A DNA stretch of 64,000 nucleotides, taken from assembly GCA_905178155.1 (NCBI GenBank), contig CAJINV010000012.1, positions 1,616,492 to 1,680,491 of the forward strand, read 5' to 3'. Of this stretch, positions 1 to 64,000 are shown piece by piece (positions within the stretch are counted from its first letter, which is position 1; every line of letters begins with the position of its first letter). Below the pieces are notes generated by a model, which worked only from the letters and a program-made list of their open reading frames with translations, was not told the DNA's origin and searched no databases. The DNA is from Amoebophrya sp. A120. Its lineage: Eukaryota; Protista; Dinoflagellata. The position numbers and the translations under genes were made by a program.

Positions 1-58
1 TCATCATGAACAGTTCAGCATCACAGGTTTCCAGACCCAGACATGTTTGCAATGCATA
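1..58. mobile_element. Introner family A, right end only
   Basis: TTCCAGACCCAGACATGTTTGCAATGCATA right TIR at window start. Confidence 0.8.
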
Positions 59-896
59 CTTCACGGACACGAAGTTCTACCGGACAAAAGACCCGCCAAC
101 AAAAACCGTGTTCCCCCTGAATAAGGGGAAGAAAATTTATGCATTGCAAATATGTCTGGGTCTCGTCTGGAAGATTTGGGGAGTTTGTCATGCAAGTTGT
201 ACATGCCTTTGCCTGCCCATGTTGCCTCTGATGCATGCTATAGCATCACAGCTTTCGGCGCAAAGGTTTTCACATGTCTAAACTGCATGAGAAATGCCCT
301 CTCCGGGAGGTGGCAACAATCTGAGTGTCTTTTGCCTCTCTTGCAATAGAGATTTTTGTGTGATCGACGGCTGGCATCACAAATCCCATTCTTTCCAGAG
401 GACCCAGACTTATTTGCAGTTGATAGAATTGCTCTGTCGACGACTACATCCGCATCGTCCGAGCGAAACTACTCTGTAGACATTCGACCGGAGAGGGATG
501 ACGGCAGTAGTACCGACGGAAAGACAGAGAGGTGCTGGATGCTGGATCCAAGATTTGGCTCCTGCAACCGCTTTATGACAGTTCACAACTCTTCCTCCCC
601 CCCATTTGTCTTTGTCATGCAAAATCCCCAATCCAGTCGCTGCCCTGTGGCGCTGTTTGCATGACAGGTTCTGGCAGCCCAAATAGTACTACACTCCAGT
701 GCAGATTTGTCATGCAAATGCTGATGCAGATGCGTGTAAGTTTATTGCCGTTCATGCTATAATACAAATGAGGGGGACGAGGGGAAGTTGTGCACTGTCA
801 TACGCTTAAGTTTGTCGACGGATGTGTGGTTTCCAACGTCGAGAGCGGAGAGCTACGATTTCTGGTATGCCCTCCGCATGGAACAAAACTGCTGAT
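1..896 (+). CDS. 3' part of a multi-exon hypothetical protein gene (starts before window)
   Basis: Removing elements 1-58, 138-425 and 574-802 (plus one DR each) gives a continuous frame ...FTDTKFYRTKDPP...KIALSTTT...CNRLSLSTDVWF...; no recognisable domain. Confidence 0.45.
138..425. mobile_element. Introner family A (TIR consensus TATCAAATGCAAAAATGTCTGGGTCTGGAA)
   Basis: TATGCATTGCAAATATGTCTGGGTC ... GACCCAGACTTATTTGCAGTTGATA; DR AAATT/GAATT. Confidence 0.8.
574..802. mobile_element. Introner family E
   Basis: TIR TATGACAGTTCACAACT / AGTTGTGCACTGTCATA; perfect DR CGCTT; related to 30716-30952 in the opposite orientation. Confidence 0.85.
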
Positions 897-998
897 CATT
901 TCTTGCGCCGATACTTTCCTATTCCTTGCGTTTGCTGAAATCTTCCAAACAACGTTCTACTAGTAAGCATAAGCATAAGTAAATGTAAATGATGAAAG

Positions 999-1277
999 AT
1001 GAAAACCCCACATCGCAGGTGGCTCCCCTCCTGTAGGCGGCCCTACGTGATTGAGACCTTCCAGCCCTATTACCGCTCGAAGTTTGCGCACCTGGACCAA
1101 GATTCAGTTGCGGAGTTGCGGCACCGCTGGCTGGACGAGTTCGACATTCATCCCTCCGAAACCTGGGCCCGGGACATGCCCAAAGACGATCGGTGGAAGC
1201 GGTTGTTTGAAATCAAACGAGGAGGGCACGGGCTCACGCTGTTTGTGCGAAGGGGGGCCGAGAAGGTCGCGGGATAA
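999..1277 (+). CDS. small hypothetical protein (92 aa)
   Basis: ATG-started ORF with protein-like composition; no motif recognised. Confidence 0.3.
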   Translation: MKTPHRRWLPSCRRPYVIETFQPYYRSKFAHLDQDSVAELRHRWLDEFDIHPSETWARDMPKDDRWKRLFEIKRGGHGLTLFVRRGAEKVAG

Positions 1278-2210
1278 CAAACTAGAAGTATTCGGCGGGG
1301 ATGTAAATGTTGCACATGCATTTTCAGGTCGTTTGGCCACTTTGTGTGAAGAGAGCTTGTCTTTGTGTTTGATGAAGAACCACGATGTTGAACTTGAAAG
1401 CAAAGCTTTATAGAATATGACCACGTTTTTAAGAACCCTACAAAAATGAAGAAAAAGAACCAGAGGAAAGTGTAAACTCAAGCACGGAGAAGTTTCAATT
1501 ATTCGCGTTGACATCATTTGACAAAGAACCACTTTTCAGTCTGCGAAGTGAAGATACTCAAAGTACGAGAGCAAGGCACAACAAAATGTAGGATGCGGGC
1601 GCTGGCTCTTTGTTTCGCAATCGTGTGCCAAACTTTAGCACCCAACTTTCTGTTCGTGTTACAGCTGCTCGTCGAGGGAAGCAGGAAGTAATGAAGTGCA
1701 TCTACTACAACGGAAAGTAAGTGGCGGAATCTCAAAGAAGTGTTTCTATCGTCAACTTGATTCGTGTCGTATAAAGAACATGTTGCAACTTTTAGGGCGG
1801 GGCCAACATCATCGTCAATTACCAGGATCCGTCTCTTCGTGAAGTAGTTTCACTTTCTCTTCATATTTCCCGAAAGGGAAAACCGGGTAGTAGAACAGCG
1901 TCGAATTGTAGCCGATGCTTTTCCTTGTCGTACTCAGTAGCCTAATTTATCGTAGATAAAGAGCAAAGGCGATTCACTTCTTCACTTCGTTCCTCGTGTA
2001 CAGCTAGGTGGACCTCCTCTCGACGCGTCGATAGGCAGTGCGTGTATAACTCCATTCAGAAAAGCTAAAGAACGGGATCATTTTTAAAAACTTGCAGTTT
2101 TTTTTTCTGTTCGCACAAGAATTACCAGTCAAAGGGGCAGGTACAAAAGGAAAACTGCTTACTTCACATCACAACAAAACCCTAAACGCTAGAGTAATAG
2201 AACATCAAAC

Positions 2211-4434
2211 ATGCCGACCCTGTTCTTCTCTTACGACCAGCCCTACCACGATGCGCGGGTGGCGTTGAAGAAAAGACCGGACCCCCGGGATTTGAAGCGG
2301 ACCTTTGAACTGGAGGCGGAACGGGTATCCTGTGTAAAAATAATGCCCCTGCTAACACATACGCATATTCCGTTAAAGTTGTATTGGGAACTGTGCAAGA
2401 ACAGCAACACAAATTCAAATACAGAAGTTTTGCGAGGCATGGATGAAAGGTTCCTCTGTGGTGCGGGTGACAGGTATAGCAAGGAAAGTCGTCTGCTTGA
2501 TATCCTGCGTGCAGAAGTGTAAATGCCAAAACTCGACTAGGAATCGCTCTCTACTACATGGGGAAGTGTAGAAGATGCGCATCACAAATGTTCTTGTGAA
2601 CGCCAATCTGCATGACATCTACTCTGGGCGGGTGGGGATGTTTTTACTGAGGATAACGGGACAGGTTCGACCAGAGCAAGGTGTTCGCGGAGAGGGAATT
2701 ACGAGCGGTGTGCTCATATCAAATGTAAAAATGTCTGGGTCTGGGAGAATGCATGTTTGTCATGCCTGTCTGGCATGACTCTTAAATCTGTCATGCACGT
2801 TACCCAAGAGCGCCATTTTTCTGTGATACAGAAACGCAGTTTGTCATGCAGAATAGGCAACACCTAGAAGCTCAGAAACTTGTCATGCTGAGCCAGCATT
2901 TGATGTGGGGTGGCCTCATCATGAGACGCCACCCAGCATCACAAGTTTCCAGACCCAGACATTTTTACATTTGATAGCTCAGCAGCAGAGTTGGGGGAGA
3001 AGCAGAAGAAGAAGTACCAAATATTTATGAATGTGCCGTTTTGAGATTGAAGATCGATGAAGGAATGCACGCACAGTCCCGCATGATCAAGTGTTGTACC
3101 AGTTGATCCTAGTAGCCGCGCATGACAAATCGTCACCAATAAACCATGATATCAAAAGGTACCTCGCAGCCGATAAAGAGTGGAGGAAGCGACATCGAGT
3201 GGCCATCCAGTTTATCAAGTGCAAATATGTTTTAATCTGGAGGAGATCACTTGTTTGTCATGCACCTAGTGGATCAGATTCAGATAGCTGGTCTGCACGC
3301 AAGTCATGACAGGTTTTGCGAATGCTTCTGAAGTAATGCGTACCCCGCTGCATGATCATTATTTCGCTTGATGTGCGTTCCAAAAAGTGAGCCGCTGATG
3401 TGTTTGGCCTCCATACAAGAGCAAGACGGATTTTTTTGCGCATCGCAAGGTGCAGCAGGATGCACTCTTTCTTGTCCCGACCCAAACATATTTGCAATGC
3501 ATCAAATTGCGGGAAAAATACGAGGAGGAGTTCGTGAAGAATATGCATTGCAAATTATGTCTTGGTCAGGGACAAGCATAAACTTGTGATGCTAGTCGTG
3601 TCAACATAGGAAACAGCGATCCTCGCGTTTGTTGCATGACAGACCATGCGCTGCAGCTGACCCGCTTCATGCACTACAGATTTCGACTTCATGATGTAGT
3701 TCATGCGGAGTTGTAGATATAACGCAATACAAAGTTGCGTTTGATGCACTTATTTGTTTCCAGACCCAGACACAATTGCAACTCATACAGAAATCTATCG
3801 TGCAGCTGCAGGAGCGGGATGAACGTTTGGACCGGAGAAATCTTCGCCGCCAATCCCTTTTGGGAACGTATAGAACATCTTTAAGGATTTTTTTTTGTGC
3901 TGGAAGACGAAAATTGCCTGTGCTATGTAAAAAAACCCTTGAATGAGAATGAACGCCCGCGGGTGCACGAAAGCAAAGCAGCGTATGCATGTTGACGCAA
4001 TAAATCTATCATCATATAATTATCAGGTACGGCAATCGGGCGTTTTTGAGTCAGACGAACCTGATATCACCTGCAAATCACCGAGAAGGATGCTGCAGGT
4101 CAATAGAGTTCTTTGAATCTGACCCAACATTTTTGATGCTGCATGTGGTCGTGTAGTTGTACCGTGAAGATAAAGTCGACGTGCTTGACCTGCGACAAAA
4201 AAACACGAAGTTCATGTATGACCAAAAGCTGCCACAGTTTCTCGAGATTTGCATTGCATATCCCGGGACAGCGAAATACAAGCCGATGGGTTAAGGTCGC
4301 TCGAGCAAGGAAGGGGGACAGAACTCCGATTGTACAGTATTGCTTCCAGTACTAGGTACCAAGAACGATTTAGGCAGTCTGCCTATCCGAAAGAGAAGTA
4401 CTTACCAAAAAAAATGAACTTACAGGAGGGATAG
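2211..4434 (+). CDS. hypothetical multi-exon gene; exon structure unresolved
   Basis: Protein-like segments (2211-2474; 3091-3212; 3504-3541; 3788-3865) separated by introners; I could not join all of them into one frame. Confidence 0.35.
2475..2655. mobile_element. probable degenerate introner (family D-like right end)
   Basis: Right end GGGGATGTTTTTACTGAGGATA resembles the family D TIR; DR ACAGG/ACGGG; left TIR weak. Confidence 0.45.
2717..2976. mobile_element. Introner family A
   Basis: Near-perfect ~28-bp TIR; perfect DR GCTCA. Confidence 0.9.
3213..3503. mobile_element. Introner family A, degenerate
   Basis: TATCAAGTGCAAATATGTTT ... AAACATATTTGCAATGCATC; DR imperfect. Confidence 0.65.
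3542..3787. mobile_element. Introner family A, degenerate
   Basis: TATGCATTGCAAATTATGTC ... TTCCAGACCCAGACACAATTGCAACTCATA; DR AAGAA/CAGAA. Confidence 0.7.
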
Positions 4435-5159
4435 TAGTTCTTGTGTGTGTAAAAAGAATGCCTGCTCAGGTGTGTTTTTCGAATAATCCTCAGTTAGTAT
4501 CTAGCATCCATTTCTGTTTTATACCTGAAGTAGACACCTTTCTAGTTTGTACATGTCAACAAGCAGATCGATCACTTTCATCAGAACTACTTCCACAAGG
4601 TCTTTGAACTAGTGTAGCAGAACCTAGAATAAAAACTGTACTTTTTGGCTTGATCAGGTTGCGCGCAGCCTGCTTTTTGGACTTTGGCACCATGATGGGG
4701 GGAAATAGATATGTGAACCTGTACAAAACGGATTTTTTGTGTCATCCGTGGAAGACACGACAGAGCTTTTGAGCATTACAATGAGAATGCTTCGCGCTGG
4801 TCGTCTCACGCAGTGCTTCGAATGCCGGAGCTATCGTGGTGCTGCGATTGATTTGATTTCTGTTGTGTTTGCTTCATTCTGAGTTGTAGTCACAAGCCGC
4901 TGTCTCGCACTTGCGGAGAGGAGCATCAAACCAAAGAGAAAAAAACTTTAAAAGTGAAATCATGCTAAGCCGACTGCTGCACAAGAGCAAGACAGAGACT
5001 GGTGAGCGAACAGTTGGCCGAATGCGACTTCAGGTGAGGCATCCACATGGGAGGGTCTGTGAGCAGGTAGCCGGAAGCATGTATCTTGATCTTCATCACA
5101 TACAGTCCAGTCTCTGCAGATTCAGAGCGTTTTTCGAAACGAATATACACAAGATGAAG

Positions 5160-5980
5160 GCATGGCGTGCGTTGTTTTTTTGGGGCCACAGGTGCAGGCG
5201 CTGGCTTGGAGACAAATTTTGAACTTACGCATCGCCGCGAACTTTGGACGCAGCGGGCCGGCCGGTGCACAGGAATCCGCGGGCGAGCCATCCCCATCTC
5301 GTCGGAGCGCGCAGCCAATCAAGGTGCTCCGCCTCAGAGCGAGGCGCCAAACGCTAAGCGCGCGCACCGCCCGCCCGCCGCGCCGGCCCGCCCACCCCGG
5401 CCGGGGCGCCGCTTGGAATGGAGCGCGCCCCCAGCAGGCGGCCCGCTGGACCATCGTCCAGGTCGCGCAACCCAGCTGGTGGGGCGAGAGCCCTGCGAAA
5501 GTTTCTCAGTTTTCTGAAGAAAGCGGGGAGAGCTGCCAGCGCAAGAGCGCCAGCCAGTCCCGACGCCCCTCGGGTTCCTTGGTGGAAGAATTGGGCGCGC
5601 GGCGCCGCGGCGGCCAGCGGCCCGGTGGAATCACGGGCCCACGGCCGGCGCTGGGGGTCGCGCGCGCTGGGCCACGTTGCTTGTGGCACGCATCTGGGAA
5701 CGCCGTCCGGACGCGCCCGCACTTGCGGGGGGGGGGCCCGGCCCCGGGGGCGCCCGTGTTTTTTTTCTGCGCGGCTGGGGGCGTACTGCTGGCCAGGCCG
5801 CCCGTAAATTGGGGTTGGGAGGGAGCTTGCGCCACAGGGACCGTTTTTATTTCAGTAGGCGGCGCACCCCCGCGGCGCGGGAGCGGGTGCGCGGGGGAAG
5901 GCAGCATCTTGTCCCCGCGCCCCCGAACGACGGCAGCCAGTAGCGGTGACGTGGTATTGTATCCGGGCCGAGGGCCGCAC
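5160..5980. other. GC-rich intergenic tract
   Basis: Abrupt rise in GC with overlapping Arg/Gly/Ala/Pro-rich ORFs on both strands and no domain. Confidence 0.5.
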
Positions 5981-6510
5981 TGTCTCGTGGTATATGAAGC
6001 CAAGTAGATTAAGCGGCGCCGCACGCACACAACCATGTCGGTGTGTCTCAGCATGTTGGTTGTTGCGTGTTTGTTCGTTGTCGCGTGTGTTGCGTTGCGT
6101 TGTTTCTGTCCGAGGGGATTGCGGGATGAGTGTTTTTTGTTCAAAGAAAAAAGCACTGCCGGATGCTGGGTACTGGCGTCTCTGGGTAAGATGAGCCTGA
6201 CCTGAGAGATTGTTTGCGAGCGTTCTTTGTTCCACCTGCTTCATGATGTCTGTGAACCGCACGAGCGGAGCATGGCTGCGTATCGGTATCTCTGCTGAAC
6301 AACTACAACGCGGAAGGAATAGCCTTGGTGATGTTGTCTGGTCGAGAGGGCACCTTCATAATGCTACCCGTTCTCGACCACGGTGGTCGCCTGCGCGACT
6401 GTCTCGTGGACGAGTACAGGAGCAGGACCGCATTGGCTTTTCATCCTGAATTCAGCTGCCCGCGGCGTCCCTTTTGAACCGTCGTTGAGCCTTTTCGATC
6501 CAAGTCAATC

Positions 6511-9244
6511 ATGACCATGAGTTCCTCCGGCGCAGGACCGGCAACCTGTTCATGTTCTCTTTCATCTTCGTCGAAGCCCAAGGTCCCGAAGAAGTCCTCG
6601 CTGAATGCGACAGACGTGTCCGTTTCCTTTGCGAGCGGGTTCGCCGCCTTATCAAATGCGAAAATGTTTGAGTCTGGAAGAGTCATGCTGTTTTTGCATG
6701 ACACAGAAGGTCTGGCATGGAAGCTCTGGCATCACAGGTTTCAAAAAGCTTCCGCAATGCCGAAGCCGCATGACAAATTCCCCACTTTGGTGACAGAAAG
6801 TGGGCAGGTTTTGCTACCTATGCATGAGAGATTTTTCTGTGTTCTCAAATGCGCACTACAGGTCTGTACTCTTCCAGACCCAGAGATATTAATTTGCAAC
6901 CCATACGCCGGGTTTCTGGTCAAAACCGCCACCGCACCCCTCTATGCTCTGCAAAAGTATCGTACTCGTTCTCGTACTAATTGCAATCAGGCATGACAAA
7001 TCGTTTTCTTTTTCTTAGCCGAATCACCATTACAAACTGTATTCTTCCTTCTGAGAAGATTTGTATTGCGATTTATACTGCTAGTACGATGCTTTAGCTT
7101 TTGCAATGCATACCCTTTCGCGAATGACCATTCTCCTGCAGTGCAGCAGCGACCAGGAAATAATAGGAGGTCGTGGGGGAAAAGGAAATGCAAACAGAGG
7201 AGCATCTACTTCAAGTTCTTCGCCGGTGAAACTCAAGCCCTTTTTTCGAAAAATTTCCTTCACCAACTACCACCTTTTCCGGCAAATCGTCAAGGAAGAG
7301 GGGTGTGCGAGTTTTTGGAAGGGCAACTGGGCGTCGATTCTGCAGAAGGGAATCTCGATATCCTCAGTAAGAACGTCCCCACACCAGAGTCAAGATGGGA
7401 TATCTGCTAGACAAATCAGCCAGCTGCATTTTATTCGCATGACAAGTTTTTCCTCGTATGTAGTGAGGTCACGAACGTTCTATCCTAGTAGTGTCATTCT
7501 GTTTGGCTAGTTCAGTTGTAGCGTCACAGATCTAGTTTGTCATGCTGATTCTAGCATCACAAATCCGAAAACGCGACTAGATGACGCTTCTCATCGGGCT
7601 CCGCATGAGAAACTTTTTTGGCATGCAGATTTGCATTACAACTCTGGGGTGGGGACGTTTTTGCCCTGAATACTCGACCGGAATGAACTACGTGTTTTTC
7701 GAGGGTGCGAAGTACCTGCTCAAGCCGGTGCTTTGGCAATCCGACACCGAGGTCGGCTTCGCCGCCCGAACCGTCGCGGGGTTTCTCGGCGGCGCCGGGA
7801 GCCTGCTCTTCGCCTACCCGTTTGATGTGGTCAGGACAAGATTAGCGGTGAACGGGAACAGCTTGACGGAGGTTCCTGGCTGCAATAGTGGTGGTGGTGG
7901 TGGGTTGCAGCAGAATCGAGGTAGCTTAAGTGCTAGCGGAGCTGCAAGAAGAAGCGGGATGAATTTGCTGACGCAACACAGTGTCATTCTCCATGCGTGG
8001 GCAAAGCTGGTGGAGCAAGAGGTACTTACTTACACACTTTGATTTGTCTCGTCGCGGAGTAGTTGCACAAGCGTGGCGTCGTGCACGAACAGCGAAAGAA
8101 TTTTCAAATTCGTTTAGATAGGAATCGACCATCAACATAAGAACAATGTCACAGGGCTCTCTCCTCCGCGCGTACACCCGCGGACTCGCCTGCACCATCG
8201 CCTGCCAGGGGCTGAACATGGGGATCGGGTTTGGTATTTACGAAACGCTGAATATCGCAAGAAAAAAGCGTTGCAGTTACGCATTGTGTTTCAGGCGAAG
8301 CAAGACAGACAAGCGCTGTCATGCCGGATATGCCTAGGAGCCTTTTTTGTTCGTCCGCGTTTATTTCCCGTAGGATTTCTGCATTGCAAGTTCTCCTTCT
8401 CTCTCTCACGAAAAGAAATTCGTGTTGCTGAATTGACAACAAATCTGTCACTGGAACACTTTTTTCGTGTGATACTGAATGTCAAGACCTTACACGAGAA
8501 CCAGACCCGCACGAATCTCTTCAACTGTCTCTGGTGCGGGGCCATCGCCGGCTTCTGGGCTTCGGTTTTGACGCACCCCCTGGATCTCGTTCGGAGGCGG
8601 CAGCAGGTGGACAATTTCATGATCAACAGTGGTAGTAAAGTATCCTGTGCAAAAGTATCGCACTCGTAGTAATTGCAGTCGTGCATTGCAAATCTTCTTT
8701 CCAAGGTAAAACAGCATGACAAATTTCATTTCTCATGCTGAGCAAATTTGTCATGCGATTTATGCTAGTACGATACTTTTGCAATGCATATAAAGAAATG
8801 CTGAACGAGAAGAAAATGAACTTTGTACAGATAGCGGTAAAGTTGTGGAGGTTGAACGGCTATCAAATGCAAAGATGTCTGGGTCTGGAAAGTTGTGATG
8901 CAGGTAACTGAATAATAAGGACACTGTAATGCGCCGCCGTGCATGACAAGTTTTTTCATGCTTCTGTGTTGCGTATTCCGCATGAGAAACTGCGTGTTTG
9001 CATGACAGGCTAGAGGAGCTCTTGGTTGCCACGCAATACAGATCCCAGAGTCATGCCAGACTAGCATGACAAATCTCGCAATCTCCCAGACCCAGACATT
9101 TTTGCATTTGATAACGGCCTGCAGGCCTTGTACAGGGGCCTGGTGCCGGAACTGGTGAAAGTAGTGCCCGCGGTCGGCCTCAACTTCTACGTTTACGAAT
9201 ACCTGCGCCAGGACGTGTTTAAATGTACCATTTTGCCAAGATAG
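6511..9244 (+). CDS. mitochondrial carrier family (SLC25) protein; 6 introner introns plus 1 GT-AG intron (8022-8154)
   Basis: Spliced product has three carrier repeats: GFAAGFLVKTATAPLSRMTILLQ...IVKEEG..FWKGN; AGFLGGAGSLLFAYPFDVVRTRLA; GAIAGFWASVLTHPLDLVRRRQQ...LYRGLVPELVKVVP; stop TAG 9242-9244. Confidence 0.92.
6650..6905. mobile_element. Introner family A
   Basis: TIRs; DR CGCCT/CGCCG; removal restores FAAGFLVK. Confidence 0.85.
6943..7112. mobile_element. Introner family B (TIR consensus TATCCTGTGCAAAAGTATCGTACTCGTA)
   Basis: TATGCTCTGCAAAAGTATCGTACT ... AGTACGATGCTT..TTTTGCAATGCATA; DR CCCTC/CCCTT; restores APLSRMTILLQ. Confidence 0.85.
7359..7672. mobile_element. Introner family D
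   Basis: TATCCTCAGTAAGAACGTCCCCACACCAGAGT / ACTCTGGGGTGGGGACGTTTTTGCCCTGAATA; perfect DR CTCGA. Confidence 0.88.
8253..8474. mobile_element. Introner family C (TIR TATCGCAAGAAAAAAG)
   Basis: TIR partner CTTTTTTCGTGTGATA; perfect DR CTGAA. Confidence 0.88.
8641..8790. mobile_element. Introner family B
   Basis: TIRs; perfect DR TAAAG. Confidence 0.9.
8861..9113. mobile_element. Introner family A
   Basis: TIRs; perfect DR ACGGC. Confidence 0.9.
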
Positions 9245-10133
9245 TAAGGAGAATGGAAGCGGAGTGGCACCGACCGTGCCTGCTTTTGACGAAGGAATGA
9301 ATTTTGCTCGGCCGGTCAGGAGGTCGCGACTTGTGTCAAAAAAGTTTCGACCACTGTGCTCGCTGTGAAGTACTATGGGCAAGCGGATGTACATCTACGT
9401 TTTTTGTCTGCGAAACGAAACCAAGTCGCGCTGGCTATATTTTGTCTGGAAGATGAATAAAGAAATACAAGAGTACGAAAATATCATACTACTTGCGGAT
9501 CATGTGGAGCCACTGGTCTCAGGTGGGTAAATAAAGTTTGGAAGCGGCTTCGCGTTCGAGTTTTTCTTGACATGATTGTTTATTAGAGTAGTTGTACGGC
9601 TACGGCCGCCATGGGCTCTTTATGGTGCTCTTGATCTATGTGTTTTTTAGTTCCTATCTTTGTTTTGGTCATAGAAAACTACGGCTCAGCAAGAGCCTGA
9701 TTTTCAACCTGTTCATGTACAGTTCCTGATATCTTCGGAGATCATCATGAAAACATCATGGAGTCGTTTTTTTCAACCCTTTCCGGATCTTCAATCCGAG
9801 AAAAAGAAGAAACAAAAAGCACCCTGCAGGTGCACTTTTTTGGAAAAGTTGTCAAAAAAGGCAGGAAACAAGTACTTACTGAAAAGATCTTGGACGCACG
9901 TATGTCGATCGGTCGAATGTATCCTCCAAGATTAGCATTTTAGTATTTTGATCCGGAAGCTCAAGCCTTTGGCGGCTTTCCTCCGCTGCGCAATCTTTTC
10001 GGTACTGCGTATTACAAACGCGTAAATTAGTACGCTCTTATTCGGCGTGATACAAGTTGTAATTCTGGACACAAGTCGTGCAGTATCAAATAGGTAAGTG
10101 CTTACTACCCTGGACAACAAAGCAAAATTTTCG

Positions 10134-13100
10134 ATGAAGAACGCAATATCGAACAAAATGGACACCTTTCTCCGCGAGCCCTTTCGCACGCGCACCACGC
10201 TCTACGGGACCGAAAGGGACGCGTTTGTTGCCACGTCCCAGCCGCTCGCGACCCAAGCGGGGCTGGAGATTTTGCGAAGAGGGGGCAACGCGGCCGACGC
10301 AGCCATCGCCACGTGCTTGGTCCTATTAACTGCAAAAGTATCGTACTGTAGTATAAACCGCATGACAAATTTCCTCAGCGTGAGAAATGAAATCTGTAAT
10401 GTGGATTAAATTTAAGAAAAAGATTTGTAATGCGTGACTGCAATACGAGTGCGATGCTTTTGCATAGGATAGGGCCTGAACGTCGTCGAGCCGTGCTGCT
10501 GCGGATTGGGCGGTGACGCTTTTGCTTTGTACTGGAAAGAAGACGAAAAGCGAGTGTACGGCATGAACGCAAGTGGTCGCAGTCCGAAGGCGTTGACGCG
10601 GGAAAGGGTTGTCGAGGATGTTGCTAATACTGCTGAAGTAGATCAATTTGCAATGAAACGAGAAACTACGACTGGTGACGCCGACAATGATATCCACGAT
10701 AGTACTACCCCTATGATTCCCGAAACCATCCCGGAAAACTCTGTGCACGCAGTGACGGTTCCCGGCGCAGTCGCTGGCTACATGGATTTCCTGGACAAAT
10801 TTGGTTCCGGTAACGTCATATCAAATGCAAATATGTCTGGGTCTGGAAGAGTGTGATCTTGCTTGTGCATGACGTAGAAGGTCTGGCATGAAAGTCCTAG
10901 CAACACAGGTTTTTGAGCAGGCTAGGCGATGCCCAATCGGCATGACAAATTCCCTCTTTTGGTGACAAGAAATGGATAACTTTTGCGGTCCATGCATGAC
11001 AGATTTTGTTCTGGTCTCAAATGCGAATCAGAAGTTTACATGTTTCCAGACCCAGACATACTTGCAATGCCCATACGTCAGCAGGGAGGAGATTTTCTCC
11101 TTCGCGATTGATTTCGCGGAAAACGGATTTCCCGTCGGCATCTGGACCGGAGGCTTGTGGGAAAGCTGCGAAGCGTTTCTGCAAGAGAGCGCACGAAAAG
11201 GGTTTCACGGGGAGGAGTTGTTGATGGAGCAGGCAGCAACTAGAAATAGCTCTACACGAAGATCGAGCGAGGGGGCCGAGGGTCGTGAGGAGGTTGGCAA
11301 GAATCATGGAGCAAACAAGTCAGAAACTTCTAAAGCAGCGCCAAACACGGTCAAAGACCACGGTGTGATGGTCAACAAAAACATCGCAACCGTTCTGCGG
11401 AGGATTTGCTGCGAGGGAAAGCCCGGGTTTTACGAGGGCGAAACTGCGAGAAAAATCCTCGACGTCTTGACGGTCGCTCAGAAAAAGCAGAATTTGCCGG
11501 AAAGCTGCATGACGCTGGAGGACTTGCGGTGGCACCAGGAGTTCGGGGTGGATATTTTTGGGGCAAACGACGAAGCTGTTGGCCTCGGGGGACACACAGA
11601 AGAGGGCTCGGCGATTTTTTCCAAGTCGGCAACCAAGCAACGAATCCTGTCTGTCACCTACCGAGACAAAATCCGCATCCACGAGATGCCGCCCAACGGG
11701 CAGGGTATCACGAGAAAAAAGTACATACGTACAGTTGCAGCCCCTGCATGCTGCAAGACGGTCGAGGACGACCTTTGTCATGTTGCGCAATAAACTGTTT
11801 GCGTGCAGCCTCCGCCCCGTTTCGTGCAGCGTGTGTTTTCGCTTCTGATCTCTGCATCGCAAGTTTCCTCTGTCCACAACATGGCAAAATGGTTTGTCTT
11901 GCTGATATGTTATACCACAGCAAGAGTGTAAAGAAGAACTGTAAAACACTTTTTTCTTCGGATACAGCGCATTGCGGCATTGGTTGGGCTGAACATTCTG
12001 GAGAACTTTGATTTCGACCAACTTCTTCGAGAGGCCGACTCATTAAAAGTGTCGCGGAATAAAGTTGACCGGGAACAACATCAAATAGATGGAAATGCCG
12101 ACCAAGAAGCCCAGCGTGTGCACACACTAGTGGAGTGCATGAAGCTGGCTTTCTATCGCAAGAAAAAACTGTTTCACTGTGATGAACTTGTGATGCAGAA
12201 AATGCATGATCACTGAAGTCTTTGTCTTGCTGCACATGCAAGACAAGTGATTTTTAGCGGTGTTTTCCCTATAGGATCCTCGCGTGGCAGGTTTTCATTG
12301 TAATGTGTAGCGAATTTGTAATGCAAAACTTGCAAAATCCTTACAGTGAAACAGTTTTTTCTTCCGATACTTTCCACGAAACCAACTTCTACATAGCAGA
12401 CATGGACTTCTACAGGGAAGATGATTTGGATCTCAACGCGGAAGTTGAGCATCCCGGCCTCCCACGACCCTATCCCCACCTGCCCATCGAGACGCTTCTG
12501 TCTAAGGAATACGCGAAGAAATTGAGTTATGGAAGCGTCAGGTTTGAAATCGACAAAGTTGAAATGATTTGTCATGCATAAAATCCACGGCATGAAATGC
12601 CTGTCTTGCCGGGATGGCAAGCGAGGCCGACTGTCAGCCTGTTTAGGGTTTGAAGTAGAGCTGCTAAAGTAGCATGAGCAGTCGTCTGTGCCCAAACAGC
12701 ACGACAAATTGGATTCCGGTGCTCGGAAAATTTGTCATGCGCCGCTTGGAAATTGGGCTTCCGACTGGTATCGATTTTATGCATTACATACAAGTTATTT
12801 CATCAACTTTGACGATTTCAAACCTCACGCTTTCATATGAGTGAATTGATAAAGCCGGACTCCACGGTGGAGGATAGGGTCGGGGAAATCGAGAAAATCC
12901 GCAGGGAATTTGCGACGAACATGGTTCGTGGAAGTGATTATACCCGGTCGTGTACTAGCGCCACAGTAAAAACAAACCAGGATGAAGTGCGAAGCTGCAG
13001 CAGCAGCATACTGTCAAAAGGTGTTGAAGTTGACCACAATACCAACGAGAGCTTCTGCGCCGACTTTTTGTCGGACGTCAAAAAAAAGCATGGTCTTGGT

Positions 13101-15136
13101 CACAACAAAAAAGGTTCACCACAAGAACTCGCCACCCGAGCAAAACTAGAAACGACTTCCACCTCGAAGATAAAAAGTGGATCAACAAATAAAACCACCT
13201 CTGCGCCGGAGAGAACAAGTGGCTCCTCGTCGTTCACCCCAACGAACCAGTCTCACACGACGCAGTTTTGCGTGATGGACTTTGCGGGTAACGCGGTCTC
13301 GTTTATTCAGTCCAACTACAACAAATTTGGCACGAATTTCGTCCCGGAAAGCTGCGGTTTTACCCTGCAGAATCGCGGGGCGAATTTTCATCTGCGGGAT
13401 ATCAAATTCAAAAATTTCTGGGTCTGGAAGAATGCGCGATTTGTCATGCAGCGTTTCCATGACCCATGACGTCTGGAATGCGAGACCCAGCATGACAGAT
13501 TCTTTGAGGTCTCTATCATGCCTGTCCTGCATGAGAAACTCCCTCTCAACTTGGTCAAAAGGGGACAGCTGTTGGCACTCATGCAACACAGATTTCTGCA
13601 TGATTCGGATTTAGCATGACAAGTTGCAATCTTCCAGACCCAAGCATTTTTGCATTTCATACGGGACAAATATCACCCAAATTGCGTCGCCGGCGGGAAA
13701 CGGTATCCTGTGCAAAAGTATCGTACTCGTATTGCAATCATGCATTGCAAATCTTTTTCTTAAAGTAAATCAGCATTATAAATTTTCTTTCTCATGCTGA
13801 GGAGATTCATTTATACGAGTACGATACTTTTGCAATTCATAAACGGAGCTATCATACGATTATCCCCGGATTGGCCACTACGGTAGGAGTAGGACGAGGA
13901 ACTTCTTGTAAATTAGAGCGACGAGGAGGGGAACAAGATATTAAGTCTTCATCTTCGCGAACAAGCACACTTTTGATGAATTTGGCTTTCGTGTTCGGAA
14001 ACATGGGGGGCTTCATGCAGCCACAAGGACATGTGCAGCTGGTCCACAATTTGATTGACCGAAAGATGGACCCGCAGAGGGCGATATGCATCTTCGCAAA
14101 TATGGTCTTTGGGTCTGGAAGAGTGCTGCAACGTTTGCTATAATGCTTGTTGTAATGCTCGAGCCTGTCATGCACGTAAGAGCCTGTTTTTTTTGTCACG
14201 CGGACGAGACGCAGTTTGTCATGCAGAATGCTCTTCTACACATATTACCATCTCAGAAACTTGTCATGGCGGGCGGTCGAAAAATTTTGCGGTACGAGAC
14301 CCTCATGAAGACTCGCCGACCAGCATGATCACAAATTTCCAGGCCACGACATATTTTTTTGCATTGGATAGGCGATTGACTTTCCCAGATTTTGCATCCA
14401 GCCCGCGGGAAACGCGGCGCCGCGGATCATTCGTGATAGGCCTGATGGAATAAAGAAGATGAACTTGGTAGACCACGGCTCTACTACTTCCCAGGACGAG
14501 GAATCGCGACCGGTTGATGTTACTGGTTCTACCACTGTAGCAGGAGCAGGAACAGCGCCAGGATTACTCTTTGATGCCCCGGATGAAAGAGCGACAACCA
14601 CAACCCGAGAAAACTGCGAAAACAGAGCTACGATTTTCCTTGAGCGAGGGCTTGTGTTTGAGAAAGAAGAGGACTTGGTGCTGGCAGTGGACAAAAACCA
14701 CTGTGCAGATCAAAAACATTTATTTCCTGACCCTCGCGCAGGAGATGAACCGCAGCACAATGATGTTGCGTCGAGAAGCATTTCAGTTTCTCCTGCATCG
14801 TGTCCACCTGCTAGAAGAAAAACAAATTGTGGCCTCTTCAGCAAGAACAATCAACTTGTGTTTGCCGACGGGGCGCAACGGGCGACTTTTGGCCGGGCAC
14901 AAATCATTGGGTATGCGGATTTGATGCGTGGTCGTGGGGAAACAAGCCAAAGCACCAGCAGGGATGTTGCAAAGGAGAACGAGATCGGAAGTGGGGAAGA
15001 TCTTCACGACGCGAGGAGAAATAATTCAGCTGCAGCGCCAGTAGAAGTACAGAAGCAGTTTTTTAGTAGAGTCAGATGCGCGGGGTCTGAAAGTAGATGT
15101 GACGGTTGTGTATTCTCTGTGCGGAAAGTGATATAA
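10134..15136 (+). CDS. ggt: gamma-glutamyltranspeptidase / glutathione hydrolase family protein; 8 introner introns
   Basis: Spliced motifs [58 protein letters not shown], nucleophile region [30 protein letters not shown]...[30 protein letters not shown]; start may be 10158. Confidence 0.93.
10324..10471. mobile_element. Introner family B (reverse orientation)
   Basis: TIRs; DR GGTCC/GGGCC; interior is the reverse complement of 13704-13841. Confidence 0.87.
10819..11075. mobile_element. Introner family A
   Basis: TIRs; perfect DR CGTCA. Confidence 0.9.
11706..11964. mobile_element. Introner family C
   Basis: TATCACGAGAAAAAAG / CTTTTTTCTTCGGATA; DR CAGGG/CAGCG; restores PPNGQGIAAL. Confidence 0.85.
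12154..12369. mobile_element. Introner family C
   Basis: TATCGCAAGAAAAAACTGTTTCACTGT / ACAGTGAAACAGTTTTTTCTTCCGATA; perfect DR CTTTC. Confidence 0.9.
12528..12837. mobile_element. Introner family F
   Basis: ~35-bp TIR TATGGAAGCGTCAGGTTTGAAATCGACAAAGTTGA / TCAACTTTGACGATTTCAAACCTCACGCTTTCATA; perfect DR TGAGT. Confidence 0.9.
13400..13661. mobile_element. Introner family A (intact relative of the element split by the retrotransposon)
   Basis: TIRs; perfect DR CGGGA; interior has CATGAGAAACTCCCTCTCAACTTGGTC uninterrupted. Confidence 0.9.
13704..13841. mobile_element. Introner family B
   Basis: TIRs; perfect DR AACGG. Confidence 0.9.
14085..14370. mobile_element. Introner family A, degenerate
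   Basis: Degenerate TIRs; perfect DR GGCGA; restores RAIDFPRF. Confidence 0.85.
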
Positions 15137-15333
15137 ACTAATTGAAAAGTGATTTTATCAACAATTATCGCAAATAAAATCCAATGCCAATGCGTATGCT
15201 GAATTTGGAAGGCAAGAAACACAAACAAAGATAAAGATGAAGATCCATATTAACCCAGAGCAACGAGATAAGTATGCTGTATCAAATCGGTGCTTTCATC
15301 AACTACAGTGGATGAAACCAAGATCCAGAGAAA

Positions 15334-15422
15334 GCAAGATCCAGAAGATCGGCAAAAGTGCTGGAAAAAATCTTCAATGCAAGATCCAGAAGATCTGCAC
15401 AAGTGCTGGAAAAAATCTTCAA
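15334..15422. repeat. 45-bp tandem duplication
   Basis: GCAAGATCCAGAAGATC..AAGTGCTGGAAAAAATCTTCAA x2. Confidence 0.8.
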
Positions 15423-15954
15423 GTACAGGTGCAGCGACAAGAGGTCCTTTAATCAATACACCATGAGCAGGCATAGGCAATGATGTATCAGATACATTGC
15501 CTCATCATGAGGCACCTTGTCTTGTCTCCACTGGCAATCGATCAATCGGGGATCGAGCAACTTCGTTCTCAAAGTCGGTCGTATTAAATGGCTTGAAGAA
15601 TCTACTCGTCCTCATTTCCAGCAGCAGCTCTGAGTACAGGTAGGACTTGTTATAGGTTCTTGCCGTTCGTCGAGGAACTTTTTCGCGACTATATCCCACA
15701 TAAAGTTCTTTTACATATCGATTTTAGCAACTGTATATCCACGGTCTTGTCTTTAAAGAATTCGAGTGCATCAACAGACAGCATTGATTTTTTGCTCGTC
15801 AGCTACTTACAAGCAGGAATATAGATAGTGCGTCAGACAGTAACTCGCTCGCCTAAAGAAGCGAGCACACAATTGATTTTTTGCTCGTCACGATATATTG
15901 TGCCTCAGAGTCAGACCAGTTCAGCGTACAAGGATAAAAGCACGACACAAGAAA

Positions 15955-17853
15955 ATGAAAACTACCAGCAGCACGCGCGTCTACTTACTGTGTGGTCTTC
16001 TACAGGTCTGCGCAGCTGCACTGCTGAAGATGCATACTGCCGGCTTCTTGATGGCAACAAACAGCTATGCTTTCCTCGTCTCGTCTCTGCCTCAAGCAGC
16101 AGCTGCGGCTCCTGGGGTGACGGGAACGGGCGGAAGCAGCCGGGGTGACGCAAAAGGAACACCTCCTGACGCACCGCTCCTGGCAGAGGCTGTTGCGTCG
16201 TTTCTGGCCGGGGACCCCGGCGAACTGAGGCCGGGTAGTGCCGAGGCATCCACGCCACTCCGGGCAGTCAACCGAAGCTGGCTGGGCGCTGCCGACAAGG
16301 CGAGGGCAGCCGCCTCGGGCAGTCGAAGCAAGGAGGAGGACCTTGCTCGCCGTCGTGACGCGCGCCGCGCTCGAGATACGGTTACGGGGCTGTTGCAAGC
16401 GATAAAAGACGACACAGTAATACCCAGCAGTACCGATGGGGATTCGTTCGCACACGACTGGAAATACGTGGCGCGCATGCTGGCGGCGAGAAAAAGTAGG
16501 GCAGACGCGTTTAATAATATTAATACTCCGGAGCCAGCAGGTAATGGCATTCGTAACAACATCCATGCGAGGCAGAGTTTTTTCCTGCAAATTTTCGAAG
16601 CTTTTGTCGCGCAAAATGTTGATCAACACGGGAGCAGCTCCCGCTCCCCAGAGGTTCCGGTGGCAAGGGATCCGACTCCCGACGGTATCAAATGTGAAAA
16701 TGTCTGGGTCTGGAAGATTGCCAGGTTTGTCATGCACATTTTCCATGACCCATGATGTCTGTGATGCATGCCCTAGCATCACAGATTTTTTGAGGGCATC
16801 TTGATGCCTAGTCCGCATGACAAATGTCCTCTCTGCGTAGCAAAAATTGCATTCTACTCTTTGCTGCTCATGCAATGCAAGCTTTTTTGGAATCCAAATG
16901 CAGCATCACAAGTTCCACCCTTCCAGACCCAGACATTTTTACAATCCATACACGGCGGTCCTGTGCAAGGGATCTTCCCGACTGAGCTCCTGATTTCGTT
17001 GGAAGACGCGATTGGGAGGATTTGCACCGCGCCCGACCTGGGGAGGATTTGCTTCCCGACATCTGCAGGTTGGGGATCGATGGACGACTCGAGTATCTCT
17101 GATCTGACATACTACACCATTTGGCCCCTCGCACGCGAAGTCGTCACGCAGGTGAAGATTGTTGTCTGCACCCCGGCACGACCTCCACGTGAAAGACCAG
17201 GCGCGGTGACTATTGCTGTCATTCAGGGTCGGAATGATCCTCCGCTAGAGATCCCGGGTCCGGGGCTTGCACAGAACCAGCTCAGCATGACACACCCGCT
17301 TTCTCGTCGAAACGGAGTGGGAATGCGGGTAGAGGCCGAACCCGCTCGAACCGTCGGACCTGCGGGTGGTCCTGCAGGCGAAGTTCAAAAGTACAACCTA
17401 CGCATTGCAAATGTACTGTAGTGTGAGTCCGGTCTTCTTCTGATGTGCATGTGACAGATGAACTTGGAGGCACCATGCTAGTAACAAGTAAGTAGTAGCT
17501 ATTAGCCTGCTACTGCGGTATTCTTTCTGTGATATTCTGCACGACGAACAACGCGAGCTCACCCAATGAGTAGGCACTTGTAGCCGATCACTACGCTGCT
17601 GCTGCATGAAAAAATTGTGTGGGTGCTGTGTCGTGTAGTTTTTCCGTGTTGGCCACGACAAATCGGACTACTTTGGCAAGAAACCAAACAAGCGGCGCTC
17701 ATCTATCCGCCTTTATCTATACATAATTCTGGAGAAATTATAAACATGCTTGACAAGCTGTGTGAAAGTTCCAGACTCAGACTACAGAAACAGATTTGCA
17801 ATGCATACGACCACTTCAGAGCGGTGCGGTTACATTTTTACAAAAAGCCATAG
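15955..17853 (+). CDS. hypothetical protein, tandem family paralogue A (hydrophobic N-terminus)
   Basis: Frame is continuous after removing introners 16686-16950 and 17399-17807; close similarity to 22196-25520. Confidence 0.7.
16686..16950. mobile_element. Introner family A
   Basis: TIRs; DR GACGG/CACGG; paralogues carry the empty site. Confidence 0.9.
17399..17807. mobile_element. old, decayed family A-like introner
   Basis: TACGCATTGCAAAT..CTGTAGTGTGAGTCCGG / CCAGACTCAGACTACAG..ATTTGCAATGCATA; DR CAACC/CGACC; same position as 25016-25420. Confidence 0.75.
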
Positions 17854-18739
17854 TCGGCGGAGCCTAAGTCGGAGTCTTTTCGGGGAAAAGACGCACCATT
17901 ATAATTATTTGCGACGTTGTACCGAACTTACTTTGTGTTGCATAGAGAAAATAAATCAATCTTAAGCGGCCTTGCAGCCATTCTTTCGCATTGATTTGGT
18001 GGGCGATTTCTGTCGATCATGAGTTTTGCTCACAAAGATAATGCTTTGTCCTCTCATCTATGAGGAACTTTAACTTTATAGGGGCGTGATGTGTTGACTC
18101 TTGGTTCATGAATGAAAAGTTTTTTACGATTTTATTTTTATGATAAGTGTATGATGAAGAGGAGTAGCAGTAGCAGAAGGAGAAGAAAACTCAATATAGC
18201 AAAGACGCAAAGTAGCCAGAGAACACGAATCTTGATGAGATGCGACCATGAAGCTCTAGAGCTACTGGGTCATTGGTGCATGACAGGAATCTTTGATCGC
18301 CCTATGTTGGATGATGTCCGCTCAGGTACTATCGTAGTGTAGTGGTAAAACTAAAAATCGATGTTGCGCCCATTCTTCCTTACTGCGTGGGCATCAATCT
18401 CTGTATAATCATGAGTTGTTTTGCTCGCGCAGATGATGCTGTGTAGTCTATGTGAGGGACTACACCAGGGTTGTGACATGATTTTTGCACTATGTATGAA
18501 TGAAAAACTGGGTGATTTTATTGAAAAAAGAGTGTATGATGACGAGGAGAAGAAAATATCAAAATCAAAACGCAATATAGCAAAGACGCAAAGTTGTAGT
18601 CAGAAAAAACGAATTTTGATGAGGTGCTGCATCCTCTCGCCAACGTAAACTTCAGGTTGTCGACGGGGGACGAAATTCCGCTGCGGTTTTAGAACAGCGC
18701 GATGATGTTCCTGGGGCCCCAAATGTAGCAGCGGCAACC

Positions 18740-21700
18740 TTGGTTGGAGCGCCAAAACAGCATGACAAACTGGAAAAGGATCGGCATCTGAAGACTTTGC
18801 GCCCGGTCTTGAAAATGATGAAAAAGGAGTGTGCAGCAAGTTCTCTTGAAGGCCGTGCGCGTACCTCCTGCCCATCCTCTTGTCATAAGTGCGGCCCGGT
18901 GGCCTGGAAATGGAAACCGATCAAGAAGCTCCTGGTGCACATGGATGAAGAAGTGAGTTTCAGCCATATACCACCTGCACGTAGCCGGAATAGTGCTAAG
19001 ATACTAATTTTAGACCGTGGACGGGCCAGCGATCCTCGAGGAGATGAGCGGCGGGCTTCTCCCTTGGAAAAAGCGTTGAGACTCCCCGGAGGATCTCGAT
19101 GCGCGACAGCAAAGTCGCGGGTTTTAGATCGTAAACGGCTCATGCGAGGATCAGAAGGCAGACAGCTGAAGAGCGGGGGTTGCGACTTTGGTGAACTGTT
19201 CTGCCGATGGGGGTCTATCTTAATGGAACTAAGAAGCACAACTAGCAATAAGCCGGATACTCATCCGGTTTGTTCTTCTTCGCCTTCACTACGCCGGGAT
19301 TGGTCGTTTAAGCTCAGCACGCAGCGCTCCAAATGGAACGAGCATGCTCAAGCACATGCTTCAACGTCCGAGCTTAGTCGCAAATTTGAAGGTTTGCGGA
19401 AGTTTTGGTGCAAATCTGCTGAAAACGACGAACCACGACTACAGACCACGTCTCCGAATTACGACTACGAATCAATGACGGCGCACGACCTTGGAGTTGC
19501 ACGCGGGCGACCGTTGTCCATATCTGGTGAGTCTCCCAACAGAAAAATGCGAAAGTTGGGTATTCCTGATTCGGAGAAGCTGTGCTCCACATCGGGAATA
19601 GCAACCGAAGCGCCTCTTTCTGCTGGAATTTTTTCTCGCATAAAGAAACCCGCACAGACGAATCCGAGGCGCCAGGGCAGCTTTATGATCCATGGAAATG
19701 CAGGTCGAGTTCTACTCTCTTCTTCGCGGCGTGGAGTTATGCAGAACGTTGTGAGCTGCAGTACTCGATCATTACGGCGTCGGCAATATCTCAGTTTCAA
19801 TCATCTCAAAAGACCCGGAGTGGCAGCTTCGCGTACTGTAGTTTTGAAGTCGAGTCCAGGGAGCGAAGTCTCGATGAAGTTTTGCGGAAAGTCTGGCCAC
19901 CTCGAGCAAATACCGACTTGGGACAGCCGACGGGGAGAGAACGCCGGTGCTATTGTTACGACATTACAGGTTGTGGAGCATCAGCAAGGGCAAACTCCGC
20001 CGCACTTGTCGCAGGTTGCGGGGGACGATAGCAAATGGTTAGAACAGCTTCGTCGGCGTCATGACTCCGGTGCCTTTGGTTTCGCTGCGTTACCTGGAGA
20101 CGCAAGGCAGAGTGGGGAAGTCGCAAGAGCGTTAGCGTTCTGGTCTGGCTTGCAGCAGTATAATCTACACTGTCACGAGCACAACGCCGCGTGGGGGCAT
20201 GAAGATGAAGCTGCAGCACATGCAGACTCGCGTAGTGGCGGTTTCACAGTCATGAGAGCGAGTGCGGTTGGGCGTACATGTAAGGCCGCAAAGCAGTACC
20301 GAGAAAAACCCAAACCGGTGCGGGGCGACGACTCCAACAGAAGGAAAAGGCGCGGAAAGTTCGGGTCTCGGGAATTAGGGGGGTTCATGAGTTCGACGTT
20401 TTCGGTGGAGGAGCCTGTGAGCCACAACCCCAGCACTGCAAAAAATGAAGGGCAGCCAGCAGGAAACCACGAGGGAGATGAGGACAGCCCGCAGGATGAT
20501 GGCCCGCCGCCACAAATCTGGGACCCGTTTCAACATGTGCCGAAGCGCCAAATACTTCCGCCGCTGGTCGGGCATATGAGCTACTCGGTGGGGTGTATCA
20601 ACATGCGATCTGGAAACCCGGAGGGGGCGTCTTTCACCTGGGCCATGGAAGTGGCACGATGGCGAAAGTGGGACGCGGTGTGCTTGAACGAGTTCAATTA
20701 CACGAAGTCACTACTTCTTGACGACGACACAGTATTCAGTAAGGAAGGCAGCATAGCACAAAGCCCGGCAATTTTTAACCAAGAGAACAGCGACAGCGAC
20801 GGACACGAGACGGATGGCAGTTTTGAAGACAACTACGAGGCCCCGCAGACCTTGAGCACCATCAAACCGACTTGGGTGAAGCGCAAAAAGTATGATTTGG
20901 CTTATACAAATGGCGTAGGCATTGCGATTATTCATCCGCAGCTGCGGGAACAGTTACGGATCGCGATGAAAAATCCGGCGGAGCATATTCGGGCCCGGCC
21001 CCGGATCCTGTCGATTCACCTGGCGGAGATGATACTGACTTCCATCTATGCCCCCACAAGTGCAACCGCGAAAAACCAGCGGGAACGCTTTGACATGGAC
21101 TTTTTGCGGCATTTCATGGAGATGGGCAGACGCAAGCGCCAAAAGTGGAAGACGCAAATTACGTGTGGCGACCTCAATGCACAGATCGGGGCGGAGCGCT
21201 TTGCGAATTCGAGCATTCACGGCGGCAAAGGGTTGCAGCACACAAACCCAAGGGGCAAAGAGTTGGCCAACAAGTTGCTAGCACTCAACACCGTGCTCGC
21301 CGGTACGCACTTCGACGCAGGTCCCGGAGAGTCGTCCGCCACGAGAGAGGGCAACGAGCTGGGCCACTTCTTAACCAATGGCCGCTTCTTATCAAAGTTC
21401 AGAAGCTACCGCAGATTCGATCCGAATGGACTGACGCAGACCGGAGAGCTAGCGGCACCAAAACGTCTGGACCATAAGGCGCTGGAAGTGCAGGTAGATG
21501 TGAAAGGGCATGCACAGATGCGGCGCGAAGGACTTCAGCGGCAGGCAAATTCCAAGGAGTTTACGCTGGAGCCCGATCCGAAAACCGTAGCAAAGTTCAA
21601 CTTCGAACTGCAGGCAGAAATCGAGCAAAATCCGGCGGCGTTTGGAATGGAGGAGTTTCAGAGTTTCCTCGTGAAGCGCGCGCCCTGGTTCCTGGTCAAG

Positions 21701-21880
21701 AAACAGAAAAAGGGGCCAGCAGCAGCAGATCCGGACTCTTTAGTGGAAAACGCGAAGACCCGGGCGGAATTTTGGGAGCATTGTCGAGATGGATCCGCCT
21801 TCAGTAGTCTAATGAGCATGAAAAAAGCCAGGGATCTTCCGAGGGGTTGGCAACCGCAACGCAAGTGGTTCTATACATAG
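18740..21880 (+). mobile_element. retroelement-like ORF (1046 aa) with C-terminal APE/EEP endonuclease domain; no RT
   Basis: Motifs CINMRS, DAVCLNE, GVGIAI, SIYAPT, CGDLNAQIG, TNPRGKELA, LDHKAL at about 20580-21490; intronless; start codon uncertain. Confidence 0.75.
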
Positions 21881-22195
21881 ATTTAGTTTTATTTCGGCGA
21901 TCAGTAGGAATGCGAATGCATCAGAACGCCCCTTCTGATTTTTCTTGATGGTACTACCTAGCTATGGTAACGAAATCAATATTCCAATCAAGGGGCGACC
22001 AGTTTTGTTAGTTGAAGCATTTAACGTACGTAAAAATAAAGAGCGTGCTGCTTGCCTTCCAGTACTTCGACCGTGAGTCAGGTACTAGACTGAAAACAGC
22101 TTTTGTTTTTTTTGTTCCTCGCAATAAAAATAAAGACCTTTTACAACAGAAATCGAGAACTACAGCCAGGAGAACTAGAGCTTACCACTCACAAA

Positions 22196-23946
22196 ATGAA
22201 AAAAAATACCAAAACGTGCAGTATTTCGCTGCGTCTGTGCGCAGCCTGCCTGTTGAAAATGATTCATACCCCCGGCTTGTTCTTTATCACGACGAGCAGC
22301 CATCTTGTTTTGCGAGCAGAAGCAGCCGGCGTGACGGCGCCAGCGGAAAGTGCAACTTCTGGGAAAGGAACCATGCTTCGGAGCCTTTTTCCATCGTGGC
22401 GTAGTACATCTTCTGAAGATGATCCTGGGCCGTCTGCTCGGCAGAAGCGGCGCCTGGCGACCAGCTGCGGACTCTGCAGCCGGCGGAACATCAAGGCCCG
22501 TGTTTCTCCTCGCGGAAAGGTTGACCAAAATATGCAAGGGAAATGAAGAAGTACTAGCACACGACCCATAGAGGCACCAGAAAAAGAATGAATCTTTTGT
22601 TGCGGGGCTTAGCGTCAAATCAATGATAGTGAAAAGCTCAATCCGACCGCTCGGCACGAGGACAAGCGCTTTTTTGAATTTTTTGTGCTGGTCGCTGGCT
22701 AGCCTTACCAAATGCATCGTTCTGCATGTTTGCACTTGCAGCAGGGGGATGGCCTCTCTTTCTTGGTTCCCCGCATCACAGAACAGTTACACACAAAAAT
22801 CGCAACTACACAAGTTCCGGTACATACTATGGGTCGTGTACTTCCCCTTTTTGATTTCCGTAGGATAAGAACCCCTCCTGACAAGCCGCTCCTGGCCATT
22901 GCGTCGTTTCTGGCCGGGGACCCCACCGAGCAAGAACCGGGGAATCATCCACGCCCCCGTCCTTTCTGGCCGTGTCGTTTCTGGCCGGAGACCCCGGGTC
23001 GTGCCGAGGCATCCACGCCACTCCGGGCAGTCAGCCGAAGCTGGCTGGGCGCTGCCGACCAGGCGAGGGCAGCCGCCTCGGGCAGTCGAAGCAAGGAGGA
23101 GGACCTTGAGCGCCGTCGCCGTGGTCGTGACGCGCGCCTCGCTCGAAATATGGTCAAGGGGCTGTTGCAAGCGATAAAAGACGACACAGTAAAGCCGCAC
23201 AGTATCGCTGAGGATTCGTTCGCACACGACTGGAATGACGTCGCGTGCACGCTGGCGGCGAGAAAAAGGAGGGCAGACGCGTTTGATAATATCAATACTC
23301 CGGAGCCAGCAGGTAATGGCATTCGTAACAACATCCATGCGAGGCAGAGTTTTTTCCAGGAAATTTTCGAAGCTTTTGTCGCGGAAAATGTTGATCCTCA
23401 CGGCGGTCCTGCGCAAAGGATCCCGACTGAGCTCCTGGTTTCGTTGGAAGACGCGATTGGGAGGATTTGCACTGCGCCCGACGTGGGGGTCGACAAGTCA
23501 AGTTCCACTCTGACATATTACAGGTTACGTGATGTCCCGGACACGGAGGTGAAGACTCGTGTCTCCGCCCTGGCACCTCCACGTGAAAGAGAAAGCGTGG
23601 TGTCTATTTCTGTCGTTCAGGGTGATGATGATCCCCCGCTGGAGATCAACACGTACAAAATGTAAAAATGTCTGGGTCTAGAAGATTGCCAGGTTTGTCA
23701 TGCACATTTTGCATGACTCCTGATGTCTGTGATGCATGCCCCAGCATCACAGATTTTGTGGGGGCTTTCTGATGCCTATACTGCATGACAAATGCTCTTT
23801 CCGCGTAGCAAAACTTGGACTCTCTTTGCTGCTCATGCAATACAGAGCTTTTTAGAATTCAAAATCAGCATGACGAGTTCGATTCTTCCAGACCCAGACA
23901 TTTTTACTGTTGATAACACGGGAGCAGCTCCGCGGAGGTTCCGGTG
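22196..23946 (+). CDS. tandem family paralogue B, truncated or chimeric at 3' end
   Basis: Homologous to paralogue A; intron 22531-22867; joins the duplicated unit out of frame at GATC and stops about 23946 after introner removal. Confidence 0.55.
22531..22867. mobile_element. Introner family G
   Basis: TATGCAAGGGAAAT..GAAGTAC..CACGACCCATAG / CTATGGGTCGTGTACTTC..ATTTCCGTAGGATA; DR weak; absent from paralogue A. Confidence 0.7.
23654..23915. mobile_element. Introner family A
   Basis: TIRs; perfect DR ACACG. Confidence 0.88.
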
Positions 23947-24268
23947 ACACGGGGTCCGACTCCTCACAGCGGTCCTGTGCAAGGGACGATCCCGACTGAG
24001 CTCCTAGTTTCCATGGAAGACGCGATTGGGAGGATTTGCACAGCGCCCGGCGCGGAGGTGCCAACTGTAGAAAAAGAGACGCGGCGGAACACGTCTTGGG
24101 AGATCTGGGCGACAAGCTTCGTTCTGACATACCGCTTACGTCATTACTCGGACGCGAAGTTGCAGATTCGTGTCTCCGCCCTGGCACCTCCACGTGAAAG
24201 AGAAAGGAAGCGTGGTGTCTATTTCTGTCGTTCAGGGTGATGATGATCCCCCGCTGGAGATCAACACG

Positions 24269-24530
24269 TACAAAATGTAAAAATGTCTGGGTCTAGAAGA
24301 TTGCCAGGTTTGTCATGCACATTTTGCATGACTCCTGATGTCTGTGATGCATGCCCCAGCATCACAGATTTTGTGGGGGCTTTCTGATGCCTATACTGCA
24401 TGACAAATGCTCTTTCCGCGTAGCAAAACTTGGACTCTCTTTGCTGCTCATGCAATACAGAGCTTTTTAGAATTCAAAATCAGCATGACGAGTTCGATTC
24501 TTCCAGACCCAGACATTTTTACTGTTGATA
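24269..24530. mobile_element. Introner family A (duplicate of 23654-23915)
   Basis: Identical copy; DR ACACG. Confidence 0.88.
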
Positions 24531-25520
24531 ACACGGGAGCAGCTCCGCGGAGGTTCCGGTGACACGGGGTCCGACTCCTCACAGCGGTCCTGTGCAAGGG
24601 ACGATCCCGACTGAGCTCCTAGTTTCCATGGAAGACGCGATTGGGAGGATTTGCACAGCGCCCGGCGCGGAGGTGCCAACTGTAGAAAAAGAGACGCGGC
24701 GGAACACGTCTTGGGAGATCTGGGCGACAAGCTTCGTTCTGACATACCGCTTACGTCATTACTCGGACGCGAAGTTGCAGATTCGTGTCTCCGCCCTGGC
24801 ACCTCCACGTGAAAGAGAAAGCGTGGTGTCTATTTCTGTCGTTCAGGGTGATGATGATCCCCCGCTGGAGATCCCGGGTCCGGGGCTGGCACAGAACCAG
24901 ATCAACGTGATGCACCCGCTTTCTCGAAACGGAGTGGAAATGCGGGTACTGGCTGTACCCGATCTAAGCGTGCGACCTGCAGATGGTCCTGCAGGCGATA
25001 TTCGAAAGTACAACCTACGCATTGCAAATGTACTGTAGTCTGGGTCCGGTCTTCATGTGATGTGCATGTGACAGATGAACTTGGAGGCACTATGCTAGTA
25101 AGTATAGTAGTAGTTATTTTACTCACTGCTCCTACTAAGCAAAAGTATTCTTGCTGTAATTGTATTCTGCACGACGAACTACAAGAAGAACGCGAACTCA
25201 CCCAATAGGTAGTTGTACCCGATCACTATGCTGCATGAAAAAGTAATTTTTCTGTGGGCACTGTATGTAATTTTTCTGTGTGGGCCACGACAAGTCGGAG
25301 TTTGACAAGAAACCAAACAAGCGGCGCTCTATCCGCCCACGCGTTTCTCTATTCTGGAGAAAACATGCTTGGCAAGCCTTATGGAAATTCCAGACCCAGA
25401 CTACAGATTTGCAATGCATACGACCACTTCAGTTTTGTGAAGTTACTTTTTTGCAAACCACTACCGCCATTATATATAGGCGGTGGAACGAAGGGTAAAT
25501 CTTTCTGGGAAAAAGACTGA
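24531..25520 (+). pseudogene. 3' half of tandem family paralogue C
   Basis: Homologous to the C-terminal half of paralogue A, including the shared old introner; no in-frame 5' half found. Confidence 0.55.
25016..25420. mobile_element. old, decayed family A-like introner
   Basis: TACGCATTGCAAAT..CTGTAGTCTGGGTCCGG / CCAGACCCAGACTACAGATTTGCAATGCATA; DR CAACC/CGACC. Confidence 0.78.
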
Positions 25521-26468
25521 CAGACAGACCATATATAATTTGGATTTGCGCTTGCGGCGTTGTACCGAACTCACTTTGTGTTGCATAGAAAAATCAATAT
25601 TTTTCAGCGCGATCTACTTGCAGCCAGTCTTTTACATTATTTCGGTGGCGATTTCTGTCGATCATGAGTTTTGCTCACACAGATCATGTTGTGTCCTCTC
25701 AATGAGGAACAACTTTATAGGTGCGTTGGTGGCCGACGTATTGTTCTTTGGCTGTACAATTTTCACACTGATGATGTTTTTCAGAGTCCTCAAGTGGATC
25801 TTTAGAAGTCGGTGGAAGCACATGGCTCTCATTTCTCTGGTCTTGAGGAGCTAAAAAATAGAACGAAGAAGATTTGTACTTGCGCTTCCCGATGGAGAAT
25901 AGCTTCTGTCGTGTCGGCGCCTTATTTCTGATTGATTTTGATTCCTTTAGTCGTGCTCGGATTGTTCCTCCACCCTGAGGTTGTAGTTCATAGTCTAATC
26001 TATTCACATCGTTTTCCCCCTCTGGTGTTCCGTTCGTGGACAGTGGAGAGAGCAAATCCATCGTTAGAATCGCTATTAGAGAAACTGAAAATCGTTGTCG
26101 CTTGATGTTTCGCTGGTGATATGAATTGTTGTCGCTAGTATCAGAATGTACCACAAAGTATAACAATCTATCTATTGAAAGCGAGAATTATTGGAGATGA
26201 TTTCGCTCGGAGCTTCTTGTTTTCCTTATGGTTCGTACATCGTCTCTGATGGCTTATCGTTTGCAAAATAAATCCTCGTTTATTGATGTATCATCCTTCG
26301 CTTTCCGACCGAATCTTGTTATTGCGACCCAAAGAATCAGAAAAACCTGTTTTCTTGTTGCGTATTTGTTGACATATCGTCTACCACCAGGAAGAAGCGC
26401 AGGCGAAAAGAAGAAGAAAAAGATAAAGAATCCTCAGAGCAGTCGTCCTGCATCAATCTCAATCAAGC

Positions 26469-29400
26469 ATGCCGGAACAAGCAGAGAAAAGCTCAAGCAG
26501 CTCCTCCCCGGGGCGGCGATATCATAGGAGAAGTTTAACATCCGACGTCCCAGCCGCCGAGGTCGAGCCTTCCGGGGACGTTTTTCTTGTCAGCAAAACG
26601 GAACAAGTAGATGGACCTCCTCCTGCGGTGGGGTCTGCATCTTCCGGACGACGTGGCACAGGAACAAACAACGTCTTCGCGGGGGTAGTCGTTGTTCCTG
26701 CTTATGAGCATCATGATCTACTTCACTCGAGCACCAGCAGTCTGACAGAGCAAGCTGCCCAACCAGAAGCAGGAGATGATCTTCTACCGCAGGAGGGTAG
26801 TGCTAGTGCTCGACGTTCTGGAAAGCCTGTTGTTCCGGAAGTGGGTCACGTAGAAGTGACGGTTGAAGATGTTGAGAACAAGAACTCTCGAGATGAACTT
26901 GTTCTAAACCCCGTCGCCCAAGACGAACGACGAGAGCCAGGACCAGTGCGGAAAAATTATAGGGACAATATAAAGCTTGTTTCAGGAGATTTTTATACGA
27001 CGAGTACGCTTCAGCTACAGCTTCAGCCCGGCGAAGACGAGGTGGACCACAGTTTTCGTCTCCGTGGGAGTGGAAGTAGCATCAGGAGCAGCACAAGAAC
27101 CGAAGAAGATGATGACCCAAGCTACAAATTCTATGATCCGACGAGTAGTGGTGCAGCAGATGTTGAAGTCCTTCTTGCAGGTTTTGATACCCATCTACTT
27201 CAAGATGATGGAACTAGTAGCAGTGCTACACCAGGTAGAACTGCTGCATCTTCTACGCCGGCGGGGAGCAAATCTGCATCAGCAGGAGCTGCGAGCAGAC
27301 AGAGTAGACAGTTCCACGAGCAGTCCTCCATGTTACAGCAACTTGACAGCCGCACCGCTGCGAATATGGTCGTGCCACACATTTTTAACAACGACCACAC
27401 GCATTATACCCATACAATAACTCCCTCTAGTATAGCAGCTGGCCCCGAGGAGAGTACAGGAGACGACGGAGGAGGTGGTACTGTCGCGACGAGTATGGAT
27501 CGCAGAAATGTGTGGGTCTGGAAGGGTGCAGAGTTTGTTATGCTTGTCTGGCATGACTGAAGAGTTTGTGATGCGTGTCCAAGAAGAGACCCATGTTCTT
27601 GGCATGCAAAAACGCAGCTTGTGCTTGTCATGCGGAACAAGCCGGAACATATAGGCACGAAAATACTTCTCATGCTTGGCTGTGCATTACAGGGAACTCG
27701 CTATTTCCAGCTCAGCATTACAAGTTTCCAGACCCAGACATATTTGCAATGCATAACAAGCAACTTGTTGGAACAACAACAAGAACCCTTGGCAGGAAAC
27801 AAGGTGAATACAATTGGAGACGGTCGTCCAGATCATGAACAACATCTTCAGCTGTCACAAGTAGATGAAGTCGACCAGCAGGAAAACTACGAGAACCGCA
27901 ACTACACAGCAGGAGCTTCAACCGCTGCTAGTACCACGGCCGCCGCTAGAAGTACAGCAGATAATTCAACATCCGCCAGCACCAGTAGTTTCTTTTTTCC
28001 GGGGTGTTGCAGCCCGTCCGATAGTAGACGTAGTAATTCGACGGGAGATCATCAGGTGGAGCAATTGACGAACTACACATCATTACCATCGACGGGAGCT
28101 GCAGAAGGTGGAGCTGCATTTATTTTACCCTCAACGTCGCACGGTCGCAACTGTATATGGATTGCAAAAATGTCTGGGTCTGGAAGAATGCATGAGTTTG
28201 TCATGCAGATTTTGCATGATTCATGATGTCTGTGATGCATGCCCTAGCATCAGAGATTTTGCGAGGGCTTTCTGATGCTCATACCGCATGAGAAATGCCC
28301 TCTCCGCGTAGCACAAATTACACCTGCTCTTTTGCTGTTCCTGTTCATGCAATACAGATTCTATGTAGAGTCCAAATGCAGCATTACAAGTTGCATTCTT
28401 GCAGACCCAGACATTTTTACATTTGATAATGTAGCTGGAGCGACAAGGAATTGACGGACTTTTTTGGCAATGAGTACTACATATCCTGTGCAAAAGTATC
28501 GTATTCGTATAAATGCAAGTCTTGCATTACAAATCTTTGTCTTAAGGCAAATCCGCGTGACAAATTTTATTTCTCATGCTGAGGAAATTTGTGATGCATT
28601 TATACGAGTGCGATACTTTTGCACTTCATACTACAAGCACGGAGTGGAAAACAGTTCCGCGGCGATTTTGCTCTTTTTCTTCACCTATCCATTGCAAATA
28701 TGTCTGGGTCTGGAAACTTGTGATGCATGTCAGTGAGAAGAAAGCGCACTGTAATGCACTGCCAGGCATGACAGATTTATCCTTGGCTCCGTGTTCTTGC
28801 GTATTCCGCATGAGAAACAGCGCTTTTGCGTGACAGATAAGAGGAGCTCTTGCTGGCCACGCAATACAGAGCTCAGTGTCATGCCCGACTAGCGTGACAA
28901 ATCCCGCATTCATCTTCCAGACCCAGACATATTTGCATTTGATATGACCATTTACGTCGCCTACTATTTCGGCTTTTACATCTATCGCAAGAAAAAAGTG
29001 TTACAGTTACACATTGTGTTGCAGGCCAAGCAAGACAGACCAGCTCTGTCATGCCGGATACGCATAGATTCTATGCCTATGAAACGGGAAATAAGGTGTT
29101 CTCCCGTAGGATTTTTACGTTACAAGTTTTCTCTCTCATGCAGAGAAATTTGTGTTGCTGAATTGACTACAAATGTGTAACTGTAACACTTTTTTCCTGG
29201 GATAACATCCGGCGGATGTGCTCCTTCAACGAGATTCCCGAAATATCAAATGCAAGTATGTTGTTGTCCTCTGGGTCTGGAAGGATGTTGCGAAGAACTT
29301 GTGATGCGCAGTTCACAACACACACAAATCTCTCATGCCTAGGCAGCAAAAGACGCCCACTTCCTGTCACCAAAGTGGGGGCGGGGTTTCTCATGCGGAT

Positions 29401-32400
29401 TAATAGGCATTGCGGAAGCTTTTGGAAACCTGTGATGCTAGGGCTTCAGATCAGACCTTCTGTGTCATGCAAAAACAGCATCACAAACCCTACCCAGATG
29501 ACACGTTTGCATTTGATACGCAGCCCGGATGAACTTCTCCAACGTTTTCCTCCTATGCACGAAAAAAACTGTGTAACTGTAATTTTCTTGGAGGATCAGC
29601 ATCACAAGTTTGCTCTGCATGACACAGAAAACCTGTCATGCGTAGCTAGTACTTGAAAACACGTACGAAAATAGCCTCTGAAGAGTCATGCATGTCCAGC
29701 ATGACAAGCGTAAACAGCTTTGCATTTTCTGCAACACAAAGTTACACTTACGCAGTTTTTTCCCGGGATATCTCCTCTGGGGGCACCAGTGTCTGTTCGC
29801 CACCATCGCCATCATCGACGGCCGCAAGGCGTTATCAAATGTAAAAGTGTCTGGGTCTGGAAGACAGGAGGAGTTTGTCATGCACATTTTCCATGATCCA
29901 TGATGTCTGTGATGTAGTACGCCATAACATCACAGATTTTTTGAGCGCCTATCGATGCGCATCCTGCATGACAGATGCCCTCTCCGCGTAGCCAAAGTTG
30001 ACGCCCCTTGCTGCTCATGCAATACAGATTTCTGTAGCATCCAAGTGCAGCATCACAAGTTTGGCTCTTCCAGACCCAAACATATTTGCAATCCATAGGC
30101 GTCTGTGTTGCAGCCGGCGGAATTCGTGTTCTGGGTGAAACTATCAACTGCAAAAATGTCTGAGTTTGGAAACTTGTGATGCAAGTCCGTGAACAATAAG
30201 TGCTCTGTAATGCGCCGCCAAGCATGACAAGTTTTTTCGTGCTTCTGTGATGCGTATTTCGCATGAGAAACTGCGCTTTTGCATGACAGGCAAGAGAAGC
30301 TCTTGGTGGCCGCGCAATACAGAGTGCAGAGTCATGCCAGACTAGCATGACAATCTTCCAGACCCAGACATTTTTGCATTTGATAGAAACTGCTGCAGAC
30401 CTGGGCCTACATGACCGCGGGCGGGTTCTGGTTCAGTTGCTGCCTCAGCATCTACTGTACGCAATACAAATTTCCCGGGCATGCACAAGATGCATCACAA
30501 ATTTCACCAATTTGGAATGCAACACTTGTCATGCTAAACTAGTATCGAAGCCCAGTTTCTTTTGTCATGCAGAGACTGCGTTTGTACGTGTGCGGGAAAT
30601 TTACTGTGGATATACTGGGATCTTCCCAGCAGTCGACGGAAGAAAAAGAGGAAAATCGGTGGTACTGGGGATGACGAGGACGGCGGTAGTTTACGGGACA
30701 GCGACGGACGACGAATATGAGAGTGCACAGCGCTCCGTCCCCCTCATTTTAGGCCACGCATGAACAGCAATACAAGCATCAGCAAGAGTGCAGGTTTTGC
30801 ATGACAAATTCGCGCAGGAAGATTGTAGTGGTTTTTCTGCTCCTGGCAGAACTTGTCATGCAAACGGTGCCAAGAGGCAAAGCAAACAAAGCGTGGATTT
30901 GGTATTTTGCGATGACAAATGAGGGGGGCTGTTCGGGTTGTGCACTCTCATAAGGAACTTCCAAATTGTTCCAAACCTCCTCGGGCGAGGAAGAGGAGGA
31001 GGACGAGTTTTTGCCTTATCTGGGGAGCTATCCACTGCAAATATGTCTGGGTCTGGAAACTTGTGATGCTGGTTTCTGGCTTGTGGGCGCACTGCGTTAC
31101 GCAGCCACGCATGACAAGTTTCTGATTTTCTATGTGTTTCGCGTCCCGCGTCCCGCATGACAGACTGCGATTTTGCAGCATGACAGGTAAGAGGCTGCTT
31201 TCCTGCTCATGCATTACAGATTCAAGAGTCAACATGCGAGACAAGCATGACATATAAACTTGCATTCTCCCAGACCGAGACATATTTGCACTTGATAGCA
31301 GCAAGGCGGCCGTCGACGACTTGGAAAGAGTTCAAATCGTCAACAAAACTTCTACAGGCACCTCCGGGCAGCATGAGGAACATGTCGAAGATGGTGCTGG
31401 TCTAACGAGCGTAATAAAAACGGCCAGCGCGGCTGCGGCTGCGGCCAGTGCTTCGAAAACATCAACACCGTCTCCTGTTGAAATAAAGCAGCAAGAGGAC
31501 AAGAATCCAGCATCACCCAAGACGAACTCCGCGTCCCCGGGAGCAGATCGCGAGCCGCTTTTGCGCTCGAGCACATTTTCTCCGGAGGATGAGCTTTCTG
31601 GCCTCAGCTCCTTTTCGCAGGACATCATCTCAGCACTGACGCTGGTATCAAATGCAAAAATGTCTGGGTCTGGAAAAGTCGTGTAGACTTGTCATGCTGA
31701 TTTTCCATTACCCATGAGGTCTGGAATGCGGGACTTAGCATGACAGACTCTGCGAGGTCTCTGCCATGCCTATCCTGCATGAGAAACTCCCCTCCAACTG
31801 CATGAGAAACTCCCCTCCAACCGTAGCCATTTTGGCTCAAGCGACATCAAAGGGCAAAATTTACAGTAGGAAACGAATCAGAATTAAGTTTAGAGCTTCC
31901 ACCTTATAAAGTTGATAGACACACAGTTAGCGTAAGAAGTAAACACAAGCGACATTATACTTAGTTTTGGAAGAAAGTGTAAGTGAAAGACAGCAGACGC
32001 GGCACGCAGGCGAAGTCCTAAGGCCGAGTCACGAGCTGCGGAGCATCACAAAATAACTGCCCGCGAGAGAAGGCAAAAAGAAGAGAGACAGGAGGAAAAG
32101 GAGAAAGAAAGAAGAAGCTCGCCAAAAATGGGGAGGGGAAAAAAGAAAAAGTCGGCGGCCGGCCCATGCCGCGACAAAGAAAATCACACTAAGTTTGTGA
32201 ACATCGAAGCGGAGCAGTTGATGGAATTCCTGGGCCAGCTGATAAATCAGGATCCGGATACGATCCAGATGCATTCCCGAGAGGGGTGCGACAAGACAGC
32301 TGCGGTGCTGTGGATGGAAAAGCGGACAGTTGTGAGATTCTGGAACAGTGGCACGCTGATGCTCCAAGGGGACGGCGCCCTGATGGCCGACTTGTTTGAG

Positions 32401-35400
32401 GAGTTCCTCGACACAGGCGAAAACGTCGACGAGAAACAAATCGGAACCGGAGAAGTGATCGAGTGGAAAGAAGATCAATACCTCCGCCCGAGCAACCAAA
32501 TGAAAACGGCACTCGAATGGGAAAAAGAAGCAGCGAAGGCGGGGGGGGAGCAATGGGGAATGTTGAACCAGGCCCCGTACGGAAAGAAAGGAAAGGGCTA
32601 CTACTGGCCCGAGGAAGTGGGTTACGGAAACTACTCGGACATGGGCGGAGGAGAGTATCTGTATCAAAATGAAAGCAAGGGGAGCGGAGAATACGAGAAG
32701 GGCGGGGGGTTCTACGACGACTGGGAAGCAGAACAAGAGGGCGACTACGGGAAAGGCCTTGCAAAGAAAAAAGAGGGAAAATGCAGAGCCTTCTACTCCC
32801 AATGCGACGACGGGAAAGAAGAAGGAGAAAAAGAAGAATACAACGAAACGGAAGACGGAGCCCAATTCACAACCAAGGTGAAGGGGGAGCCGCAGGCGCG
32901 CCAGGAGTACGAAGAGGAAATGGTGGCGGATTACGGACCCGGAGGCGAAGGAAAAGCGAAAGGGGACACGGGCAAAAACGAATGGGGACAACACGGGAAG
33001 GAACAGATGACGAAAGGAAAAGGATGGGACACGGAGTGGCCCCACTACGCCACCCCCATGTACGGTCCCAAATCAGGCCCGTACGGAGGAAAAGAAGGAA
33101 TGGAACACTGGTACAAGAAGGGCGGAAAAGGAAAAACGCCCTACGGGAAAATGGGAGAGAAAGGAGGATGGGACTGGGGAAAAGAAAAAAACTGGTGGGC
33201 TGCGGGCAAGGGAGTAGGGGACGGAGGGCACGAAAACTATAACTACGGAAGCGGGACAAAGTGGGGAATGGGCGGAAGTGGATACTACTAGCGGACCCAG
33301 GGTGAGCGGATAGCGGAAGAGCGACGGGATAAGCCGAAGGGAAGCCAGAGGGAGCAGATAGAACACGATGAGAATGACAACAGGAGAAAAAATATGGCAC
33401 AGTCAGAAGACACGAATGAACGATAAGGAGACAGCGATGCGATTGCTTGCCTCGGTTTTGAGTACGATGCTAGTTGTGCTTTTCAGATTACTTACAAATT
33501 TTTGAGTGGCTAGATAGAAGGGGACAGAGGCCTGCATGAAAATAGAGAATGAGGAAGAAAAGCGCATTACTTCACGGAAGGAGTAGATGCGGTAGTTAGT
33601 CTTGTCTCGTGATAGATCTAAGCAGCAGCGTGCGCGCGTAGGATGCGAAATGTAGTGGGAATAGTGCTTCATTAAAGGCGATCAAGAAATGATATGAAGG
33701 CGAAACGGCAGGAGCTTGCTCGGCAACTAGAAGAGATCGAAGCAGGTAGGAAGGTAATGAGCTACGCAAACTAGTTAGAAAAAAAGATCAAAAAATGGCG
33801 CTCCTAGTGCCACGCTTCAAGCCACCGCCGAAGAAAGAGAAAAAAGAAGACGTGCGAAAATTAGACCGGCTGAGCACGCTCCTGGAGGAGATGGAGAGGG
33901 ATACCGAGAAGCTGCGAAAAAAAATAGATGAAGAGGAAAAAAAACCAAAAGAAAGAGCAACGATAGCCGAGCTAATAGAGGAACGGGAAAGCGACACAAT
34001 ATTGACAGGGAAGGCGAAGCCAGCCATGACGATAAAAGATATAAACAAAAGGAGGGGGAGCATGAAAATGCGCCTACTAAAGAACCTTATAGAAGTACGG
34101 AGGAAGAGAAAGACACCCATGACAAAGTGGCTGCGTAGGACGCCGGAGAAAGACGCATCAGGCAGGACGCTAACAATGAAGCAGAGACAGCATATGGCGA
34201 GGGCAATGAGATTGAAAGCAGGGGCCGAAAAAATGAAAAAGCTGTTCGCTGCAGCGATAGAAAGCAAAGAAACAAACACGGAGCTGGAAGACGAGAGAGA
34301 CAAGAAGAGGGCGCTAGGGATAGTCCGTCTGAGGAGGATGAACAGAATACAATGGAAGATACACATCGGCGACGACATGAGAAGGCGGAGGGTGCAGAAT
34401 AAGAAAAAGAAAAAAGAAAAGGCTCAGCTGAGCAAGGATAGAAAAGAAACAATAAACACAAACTCGAAGAACGCACGGAAGCGACTAGCGCAAGCGCTTG
34501 AGTCGGAGGAAGGACACAGAGAATGGCAGAAGCGGGCTCGAGAGCTAATAGAGACGAAATCATATAAAGGGAGCAAAGCCCTAGTTAGATTGACGCGGGC
34601 CGAAAGATTAGAACACGAAAAGAAGAGAAAACAGCGGGCAGCACAAGGACAAGCAAAAAGGACGAAAGAAGCCCGGAAAAGGGAAAATGGCACACAGAGA
34701 GCAGACCGGCTGCGGAAAATTCAGGAAAAAAGAAAGAAAGCAGAGTGAAGGGCGACGGTGAGGAGCGCAGGCGGCGGCTGAGGAATGTGTGCAAGTTAAG
34801 AGGAAAAAACGGGGCCGCTGTACAGACGAGATCCAAGAGAGAGAATGGAGATCAAAATAAAAACGGATAGGAATAACAAAAAAGATGAGAAAGCCGCAGG
34901 GCACCTAGAGAAAAAGATGGTAGAGATGTGCAGTGTGTTCAAAAAATATAAGGAACCCAAAAAGAAAAAAGCAGCGACGAAGTATACTGGTGAAGCAGAG
35001 AGAAAGCGTTAACTTAGAGTAGTAGACTAAGTAGAAGTAGTAGACCTTTTGAACTTACGACGAAAAAGCAGGAAAGTAGCGACCCCCTCCTTATTCTGAG
35101 TTTAGTTTTAATTTATTCTTTTTATTCGAAGCAGTTTGGATAGTGTATAGCTAGCGTAGCATTAGAATGAGCAGTCGGTCCTGATAGTCAAAAACAGTAA
35201 GAAAACAAAGACAAGATGGACCAGAACGAGGGGGATGATGATAGAAAACGGCAGGAAAGCCTGCTACCGCGGGAAACCCCGGAAGGAAGAGAAGACAGCA
35301 CAAGGAGGACGGACACAGAACAGAGGGAAGGTGAGATGGAGGAGGAAAAAGAAGAGCGCAATGATAATGAAGAGGAGCCAGACGGGATATGGAGGGGAGA

Positions 35401-38400
35401 AATGCAAGAAGAAATGGGGGAAGAAGAGAAAAAAGAAAGAAATGACGGGCAAGATGATTTAAGAAGAGAGCGACATATGTTCTGGAATATTAACGGGGTG
35501 AAGCGTCTGAATGCGATTAGGCTAGTGAAAGCTTACAGAGACATAGCGCCAAAAATTACAGGGGCGAGCTGCGCCGAGTTGAAGACCGCCGCGCTGACAC
35601 AAGATCAGGCAGCGTTCAAACATGTAGAAGAGGAGATGAAGAGATTAGGACTAGAGGGGAGGCCAGGAATATACTTCGCAGCCGCCACAGACATGAAAGG
35701 CGTGGCGTCAGAGATGAACTCGGGAGCGGTAGGAATCGTGTACACAGACGAAACGAAGAAGCTACCAAAAAAGACAATGAGAAAGGAGATTTTTCGAAGG
35801 GAAAGGGGGGGCGCATTCTTCCAGAGAGATGCGACAGACAAGGAGGGTATACTTTTATGGATGATCGCAGCAGAGGACGAAAGAGGAATGCTAGTGGTCG
35901 CGTTCTATCGGAGACCGGCAAAGGACACACCGAAGGACAGCGAGGAGGTAGCACACATAAGGAAGCAAATGCAAGAAATGACTTCAGAACTCGAAAAGAT
36001 GATAGAAGAAGCAGGAATAGCCATACTGGCGGGAGACCTAAACTGTCAGCATCAAATTGATGAAAGGGGAAAGGTGAAATTCGAGAGGGAGCGGACAGGA
36101 GTGCAAAAAGTTTACTTCAGCGAAATAATAGAACCGATACAGAAGATTTTCAACAAACATGCTGAAACACTTACAACAGGAGGCCCGACATGCTTCCGAA
36201 ACCCGGAAAATCCGACAGCGATCGATATAGTAGCGATAGCGGAAAAAAGGGCAAAAGTTGTGGCGAAGACCTGTGAAAGAATTCAAATACCGCGGACAGT
36301 AAAAGAGGAAAACGGAGAAGATAAGGAGGTAGAGGGGGAGAATAAAGAAGAGGAGTCGGACCACGTAGCTCTGCTAGCAGACATAGTGTGGATCCCAGAG
36401 CCCGAGAAGCCCACAGAAGAACAAAAACAGAAGAAAGAAAAAGAGCAAAAGAGGTGGAAATTTAATGCGCGCTATACGCTGATGGTGCCGACAGTTGAAA
36501 GCTCAAGGCAGCGAATTGAGATCATAAAAGGGAAAGAAAGACTTCAGAAGAAAAACCCTGTCACGCAGCTGGTGAAATGGCCGAGAAAGTCGGTGACGTT
36601 AGAAAGACTACAGCAGGTGATGGAAAAAGCAGGGACGGCGCCAGAAAATCGCAGGAGCATGCTAGGGATGCAAAAATGGCTGATGGAGAAGCTAGGCGAG
36701 GCAGGCGTGCTGAAACTCAAAGAAGTACCGAAACAGGACGCGAATTACGAAAATTGGCAGAAGAAGAAAAAAGACGAGCGAAAAACGCAAGAGAAAGAGG
36801 AGAAGAACGAGGAAACCGCACGACGACAGGAGCAGAAATCGAAACAGGACGAAATGGAAAAGACATGGCTGGCGTCATTCGCAGAAAAGCCAAAAAAGGA
36901 AGAGAAAAATGAGAAAGCGGTTTATGAGACGGCTAGAAAGGTAAAAGAAGCTGTGTGCGGGGTAGGCAGAGGAATGCCGATGGGGGAGGCGAAGGAAGTA
37001 ACTGTAGGCGGCACACTAGTGCAAGGGGTGGAAGCAGCGACAGAAAGGATAGCGAGTAGCCACCTCCTCAAGTGTGAATTCGTGAGAAAGCAAAATGACA
37101 AAAAGCACGCATATGACGGAAAAGAGCTTGAAAAAGCGCCACGACAGCTCACGCAAGCATGTAAAGAAGTAAAGAGCGTACGACTTACGGGGCCACAATT
37201 ACAAGCCCATGTCTCAAAATTAAACAGTGAAGCAGCAGGCATGGATGGGCTCCGACAAGGAATATACCGCGCCCTTACACCAGAACAATACCAAGTGTTA
37301 GCAGAGGTGTTTAGTAGGTTTTTAAAAGAAGTGGAGGAGTATGAGATGAAGCAAGCGAAACGAGGGAAAGGGGCCGAAGCTCCTGGAGGAGCACCTCAAT
37401 GCGGTGCAGGTGGAGCTGTTGAAAAAACAAACAGCAGCAACAACGGCAATAGAAAAGATCCGGACCGTGATACAGGGGACAGCGGTAGTGAGGGTGTTGC
37501 TGAGCGTAGTGGTATATGAAATGGCGCGGGTAGCCGACAAAAGTGACGCACTCACCCGATGCGGATCAGCATCAAAACCAGGAGCAAGCTGCCAAGCCAC
37601 AGCGCTGCAGGTCCTGGAGACATGTCACGAGGGGGAAGAGAGGGGCGAAGCGGAAACACCGGACGAAAGAAAGGAGGGAGGCAATGGGCAAGAGAAAAGA
37701 AGAAAGGAAGCGGGAGTCTTTGGGCTAGATGCGTCCAACTATTTCAACAATATAGGGCTACCGAGGGCAGTAGCAGCATACAGAGCTGCAAAACTACACC
37801 CGTGTTTCATAAAGTTGATAATAGTAACAGCGTGGACGAAGGACTTATGGATCAGAAACGGGGATTGTTGCGGACACGTGCTAAGACGTCGCGAACTTAT
37901 TCAGGGCGCAGTAGAAACGATGTTAGCGGGGACCCTGATTTTCCTCCCAGGAGTAGAAATAGTCGCGGAGTTCCTCGAAGAAATCTTTAATGAAGACGGT
38001 AGGGCTGAAGAGGAAAGGCTAAAAGCAGCAGATGCCAAGATGAGAACGAGGATTAAAAGGCTTTACAAGGGGGGCGATATCGATACAACTTTCCCCGATT
38101 ACAATGTCAGAGAAGAAGCCGACGAGATCTACCTTAAAGAAGCCCCGCCAGTAGTCACGGGATACAGAAAGGGAGAGAAGGCAACGACAGAGCAGGGAAA
38201 AAGAAAGGTGGATGAGAAAGGAAAAAGGGTGGAGACTCGATACTACTCCGGAACACTCCCCGGAGATGGGAAAAGAAGATGGACCCTATGCGTGCAATAC
38301 GTGGACGACGGCACAGTTGTAATAAAGTTCTTTATCGAAGATATACAAATAGTAGCGCGCGCGCTCAAAGCGGCAAGCTGGGCATATGAGGAAATCTACG

Positions 38401-41400
38401 CAACTGAAGGACAATTCTTGGCACCACAGAAGTGCGAAGTTGCAACGTCGATAGAAGACCCGCTGAGGGTAAACGTGATCCGACAGGCTTTCCAGCCTTT
38501 CGGGATTCTGTTCGAGGAAAAGACATTTCTGAAGATTCTGGGGATCAAAATAGTGCCAAAAGACAAAACGGAACAAGCCAAGGCCCTGAGGGGGCAGGTC
38601 AGACAAAGTATAGGGATAGGACAACGCTTGGCGTGCCAAGTAATGGCGAAAAGGGGAAGGCTTAACGGCGAGGAACTCACGTGGGTAGTGCAGGTTTTCT
38701 TTGTGTCGGCAGTGATATACTTCCTGCCAGTGATGCATTTATATTTCGACCTAGGAGACTGGGCGGAATTGATGGGCGAAATGGCGCTGACAATAGCTGA
38801 AACACTGGGAATGACAACGGAGGCAGTGGAAGAGCTGATGGCCCGAACAGAAACAACGGCGGAGACATTCTACAGGGTAGTGCTCGGGATGAATTTACTC
38901 GGACTAGCTGACCCGTACGCGATGGGACTGAAAACGCTACGCGCAACGGCGCAGGCAAACTACCTAACAGACCCGGCCTTGTTCGCACCATTAGCAACGA
39001 CGCCAGTAAAGGTAGTAGGCGAAGCAAAGGCGGGCATCCCGAAAACAGAAGAACGAAAAATGCTGAAAAGAAAAGAAGCCGACATAGCACTGCTGCGGGC
39101 GCTGAAGGATGGCGCGACAGTTAGGCTATCGCCGGGAAGCGACCTGCGTGCAGTGGGGATCGTGAAGGAGAGAAGCGCGCGGGGTCCCCCAAGGGTAGAG
39201 GATCAGTATACACACAGGGGGAGCGCGGGTCTGGTAGTCAGCAGGAACAGAAAAGGAAGCCTCGGGAAGAAAGGGCAGGGCGATAGGATGCAAAAAATAT
39301 GGGTGAAGCATGCCGGAAATGAAAGAAGTACAACAGTCACAGTACAAGAGGCAAGTGAAAGGACGGAGACACACCTGAGGACGATAGAGACAAAAGTGGA
39401 GCACTTAAAGACTGAAATAAGAACAGAGGAAAAGACTTTCGTGGCATACTGCAACAACGCAATGAGGGCCATAGAAATAGCCACAGAGAGGAGAAAGAAA
39501 GAAGGCGGAGCGGCGCAGATTATACTGCTGGACTGCCACGAGTTAAGGGAGAAGACGCGGGGGATATTACGAAAAGGGCATGGAATAGGCTTGGAGCTAC
39601 AGGAGACAATAGAAAAAGCCGAAAGTGAGGACCCGGGCCTAACTATAGTAACGAGATGGGGAAAAGGAACTGCAAGCAGAGCAGAAGCGACAAGAAATAT
39701 AGACGGAGGGACCAAAGAAGAGATACCGCTCAGGGTGGCGAACGTGCTAAATCACGACAATGAGTGCACGGACTGGGTGCGGTTCGACTTCGGAACGAAG
39801 CGGATTCCATTGAAACCGGTGTGGGAATGGCCGGAAATGTCAAAAATAGAAAGGCAGGTATACATACATAGGAAAATGAAAGACAAGGAGACAGAAGGGG
39901 ACAAAAAGAAAGAAAATGTAGAAGCTGGGGACGGTGATGAAATGAAGCGAGGCTTAGGAGAGAAAGACAGCGCGAAATCTCAAAAGAAGAAAGAAACGAA
40001 AAAGAACACCAACACAGAGAGGATAGGAAAGGAGAGTGGCGCTGCAAGCAGTCAAAGTAAAAGTAGCCGGGCAAATGTAGAAAGAAAGCAAGAAGAAAAA
40101 GGGGAAGAAAGAAGGGAAGGAGAGACACTTTCTGAAACTATGCTGCGACTAATCGAGAAAGAGAAGAAGAAAGCAGAGGAAACTGGTGACGAGATGGCGC
40201 AGGGGGCATTCAGAATAATCCAAAAAGCGACGAAACTGTTGCAGGAGGTAGAGGAGGCGAATAAAGAAGACGATGGTAGAAAGTCAAACGAAAAAGAAAG
40301 GGGACGGGAGGAAGGAGACCAAGAAGAAGGGATCAGCGAAGACGGAGAAGAGGAAGAAAAAAAAAGCTTCTACGGGGCGCAAGAATATGAAGGCACTCGG
40401 AGAGGATACGTGTTCAAAAGAGGGGCGATGGGACAGGGATACTATATAGATCAAGGCCCAGAAGAGGCAACGCGAGCACTTTTTCGGAATCTGGTGGCGT
40501 GGGGGGAGGGTGAGAAAAGGGACGCGATTAATAAGGAGCGGGCGGAGGAAGGTCGAGATGAAAAAGAGGCGGACCAAGAGCAGCAAAAACGGAGAAAAGT
40601 GGAGAAACAAGACAAGAAAGCGAACCAAAACGGTGGAAACGTAGACGAAAAAAAGAAGCAAACGACGGAGGCCTCTAACTTCCCCACAGTCGAGAAATTA
40701 ATGGCAGATGACCCCATGACATTGATGAAGAAAGAGAAAGAACAGCGGGAGAAGGAGCCGAGGATGCAGGAGGAGAAGAGGAGGAGGAGGCAGATGCAGT
40801 ACGAAACTCCTATGCAGCGAGAATTAGCCCAAATGTATAGAGTCCTAGAAAAAGAAAACAGCGATGGAAAATGAATGAAGAAAGAGAAAATAGTGACTGC
40901 AGTGTGTTTCTTCTTTTTTGGAGGAGATTGATGAATGGATAGCAAAGTAGAGGCAATAAGAGACCTCATACGTGAATGAAATAAAGGAGCAAAGAAGACA
41001 CAGACCGGGGCTCAAGGCGAAAAAGGCAAATGCGGGGTGTTCTGGCGGGTGCAGAGGGAAGAGTGTAGACACAAAACGGAACAGAAAAGAGCGAAAAAAA
41101 TGATGTGACTGCGTATGGACCTCGTTTCGACACGTTCCCGCCAGCCCGGAGGGGTGCGGCGATGCTAATCATTTCGTTCCCGCCAGCCGTAAAGGCACGG
41201 CGCTGCTTTTCCTCTCCTTGCACCGGCGAACCGCATGCACTGACGCGCTAGGAAACGAAAAGAAAAAGAAAGAGAAGAAAGAGAAACTATATAAAAGAAG
41301 TGGTGCCAGGGTTGCTAATTTAAAAGACTGCGCTAATGCAGCACCCCCCTTCCCCAAGGGGTCCCCCCGGGGCGGGCGCGATGGCGGCTCTGCGAATGCG

Positions 41401-44400
41401 GAGCTCCGCGGGCCGTTTCTATGGAAACGCATAGAAAAGGGTGCGGGAAGAAGATCGGCAAAACGTGTCTGAAAGGGACACGCCGTTGGGTCGCCCGCCA
41501 TCGTGGTAGGATCACCGTGTCTGATCATTAGACCCCCTGTATACTTTTTAGCGCGCAACCGGCCACGCGCGTAGTTCTTCGAGCAAGTTTGTAAGACTAA
41601 CCCATCAAGGCAATACTGGAACTCCACCTTGCTCGCGGGCTTGGATGGTAAGGCAGGTCAGCCACACATCGCGCCCACTGGTTGCAGCCATGCGTAAGAA
41701 ATCGATAGCGGTTCTGCAGGTGCAGTCGGGTGGTAGCTAGGAAGTGGACCGTGTCTCCACCTAGGGGTATCGGCAGAGGCTAAATCTGTTCTAACGCCCA
41801 GGTATTGGCAGAGGCTAAATCTGTTCTAACGCCGACCCGCCAGGAGTTAAATGGTACTACTACTACTCAACTTGGTCAGAAGTGTACAGCTTTTGGCACT
41901 CATGCAACACAGATTTTCGCATGCTTCAGATTTACCATGACAAGTTGGAATCTTCCAGACCCAGACACTTTTGCATTTCATAACTGGATTCCCAGTCGAA
42001 AAAGGAGCGGAGAAAGTCGTCCGATAAAATGTATCACCTGCGGCAAAAGTATTAATAGTAATTGGGAACAGTCCAGTAGCAGCAACAGTTCTAGCATGAA
42101 AAGGAAAACTCTCTACACTTTCCACGTGTTTTGGCATGATTGAGAAATTGCGTTTTTCTTCTTGAAAAAAAATCGTAAAGATAATGCAATTTCCTCATTT
42201 TGCGATACTTTTGCAAGAAAATGCATAAAGTGCAAAGGGAGCTGATTTTTCGGTACGTGCAGCTGGTCTACTTTGGCCTCGCGCTGGTCATCATGATCGA
42301 CACCACCTATTTCGACTTTGCGGAGCAGTACCTTCCCTCTATTGCCATGCTGACCCCCTTGTTTCTCAGCGTGTTTGTCACCGGATTGTACCTGAAGCGA
42401 GAATATCAAGCGCAAATATGTCTGGGTCTGGAAGAATCCTGCATGTTTGTCATGCTTCTCTGGCATGACTCTCAAACCTGTCATGCACGTTACCCAAGAG
42501 CACCACTTTTCTGTCATGCAGAAAGAAACGCAGTTTGTCATGCAGAATAGGCAACACCTCCTAGAAGCTCAGAAACTTGCCATGCTGAGCAAGCACTTGT
42601 GGCCTCCCCAGGATACGCCACCCAGCTGCATCACAAGTTTCCAGACATCCAGGGATATTTGCTCTTGATAGAGAAAACCAGCTGCATGTGACCGGAACGC
42701 TGCTGCATCATGCTGGTCGGGCGACCCGGTTAGACTCCTCGCAAGTCAGCAAGAAGTCGCAGTCGGTCGAGGCGTTGCTCGAAGACCGCGAGAGGCAAGC
42801 GATGTATCACATAGAAAAAAGCAGGCATAATTTGTAATGCAAAAATAAATACACACAAAAATCTGTACTGCGCATGATCCTAAACAGCATGCTATGGGGC
42901 CGCCCATGGTAAATTTTTCTGTGTATTTCTTTTTGCATTACAAATAGTAAATAGGCTCTACTTCCTGCTTTTTCCTCTGGGATACGATGCACAATCTGAT
43001 CATCGGCCCGGAAACGACACCGGCGGACGCGGCAGAAGATGTCGCAGGTGGCGCCTTTCGAGGACGCACAAGTAGTCAGGACAGCTCTCCGCAGGAGAGC
43101 TTGCTGTCCGACACTGACTATGATGAAAATCCAGCTGCTGGTGCGCACGACCATCTGATGCCGCGGTCTCATGTTTCCTCCGCGGAACAAGACCTGCGTG
43201 ACGCGACAGCGGAGTGCGAAAAAACCGCTTCGGATCTACTGGCGCTGCAGCGAAGAACGAGCGCAGGTTTTAATAATTGCTGAACTTTTTTAGTGGCTAA
43301 GCTTTTTGGATGTGGATATTTTTTCCTACACCACACCGTGCGACCTCTGTAGAAGTACAACTGTAAAACGGTACTCGTTTTTTTGATGAAAGAAGGGCCA
43401 TCAGGTTCCAAGCACTTCTACTTTGTTTGTACCGGCATGTAGGAGGTCTTGAGAATTTTATTGAAAAAGAAGCACGACCCTATATCATGCGATGAATGAG
43501 AATAAACCTATCAACGAACTACTGGCCACAGATCTTGCCGACGCAGCAAAAGCCATGGATAAAACGGTGGACGAATTGGTCCGGCACTCCAACAGGCGAG
43601 TGAGCGCCTTGCGCGTGCATTTGCAGAAGAAGTTCACGCATTTTACCGCCAAGTTCACCGAGCACCACTACTCCCCCACGGGGAATTTTATGATCTACGC
43701 GATGGGCAGTTTGATCGTATTTTTCTCTTACGGTGCGAGCAAGTGGGTGCACTCCTACTGCTATGCATTGCAAATATGTCTGGGTCTGGAAGATTCTTTC
43801 TTACATTTGTCATGCATGTCTGACATGACTCGAGAATCCGTGATGCATGGCCACGAAAAGGCTCTCCTATCTGTCATGTAAAAACGTTGTTTCTCATGCG
43901 GAATACGCAACACATCGCAGCTCAAAAATTTGTCATGCGTGGCTGCGTATTGCAGTCCGGCTAAAAGTGTATTACACTTTTAGCATTACAAGTTTCCAGA
44001 CCCAGACATATTTGCAGTTGATAACTGCGGCCCGGACTTTTGCAAGCACCCGGAGAACTGCGTCATCGCGTTCCTGCTCCCGCACTTCAACCACACCGCA
44101 ATCTGCACGTTTTGGATCGGTATCAAGTGCAAAAATGTCTGGGTCTGGAAGATTGCAAGGTTTGTCATGCACATCATTTTGCATGGCCCGTGATGTCTGT
44201 GATGTATGCCCCAGCATCACAATTTTTTTGCGGGCATCTTGATGCCTATCCCGCATGAGAAATGCCCTCTCCGCGGAGCTAAAACTGGACGCCTCTTGCT
44301 GCTCATGCAATACAGATTTTTTTAGATTCCAAAAATAGCATCACAAGTTGCATTCTTCCAGACCCAGACACTTTTGCAATCCATAACCGGGGTCGGCATT

Positions 44401-44544
44401 TGGCTGCAGTGTGTGGGCATGTCGGGCCTGTGTGCGCACATCGAGGCCGAGTCGTTTGGCCGGAAGTTGCACCGCCAGATGGAGGTGGGCACCGGACAAG
44501 TGGTGGCTGAGTCGCACGCGGTCCTCGGAAGGCACCAGTATTGA
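26469..44544 (+). CDS. multi-pass membrane protein with long low-complexity N-terminus; 18 introner introns (one 10.3 kb) plus 1 GT-AG intron (43267-43531)
   Basis: One open frame is recovered across all 19 junctions, including ...ALTL|DSQSKKERR... across the retrotransposon-containing intron; hydrophobic segments such as AILLFFFTIYVAYYFGFYI, VQLVYFGLALVIMI and FMIYAMGSLIVFFSY; stop TGA 44542-44544. Confidence 0.8.
27494..27755. mobile_element. Introner family A
   Basis: TIRs; DR ACGAG/ACAAG. Confidence 0.87.
28156..28428. mobile_element. Introner family A
   Basis: TIRs; DR CTGTA/ATGTA. Confidence 0.87.
28482..28630. mobile_element. Introner family B
   Basis: TIRs; perfect DR CTACA. Confidence 0.9.
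28686..28944. mobile_element. Introner family A
   Basis: TIRs; DR TCACC/TGACC. Confidence 0.88.
28983..29204. mobile_element. Introner family C
   Basis: TATCGCAAGAAAAAAGTGTTACAGTTACACATT / AATGTGTAACTGTAACACTTTTTTCCTGGGATA; perfect DR ACATC. Confidence 0.9.
29244..29518. mobile_element. Introner family A, degenerate
   Basis: TATCAAATGCAAG / TTTGCATTTGATA; DR CGAAA/CGCAG. Confidence 0.8.
29554..29770. mobile_element. Introner family C
   Basis: TATGCACGAAAAAAACTG / CAGTTTTTTCCCGGGATA; DR CCTCC/TCTCC. Confidence 0.83.
29833..30097. mobile_element. Introner family A
   Basis: TIRs; perfect DR GGCGT. Confidence 0.9.
30142..30385. mobile_element. Introner family A
   Basis: TIRs; perfect DR GAAAC. 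Confidence 0.9.
30458..30612. mobile_element. Introner family H
   Basis: TACGCAATACAAATTTCCCG / CGGGAAATTTACTGTGGATA; perfect DR TACTG. Confidence 0.8.
30716..30952. mobile_element. Introner family E
   Basis: TATGAGAGTGCACA / TGTGCACTCTCATA; DR ACGAA/AGGAA. Confidence 0.85.
31029..31297. mobile_element. Introner family A
   Basis: TIRs; DR GGAGC/GCAGC. Confidence 0.87.
31820..31841 (+). other. complete dinoflagellate spliced leader (DinoSL) at the retrotransposon 5' end
   Basis: ACCGTAGCCATTTTGGCTCAAG is an exact match to DCCGTAGCCATTTTGGCTCAAG; followed by CGACA rather than a GT donor. Confidence 0.96.
32128..33291 (+). CDS. retrotransposon ORF1 (387 aa), Gly/Lys/Trp/Tyr-rich C-terminus, putative nucleic-acid binding
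   Basis: First long ORF after the SL; small N-terminal domain (TVVRFWNSGTLMLQG) followed by GKG/WG-rich low complexity. Confidence 0.7.
   Translation: MGRGKKKKSAAGPCRDKENHTKFVNIEAEQLMEFLGQLINQDPDTIQMHSREGCDKTAAVLWMEKRTVVRFWNSGTLMLQGDGALMADLFEEFLDTGENVDEKQIGTGEVIEWKEDQYLRPSNQMKTALEWEKEAAKAGGEQWGMLNQAPYGKKGKGYYWPEEVGYGNYSDMGGGEYLYQNESKGSGEYEKGGGFYDDWEAEQEGDYGKGLAKKKEGKCRAFYSQCDDGKEEGEKEEYNETEDGAQFTTKVKGEPQARQEYEEEMVADYGPGGEGKAKGDTGKNEWGQHGKEQMTKGKGWDTEWPHYATPMYGPKSGPYGGKEGMEHWYKKGGKGKTPYGKMGEKGGWDWGKEKNWWAAGKGVGDGGHENYNYGSGTKWGMGGSGYY
33795..34748 (+). CDS. retrotransposon accessory ORF (317 aa), very Lys/Arg-rich, coiled-coil-like
   Basis: ATG-started ORF inside the element; function unknown; purine bias favours such ORFs. 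Confidence 0.55.
   Translation: MALLVPRFKPPPKKEKKEDVRKLDRLSTLLEEMERDTEKLRKKIDEEEKKPKERATIAELIEERESDTILTGKAKPAMTIKDINKRRGSMKMRLLKNLIEVRRKRKTPMTKWLRRTPEKDASGRTLTMKQRQHMARAMRLKAGAEKMKKLFAAAIESKETNTELEDERDKKRALGIVRLRRMNRIQWKIHIGDDMRRRRVQNKKKKKEKAQLSKDRKETINTNSKNARKRLAQALESEEGHREWQKRARELIETKSYKGSKALVRLTRAERLEHEKKRKQRAAQGQAKRTKEARKRENGTQRADRLRKIQEKRKKAE
35216..37519 (+). CDS. retrotransposon APE/EEP endonuclease plus start of RT (pol N-terminal part)
   Basis: FWNING, AFYRRP, LAGDLN, PTCFR..TAIDIV, SDHVAL; then AAGMDGL, resembling the LINE RT domain-0 motif APGPDG. Confidence 0.85.
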   Translation: MDQNEGDDDRKRQESLLPRETPEGREDSTRRTDTEQREGEMEEEKEERNDNEEEPDGIWRGEMQEEMGEEEKKERNDGQDDLRRERHMFWNINGVKRLNAIRLVKAYRDIAPKITGASCAELKTAALTQDQAAFKHVEEEMKRLGLEGRPGIYFAAATDMKGVASEMNSGAVGIVYTDETKKLPKKTMRKEIFRRERGGAFFQRDATDKEGILLWMIAAEDERGMLVVAFYRRPAKDTPKDSEEVAHIRKQMQEMTSELEKMIEEAGIAILAGDLNCQHQIDERGKVKFERERTGVQKVYFSEIIEPIQKIFNKHAETLTTGGPTCFRNPENPTAIDIVAIAEKRAKVVAKTCERIQIPRTVKEENGEDKEVEGENKEEESDHVALLADIVWIPEPEKPTEEQKQKKEKEQKRWKFNARYTLMVPTVESSRQRIEIIKGKERLQKKNPVTQLVKWPRKSVTLERLQQVMEKAGTAPENRRSMLGMQKWLMEKLGEAGVLKLKEVPKQDANYENWQKKKKDERKTQEKEEKNEETARRQEQKSKQDEMEKTWLASFAEKPKKEEKNEKAVYETARKVKEAVCGVGRGMPMGEAKEVTVGGTLVQGVEAATERIASSHLLKCEFVRKQNDKKHAYDGKELEKAPRQLTQACKEVKSVRLTGPQLQAHVSKLNSEAAGMDGLRQGIYRALTPEQYQVLAEVFSRFLKEVEEYEMKQAKRGKGAEAPGGAPQCGAGGAVEKTNSSNNGNRKDPDRDTGDSGSEGVAERSGI
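37350..40874 (+). CDS. retrotransposon reverse transcriptase (pol C-terminal part, +1 frame relative to the endonuclease ORF)
   Basis: GLDASNYFNNI, LIQGAVETMLA, QYVDD (YVDD at 38298-38309), LAPQKC, LKILGI; frame opens at 37350. Confidence 0.88.
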   Translation, partial: SKRNEGKGPKLLEEHLNAVQVELLKKQTAATTAIEKIRTVIQGTAVVRVLLSVVVYEMARVADKSDALTRCGSASKPGASCQATALQVLETCHEGEERGEAETPDERKEGGNGQEKRRKEAGVFGLDASNYFNNIGLPRAVAAYRAAKLHPCFIKLIIVTAWTKDLWIRNGDCCGHVLRRRELIQGAVETMLAGTLIFLPGVEIVAEFLEEIFNEDGRAEEERLKAADAKMRTRIKRLYKGGDIDTTFPDYNVREEADEIYLKEAPPVVTGYRKGEKATTEQGKRKVDEKGKRVETRYYSGTLPGDGKRRWTLCVQYVDDGTVVIKFFIEDIQIVARALKAASWAYEEIYATEGQFLAPQKCEVATSIEDPLRVNVIRQAFQPFGILFEEKTFLKILGIKIVPKDKTEQAKALRGQVRQSIGIGQRLACQVMAKRGRLNGEELTWVVQVFFVSAVIYFLPVMHLYFDLGDWAELMGEMALTIAETLGMTTEAVEELMARTETTAETFYRVVLGMNLLGLADPYAMGLKTLRATAQANYLTDPALFAPLATTPVKVVGEAKAGIPKTEERKMLKRKEADIALLRALKDGATVRLSPGSDLRAVGIVKERSARGPPRVEDQYTHRGSAGLVVSRNRKGSLGKKGQGDRMQKIWVKHAGNERSTTVTVQEASERTETHLRTIETKVEHLKTEIRTEEKTFVAYCNNAMRAIEIATERRKKEGGAAQIILLDCHELREKTRGILRKGHGIGLELQETIEKAESEDPGLTIVTRWGKGTASRAEATRNIDGGTKEEIPLRVANVLNHDNECTDWVRFDFGTKRIPLKPVWEWPEMSKIERQVYIHRKMKDKETEGDKKKENVEAGDGDEMKRGLGEKDSAKSQKKKETKKNTNTERIGKESGAASSQSKSSRANVERKQEEKGEERREGETLSETMLRLIEKEKKKAEETGDEMAQGAFRIIQKATKLLQEVEEANKEDDGRKSNEKERGREEGDQEEGISEDGEEEEKKSFYGAQEYEGTRRGYVFKRGAMGQGYYIDQGPEEATRALFRNLVAWGEGEKRDAINKERAEEGRDEKEADQEQQKRRKVEKQDKKANQNGGNVDEKKKQTTEASNFPTVEKLMADDPMTLMKKEKEQREKEPRMQEEKRRRRQMQYETPMQRELAQMYRVLEKENSDGK
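41766..41833 (+). repeat. 35-bp-period tandem duplication near the element 3' end
   Basis: GGTAT(C/T)GGCAGAGGCTAAATCTGTTCTAACGCC x2. Confidence 0.85.
42032..42227. mobile_element. Introner family B variant
   Basis: TATCACCTGCGGCAAAAGTAT / ATACTTTTGCAAGAAAATGCATA; DR AAATG/AAGTG. Confidence 0.78.
42404..42670. mobile_element. Introner family A
   Basis: TIRs; perfect DR GAGAA; interior close to 2717-2976. Confidence 0.88.
42805..42984. mobile_element. Introner family I
   Basis: TATCACATAGAAAAAAGCAGG / CCTGCTTTTTCCTCTGGGATA; perfect DR CGATG. Confidence 0.85.
43762..44023. mobile_element. Introner family A
   Basis: TIRs; perfect DR ACTGC. Confidence 0.9.
44121..44385. mobile_element. Introner family A
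   Basis: TIRs; DR ATCGG/ACCGG. Confidence 0.88.
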
Positions 44545-45387
44545 GGCGGGATGTACTAGCACGACACTCTCAAGACTAACAAACTCCGCGGACCATGAGG
44601 GGACGATGAAAACGCAGCTGGTAATTAGATGGTACTGCGAATGGGAGTGCCAATAGCTACTGACTTACGTAAGTAGATGAATTTGTGACCACTCCAGCAG
44701 GACCGACCCCTGAGTCAATAACTTGTTAAGGTAGAGTTTCCTTACAAATACTGTTGGCTGGAGAGTCTTCACCATCAGCAACCGGCGGTGTACGGATAAT
44801 CTAAATTTGTTTCTGTTTCGATCGATTCATGACAGGTGGAATTTACAATACAGTAGATGGAACAGCAATTTGTTTCCACGAATTCCAAGAAAATAAAAAG
44901 CAATTTATGATTTTGCCGTCGAAGAAATGTAAGTAGAAAGAAAAATCAAGATGTTCAAACAATGAAATTATTCCTGTTCGAAGATGTTCTTTCACGTTGG
45001 CATGTTGAAATAAACGATAAGCTTGTTTTCGTTTCTCGTCGATCGACGGTCCAGCTGCGGAATATCCTGTGGTCGTTCTTCTGTATTGTTTTCTCTTCGT
45101 CGAGAGCGATTTCAACGAGAGGGGACGAATAAGTTGAGCGACATGCAGTTCTTGCTGCGTCGGTCCATATTACTTGCTCGTTCCACCGAGGGAGTGGAAA
45201 TTCTCAGCACAGCATGTTCGTCGTGCTGGGTAACAAGATAGAAGAATGAGCAACGCGCAGCGGAAGTCGTTTTCGTGTGTGAAAACCGTGCCCGTATGTG
45301 TAAGTACTTGATTTGGCAGTGCGCATTTATTTTGACGAATACCACTAGAACGGTGTCCGCAGCAACTAGCCTTTTTATAATCAAACC

Positions 45388-46804
45388 ATGCCCGGGGGCC
45401 TCCTCACGTCGGCGTTGCAGGAATTGCTCGACCAAAAAGAGCTCTGGTCTTCGTGGTCGGATACCGCTTCATCTTCTGCTGGCACACGACGACCTCTTTC
45501 ATCCCCCACGACCAGCGCAAGAATTTTTGCACAACCGGGTACTCCAATGTTGAAGATCAACAAGAACAAATTCAGCACGACTAAAAATCTGGTCACCCAC
45601 TTTTTTTTTGGGCCCGAAGAGGACCCGAACGACCCCGGCCCGCCCCCGAACGCGACGGGGGAAGAGCAAACTCTGTGCCCCGCCGACGGCAAGGCGTGCC
45701 CGATTGGGTGCCCGACCCGGGCGTGTGTGGAAGGGCAGTACTGTCCACAGGACGACCATTCCTTTAAAGCGGATTTGAAGGTGTGTCCAAAAACGGGGTG
45801 CCCGAAGGAAGGCTGTGTGAAAAACGCGTTGGAACGGAAACCCTACCAGCTGAGGCCGTGCAGCAGGACGGTATAATTCGATATAATTTGAAGATAATGT
45901 TCTTGTGTAAAGAATACACAACGCGCACGTCTATTTGTGCTGCAAAAATAGTAGGCATTCTCATTGAGGTGAAACTTGCTCGCAGTTACTTCGCGTAGTT
46001 CCAGGGCGACGCAAAGTAGTTCTTTCCGCTTTCTTACTGTATGATTCAATCATCCAGGGTCGCGACCGCAACGGGCAGGCGTACCAGAATTTCGGGCGGC
46101 AGGGGAGATTTTGCGACGATCCGAAGCACCCAAACAACAACATTTGCGTGACGTTCCTCCCGAACGATTTTTGCAAGTGGAGCGTCGCGCTGAAGCCGGG
46201 CGGCATGCGGGTCGGGTACAGTGAGAAAACGGCGGCGGACGGCGGGAAGTTTTACACGTATGACCTGGACCGGAGCCAGGAATTCTACACCGAAATGCCC
46301 CGCAACCAGGCAATTACCTCTGCGAAAAACGAGGAGGATGAACACTCGATCTGGGAAAGGAGTAATACTGTCACCGGCGGGAAGTTCCTGAACGCAGCGC
46401 AAACCCGGTGGCCCTCGACGACGACCGACGTCAGGACGCAGCAAAGTGGGGCTATCGCCGCCGCGACCAGCTTCGCTTACTCTGTCCACGACGCGGTCAC
46501 CTCCGATCACCAAATTGATCCGAACTACCAGAAAAACGAAACCTGTTGTCGGACAGAGGACAACTTCTGTCGGGAGGTGGAGGGGGAGCCGATGTGTGTT
46601 ACGCTGGAGCAATTCCGGAACTACATGCAGAGCGGGCAGAATTTGCTGATAAAATGCTCGGCCAGCCGGGATCACTTGAACACGGGGTGTTGGTGGAACA
46701 ACGATTTGGCGTGGAACTTCTTTGGCGGGAAACAGCAGGAAGTGCCCGGGGTGGTTTCGGTGGATACGGTGACCCCGCCGATCAGCGGAAGCCAGTTGAG
46801 GTAG
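45388..46804 (+). CDS. Cys-rich hypothetical protein, two exons (GT-AG intron 45871-46057)
   Basis: ORFs 45388-45876 and 46148-46804 join in frame via ACG|GTATAA...CCAG|GGT; GC-ending codon usage. Confidence 0.7.
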
Positions 46805-47492
46805 ATCAGGCCGCGACTTTAGTCAAGATGTTGTTGCTTTGGCCCTTTCAGAAGTTCTTTTTCGTATGTACGATTTTTTCACCATACAACAATTCGATTT
46901 TGAAATGACCTGACCAACCTGGTGTCATTATTTCGACGTGTGAGGACGACGAGAGTTGAAGTTGTCAACCGATTTCTTTCCTACTGACATTGCAGTGCGC
47001 AGCTTCATGTTTTTGCAAGTTCTTATTTCCTCGGGTCGGGCTCGGGGACAAGGACAAGTACAATCGCTACGAAATGAAAAGGAAAATGTGACGCGTTTTC
47101 GCGCCATGACAACCTTGTTCCTGGCGTCGCAGTTGTTCTTCGCGAAAGAATTTCAAAAGCTACACACTGCAGCTGAGTAACTACCTAGGAGTACTACAGT
47201 TGGATATTTTCGGTTTAGTTTATTCGGGTACACGACAATGAATGACAGTCGATCATATCCTTTTTTGTAGCGTGTGGCCGTCCGTGGTTAGTTCTACAGC
47301 CTATACCCCCCCCCCGAGAAAACAAGTACAACGAACTCCGAGTACCTCTGATTCTGTCTTTCTCTCTCGGCGGCAAAGAATCCCAGCAAGATCACTCACG
47401 ATTCGCCACACAGTGCCCTTGATGATCACAAGAAGATCTACTTGATGAAGTAATCTATCAGATCTACTTATTCCTATCGGTCTCGACCCCCG

Positions 47493-50400
47493 ATGCTCAA
47501 AACCCCAACAAGAACCATGCCCGCCGCAACTGCCCAGCATTTCGCCGAATCTACCTTCCAGTTCACGCTCGCAACGCTAAACTGTTACCTGATCCCGAAG
47601 CTCTTGGTCATATCAAATGCAAAAATGTCTGGGTCTGGAAGATTGCGAGATTTGTCATGCTTGTCTGGCACGACCAAAAAGTTTGTGATGCGTGTCCAAG
47701 AAGAGACCCTTTTGCCTGTCATGCAAAAACGCAGTTTGTCATGCGAAAAACGCAACACAAAGAAGCGCAGATATTTCTCATGCTTGCCTGTGCATTACAG
47801 AGCATTTACTATTCCCAACGCAGCATTGCAAGTTTCCAGACCCAGACATTTTTACACTTGATAGGTCAACAAAGCCAACAAAACCTGTGCCAACCAGGAG
47901 GACCGAGCGAAGAAAATCGGTCGATGGATCAGTACGACGCCGGTCGATCTCTGCGGCCTGCAGGAGGTCTGGGGAAGTGATTGCTACGCGATGGAGGAAA
48001 GCGCGAACAATGGGAAAAATACAAATTTAAAGATTTCTAATACTAGTACATCAACCAGTACCAGTGGCCCCCGTGCCACCAGCACCGGCCAACTACAACA
48101 CGATCAGAATGATCCCATCTTCTTCACAAAAAACAAGTACAGCTTCCTCTACAAGTCCTGGCGCTCCACTTTCCTCGACACGCTGAAGGTCTACTTTCTG
48201 GAAAAGACCGGCGGCCTGCAGGTGGTGTTTGATACAGAGAAATTTGATTTGGAGGAGCGTTATTTGCGGAAGAAAACGTATCGAAACAGCATCTCCCGGT
48301 CAAACAAGGGGATTGTGGCCTGTCTGTTTAAGAGTAAGAAAAATTGTTTTGATCGTCATGATGGTCTTGTAGTTCCAGAGGCGGGGACTTCTACATCCAC
48401 GGCCACTGATCACTCTACGCCGCATGAAAAAAATAAGTACGTGCTGCTCTTCAACACGCACCTGGATCATGTGAACTTGCAGAACAGCCAGAGTAAGCAG
48501 CTGCAGGAGCTGGCGGACTTCGTGAGGGAGACCGTTTCCGAAATTCTGTTTTGTTCTTCGACACCAGCTGGGCAACAAGGTGTAGGCGTGTCATCAGAGA
48601 GAAGTAGAAATGGATTCAATATCAACCCCGAAAGCCTCGCTATTTTCATTCTCGGCGACTTCAACATCGATGGGGGCGTGGCGGAGGAAGTGGAACAGAA
48701 ACAAACGAGAAAGCAGAGGCTGGTAACCGAAAGTAGACATCTGGCGAAGAGGATCCGAGAATACATTTCAAGCGCAAGTAGAACAACTTCCAGCACGTCA
48801 AGCACCTGGGGCAATTGGCTGGACAGTTTTCTGTACCCGAACCCGGAGGACAACGGACCGATAGCGATGGCTCGGTACTTTGAAAGCGTTGGGGAGGACG
48901 AACAGGAGAGGTTGTACGGGGAACTGTGCAGAATGTTTGACAAAGTATATTGCGCAGCAACCTGTCTCGGACTAGAGCAGTTGCTAGCATGCTCCTGAGA
49001 TCAATGAGATCAGAGATGTAGGATCAAAGTATACCGATAGGTGGATGATCTAGCAATAGCCTAGAGGGGTCACACGAGTAGGATCACTAGGACCACATGG
49101 GTCACATGGGTCACGCAGGACACTACACCACTAGGATGGTGATGATGATAATCATGCCAATGGTAACAACGTACACACAACAGTGCCAGAATGGCTCCTG
49201 GTCTACGGGCCAGTAGCTGGAACAATAAAAAGCCCTTTCTCTCCGTAGTACCTACTAGGTAGGTGCTTAGATAGTAACTCTGTTCTCTATCTTCGGACAG
49301 CATGCTAGTGAGCATGCCTAGTCCCTGACGCTTGAGACGTCCACAGAGTTATGAGCCCAACCATTCCCCCAGTGGGAAAGGTAAGAACTACTAGCCCCCT
49401 GTACCTAAGGAATTTGGGGGCATTAGGAATTTACTTTGTCTGGTTTGTCTTTTGCGCTGGGATTTATTTCTCAATAACATGCTGGTGGCCGACGTTTCTA
49501 CTCGTAATCGCAAAAGCAAACTTGAGTAAGGCACCAAGCGAGTTCTGCAGCTGTTTCTGCAGTTCTCACGCTTTTCGCGCATGACAAACGGGGGCACTTT
49601 TGCGCTTTGGTGCAACCATCGCAACTGCACGCAACCACCACCAAAGCTGTTGCATACAGCTTGAGGAAGAGCTCTCTGTCGATGGGGTCATCGGTCAGAA
49701 TGAATTAACCGCAGGGGAGTAGGGATTTAGCATGCCGAGAGTGCGTCTACCGCCCCAGAGATGGGAGCGTGGGCATTTCCTAGCCTAAGAATAGGGAGCG
49801 ATGACAGTTATAGCGCTGTTCTTTCGCCATGTTTCCCTATCAGCCTTCATGCCTTGCGCATAGTTTGCTTCGCATCTGTTTTGCGAATAGAAGCACTACG
49901 ACTACGTATATTCTTAGCCTAGACAAATGCTACTTACAGCGCTTACGTGTTTACGAATCTCGGTCAGAAGATTCGACTAAAGCCAGCAAGAGATGGTAGG
50001 CGCAAGCTACTCAGGACGGATCGCACCTTGATCCACGTCCAGAGTAGGGTCGCTGCATCTACTTGTAAGAGCTCAGGACGAACAGGAGAGGCTGTACGGG
50101 GAGCTGTGCAGAATGTTTGACAAAGTAGATGACAAACCACTACCACACCGTGGACGAGGAAAGGTATCTACTTCGTCATCCAGTAGTACCACACCGACGC
50201 CGACCTCCGGCACCATCCTGGGCGGAACAGCAGATGAAACATCAGCCGCGTCTTCAGGTTTGCGGGATCTGCATAGGGAGTTCTGCATGACAAAGAACCA
50301 GTCTACTTCCACCAATGATCTACTGTGCAACACCTTCGGCCCGAGCGCGGAAAATTCCTACGTGCCGGAGGAATATTCGACGCGGAGATTGGATTACTTG

Positions 50401-50637
50401 TTCGCGGTGGATTCGTTGGAATTGTGGGTGCCTAGTTGTTGTGATAGGACGGACGCTGAAGATGTTGCAGCTGAGGAAGCAAAGGTGGTAAAGAGCGAGG
50501 GTGCCATAGCTGCAAGAACGTCGAAAAGAACAATCCAATTTCTGAAGTCACAAGTGAGAGCACTCAACGTGGTGAAACAAGAGTACGGGCATGAGTTCAG
50601 TGATCATTGGGGCCTGCAGGCAGAGGTGGTGATTTGA
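47493..50637 (+). CDS. EEP-superfamily phosphodiesterase (neutral sphingomyelinase-like)
   Basis: TLNCY, GLQEVW, SNKGIV, FNTHLD, ILGDFNID, RRLDYLF, SDHWGL; introns 47611-47863 (introner) and 48945-50076 (GT-AG). Confidence 0.85.
47611..47863. mobile_element. Introner family A
   Basis: TIRs; perfect DR GGTCA; removal restores KLLVNKANK. Confidence 0.92.
48895..50127 (+). repeat. 53-bp exonic direct repeat (48895-48947 and 50075-50127) flanking a 1.13-kb insert
   Basis: AGGACGAACAGGAGAGG(T/C)TGTACGGGGA(A/G)CTGTGCAGAATGTTTGACAAAGTA twice. Confidence 0.9.
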
Positions 50638-50884
50638 AAGACTTGGAAAATGACTATGAGGACGAAAGCTATTGGGTTGCTTTTTGCCAACCATAGCAGT
50701 TTAGTTTTCCGTGTGTTCATCTCGCAAAGCACACAGTTGCTCGTCAACCTAAGTGCTTAGGTAAGAGCGATAGAGCAGAACCATGAGCGCGCTCTAGCAA
50801 GTTTGCAATAGGCCAGGCCCGGCAGGCCCTTTTCGGTAGGTATAAATGGCGCGCCCTCAGTTGTGTCTTTCTATTGGCGGTTTT

Positions 50885-51492
50885 TCTCTCCTACCTACCA
50901 CTTGGCGCAAGAACGTTGGCTGTAGCTGGCCTACCTACCTGCTACTACTAGCTCTGGCCGGCTGTCGCTGGCCTTGATCAGACCCGACCTACCTACTTGA
51001 AGCTGCTGACAGCGCCCGGCTTTGGTCAGAAATAAACCTGCCCGACCTACCTACGTACCTCAAGCGACTGACCGGGCCCGGTCTTGGTCAGAAAATCTAC
51101 CCGACCTACCTACCTGAAGCTTCTGAATGACCGCGCCCGCTCTTGCTTAGAAAATTTCTTGCGCGACCTGCCTACTCGACGCTGTTGCTACTTGCTGGTG
51201 AGATCCGATCTCCCCGACCTACCTACTACTTGACCCTATTGCCAGTCGCTAGATGTGGCCAGGGATTTCGGATCTACCCGACCTACCTACTAAATGCTGG
51301 CGGCCGTAGCTAGGCCCTGCCGCCAGAGGTTTCAGATCTTCCCGACTTACCTACTTACTCACTATCGATGTCTGGCCGTGGCCGCTGGCGATGATCACAA
51401 ATGCCCGGCCTACCTACCTACTACCGGAGGCGCCTGGCTGTCTGCAGCTGGCCTCGGTCGGAAATTTCGGATCTACCCGACCTACCTACTAC
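50885..51492 (+). repeat. degenerate ~60-bp tandem array with conserved CCGACCTACCTAC core (~11 units)
   Basis: Core at about 50983, 51042, 51101, 51163, 51214, 51278, 51342, 51405 and 51477, plus partial cores at 50890 and 50930. Confidence 0.8.
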
Positions 51493-51620
51493 CGCATTTT
51501 TTTTTTGTGAGTAGATGGCGATGTTGGAAAAAAAAAAATCTCAAGGAAATTCTACCGACGGCCTGACAGAGATTTATATAAGCAATGCGACTCGCATTGA
51601 CTCGCAAACCGGTCGCGTTT

Positions 51621-51976
51621 TGTCGCATTGCTCGCATTGCTCGCATTGCTCGCAAATCGCGAGGGTCGGCCAGCAGCCAGGTGCGCGGCAATGAAATTCG
51701 CACCATACCGACGTTATTCGCGAACTACACGACGGCGCACTGGCCTAGGACGACGAACACACACCCACGCCAGCTTCGCCGCCTGCTAGAACTAGGTAGG
51801 TAGGCTATAGATAGGATTAGGGCTACGACCTCGAGGTAGGGTCTGAGGGTTAGCACTCGCAGAAGAAGTTGCGAGAAGTACTCGCAAGACCTGCGACAGA
51901 TCCGCGCGTTCGCAACTCGCAAGGCCTCGGATCGCTGTCGCATTGCTCGCATTGCTCGCATTGCTCGCAAATCGCG
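51621..51976 (+). repeat. 41-bp direct repeat containing (CATTGCTCG)3
   Basis: TGTCGCATTGCTCGCATTGCTCGCATTGCTCGCAAATCGCG at 51621 and 51936. Confidence 0.85.
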
Positions 51977-52399
51977 GCCGGAAAATCCTTATATAATTGA
52001 CTGGCCTGAGGAGATTCTCCCTCAAGGAGATTCCCCCCCATAAAATTTGAATTGTGAGCTGGCGTGGAGCTTCATGCTCATAGCAAGCATAGAAAGATAT
52101 AGTGGACAAGACGAGCGTTGGCGCTCGTGCAAGATGAAGGGACGAGCGTGGGCCAAAGTACGTGCGCGCCGACCGTTGCCACCAAGAGCCCCCGGCCCGC
52201 CTGTGCACCGGGGGCGGAATACTTGTTGGCCCTGCCCTTCGCCCGCCTGCCCCGCCCGCGTGGCGCCAGCCTTGCTGCAGCATCAGCCCAGGCTGCGCAG
52301 CTCCGTCCTTACATACAAAACGCGCGCAGCAGCTTTCCTCCTGATTGGCTCCCGGCGGCGCGGTGGCAGCATTTCTTTTTTTCGGTGTTTTTCGTCTTT

Positions 52400-54200
52400 G
52401 AAACTGGACAGAGCAGGACAGCTTCTGCTTTTGCGCGCGCACTCTCTCGCCAGTGGTTAGCAATAAAAATGCAAAAAAAATTTCGCGTTGCGCGCGTGCC
52501 CCTACCTGTGGGCCCCTTTGTAGCCGGTGCGGCTGTGTGGCTTGCACGGCCGACAGCAAGAGCCGGCTAGCTTTTTTTGCTCGCGCGCATTCCCGGGCCT
52601 TGCAGAGCAACGACCTTGCTCCGCACACGAGCAGCGCGCGCTGCGTCCTCCCTTTCTTTGCGCCGACGGCGCTGCGCTTCAAATTCCTGCACCGTCGCAA
52701 CGGCTTTTTTTATTTCGGGCGCGTGCCGCGCCCGCTCTGCCCGTCGTTGCTTCGCGCCGACGGCCTCGCGCCTTCGTTCGCGGACCTTCAAAATTGCCTC
52801 CGCGCGCGCGCAGCACGTGCTCCGCTCCTCGTTGTTTCGCGCTGACGGCTTTGCGCTTTTTTTTCACGAGCGCACGGCAAAAATTTTTGTCGCGCGCGCG
52901 CCACACGCGTTCCACCCTTCGTTGCGCCGCATCGATGCCCTTGCGCTTTCTTTCATGGGCGGCCGGCCGACAAAAAAAACTTTCTTACGCGCGCGCTGCG
53001 CGCGCTCCACCTTTCGTTGCTTCGCGCCAGCGCCCTTGTAGTTTGTTGCTTGCGCAGGTGCCAGACAAAAATTTTTTGCGCGCGCGCCCAACCTTTCTCT
53101 GCTTCGCGCTCGCCAGCCCCCCTGCAGTTTCTTGCACGGGGGCCCGAAAAATTTTTTTTTCGCTCGCGCGGTGCGCGCGCCCCATCCTTTGTTGCATCGC
53201 GCCAGCGCCCTTGCAGTTTCTTACACGGGTGGCCGACAAAAATTTTTCTCGCGCGCGCCAGCGAGCTTGCACTTTCTTGCACGGGTGGCCGACAGAAAAA
53301 CTTTTCGGGCGGGCGCAGCGCGCGCTGCATCCTTCGCTGTGTCGCGCTACCGCCCGCGCAGTTTCTGTCTCTCACGGATAACCGACGAAAAATTTTCTCG
53401 CGCGCGCTGCGCGCGCTTCATCCTTCATTGTTTCGCGCCAACGGCCTGGCGGTTTCTATCTTGCGCGGGCGACCAAAAAAATTTTTCTTTCCCGCGCGCG
53501 CTGCGCGCGCCCCTTCCTTCGCTGCTTCGAGCCAACGCCCTGGTGGTTTCGTATCTTGGACGGGCGACCAAAAAAATTTTCTTCCTCGCGCGCGCTGCGC
53601 GCGCGCCATCCTTTATTGCCTCGGCTCGCGCCAACGCGCTGGACGAGGCTTCTACTATGCACGGGTGGCCGGCGAATGCGAAAACTTTTTCTCGCGCGCG
53701 CGCTGCGCGCGCTGCATCCTGCACTGCCTCGCGCCAACGCCCTGGCGGCTTCTACTTTGCGTTTGCACGGCCCGGCGACCGGCGAAAATTTTCTCTCGCG
53801 CGCGCGCTGCGCGCGCTCCAACCTGCATTGTCTCGCGCCAACGTCCTCGCCGTTTCATTCTTGCGCGGGTGGCTGACAAAAAGTTTGCTCGCGCGCGCGG
53901 CGCGCACTGCTCCACCTTTCGCTGCTTCGCGCCGGCGCCTCGGCAGTTTCTATCTCGCACGGGCGACCGACAATTTTTTTTTTGGCGCGCGCCTGCACTT
54001 GCGCTATCAATCCGCGGCTTCGCTGCTTCGGCCTCGCGCCTTTCTAATTTCTTGAACGGGTGGCCGACACAAATTTTTTTTCGCGCGCGTGCCGCGATCG
54101 TGCTCTTCTTCTTCGTTGCCCTACGCCGAAGGCCATACGTGTCTGTTCGCTCGCGGCTGGCCGGCGAAAATCTCTTTCATTCACGGGCGCGCGATTTGGT
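52400..54200. repeat. degenerate ~90-bp minisatellite with A/T tracts and (CG)n runs
   Basis: Unit resembling CACGGGTGGCCGACAAAAATTTTTCTCGCGCGCGCTGCGCGCGC..TCGCGCCA, about 15 copies. Confidence 0.8.
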
Positions 54201-55029
54201 TTCTTGGGTGTGGGCATTTGGCGTGTTGTACTCGGGCTACCCCGGGTCGTGGGTCCATGGGCTTGATGTTGCCGATTCATTATCTCGGTGGGGCGCCGGC
54301 CGCCGCAAGTTGCAGGGCCTGTTGTTCCGGTCGTTAGGGAGGGCCCGCCTTGGCGGGGTGCCCTTGAAATCGCGCCAGATGAACAGCCCGGGGCTCGTTG
54401 CCCTTGCAATCTCGCTGAAGTTGCTGAGGGGTGGCCTCCTTTTCAAATTGCACCCACGCAAGCATGCAGCGCCTGAGCGGCTGCCGGGCGCCTGGCCCTT
54501 GGCTTGGGGTTGAGCTCTTGTTGCGCGACTTGCCTCGCGCGCTTTGTGTTTCGTTTGAGGTCGATTCTAGGTGGTCGTGGGGGTGGTTTGCCTTTGAGGT
54601 CGCTTCAGAGCGGGTGCGGGGTGATCTGCCTCTGATGCGCTCTGGTGCGAACGGCTGAGAGGCGACTTGCCGTTAAAGCGGTCGAGGGACGACTTGCTTT
54701 TTGTTGCGGCTTCGCAACGGCCACATCGGGCAGAATGGGCGTGAAATTGCGGCCGTTCTTCGGGCTTTATAGGGCAGTGCACGTGTGAGATTGCATGGGG
54801 CAAAGCGCCCTCTAGCGCGGCGCCATAGTCGGCAGGGCGCCCGGGAAAGGCTTCGTAGGGTCTTGCGCCCTTGAGCTTGCGTCTGCGTCGGGCCGCATAG
54901 GGCAGTGCGCCCGCCCTTGAAGATGCGGCTTGGGCCGCAGAGGGCGCCTCGCCCCTGGAATTGCACTGCGCCCGGGCGCCCAACCCCAAGGGCGATAAGT
55001 CCCGCTTTTGTGGTTTTCTGGCGGGCTAT

Positions 55030-55325
55030 GAGAATCTCCTTGGCAAGGAGATTCTCCCACGTTCGGGGAGAATCTCCTTGCCAAGGAGATTCTCCTTGGG
55101 AGAAGGGGAGCGAGACGGCGGGGGGAGGTGAAGGAAAAAGAAGCACATGAAGGAAAAAGAAGCACATGAAGGAAAAAGAAGCACATGAAGGAAAAAGAAG
55201 CACATGAAGGAAAAAAAAAAAGAAAGAAGAAAAAAGAAAAGGAAGAGGAGGGGGAGGAGGGGAGGAGATTCTCCTGGGGGTCCAGGAGAATCTCCTTGGG
55301 CCAAGGAGATTCTCCGAGATTTTCC
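55030..55325. repeat. GAGAATCTCCTT/AAGGAGATTCTC palindromes flanking a 19-bp tandem repeat
   Basis: Hairpins at about 55030, 55068 and 55285; (TGAAGGAAAAAGAAGCACA)4 at 55129-55204. Confidence 0.85.
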
Positions 55326-58300
55326 TTGAAGTCGCCCTCTCTACGCCACGTATCGCACCTTTTCGGCCCGCCCGACCGACCTACTGCGGGACATGGGCCG
55401 GGACTGACCCAGGCCAAAGATCTCCGACCTGCCCGACCTACCTACTAACGGCACCACCCTGATTGTGCCTCCCGAGCGCGCGCCGATCAGAGTTGGCCCT
55501 GCGGTCTGCCTGACCTACCAAATACGGCCGCCGGCGCGAAGGTGCTGAGATCGCTGCTCTTTTCTTGCCTGCCGCCGCGTGTTTGCTTTTGGTTTTGTTT
55601 TCTGGGCTGGCCGCGCCGGCATAGGCGACGTTGGCTACGCCGCACGGGATGGCGGCCGCTTGCAAAGAAAACGTGGCCACTTTTGGCGAATTTCCGAAAG
55701 TTGTGCCCGGAACCGAGCGGGACCCGGCGCTATGCGGCCGGTGATCCGGGCGCCGCGGGGGGCGCCCAAGGGGCGAAGAACTTGCGGGGCCACAGCATGC
55801 CGATTAGCCTCATGCGCCTGGCGCGCGTTTTTTTTTTGTTGCGCTTTTTTCGCCTGCGCCTTTTGTGAAGCTTTCGCCGCTCAGGGGCCAGCGAAAGATC
55901 GGGGGGGGGGGCCGCTCCCTAAACTGCTCCGCAATCGCGGAAAAGCCAGGCGGTTCCGCGGTTCTGATTCTCGGTTGGGCGCCCCAACTCGACGGGGTCC
56001 CACGCGGCGGGCGCCTCAGAAGGTCGTCCCTTTTGTCGGCCCCCCCCGTCGCTTCATCAAGCGGCGGCCAGTCGAATCCGCTGGCGACCCGCTGGTGACT
56101 GATAAAGCGGAACAGGCTGGCGCGCTTTGAGTTTTGCTTCATGCAGAGACGCGCTCTAGGTATGTTGAAGCTGGGCGCTGGCGCGTGTGGGCCCGTACTA
56201 GAGCCTCTGCCTGCCCTACCTACTTCGTAGCGGCCTACCTTCTGCCCCACCTACCTACCCACGCAGCCAGCCCCGGCGCTGCTCGATGCCAGGCGCCGTC
56301 AATCTGCTCGACCTACCTACCCCCGCGGCTGGGACAGAGAGGTCGCAACCAATGCTGGGGTGGTTGCAAGAGCTAGGGCCAGAACGCTTCCCGACCTACC
56401 TACTACATGCCGCCCCCCCGCGCAAGCAAATCGGCGCGGGCCGGGCGAAGGCAGCTGTTATCTCCGCCCAGTTCTTTGAGTGTGAGCCGCGCCGCGGGTG
56501 TGGGTTCCTGGGTTTTCCATTTGCATTTCGCGACAAGAAGGCCGGGCTCTGCTTGTTGTGCGCTTCAGATTGCACGGCGCAGATGGTTTTCCTGTTACCA
56601 ATGAGCTTGGGGGCGTAGGCTTTTTCGGTTTTTCAGTAGGTAGGTAGACAGCTGGGCTGGCTGCTGTGAAGTCACCCGAGGCAGCCCTACACCTGCTGTT
56701 GCCAGGGCCGCCCTACCGACCTACCCCGGCATCGCCGCCGCCGCGTGTCTACGTATGGGCTGCATATGTGTTTGGGCCTGGAAGGTTGACACAGTGCCGA
56801 GCCCCACCAGTATCACATCAAGACTCTTGAAAAATAAGAATACGCGAGGCACGCGCTACAGCCTTCGTCACAGCGAGCGTGACAATTTTGAGGCCCTGCG
56901 CCTGCCGCTTGCCTGGTGTCTGCGTGGTAGTTTTTCGTTTGTTTGTCGGTATTCATGCAGCCGACGCAATACAGAAAGACTTGCCAGGCCCGAACATATT
57001 TGCAACGCATGCCGCCCCTCCGAGCCCAGGCATCCAAGTGCATTGCGTCCGCAATGCAGTTGTCTTCAAAGGTGTAGCCCGTTTTTGCATTCTTGCGTGT
57101 CTTGCGAGACAAAAAGTATGTCACGCACAGCATGCGCAAACGAGGATAGGCCAAACGGCTACAAAATCCCTTCGAAGACAACTGCTCTGGGGACTCATTT
57201 TTCCTATCCGACCCCGTTCTTCTTCCGACTTAGCTAATGTTAATCTATCTAGTTCATCATACTACCCTACTGCACTACCTACCGAAAAGGGCCTGCCGGG
57301 TCTGGCCTACTCCAAGTTTGCTACGTATGACTAGAGAGCTATTTCACATGTCCCTGAGGGTGCTGTTTTGTTTTTCTTGTTAGAAAGGGAGACCGAGTAG
57401 CAAAATACAGGGTCAGCGGCAGCCCAAAACGTGCACCCGGCTCGTGGGTGCAGTCCCTCGGCCCGCGAGAACGGGGCGCGCGTGCCGTTGCTTGGCATAC
57501 AGGAGGCCCGCGGAGCGGTTTCCTTTTTTTGCATGTGCAAACGGCTCGCAGGTTGTGTGCGACCGCGGTATTAGGCGGCCCGCCGGCCCGGATGCGAGTG
57601 AATGGCCGCGGGGCAGCCAGACCGGTGGGCGCGTGTGCGAAAGCCCCGCCGGCCCGGGGGACGCAGTTCGGCAGCGACTAGCCCGGGAGAGATCGGCGCT
57701 AGCCCCTGCCCTTTTATTTGGGCGCGGCGTTTCGCCTTCGCCGGAGGGATGCGCAGCGGGCGGCCGCGCGCGCCTTGCGCGGGGGGGCCGCGCTCCGGAG
57801 TTGTCAAGTCGAAGCGGCAGTGGCAAAGGTAACAAGGACGGAAAAAATTCCGACCGATCGCCCCTTCCTATTAATTCTGGGCCCGGGCGCCCTGCCGCTG
57901 CGCCCGGCCTCCTTGCCCCCGGCGTGTGGCGAGCCGTGGTCTTGCGCCAGCCTTTGCGCGCCCTGCTTTGCGGCCGCACTGAATGGCCCGTCCCGATGAT
58001 GGCCCCGGCGGCGCGTTCCGTGGTGGCTTCGTTCATCCGCCCGAACCGTTCGCCCGGCGTTTTTTGGCATTGCCCGGGCCAGCGAAGGGGGGGGCGAGCA
58101 GCATAGCCTGGGGGCAGAAGCATTGCGGGGCCCGGCCTGCATGAGCCCCCCCCCCCATTATGTTTGGCGTGGAATTGCTCTGCCGGGCCGGCAGTGTCCT
58201 TCGCGCCTATTTGTTTGCGCACTTGTCTTATCGACGCAGGCTGCCCACTGATTTTTGCCACCGATCGGGACTCGTTCTCACCCCAGCTGTAAGCAGATCA

Positions 58301-58654
58301 AAGAAGCCAGCGCAAGACGGACGCCTACTACAGTTTTGTGTTGGGCCGCTTGCGCCTCAGCGGGGCGGAGTTTGTTTGCGTGTGGGAGTTGGTTTGCGTG
58401 CGGGGTTCGTTTTCCTTGGCACCGAGCACACCTGGGCTAGCGAGTCGACAGCCATCCTTGTATATCGAATTTTCTGTAGTAGAAACCGCCACACTTTTCA
58501 GATGCAGATCCCAAGCAGCCATTAGTATCTGACCCCGCAGATGAGTCAGTGCCAGATGATCCACTTATCCCAATTTTGAGGCCCGTGTCCAGCAGTTTGT
58601 TATCTCGCACATCCAGTTTTTTCCGACGATAGCAAACAAACAACTACATTAACC

Positions 58655-59878
58655 ATGCCTCCGGACAATGATCCCCACCAACCTTACGTCGAAGACGATG
58701 ATCTGAACACGGACGAAATCCAAGCAGCGCGCGTGCTCCACGCCGTGAGCAGTTCGGAAGGAAAGTTGAAGCTGGTGAAGGACAACTTTGTTGCTGATAC
58801 GGAAATCGAAATCGAAAACAGCGGCTGCAATGCTAGTACTTCATCGAGCAACCCCTGGCGTCCCTTAGTCGAGGACGTGGCTCGGCGGAGTTACAGCTAT
58901 GTTTGCAGGTTTGTGCAACAAGGAAAGCAAGACAAAAGTCTCGACGACTCAACCCCCTCTACAACTTCCTCCTCTTTCACGAAATCAGAGCTCGACTCGT
59001 GGTTTCGGCAGCTGCACCCAGACACCCTCGGCGTAAACACCACCGGCGCGTGGACGGATGCGTACTACAAGGGAAGTCTGCTACTGCGGAAGACCGCGTG
59101 GTGCGTGTTTGATGAAAGTTGCGAGTGCGAATACGGGTACTCCGACACGTGGCAGAAGCAGATCACGAATGCGAAGATGAAGGACTGTCTGTGGGAGATC
59201 ACGGCCAGAGTGAAGGAGATCTGCGGACTGGTCAACAGTAGAGCACTACAGGATGGAACCAATCATGATGAAAAGCACGCAGAAGATGAGCTGATAAACT
59301 GCGTGAACCTAAACTACTACCCAACAGGCGGCGGTGTAGGGTTCCACGCGGACGACGAGTTTCTGTTTGATGGGCTGAACCGAGACACCTGCATCATCTC
59401 TTTGTCGCTGTGCAGCGCTGGTGATAGCCCTCCATCGAATGACCAAAAATCCGAAGAGCAGCCTGTTCGAGTTGCTGATGACCAACGGCAGGACCAGGAG
59501 GAAGTCGCGCATAAGTCCGGCGCGCGCAAGTTTCAGGTGCGCTTGAAGAAAGCGTTTATGAAGAAGGATGACCCGCATGGGATTGGGACAACTGGCAAGA
59601 ACGCTGGACAAGGAAGTGGCGGCTTGCCATCAGCTGCGAACTCTTCAGGGAATCCTGAAATCCACGAGGTCATACTGAATCACGGAGACCTGATGACCAT
59701 GGAGGGCTTGTTTCAGCTGTATTACCTGCACTCGGTGTGGCCGGGGGACGATCGGAACTACAAGGAGCACCCATTAACGCAGGGAGAACGGATCAATTTG
59801 ACTTGGCGAACGATCGTGAAGCATTTGGATGGGAGTGAGGAGTGCAGGGGGATGAAATGTCCCTTGGTGGAGGGCTGA
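58655..59878 (+). CDS. AlkB-family 2OG-Fe(II) dioxygenase (ALKBH2/3-like), intronless
   Basis: RKTAW, YGYS, NCVNLNYY, GFHADDE (HxD), IISLSL, LNHGDLMTMEG, YLHSV, RINLTWR. Confidence 0.9.
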   Translation: MPPDNDPHQPYVEDDDLNTDEIQAARVLHAVSSSEGKLKLVKDNFVADTEIEIENSGCNASTSSSNPWRPLVEDVARRSYSYVCRFVQQGKQDKSLDDSTPSTTSSSFTKSELDSWFRQLHPDTLGVNTTGAWTDAYYKGSLLLRKTAWCVFDESCECEYGYSDTWQKQITNAKMKDCLWEITARVKEICGLVNSRALQDGTNHDEKHAEDELINCVNLNYYPTGGGVGFHADDEFLFDGLNRDTCIISLSLCSAGDSPPSNDQKSEEQPVRVADDQRQDQEEVAHKSGARKFQVRLKKAFMKKDDPHGIGTTGKNAGQGSGGLPSAANSSGNPEIHEVILNHGDLMTMEGLFQLYYLHSVWPGDDRNYKEHPLTQGERINLTWRTIVKHLDGSEECRGMKCPLVEG

Positions 59879-60079
59879 GGGGCGCGAAGTCGTGATGTAG
59901 TTTGAGGAGAATAAAGCGTGGCTATCACGACAATTTTGGAAATGAACGAGCTTGATAAAACGGATTCCGAGGACAAACCCAAATCCCATACCTTTTTCCG
60001 GCACACCATGCGTGTGACTTTTTCCTGCGGAGAGTTTCATGTGAAGTAGTACCAATTTCGGACTCCAACCAACCTCTGC

Positions 60080-61320
60080 TAGTGTTCTGGCGGTGCTGCT
60101 AAGATGAGGCGGCTTTTCGCTTTGGTGGCGTCACTTCGCGGAGGATGCAATACTGTTTGCGCATGTCCAGCGTCTGGGCTTGTACCTACAAGGGGCGCGC
60201 CGTGCCTGCGCTGAGGGTCTTGGGCGTCGGTGCGCTCTGCGATTTTTTGGAGATAGGCGGAGACGCCTGCGCAGCCCCCTGCGCCCTGTCGAAATTGCGA
60301 AGCCCCGCGCGCGGCTCCGTCCTGCGTCCGCCGGTATTCGTCCGATGGGCCCAGGCGCAGCAGGCGCCGGCCCCGGTGCGGCAGCAGGTGCGGCCGCCCG
60401 TTTCCTTTCAGCCAGCGCCAGCGGGGGGTCGGTCGGTGGGGCAGGCCCTTCCCCGGGGGAGCGGGCCACCCTTTGGCGGACTCTGCCGGCGCAGCCGCCG
60501 ACGCGGGTGGGCCCGGCGCCGCGCGGCGGGCAGTATTTGGGGCGGCGAAGCGACGGCCAGACCGGCGCGGGCTCCTCCGGGCCCCCTTTGTGGCGGACCG
60601 CCGCGCACCGCGCCCGGCGGGCGAGCCCCCGCGCGGGGGGCTGGAACTCGGCCGGCGGCCCGGGCGCCGAAGGGATGCGTGGCGCGCGGCCTGCTTCCGG
60701 GGGCGTCCGGGGTGACTCCCTTCTTTCGGTGCAGGCGAAGGTGCGTCGAAGCTGGAAGCCCGCGGGCGGTGGCAGAGACAGCCTTCCCTTCGCGAGACTA
60801 CCTGGCTGGGAAACTCTCTGCCGGGCCGCCCTTCCTGCGCCGCTTCGCCCCCTTGCTTCCTCCCTCTTTGTAAGTAACTGGCGGCGCGCGCCCCGCCCGC
60901 CCTTCCGGGATGGCCCGCGCGCCGGCGCCCTTCTCCTGCCCGCAGGCGAAGGGGCCCCCTTCGCCGCTCCCCGCCTCCTTGCTTCGCGCTTGCAGGCAAT
61001 GAATGTTCGTGGAGTGCCGCGCCCCTCGCCCCCCTCCCTCTCCCTGTGCCCGTTCTTTGGCCCGGTGGGAGGCCGGGCCGCGAATGGGCGCGCGGCCCCG
61101 CACCCCTTCGCCTTTCCGGCCGCGAAGTAGCCGCGGGCGGGGGGGCGCGCAGGCATTTGTTTTGTGGCGCCAGAAGGCCTTTTTTCTGTCGCGCCAGCCT
61201 GCAGGCATGTGGGCCCATGCAGGCGCCTCCCGGCCCCGGTTCTCCGGCAGGAGGCTGTTTGGGTTTCCCGGCGACCGGGCCTGTTGGGAGGCCGCCTGGG
61301 TGCTGCCTTTATTACGAACG
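60080..61320. other. GC-rich intergenic tract
   Basis: Very high GC with long low-information ORFs on both strands. Confidence 0.5.
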
Positions 61321-62362
61321 CAGCCGAACAGCGGGAAGCCAGTTCGCTGCACATAAGTACCGTAGGAATGGTCGACAACCAAAGAAAGTGGGGCGGCGTG
61401 TTGCTGTGTTGGAGGTGTGTGTCCGAGCTGTCCGGTTTTGTGGAAGGTTGGGCACATGTTCAGTCTTGCCTCCCCGGGAGATATTACGTATCGGCTCGTT
61501 GTCGTTGGAACTGAAACAAAGTAAAGCTGTGAGTGCGAGGTCTAGTTTCCACATTGCTCGCGGCTTCATGGCTTGATCCTAAGAGGAACATCGGGACTCG
61601 TTTATCGGAATACGCACCATCATCTACGTGGTCGGAGTCGGTTATGCATTTTTCACGCGGGTGCAACTTGAACTTGATGTGGGAGACCGTAAGTGGATTT
61701 ATCTTTATGTTTATGTATGAAGCTGTGAAGGGATGACGAATGTTGATGCTCGTCAAAATCCGAATCCTTCTGGACTTCTGGGTTTATTCGTGGGGCCGTC
61801 TTCGTGATCGTTGGTCTCTTCTTTTTCAGCTCCAATGAATGTTTTGTCCGTGTGTGTGCTCATTCTTTCGAACTTGAAGTAGCAAAAGTTGAGCATCGGC
61901 AGATCATCGTGTCACTAGTGATCTAGCCGCTTAGCTGCCGACTATCGGTCGGCAGTCGTGGGGAAAATGTACTCACTCGTGAAGCTGCCCCTGTGTGGCA
62001 TTTGAAGTCGTTCTTTTAGACAGGACGTTGCGCAAGAGCCAGCGCTTGTTCGTTGAACCAAGTGTCCATCTGACACGCTAACTCAGCATTTATACTTGTT
62101 GTCATCTACAAACGAATACATCTAGCAATGCGAGTCAGAGTCTTTGCTTTTGGACCGAACTACAGAGCCGCACGCAAGTGTTTTTTTTTTATTGAAAAAG
62201 GTTCTTGAAGATATAATCAAGATCAACAGGCGTATTGGCTTCTGGTGGTCATTCTCATTCTATCTTGTACGCATCAACTGACTCAGCCCGCCACAACTAC
62301 ATTTTGAGAAAAAAACTACATTCAGTTTCTGTTCACCCACAAAATAGATCGCCGCAGCAATC

Positions 62363-63481
62363 ATGGTTTTCTTCACATCAGCACTGTCCTCGTGCCGCTT
62401 GTTCCTTCTTCTTCTATCCCCCCTCGCCACCCACCGCACCGTCCTGGCCGAGGAACCAGTGCCTTGTTGTGGCTACGGCGATGCAGATGGCAGGCTGCCG
62501 GCGGACCCGCGGACCCCGAACACTATCGACGGCGCGACGCGGGTGGGCGGTGGTGGTCTCGGCGGCGGGACAGCTGATAAAAATGGCGGCGAAAATTATG
62601 CTGGCGGTGATTCATCGGGTACAATTTTGCCCTCATCCGCCGAGGAAGCAGGTCCTCCGCGATTCTTCCACCATGACGTGGGAAGCGAAAGCTCTCCCCG
62701 TGCCGCAAAAGGAAGGCGATTCCTTCTTTATCACGAAAGCGCAGTACAACAGTGCGTCAAAGACCGTCGGGGTCCGACAAGGTGGTTTGGACTGCACTGC
62801 GCAAAACCCGTTGGACTGCCTGATGGCCGAGATTGGGAACGGATATTTCGCGACCGTCGGTCCCATCTGCGCGGCGGACCAAAGCGGGTGCGGGTCCCTC
62901 TTCCTCGCGGGCGTGTTCGAGTACGGCTTCTGCGGCAGCGTCTTTGGCAGCTATGGTGTGCAATGCAGCTACCGGGCGAATCTGCCAAATCCGTTTTACC
63001 GGTTTCTCCCCAAGATTGACAGCTGGAACGCAATCGAACAAGTGCAGGTGCAAGATTTCAAAAATGCGTGCTTGATGTACTACTTCGGCAACGTCAGGGC
63101 GGAAAACGGAAAGACCGTCACCGTGCAGATGAAATTCTACGCGCATCGGAAACGGCGGAATTTGTTCGTCCTGGAATTGTCCAATGACCAGGAGGCAGAC
63201 ACGGCAGTGAATATGGTGAAACACGCGGCTGTAGTGTTTCCCGGGCAAAATGGCGCGCCTGGATTAAGTGCTTTCGAAACAACTGCAGCAGGCGCTAGTA
63301 GTTCTGGCACGACTGGTACGAGCAGCGATGTTCTTGTCCGCGTGCGCCAAGGCTCGACGAGCCGAAAGGAGGACGAGAATCTGCAGAAATCTTTACTGAA
63401 ATTCGCGGAGGCGCAAAATTTCGGCGATGATTACCGGCTCCTGCGAGCAGGGAGTTCTTCTACAGCGCAGGGGCAGCGTCC
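62363..63481 (+). CDS. 5' part of a probable glycoside hydrolase family 65-like (PGGHG / acid trehalase-like) gene; runs off window
   Basis: IGNGYFATV, LFLAGVF, YRANLP and FYAHR..NLFVLEL resemble the GH65/PGGHG N-terminal region; a signal-peptide-like start at 62363 is in another frame. Confidence 0.5.
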
Positions 63482-63735
63482 TATCCTGAGGAAAAACGTA
63501 CCCACACCAGAGTTGTAATGCAGATTTGCAAAGACAGGAACATTTGCAATGCGCATCGCCAGGAGAGGCATTTTTAGTCGCGTTTTGGAATTTGTAATGC
63601 TGTAAACAGGATGAGCAGATGGATTTCTGATGCAGCTGGCCTTGCGAACCTGCACTACACTACGGACTGCAACTTGTGATGTGTGACCCCCAAAAGTTCT
63701 AGGCTTGTGTTGCAAAATCCCCATAGCACTGGCGC
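63482..63735. mobile_element. Introner family D, left part (opposite orientation to 7359-7672); right TIR not seen
   Basis: TATCCTGAGGAAAAACGTACCCACACCAGAGTTGTAATGC and an interior resembling the reverse complement of 7359-7672. Confidence 0.7.
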
Positions 63736-64000
63736 AATCAAGACGCAGGCAAGAACAACGTGCTGAAGCAGAGGACAAGAGCAGATAGTAAGAATATCAA
63801 AACAAGACGACAAAGCCTTTGATCCGCGAAATTGCTGGAGTGTGAATGTCGTGGACAGCGGAAGGGGTCTCTCACATTACAGGAAACGCCCACCGCCCCC
63901 AAATAGCTTAGTGATCCGAATGATGAATCAACTCGACTACTTAATTTTTACAATCGTTTTACCAGCCGCAGGCTTGCATCTGCGGCTACTGCTACTCTGC

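Follow-up and report, generated by a model that had tools for sequence, protein, structure and literature searches.

[quoted passage not shown] In Symbiodinium, the functions of genes with DinoSL relicts and of RT genes showed no overlap, and the two processes were treated as independent (bioRxiv 10.1101/783902). In Schistosoma mansoni, genome-encoded SL exon sequences are fused to transposable elements that were possibly trans-spliced and retro-transcribed, with assembly chimera left as a possible source (PMC5832876). Here we describe a 10,048-bp LINE-type non-LTR retrotransposon of Amoebophrya whose 5′ end is the 22-base DinoSL; it contains three ORFs and terminates in a (TAC)4 repeat. The window analyzed is 64,000 nucleotides of Amoebophrya sp. 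A120 (GCA_905178155.1, contig CAJINV010000012.1, positions 1,616,492–1,680,491 of the forward strand). Like relict-DinoSL retrogenes, the element bears a genomic DinoSL at its 5′ end, and tandem relicts elsewhere in the A120 genome show recycling. Unlike them, it would represent the retrotransposon's own mRNA, with a (TAC)n rather than a poly(A) tail, a fixed target and two alternative acceptors. It shares with the Schistosoma cases the fusion of a genomic SL exon to a transposable element, whereas the Amoebophrya junctions map to acceptor sites and are confirmed in reads, in two sister copies. The SL-headed retrotransposon is real, and it is a variant, not seen before, of the known relict-SL retrocopy.

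LINEs and spliced leaders are also associated in trypanosomatids, where SLACS, CZAR and CRE1 insert into SL RNA genes and the SL piece is target DNA. Other LINEs target transposons or repeats, such as Tx1L in Tx1D and the microsatellite- and snRNA-gene-specific elements. Utopia is a further LINE that targets other transposons or repeats (PMC4640811). The Amoebophrya element resembles the first group in its LINE–spliced leader association (see PMC3636483), but the SL is not its target, and empty introner sites have no SL. With Tx1L/Utopia-type LINEs it shares a fixed multicopy target, a short repeat tail and variable 5′ truncation, and it differs in inserting into an intron-forming TIR element, the introner. 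Introners are introns of host genes (PMC7789003); the available text of a 2025 PNAS paper ascribes some A120 introners to non-LTR retrotransposons and does not describe homing (PMC12130899). R2, other co-transcribed LINEs with a 5′ HDV-like ribozyme, and L1Tc (Pr77/L1TcRz; PMC3383444) are likewise site-specific and sit within a transcribed multicopy host unit, and their 5′ end must therefore be released from the co-transcript. In the Amoebophrya element, by contrast, no ribozyme was found; SL trans-splicing would both process and cap the RNA, although it is seen as a relic and not as an obligatory route. The endonucleases differ as well, being EEP/APE-type here and restriction-like in R2.

Coding capacity and introner target of the element

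All parts of the element lie on the + strand. The 5′ UTR of the ORF1-led mRNA (31842–32127), which is unique in the genome and aligns to a relative on contig 4 from its first base, is followed by ORF1 (32128–33291; 387 amino acids, with a G/K/Y/W-rich C-terminus) and ORF2 (33795–34748; 317 amino acids, very basic and K/R/E-rich), neither of which matches a Pfam family. A pyrimidine tract ending in AG (35079–35133), a predicted internal trans-splice acceptor, precedes pol (35216–40874 overall). In the window copy, pol is split into two overlapping frames: an N-terminal part with an EEP/APE-type endonuclease, a linker and the start of the RT (35216–37519), and a C-terminal part with the RT palm and its YVDD, the thumb and a long K/E-rich tail (37350–40874). 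The 3′ UTR (40875–41854) contains a 33-nt direct repeat (41766–41798 and 41801–41833) and leads into a (TAC)4T tail (41855–41867). Every part that the first-pass annotation had listed, from the 5′ UTR and two accessory ORFs through the APE endonuclease and YVDD-bearing RT to the 3′ UTR and (TAC)4, was borne out. A 4-nt insertion near 37349, private to the window copy and absent from three others, interrupts the frame of pol, and the copy on contig 3 carries pol as a single uninterrupted open frame of 1,911 codons. All three ORFs show dN/dS values of 0.12–0.28 (ORF1, 0.28 against the contig-4 relative; ORF2, 0.21 against the contig-3 copy).

Pfam did not detect the RT, and the uninterrupted frame of the contig-3 copy gave the same outcome; phmmer and profile searches against PDB sequences gave nothing significant for it. 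An AF2 model of the RT part (pLDDT 73, pTM 0.75) nevertheless found R2 (E 5e-9) and LINE-1 ORF2p (2e-7) as its top folds, and the motifs DxxNxFN, QG and YVDD are conserved in the homologue alignment. By modelled fold and motifs, pol contains a non-LTR-type reverse transcriptase. For the nuclease, a weak, sub-threshold match to Pfam Exo_endo_phos_2 coincides with invariant D..N and DH motifs, and the AF2 model of a homologous intact copy (pLDDT 68, pTM 0.73) matched EEP enzymes (2e-8) and the L1 endonuclease (6e-7); the predicted structure is that of an N-terminal EEP (apurinic-endonuclease-like) nuclease.

The 3′ end is common to at least 50 scored genomic copies (81–98% identity in the 3′ UTR), few of which extend to the 5′ part. 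The tail, of about 3 to 8 TAC units, forms the 3′ end in all of them, and a repeat search found no terminal direct repeats (LTRs). The family thus bears the hallmarks of target-primed reverse transcription (TPRT): copies share a 3′ end with its repeat tail, differ in the extent of 5′ truncation, show target-site duplications (TSDs) and lack LTRs. Among 1.84 billion representatives we found 11 homologues, and all eight that were checked are Amoebophrya. The element probably belongs to an Amoebophrya-specific family of APE-type non-LTR elements that insert by TPRT with the introner center as their fixed target.

The host introner flanks the element as a left arm (31646–31797, + strand; TIR 31646–31680, preceded by the 4-nt direct repeat CTGG at 31642–31645) and a right arm (41868–41982, + strand; starting with CAACT, TIR 41948–41982), and the two TIRs pair. 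The left arm has at least 1,400 candidates in the genome, 40 scored copies being 96–99% identical, and empty introner copies are continuous across the insertion point. CAACT occurs on both sides of the element, giving a TSD of 3–5 nt, compared with 16 nt for the contig-3 copy and 11 nt for the contig-4 relative. Every copy examined lies within an introner, and the equivalent introner point is the insertion site at 28 of 30 3′ junctions and 4 of 4 5′ junctions, in introners of several families. Independent copies therefore share a target position whose empty sites were recovered, as in site-specific LINEs. Pfam-supported ORFs of the window lie on the + strand on both sides of the element, and 13 of 17 introners share one orientation; the element probably lies on the sense strand of a co-oriented gene block. 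As to the host strand, reading frames stay open across the introner on both strands, and the exon 3′ of the introner, with exons searched separately, gave weak, conflicting zinc-finger and RPB10-like matches.

A complete spliced leader at the 5′ junction

Positions 31820–31841 (+ strand) match the complete DinoSL exactly (ACCGTAGCCATTTTGGCTCAAG), as the first-pass annotation had claimed for the first 22 nt of the insertion. The SL 21-mer occurs once in the window against 0 expected (100 shuffles). The SL is followed by CG (CGACATC and then the element 5′ UTR) rather than a GT donor, so this is not an SL RNA gene, which would consist of SL exon, GT donor and SL intron. The lack of any Rfam match at the SL fits this. 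SL-RNA intron sequence is absent from the junction, where the 22-nt exon stands alone. A short-read contig (run X5) crosses introner, duplication, SL and UTR (31770–32185) without a difference, and X5 depth of about 55 at the junction, about 49 along the element and 44 in unique flank corresponds to a single copy. Neither misassembly nor a cDNA artefact accounts for the 5′ junction.

The SL had been placed directly after the introner. The introner does adjoin it, but a duplication intervenes: the introner's left side ends in a 23-nt stretch (31775–31797) that is repeated in tandem at 31798–31820 with 100% identity (+ strand; repeat search), and 28 empty introner copies lack this repeat. Because the second duplication copy ends at 31820, where it overlaps SL position 1, A31820 may derive from the target and not from the SL.

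Relatives and the processed-mRNA reading

On contig 18, another copy has a full SL (TCCGTAG...CAAG) joined exactly to the equivalent of window position 35134, 82 nt before the pol ATG, and this junction is also present in X5 contigs. In the window copy, the sequence upstream of 35134 is ...TTTTATTCGAAGCAG, where AG follows the strongest pyrimidine tract that the element has outside coding sequence; the one other tract of ≥72% pyrimidine between SL and pol stop lies inside pol coding sequence. The window and contig-18 copies are sisters (80 shared derived sites versus 5–8 for other splits). Besides the window copy, just one relative extends to ORF1; this relative, on contig 4 (68–84% identity), has no SL and continues about 2.3 kb further 5′ into a unique leader, which holds an internal poly(A) run and may be composite. 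A 5′-transduced host sequence was considered as the source of this leader and rejected, as it has no second genomic copy. Homology between the contig-4 relative and the window 5′ UTR begins exactly at the SL junction, after ...GAACAG|. The AG before the ORF1 acceptor is visible in this relative alone, since in the window copy the SL stands in its place. A relative on contig 2 has its 5′ end about 95 nt before its own pol ATG, about 25 nt downstream of the acceptor-equivalent site, which suggests that a pol-only template recurs.

We favor, with a probability of about 0.72, the reading that the SL is a relic of a trans-spliced element mRNA that was reverse-transcribed by TPRT into the introner center, the primary unit having had a longer leader. 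The RNA template would have been a mature, SL-trans-spliced element mRNA, which would explain why the element begins with a DinoSL. Each SL junction is represented by one example, with the DinoSL at the exact 5′ end and AG at the parental site; for the ORF1 site, the parental sequence is that of the 68–84% relative. Two SL sites in sister copies, together with AG in the longer homologues, suggest that the SL marks retrotransposed, processed element mRNAs. From these junctions and acceptors we infer trans-splicing of the element RNA, and from the contig-4 relative the leader of the parent. SL acceptors would exist at two or more points of a multi-ORF primary transcript, one lying 286 nt before ORF1 and another 82 nt before pol, and reverse transcription of each mRNA would run up to the cap; the window copy would stem from the ORF1-led mRNA and the contig-18 copy from the pol-only mRNA. 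The unprocessed unit probably had a longer 5′ leader, like that of the contig-4 relative. As trans-splicing would remove such a leader, the SL reads as a remnant of how the RNA was processed and not as a demonstrated means of replicating without a promoter. The earlier proposal of an SL-trans-spliced intermediate copied to its very first base is thus strengthened in its first part by the two sister copies, whereas the second holds to the first base or within one base of it.

Alternative routes to a spliced-leader 5′ end

The first-pass annotation had gone further, proposing the SL as a native 5′ end that is regenerated without a promoter. The element would be co-transcribed in sense with host genes from within the introner, and trans-splicing at the AG of the genomic SL would excise it, cap it and restore the same 5′ end every cycle, a functional analogue of the 5′ HDV-like ribozyme of R2. 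We consider this unlikely, though it accounts for several observations. All copies lie inside introners and hence in host-gene introns (PMC7789003); 13 of 17 introners are co-oriented, and Pfam-supported ORFs to the left and right of the element lie on the + strand. An Rfam search of the element and the contig-4 leader found no HDV-like ribozyme and no other family. A full SL also heads at least five further repeat families of the genome (heads read to 400 nt), one of them with 10 copies, several introner-flanked, and tandem relict SLs (L096, L104, L097, L082) represent genomic SL copies that were re-transcribed and re-trans-spliced. The window copy is also the sole full-length member of its sublineage and sister to the contig-18 copy, and could therefore be its parent, which would imply expression without a leader.

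Against such a cycle, 115.5 Mb of sequence contain the SL plus 5′ UTR once, so that the window copy has no daughters, and its pol carries the private frameshift. The only other ORF1-bearing relative has its 2.3-kb leader and no SL, the very case that had been named beforehand as refuting the proposal. Full-length copies had been expected to start with the SL throughout, but collection of the genomic copies yielded a single SL plus 5′ UTR, no SL near any of 10 related APE-LINE loci, and no tandem or truncated relict SL in this LINE family, where single SLs occur in two copies. Neither several full-length SL-plus-5′ UTR copies nor tandem SLs of the family, either of which would mark a promoter-less element, were therefore found. 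The pairing of an SL at C13:2350871 with a LINE 3′ end at C13:2360764, 9.9 kb downstream, was considered as a second full-length copy and rejected, with about 0.4 chance pairs expected and no related nuclease between. The assembly contains no leader-bearing master of the window subfamily. A sense position inside a transcribed host gene is probable, given an intron-forming introner that is probably in sense within a co-oriented gene block; RNA runs X7–X9 (n = 3, same species label) yielded 0 reads, which favors neither reading. It is equally doubtful that introner-homing LINEs in general are promoter-less and transcribed with the host intron, such that trans-splicing at relict AGs or internal acceptors excises and caps them, replaces ribozyme and promoter, and resolves the three-ORF transcript in operon-like fashion, with the window copy as a live template and possibly the contig-18 parent. 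Were the cycle true, the re-trans-spliced RNA of the window copy would read SL + CCATTTTGGCTCAAG + CGACATC.

LINE RTs are known to make template jumps at 5′ junctions, and the SL could have arisen if the RT, having reached the 5′ end of a (truncated) element RNA, had continued on a free SL RNA molecule, much as U6/L1 chimeras form, in which case the SL would say nothing about trans-splicing of the element. The irregular 5′ junction of the window copy, with its 23-nt tandem target duplication, would suit such a jump. We regard it as very improbable, because a jump onto SL RNA would carry the intron part too, whereas the 22-nt exon alone is seen; because both junctions fall at AG acceptors, one behind the strongest non-coding pyrimidine tract (two AGs by chance, about 1 in 256); and because the distances from the junctions to the ORF starts downstream are 286 and 82 nt. 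Least probable of all is a cDNA-derived chimera or a misassembly of an SL-bearing transcript with genomic sequence, which the unique 5′ UTR and the repeat-rich assembly around introners might have suggested, but against which stand the X5 contig across the junction, the uniform depth along the element matching the unique flank, the two arms of one introner that flank the element and match the target site, and the presence of the contig-18 junction in X5.

On the processed-mRNA reading, the sequence of the locus is evidence that SL trans-splicing acts at more than one acceptor on the multi-ORF RNA of a dinoflagellate LINE itself. Processed mRNAs, besides full genomic RNA, would then serve as templates for TPRT, which fits a cis-preference for the pol-encoding mRNA. 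SL-marked retroposition and retrotransposition, which the Symbiodinium work had treated as independent, would be linked. The element is also a concrete case in which to test whether a LINE housed in host introns can rely on trans-splicing instead of a promoter or ribozyme.

Layout and coding capacity of the element

The element opens on the + strand with ACCGTAGCCATTTTGGCTCAAG (31820–31841), an exact match to the 22-nt dinoflagellate spliced leader (DinoSL, or SL), just as the first-pass annotation had described. Throughout the window, which covers contig 12:1616492–1680491, the SL 21-mer occurs once, and it occurs in none of 100 shuffles. Directly downstream lies a 286-nt 5′ UTR, followed on the same strand by ORF1 (32128–33291), ORF2 (33795–34748) and the nuclease and reverse transcriptase (RT) region, pol (35216–40874). 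The element closes with ~1 kb of 3′ UTR and, up to 41867, a (TAC)4T tail. Just upstream of the tail, the 3′ UTR holds a 33-nt direct repeat (41766–41833, 97% identity, spacing 35). The + strand is strongly purine-rich from ~32000 to 41000, with sharp borders. A contig assembled from short-read run X5 spans 31770–32185 with 0 differences, at a depth of ~55, compared with ~49 over the element and 44 for unique flank. Because this contig matches without difference at comparable depth, the SL junction is genomic and single-copy.

Pol has a homologue in Amoebophrya sp. A120 (NCBI protein CAD7924442.1). Domains were analysed on another family member, the contig-3 copy, whose frame is naturally uninterrupted. 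Pfam returned only a sub-threshold Exo_endo_phos_2 match on pol and did not detect the RT, even on this 1,911-codon frame, and PDB sequence and profile searches gave no match. When 1.84 billion representatives were searched exhaustively with HMMER, only 11 relatives emerged, and all eight that were checked came from Amoebophrya. The RT part, modelled with AlphaFold (pLDDT 73, pTM 0.75), matched the folds of R2 (E 5e-9) and LINE-1 ORF2p (2e-7) best, with Prp8 and group II intron RTs ranking behind, and the modelled N-terminal part of pol resembled EEP nucleases (2e-8), L1 endonuclease among them. On these predicted folds, which settle the question, the element is a LINE.

At least 50 family copies share a common 3′ end, and few reach the 5′ part. 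Tails range from roughly 3 to 8 TAC units, target-site duplications (TSDs) are present in the family, and no LTRs were found. The dN/dS values of the three ORFs (0.28, 0.21 and 0.12) show that all of them evolved under purifying selection. A 4-nt insertion near 37349, private to the focal copy, breaks its pol frame, and the contig-18 copy carries its own 4-nt insertion near 38109; in the contig-3 and contig-12b copies the frame is unbroken at these points.

The introner target

The 100 nt upstream of the element are introner sequence, for which at least 1,400 candidates were counted in the genome, and the sequence 3′ of the tail is the right arm of that same introner, whose 35-nt terminal inverted repeats lie at 31646–31680 and 41948–41982. 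In 28 empty introner copies, ...GAGAAACTCCCYTCCAACTTGGTCAAAAG... runs uninterrupted across the insertion point. The equivalent introner point served as insertion site in 28 of the 30 3′ junctions and all four 5′ junctions examined, across several introner families. At the focal 5′ junction, the left side of the target is duplicated perfectly in tandem over 23 nt (31775–31820), and this duplication stands between target and SL. The junction is irregular and may stem from a template jump or from fill-in while the second strand was synthesized. The true TSD of the focal copy is 3–5 nt (CAA/CAACT); that of the contig-3 copy is a clean 16 nt. In the 3′ flank of the contig-3 copy (L065:8700–8990), the TSD is directly followed by another short 3′ piece of the same LINE, and therefore the same target was struck twice. 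Locus L042 likewise holds two LINE 3′ ends, ~950 nt apart. Two loci 3.3 kb apart on contig 33 (L061, 131136–131536; L062, 134460–134860) carry one and the same LINE 3′ fragment within the same flanking sequence, pointing to a local segmental duplication.

The window contains ~20 introners (e.g. 2731–2962, 13414–13647 and 28170–28414), roughly one per 3 kb. Of the 17 scored, 13 share their internal orientation on the + strand, suggesting an orientation bias relative to transcription.

SL junctions at AG acceptor sites

The contig-18 copy begins TCCGTAGCCATTTTGGCTCAAG, joined to the base homologous to window position 35134, 82 nt upstream of the pol ATG, and this SL junction is present in X5 contigs too. 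In the full-length copy, the sequence upstream of 35134 reads ...TTTTAATTTATTCTTTTTATTCGAAGCAG. From the SL to the pol stop, just one further tract is at least 72% pyrimidine, and it lies within pol coding sequence. ORF1 is reached by a single other element in the genome, the contig-4 relative (68–84% identity), whose insertion into an introner of a different family is flanked by an 11-nt TSD. This relative has no SL; in its place is a unique non-coding leader of ~2.3 kb. Its alignment to the focal 5′ UTR begins exactly at the SL junction (CGACAACAAAGGGCAG versus CGACATCAAAGGGCAA), and the two bases preceding the alignment start are AG. At about 5782680–5782740 of contig 4 (overlap of L069 and L032) the leader holds a ~50-A run broken by GGGATATATAT, and because of this internal A run it may be composite.

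Since AG precedes both the contig-18 site and the contig-4 equivalent, both SL junctions coincide with AG acceptors, and at each the 22-nt SL exon stands alone, shortly upstream of an ORF. Trans-splicing of the element RNA predicts this pattern; neither an artefact nor template jumping onto SL RNA does. The two SL-bearing copies group as sisters, a split backed by 80 shared derived sites versus 5–8 for alternative splits. The earlier proposal of an SL-trans-spliced transposition intermediate is thus upheld by two sister copies, both joined at acceptors, and we give a probability of about 0.7 that the focal SL is a genuine relic of a trans-spliced element mRNA.

The contig-2 relative lacks an SL and opens ~95 nt ahead of its pol ATG, at a point ~25 nt downstream of the site equivalent to the acceptor; a pol-only template therefore recurs, which would fit pol acting preferentially in cis, on the mRNA that encodes it. 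The contig-3 copy starts (window 33744–33746; L065:619) 49 nt upstream of the ORF2 ATG, directly after an AG of the full-length copy and without an SL; this could be a third acceptor or a coincidence.

Relict DinoSLs have been described for retrogenes (PMC6050394, PMC12014239). In Symbiodinium, one study saw the functions of DinoSL-relict genes and those of RT genes not to overlap (bioRxiv 10.1101/783902). SL sequences joined to transposable elements are reported in Schistosoma mansoni, with assembly chimeras left possible (PMC5832876). In the literature searched, where incomplete coverage leaves absence unproven, no dinoflagellate LINE headed by an SL came to light.

A possible promoter-less cycle and other SL loci

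The first-pass annotation had further envisaged an element that may need no internal promoter, is transcribed with its host and regains the same 5′ end each round by SL trans-splicing. We consider this cycle unlikely. The SL-plus-5′-UTR unit occurs nowhere else in the genome, and tandem or truncated relict SLs are absent from this LINE family. Regeneration of the SL as the native 5′ end is also opposed by the contig-4 relative, which extends further 5′ through its leader and bears no SL. At 10 related LINE loci that bear the nuclease, no SL lies nearby, and the focal pol is frameshifted. Yet the element always lies within introners, which are host introns, and the shared introner orientation is accompanied by Pfam-supported + strand ORFs on both sides (gamma-glutamyltranspeptidase at 10972, 2OG-Fe(II) oxygenase at 58655) and by the arrangement of A120 genes in co-oriented blocks (PMC7789003). 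No ribozyme was found. RNA runs X7–X9 (2026 RNA-seq, labelled as this species) yielded 0 reads on 6 kb including host sequence; their source is probably another strain, or host with little parasite RNA.

Across the 115.5-Mb assembly, the SL 21-mer has 51 exact and 25 near-exact occurrences, one of which heads the contig-18 copy; L070–L129 denote 60 genomic SL sites. Five near-identical loci on contig 6 and small contigs (L119, L120, L127–L129) read AACGTAGCCATTTTGGCTCAAG then GTTGAGCAAATTCC..., and are candidate SL RNA genes because GT directly follows the SL; L098, with SL + GTACCATATCG, is another candidate. The largest SL-headed repeated family, of 10 copies, opens ACTTTGTCTTGTTGCCTGAGATCC or GCTTTGCC...; within their first 400 nt such families show no resemblance to the focal LINE. 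In favour of the cycle, a full SL heads at least five repeated families other than that of the focal LINE, and in the 10-copy family several copies are flanked by introner arms. Four loci (L096, L104, L097 and L082) carry tandem relict SLs: at one, for instance, the SL is followed by CCAATTTGGCTCAAG, and elsewhere a single nt separates two full SLs. Such tandems are classically the mark of copies that already bore an SL and underwent retroposition repeatedly, and they show that SL-bearing genomic copies were transcribed and trans-spliced again.
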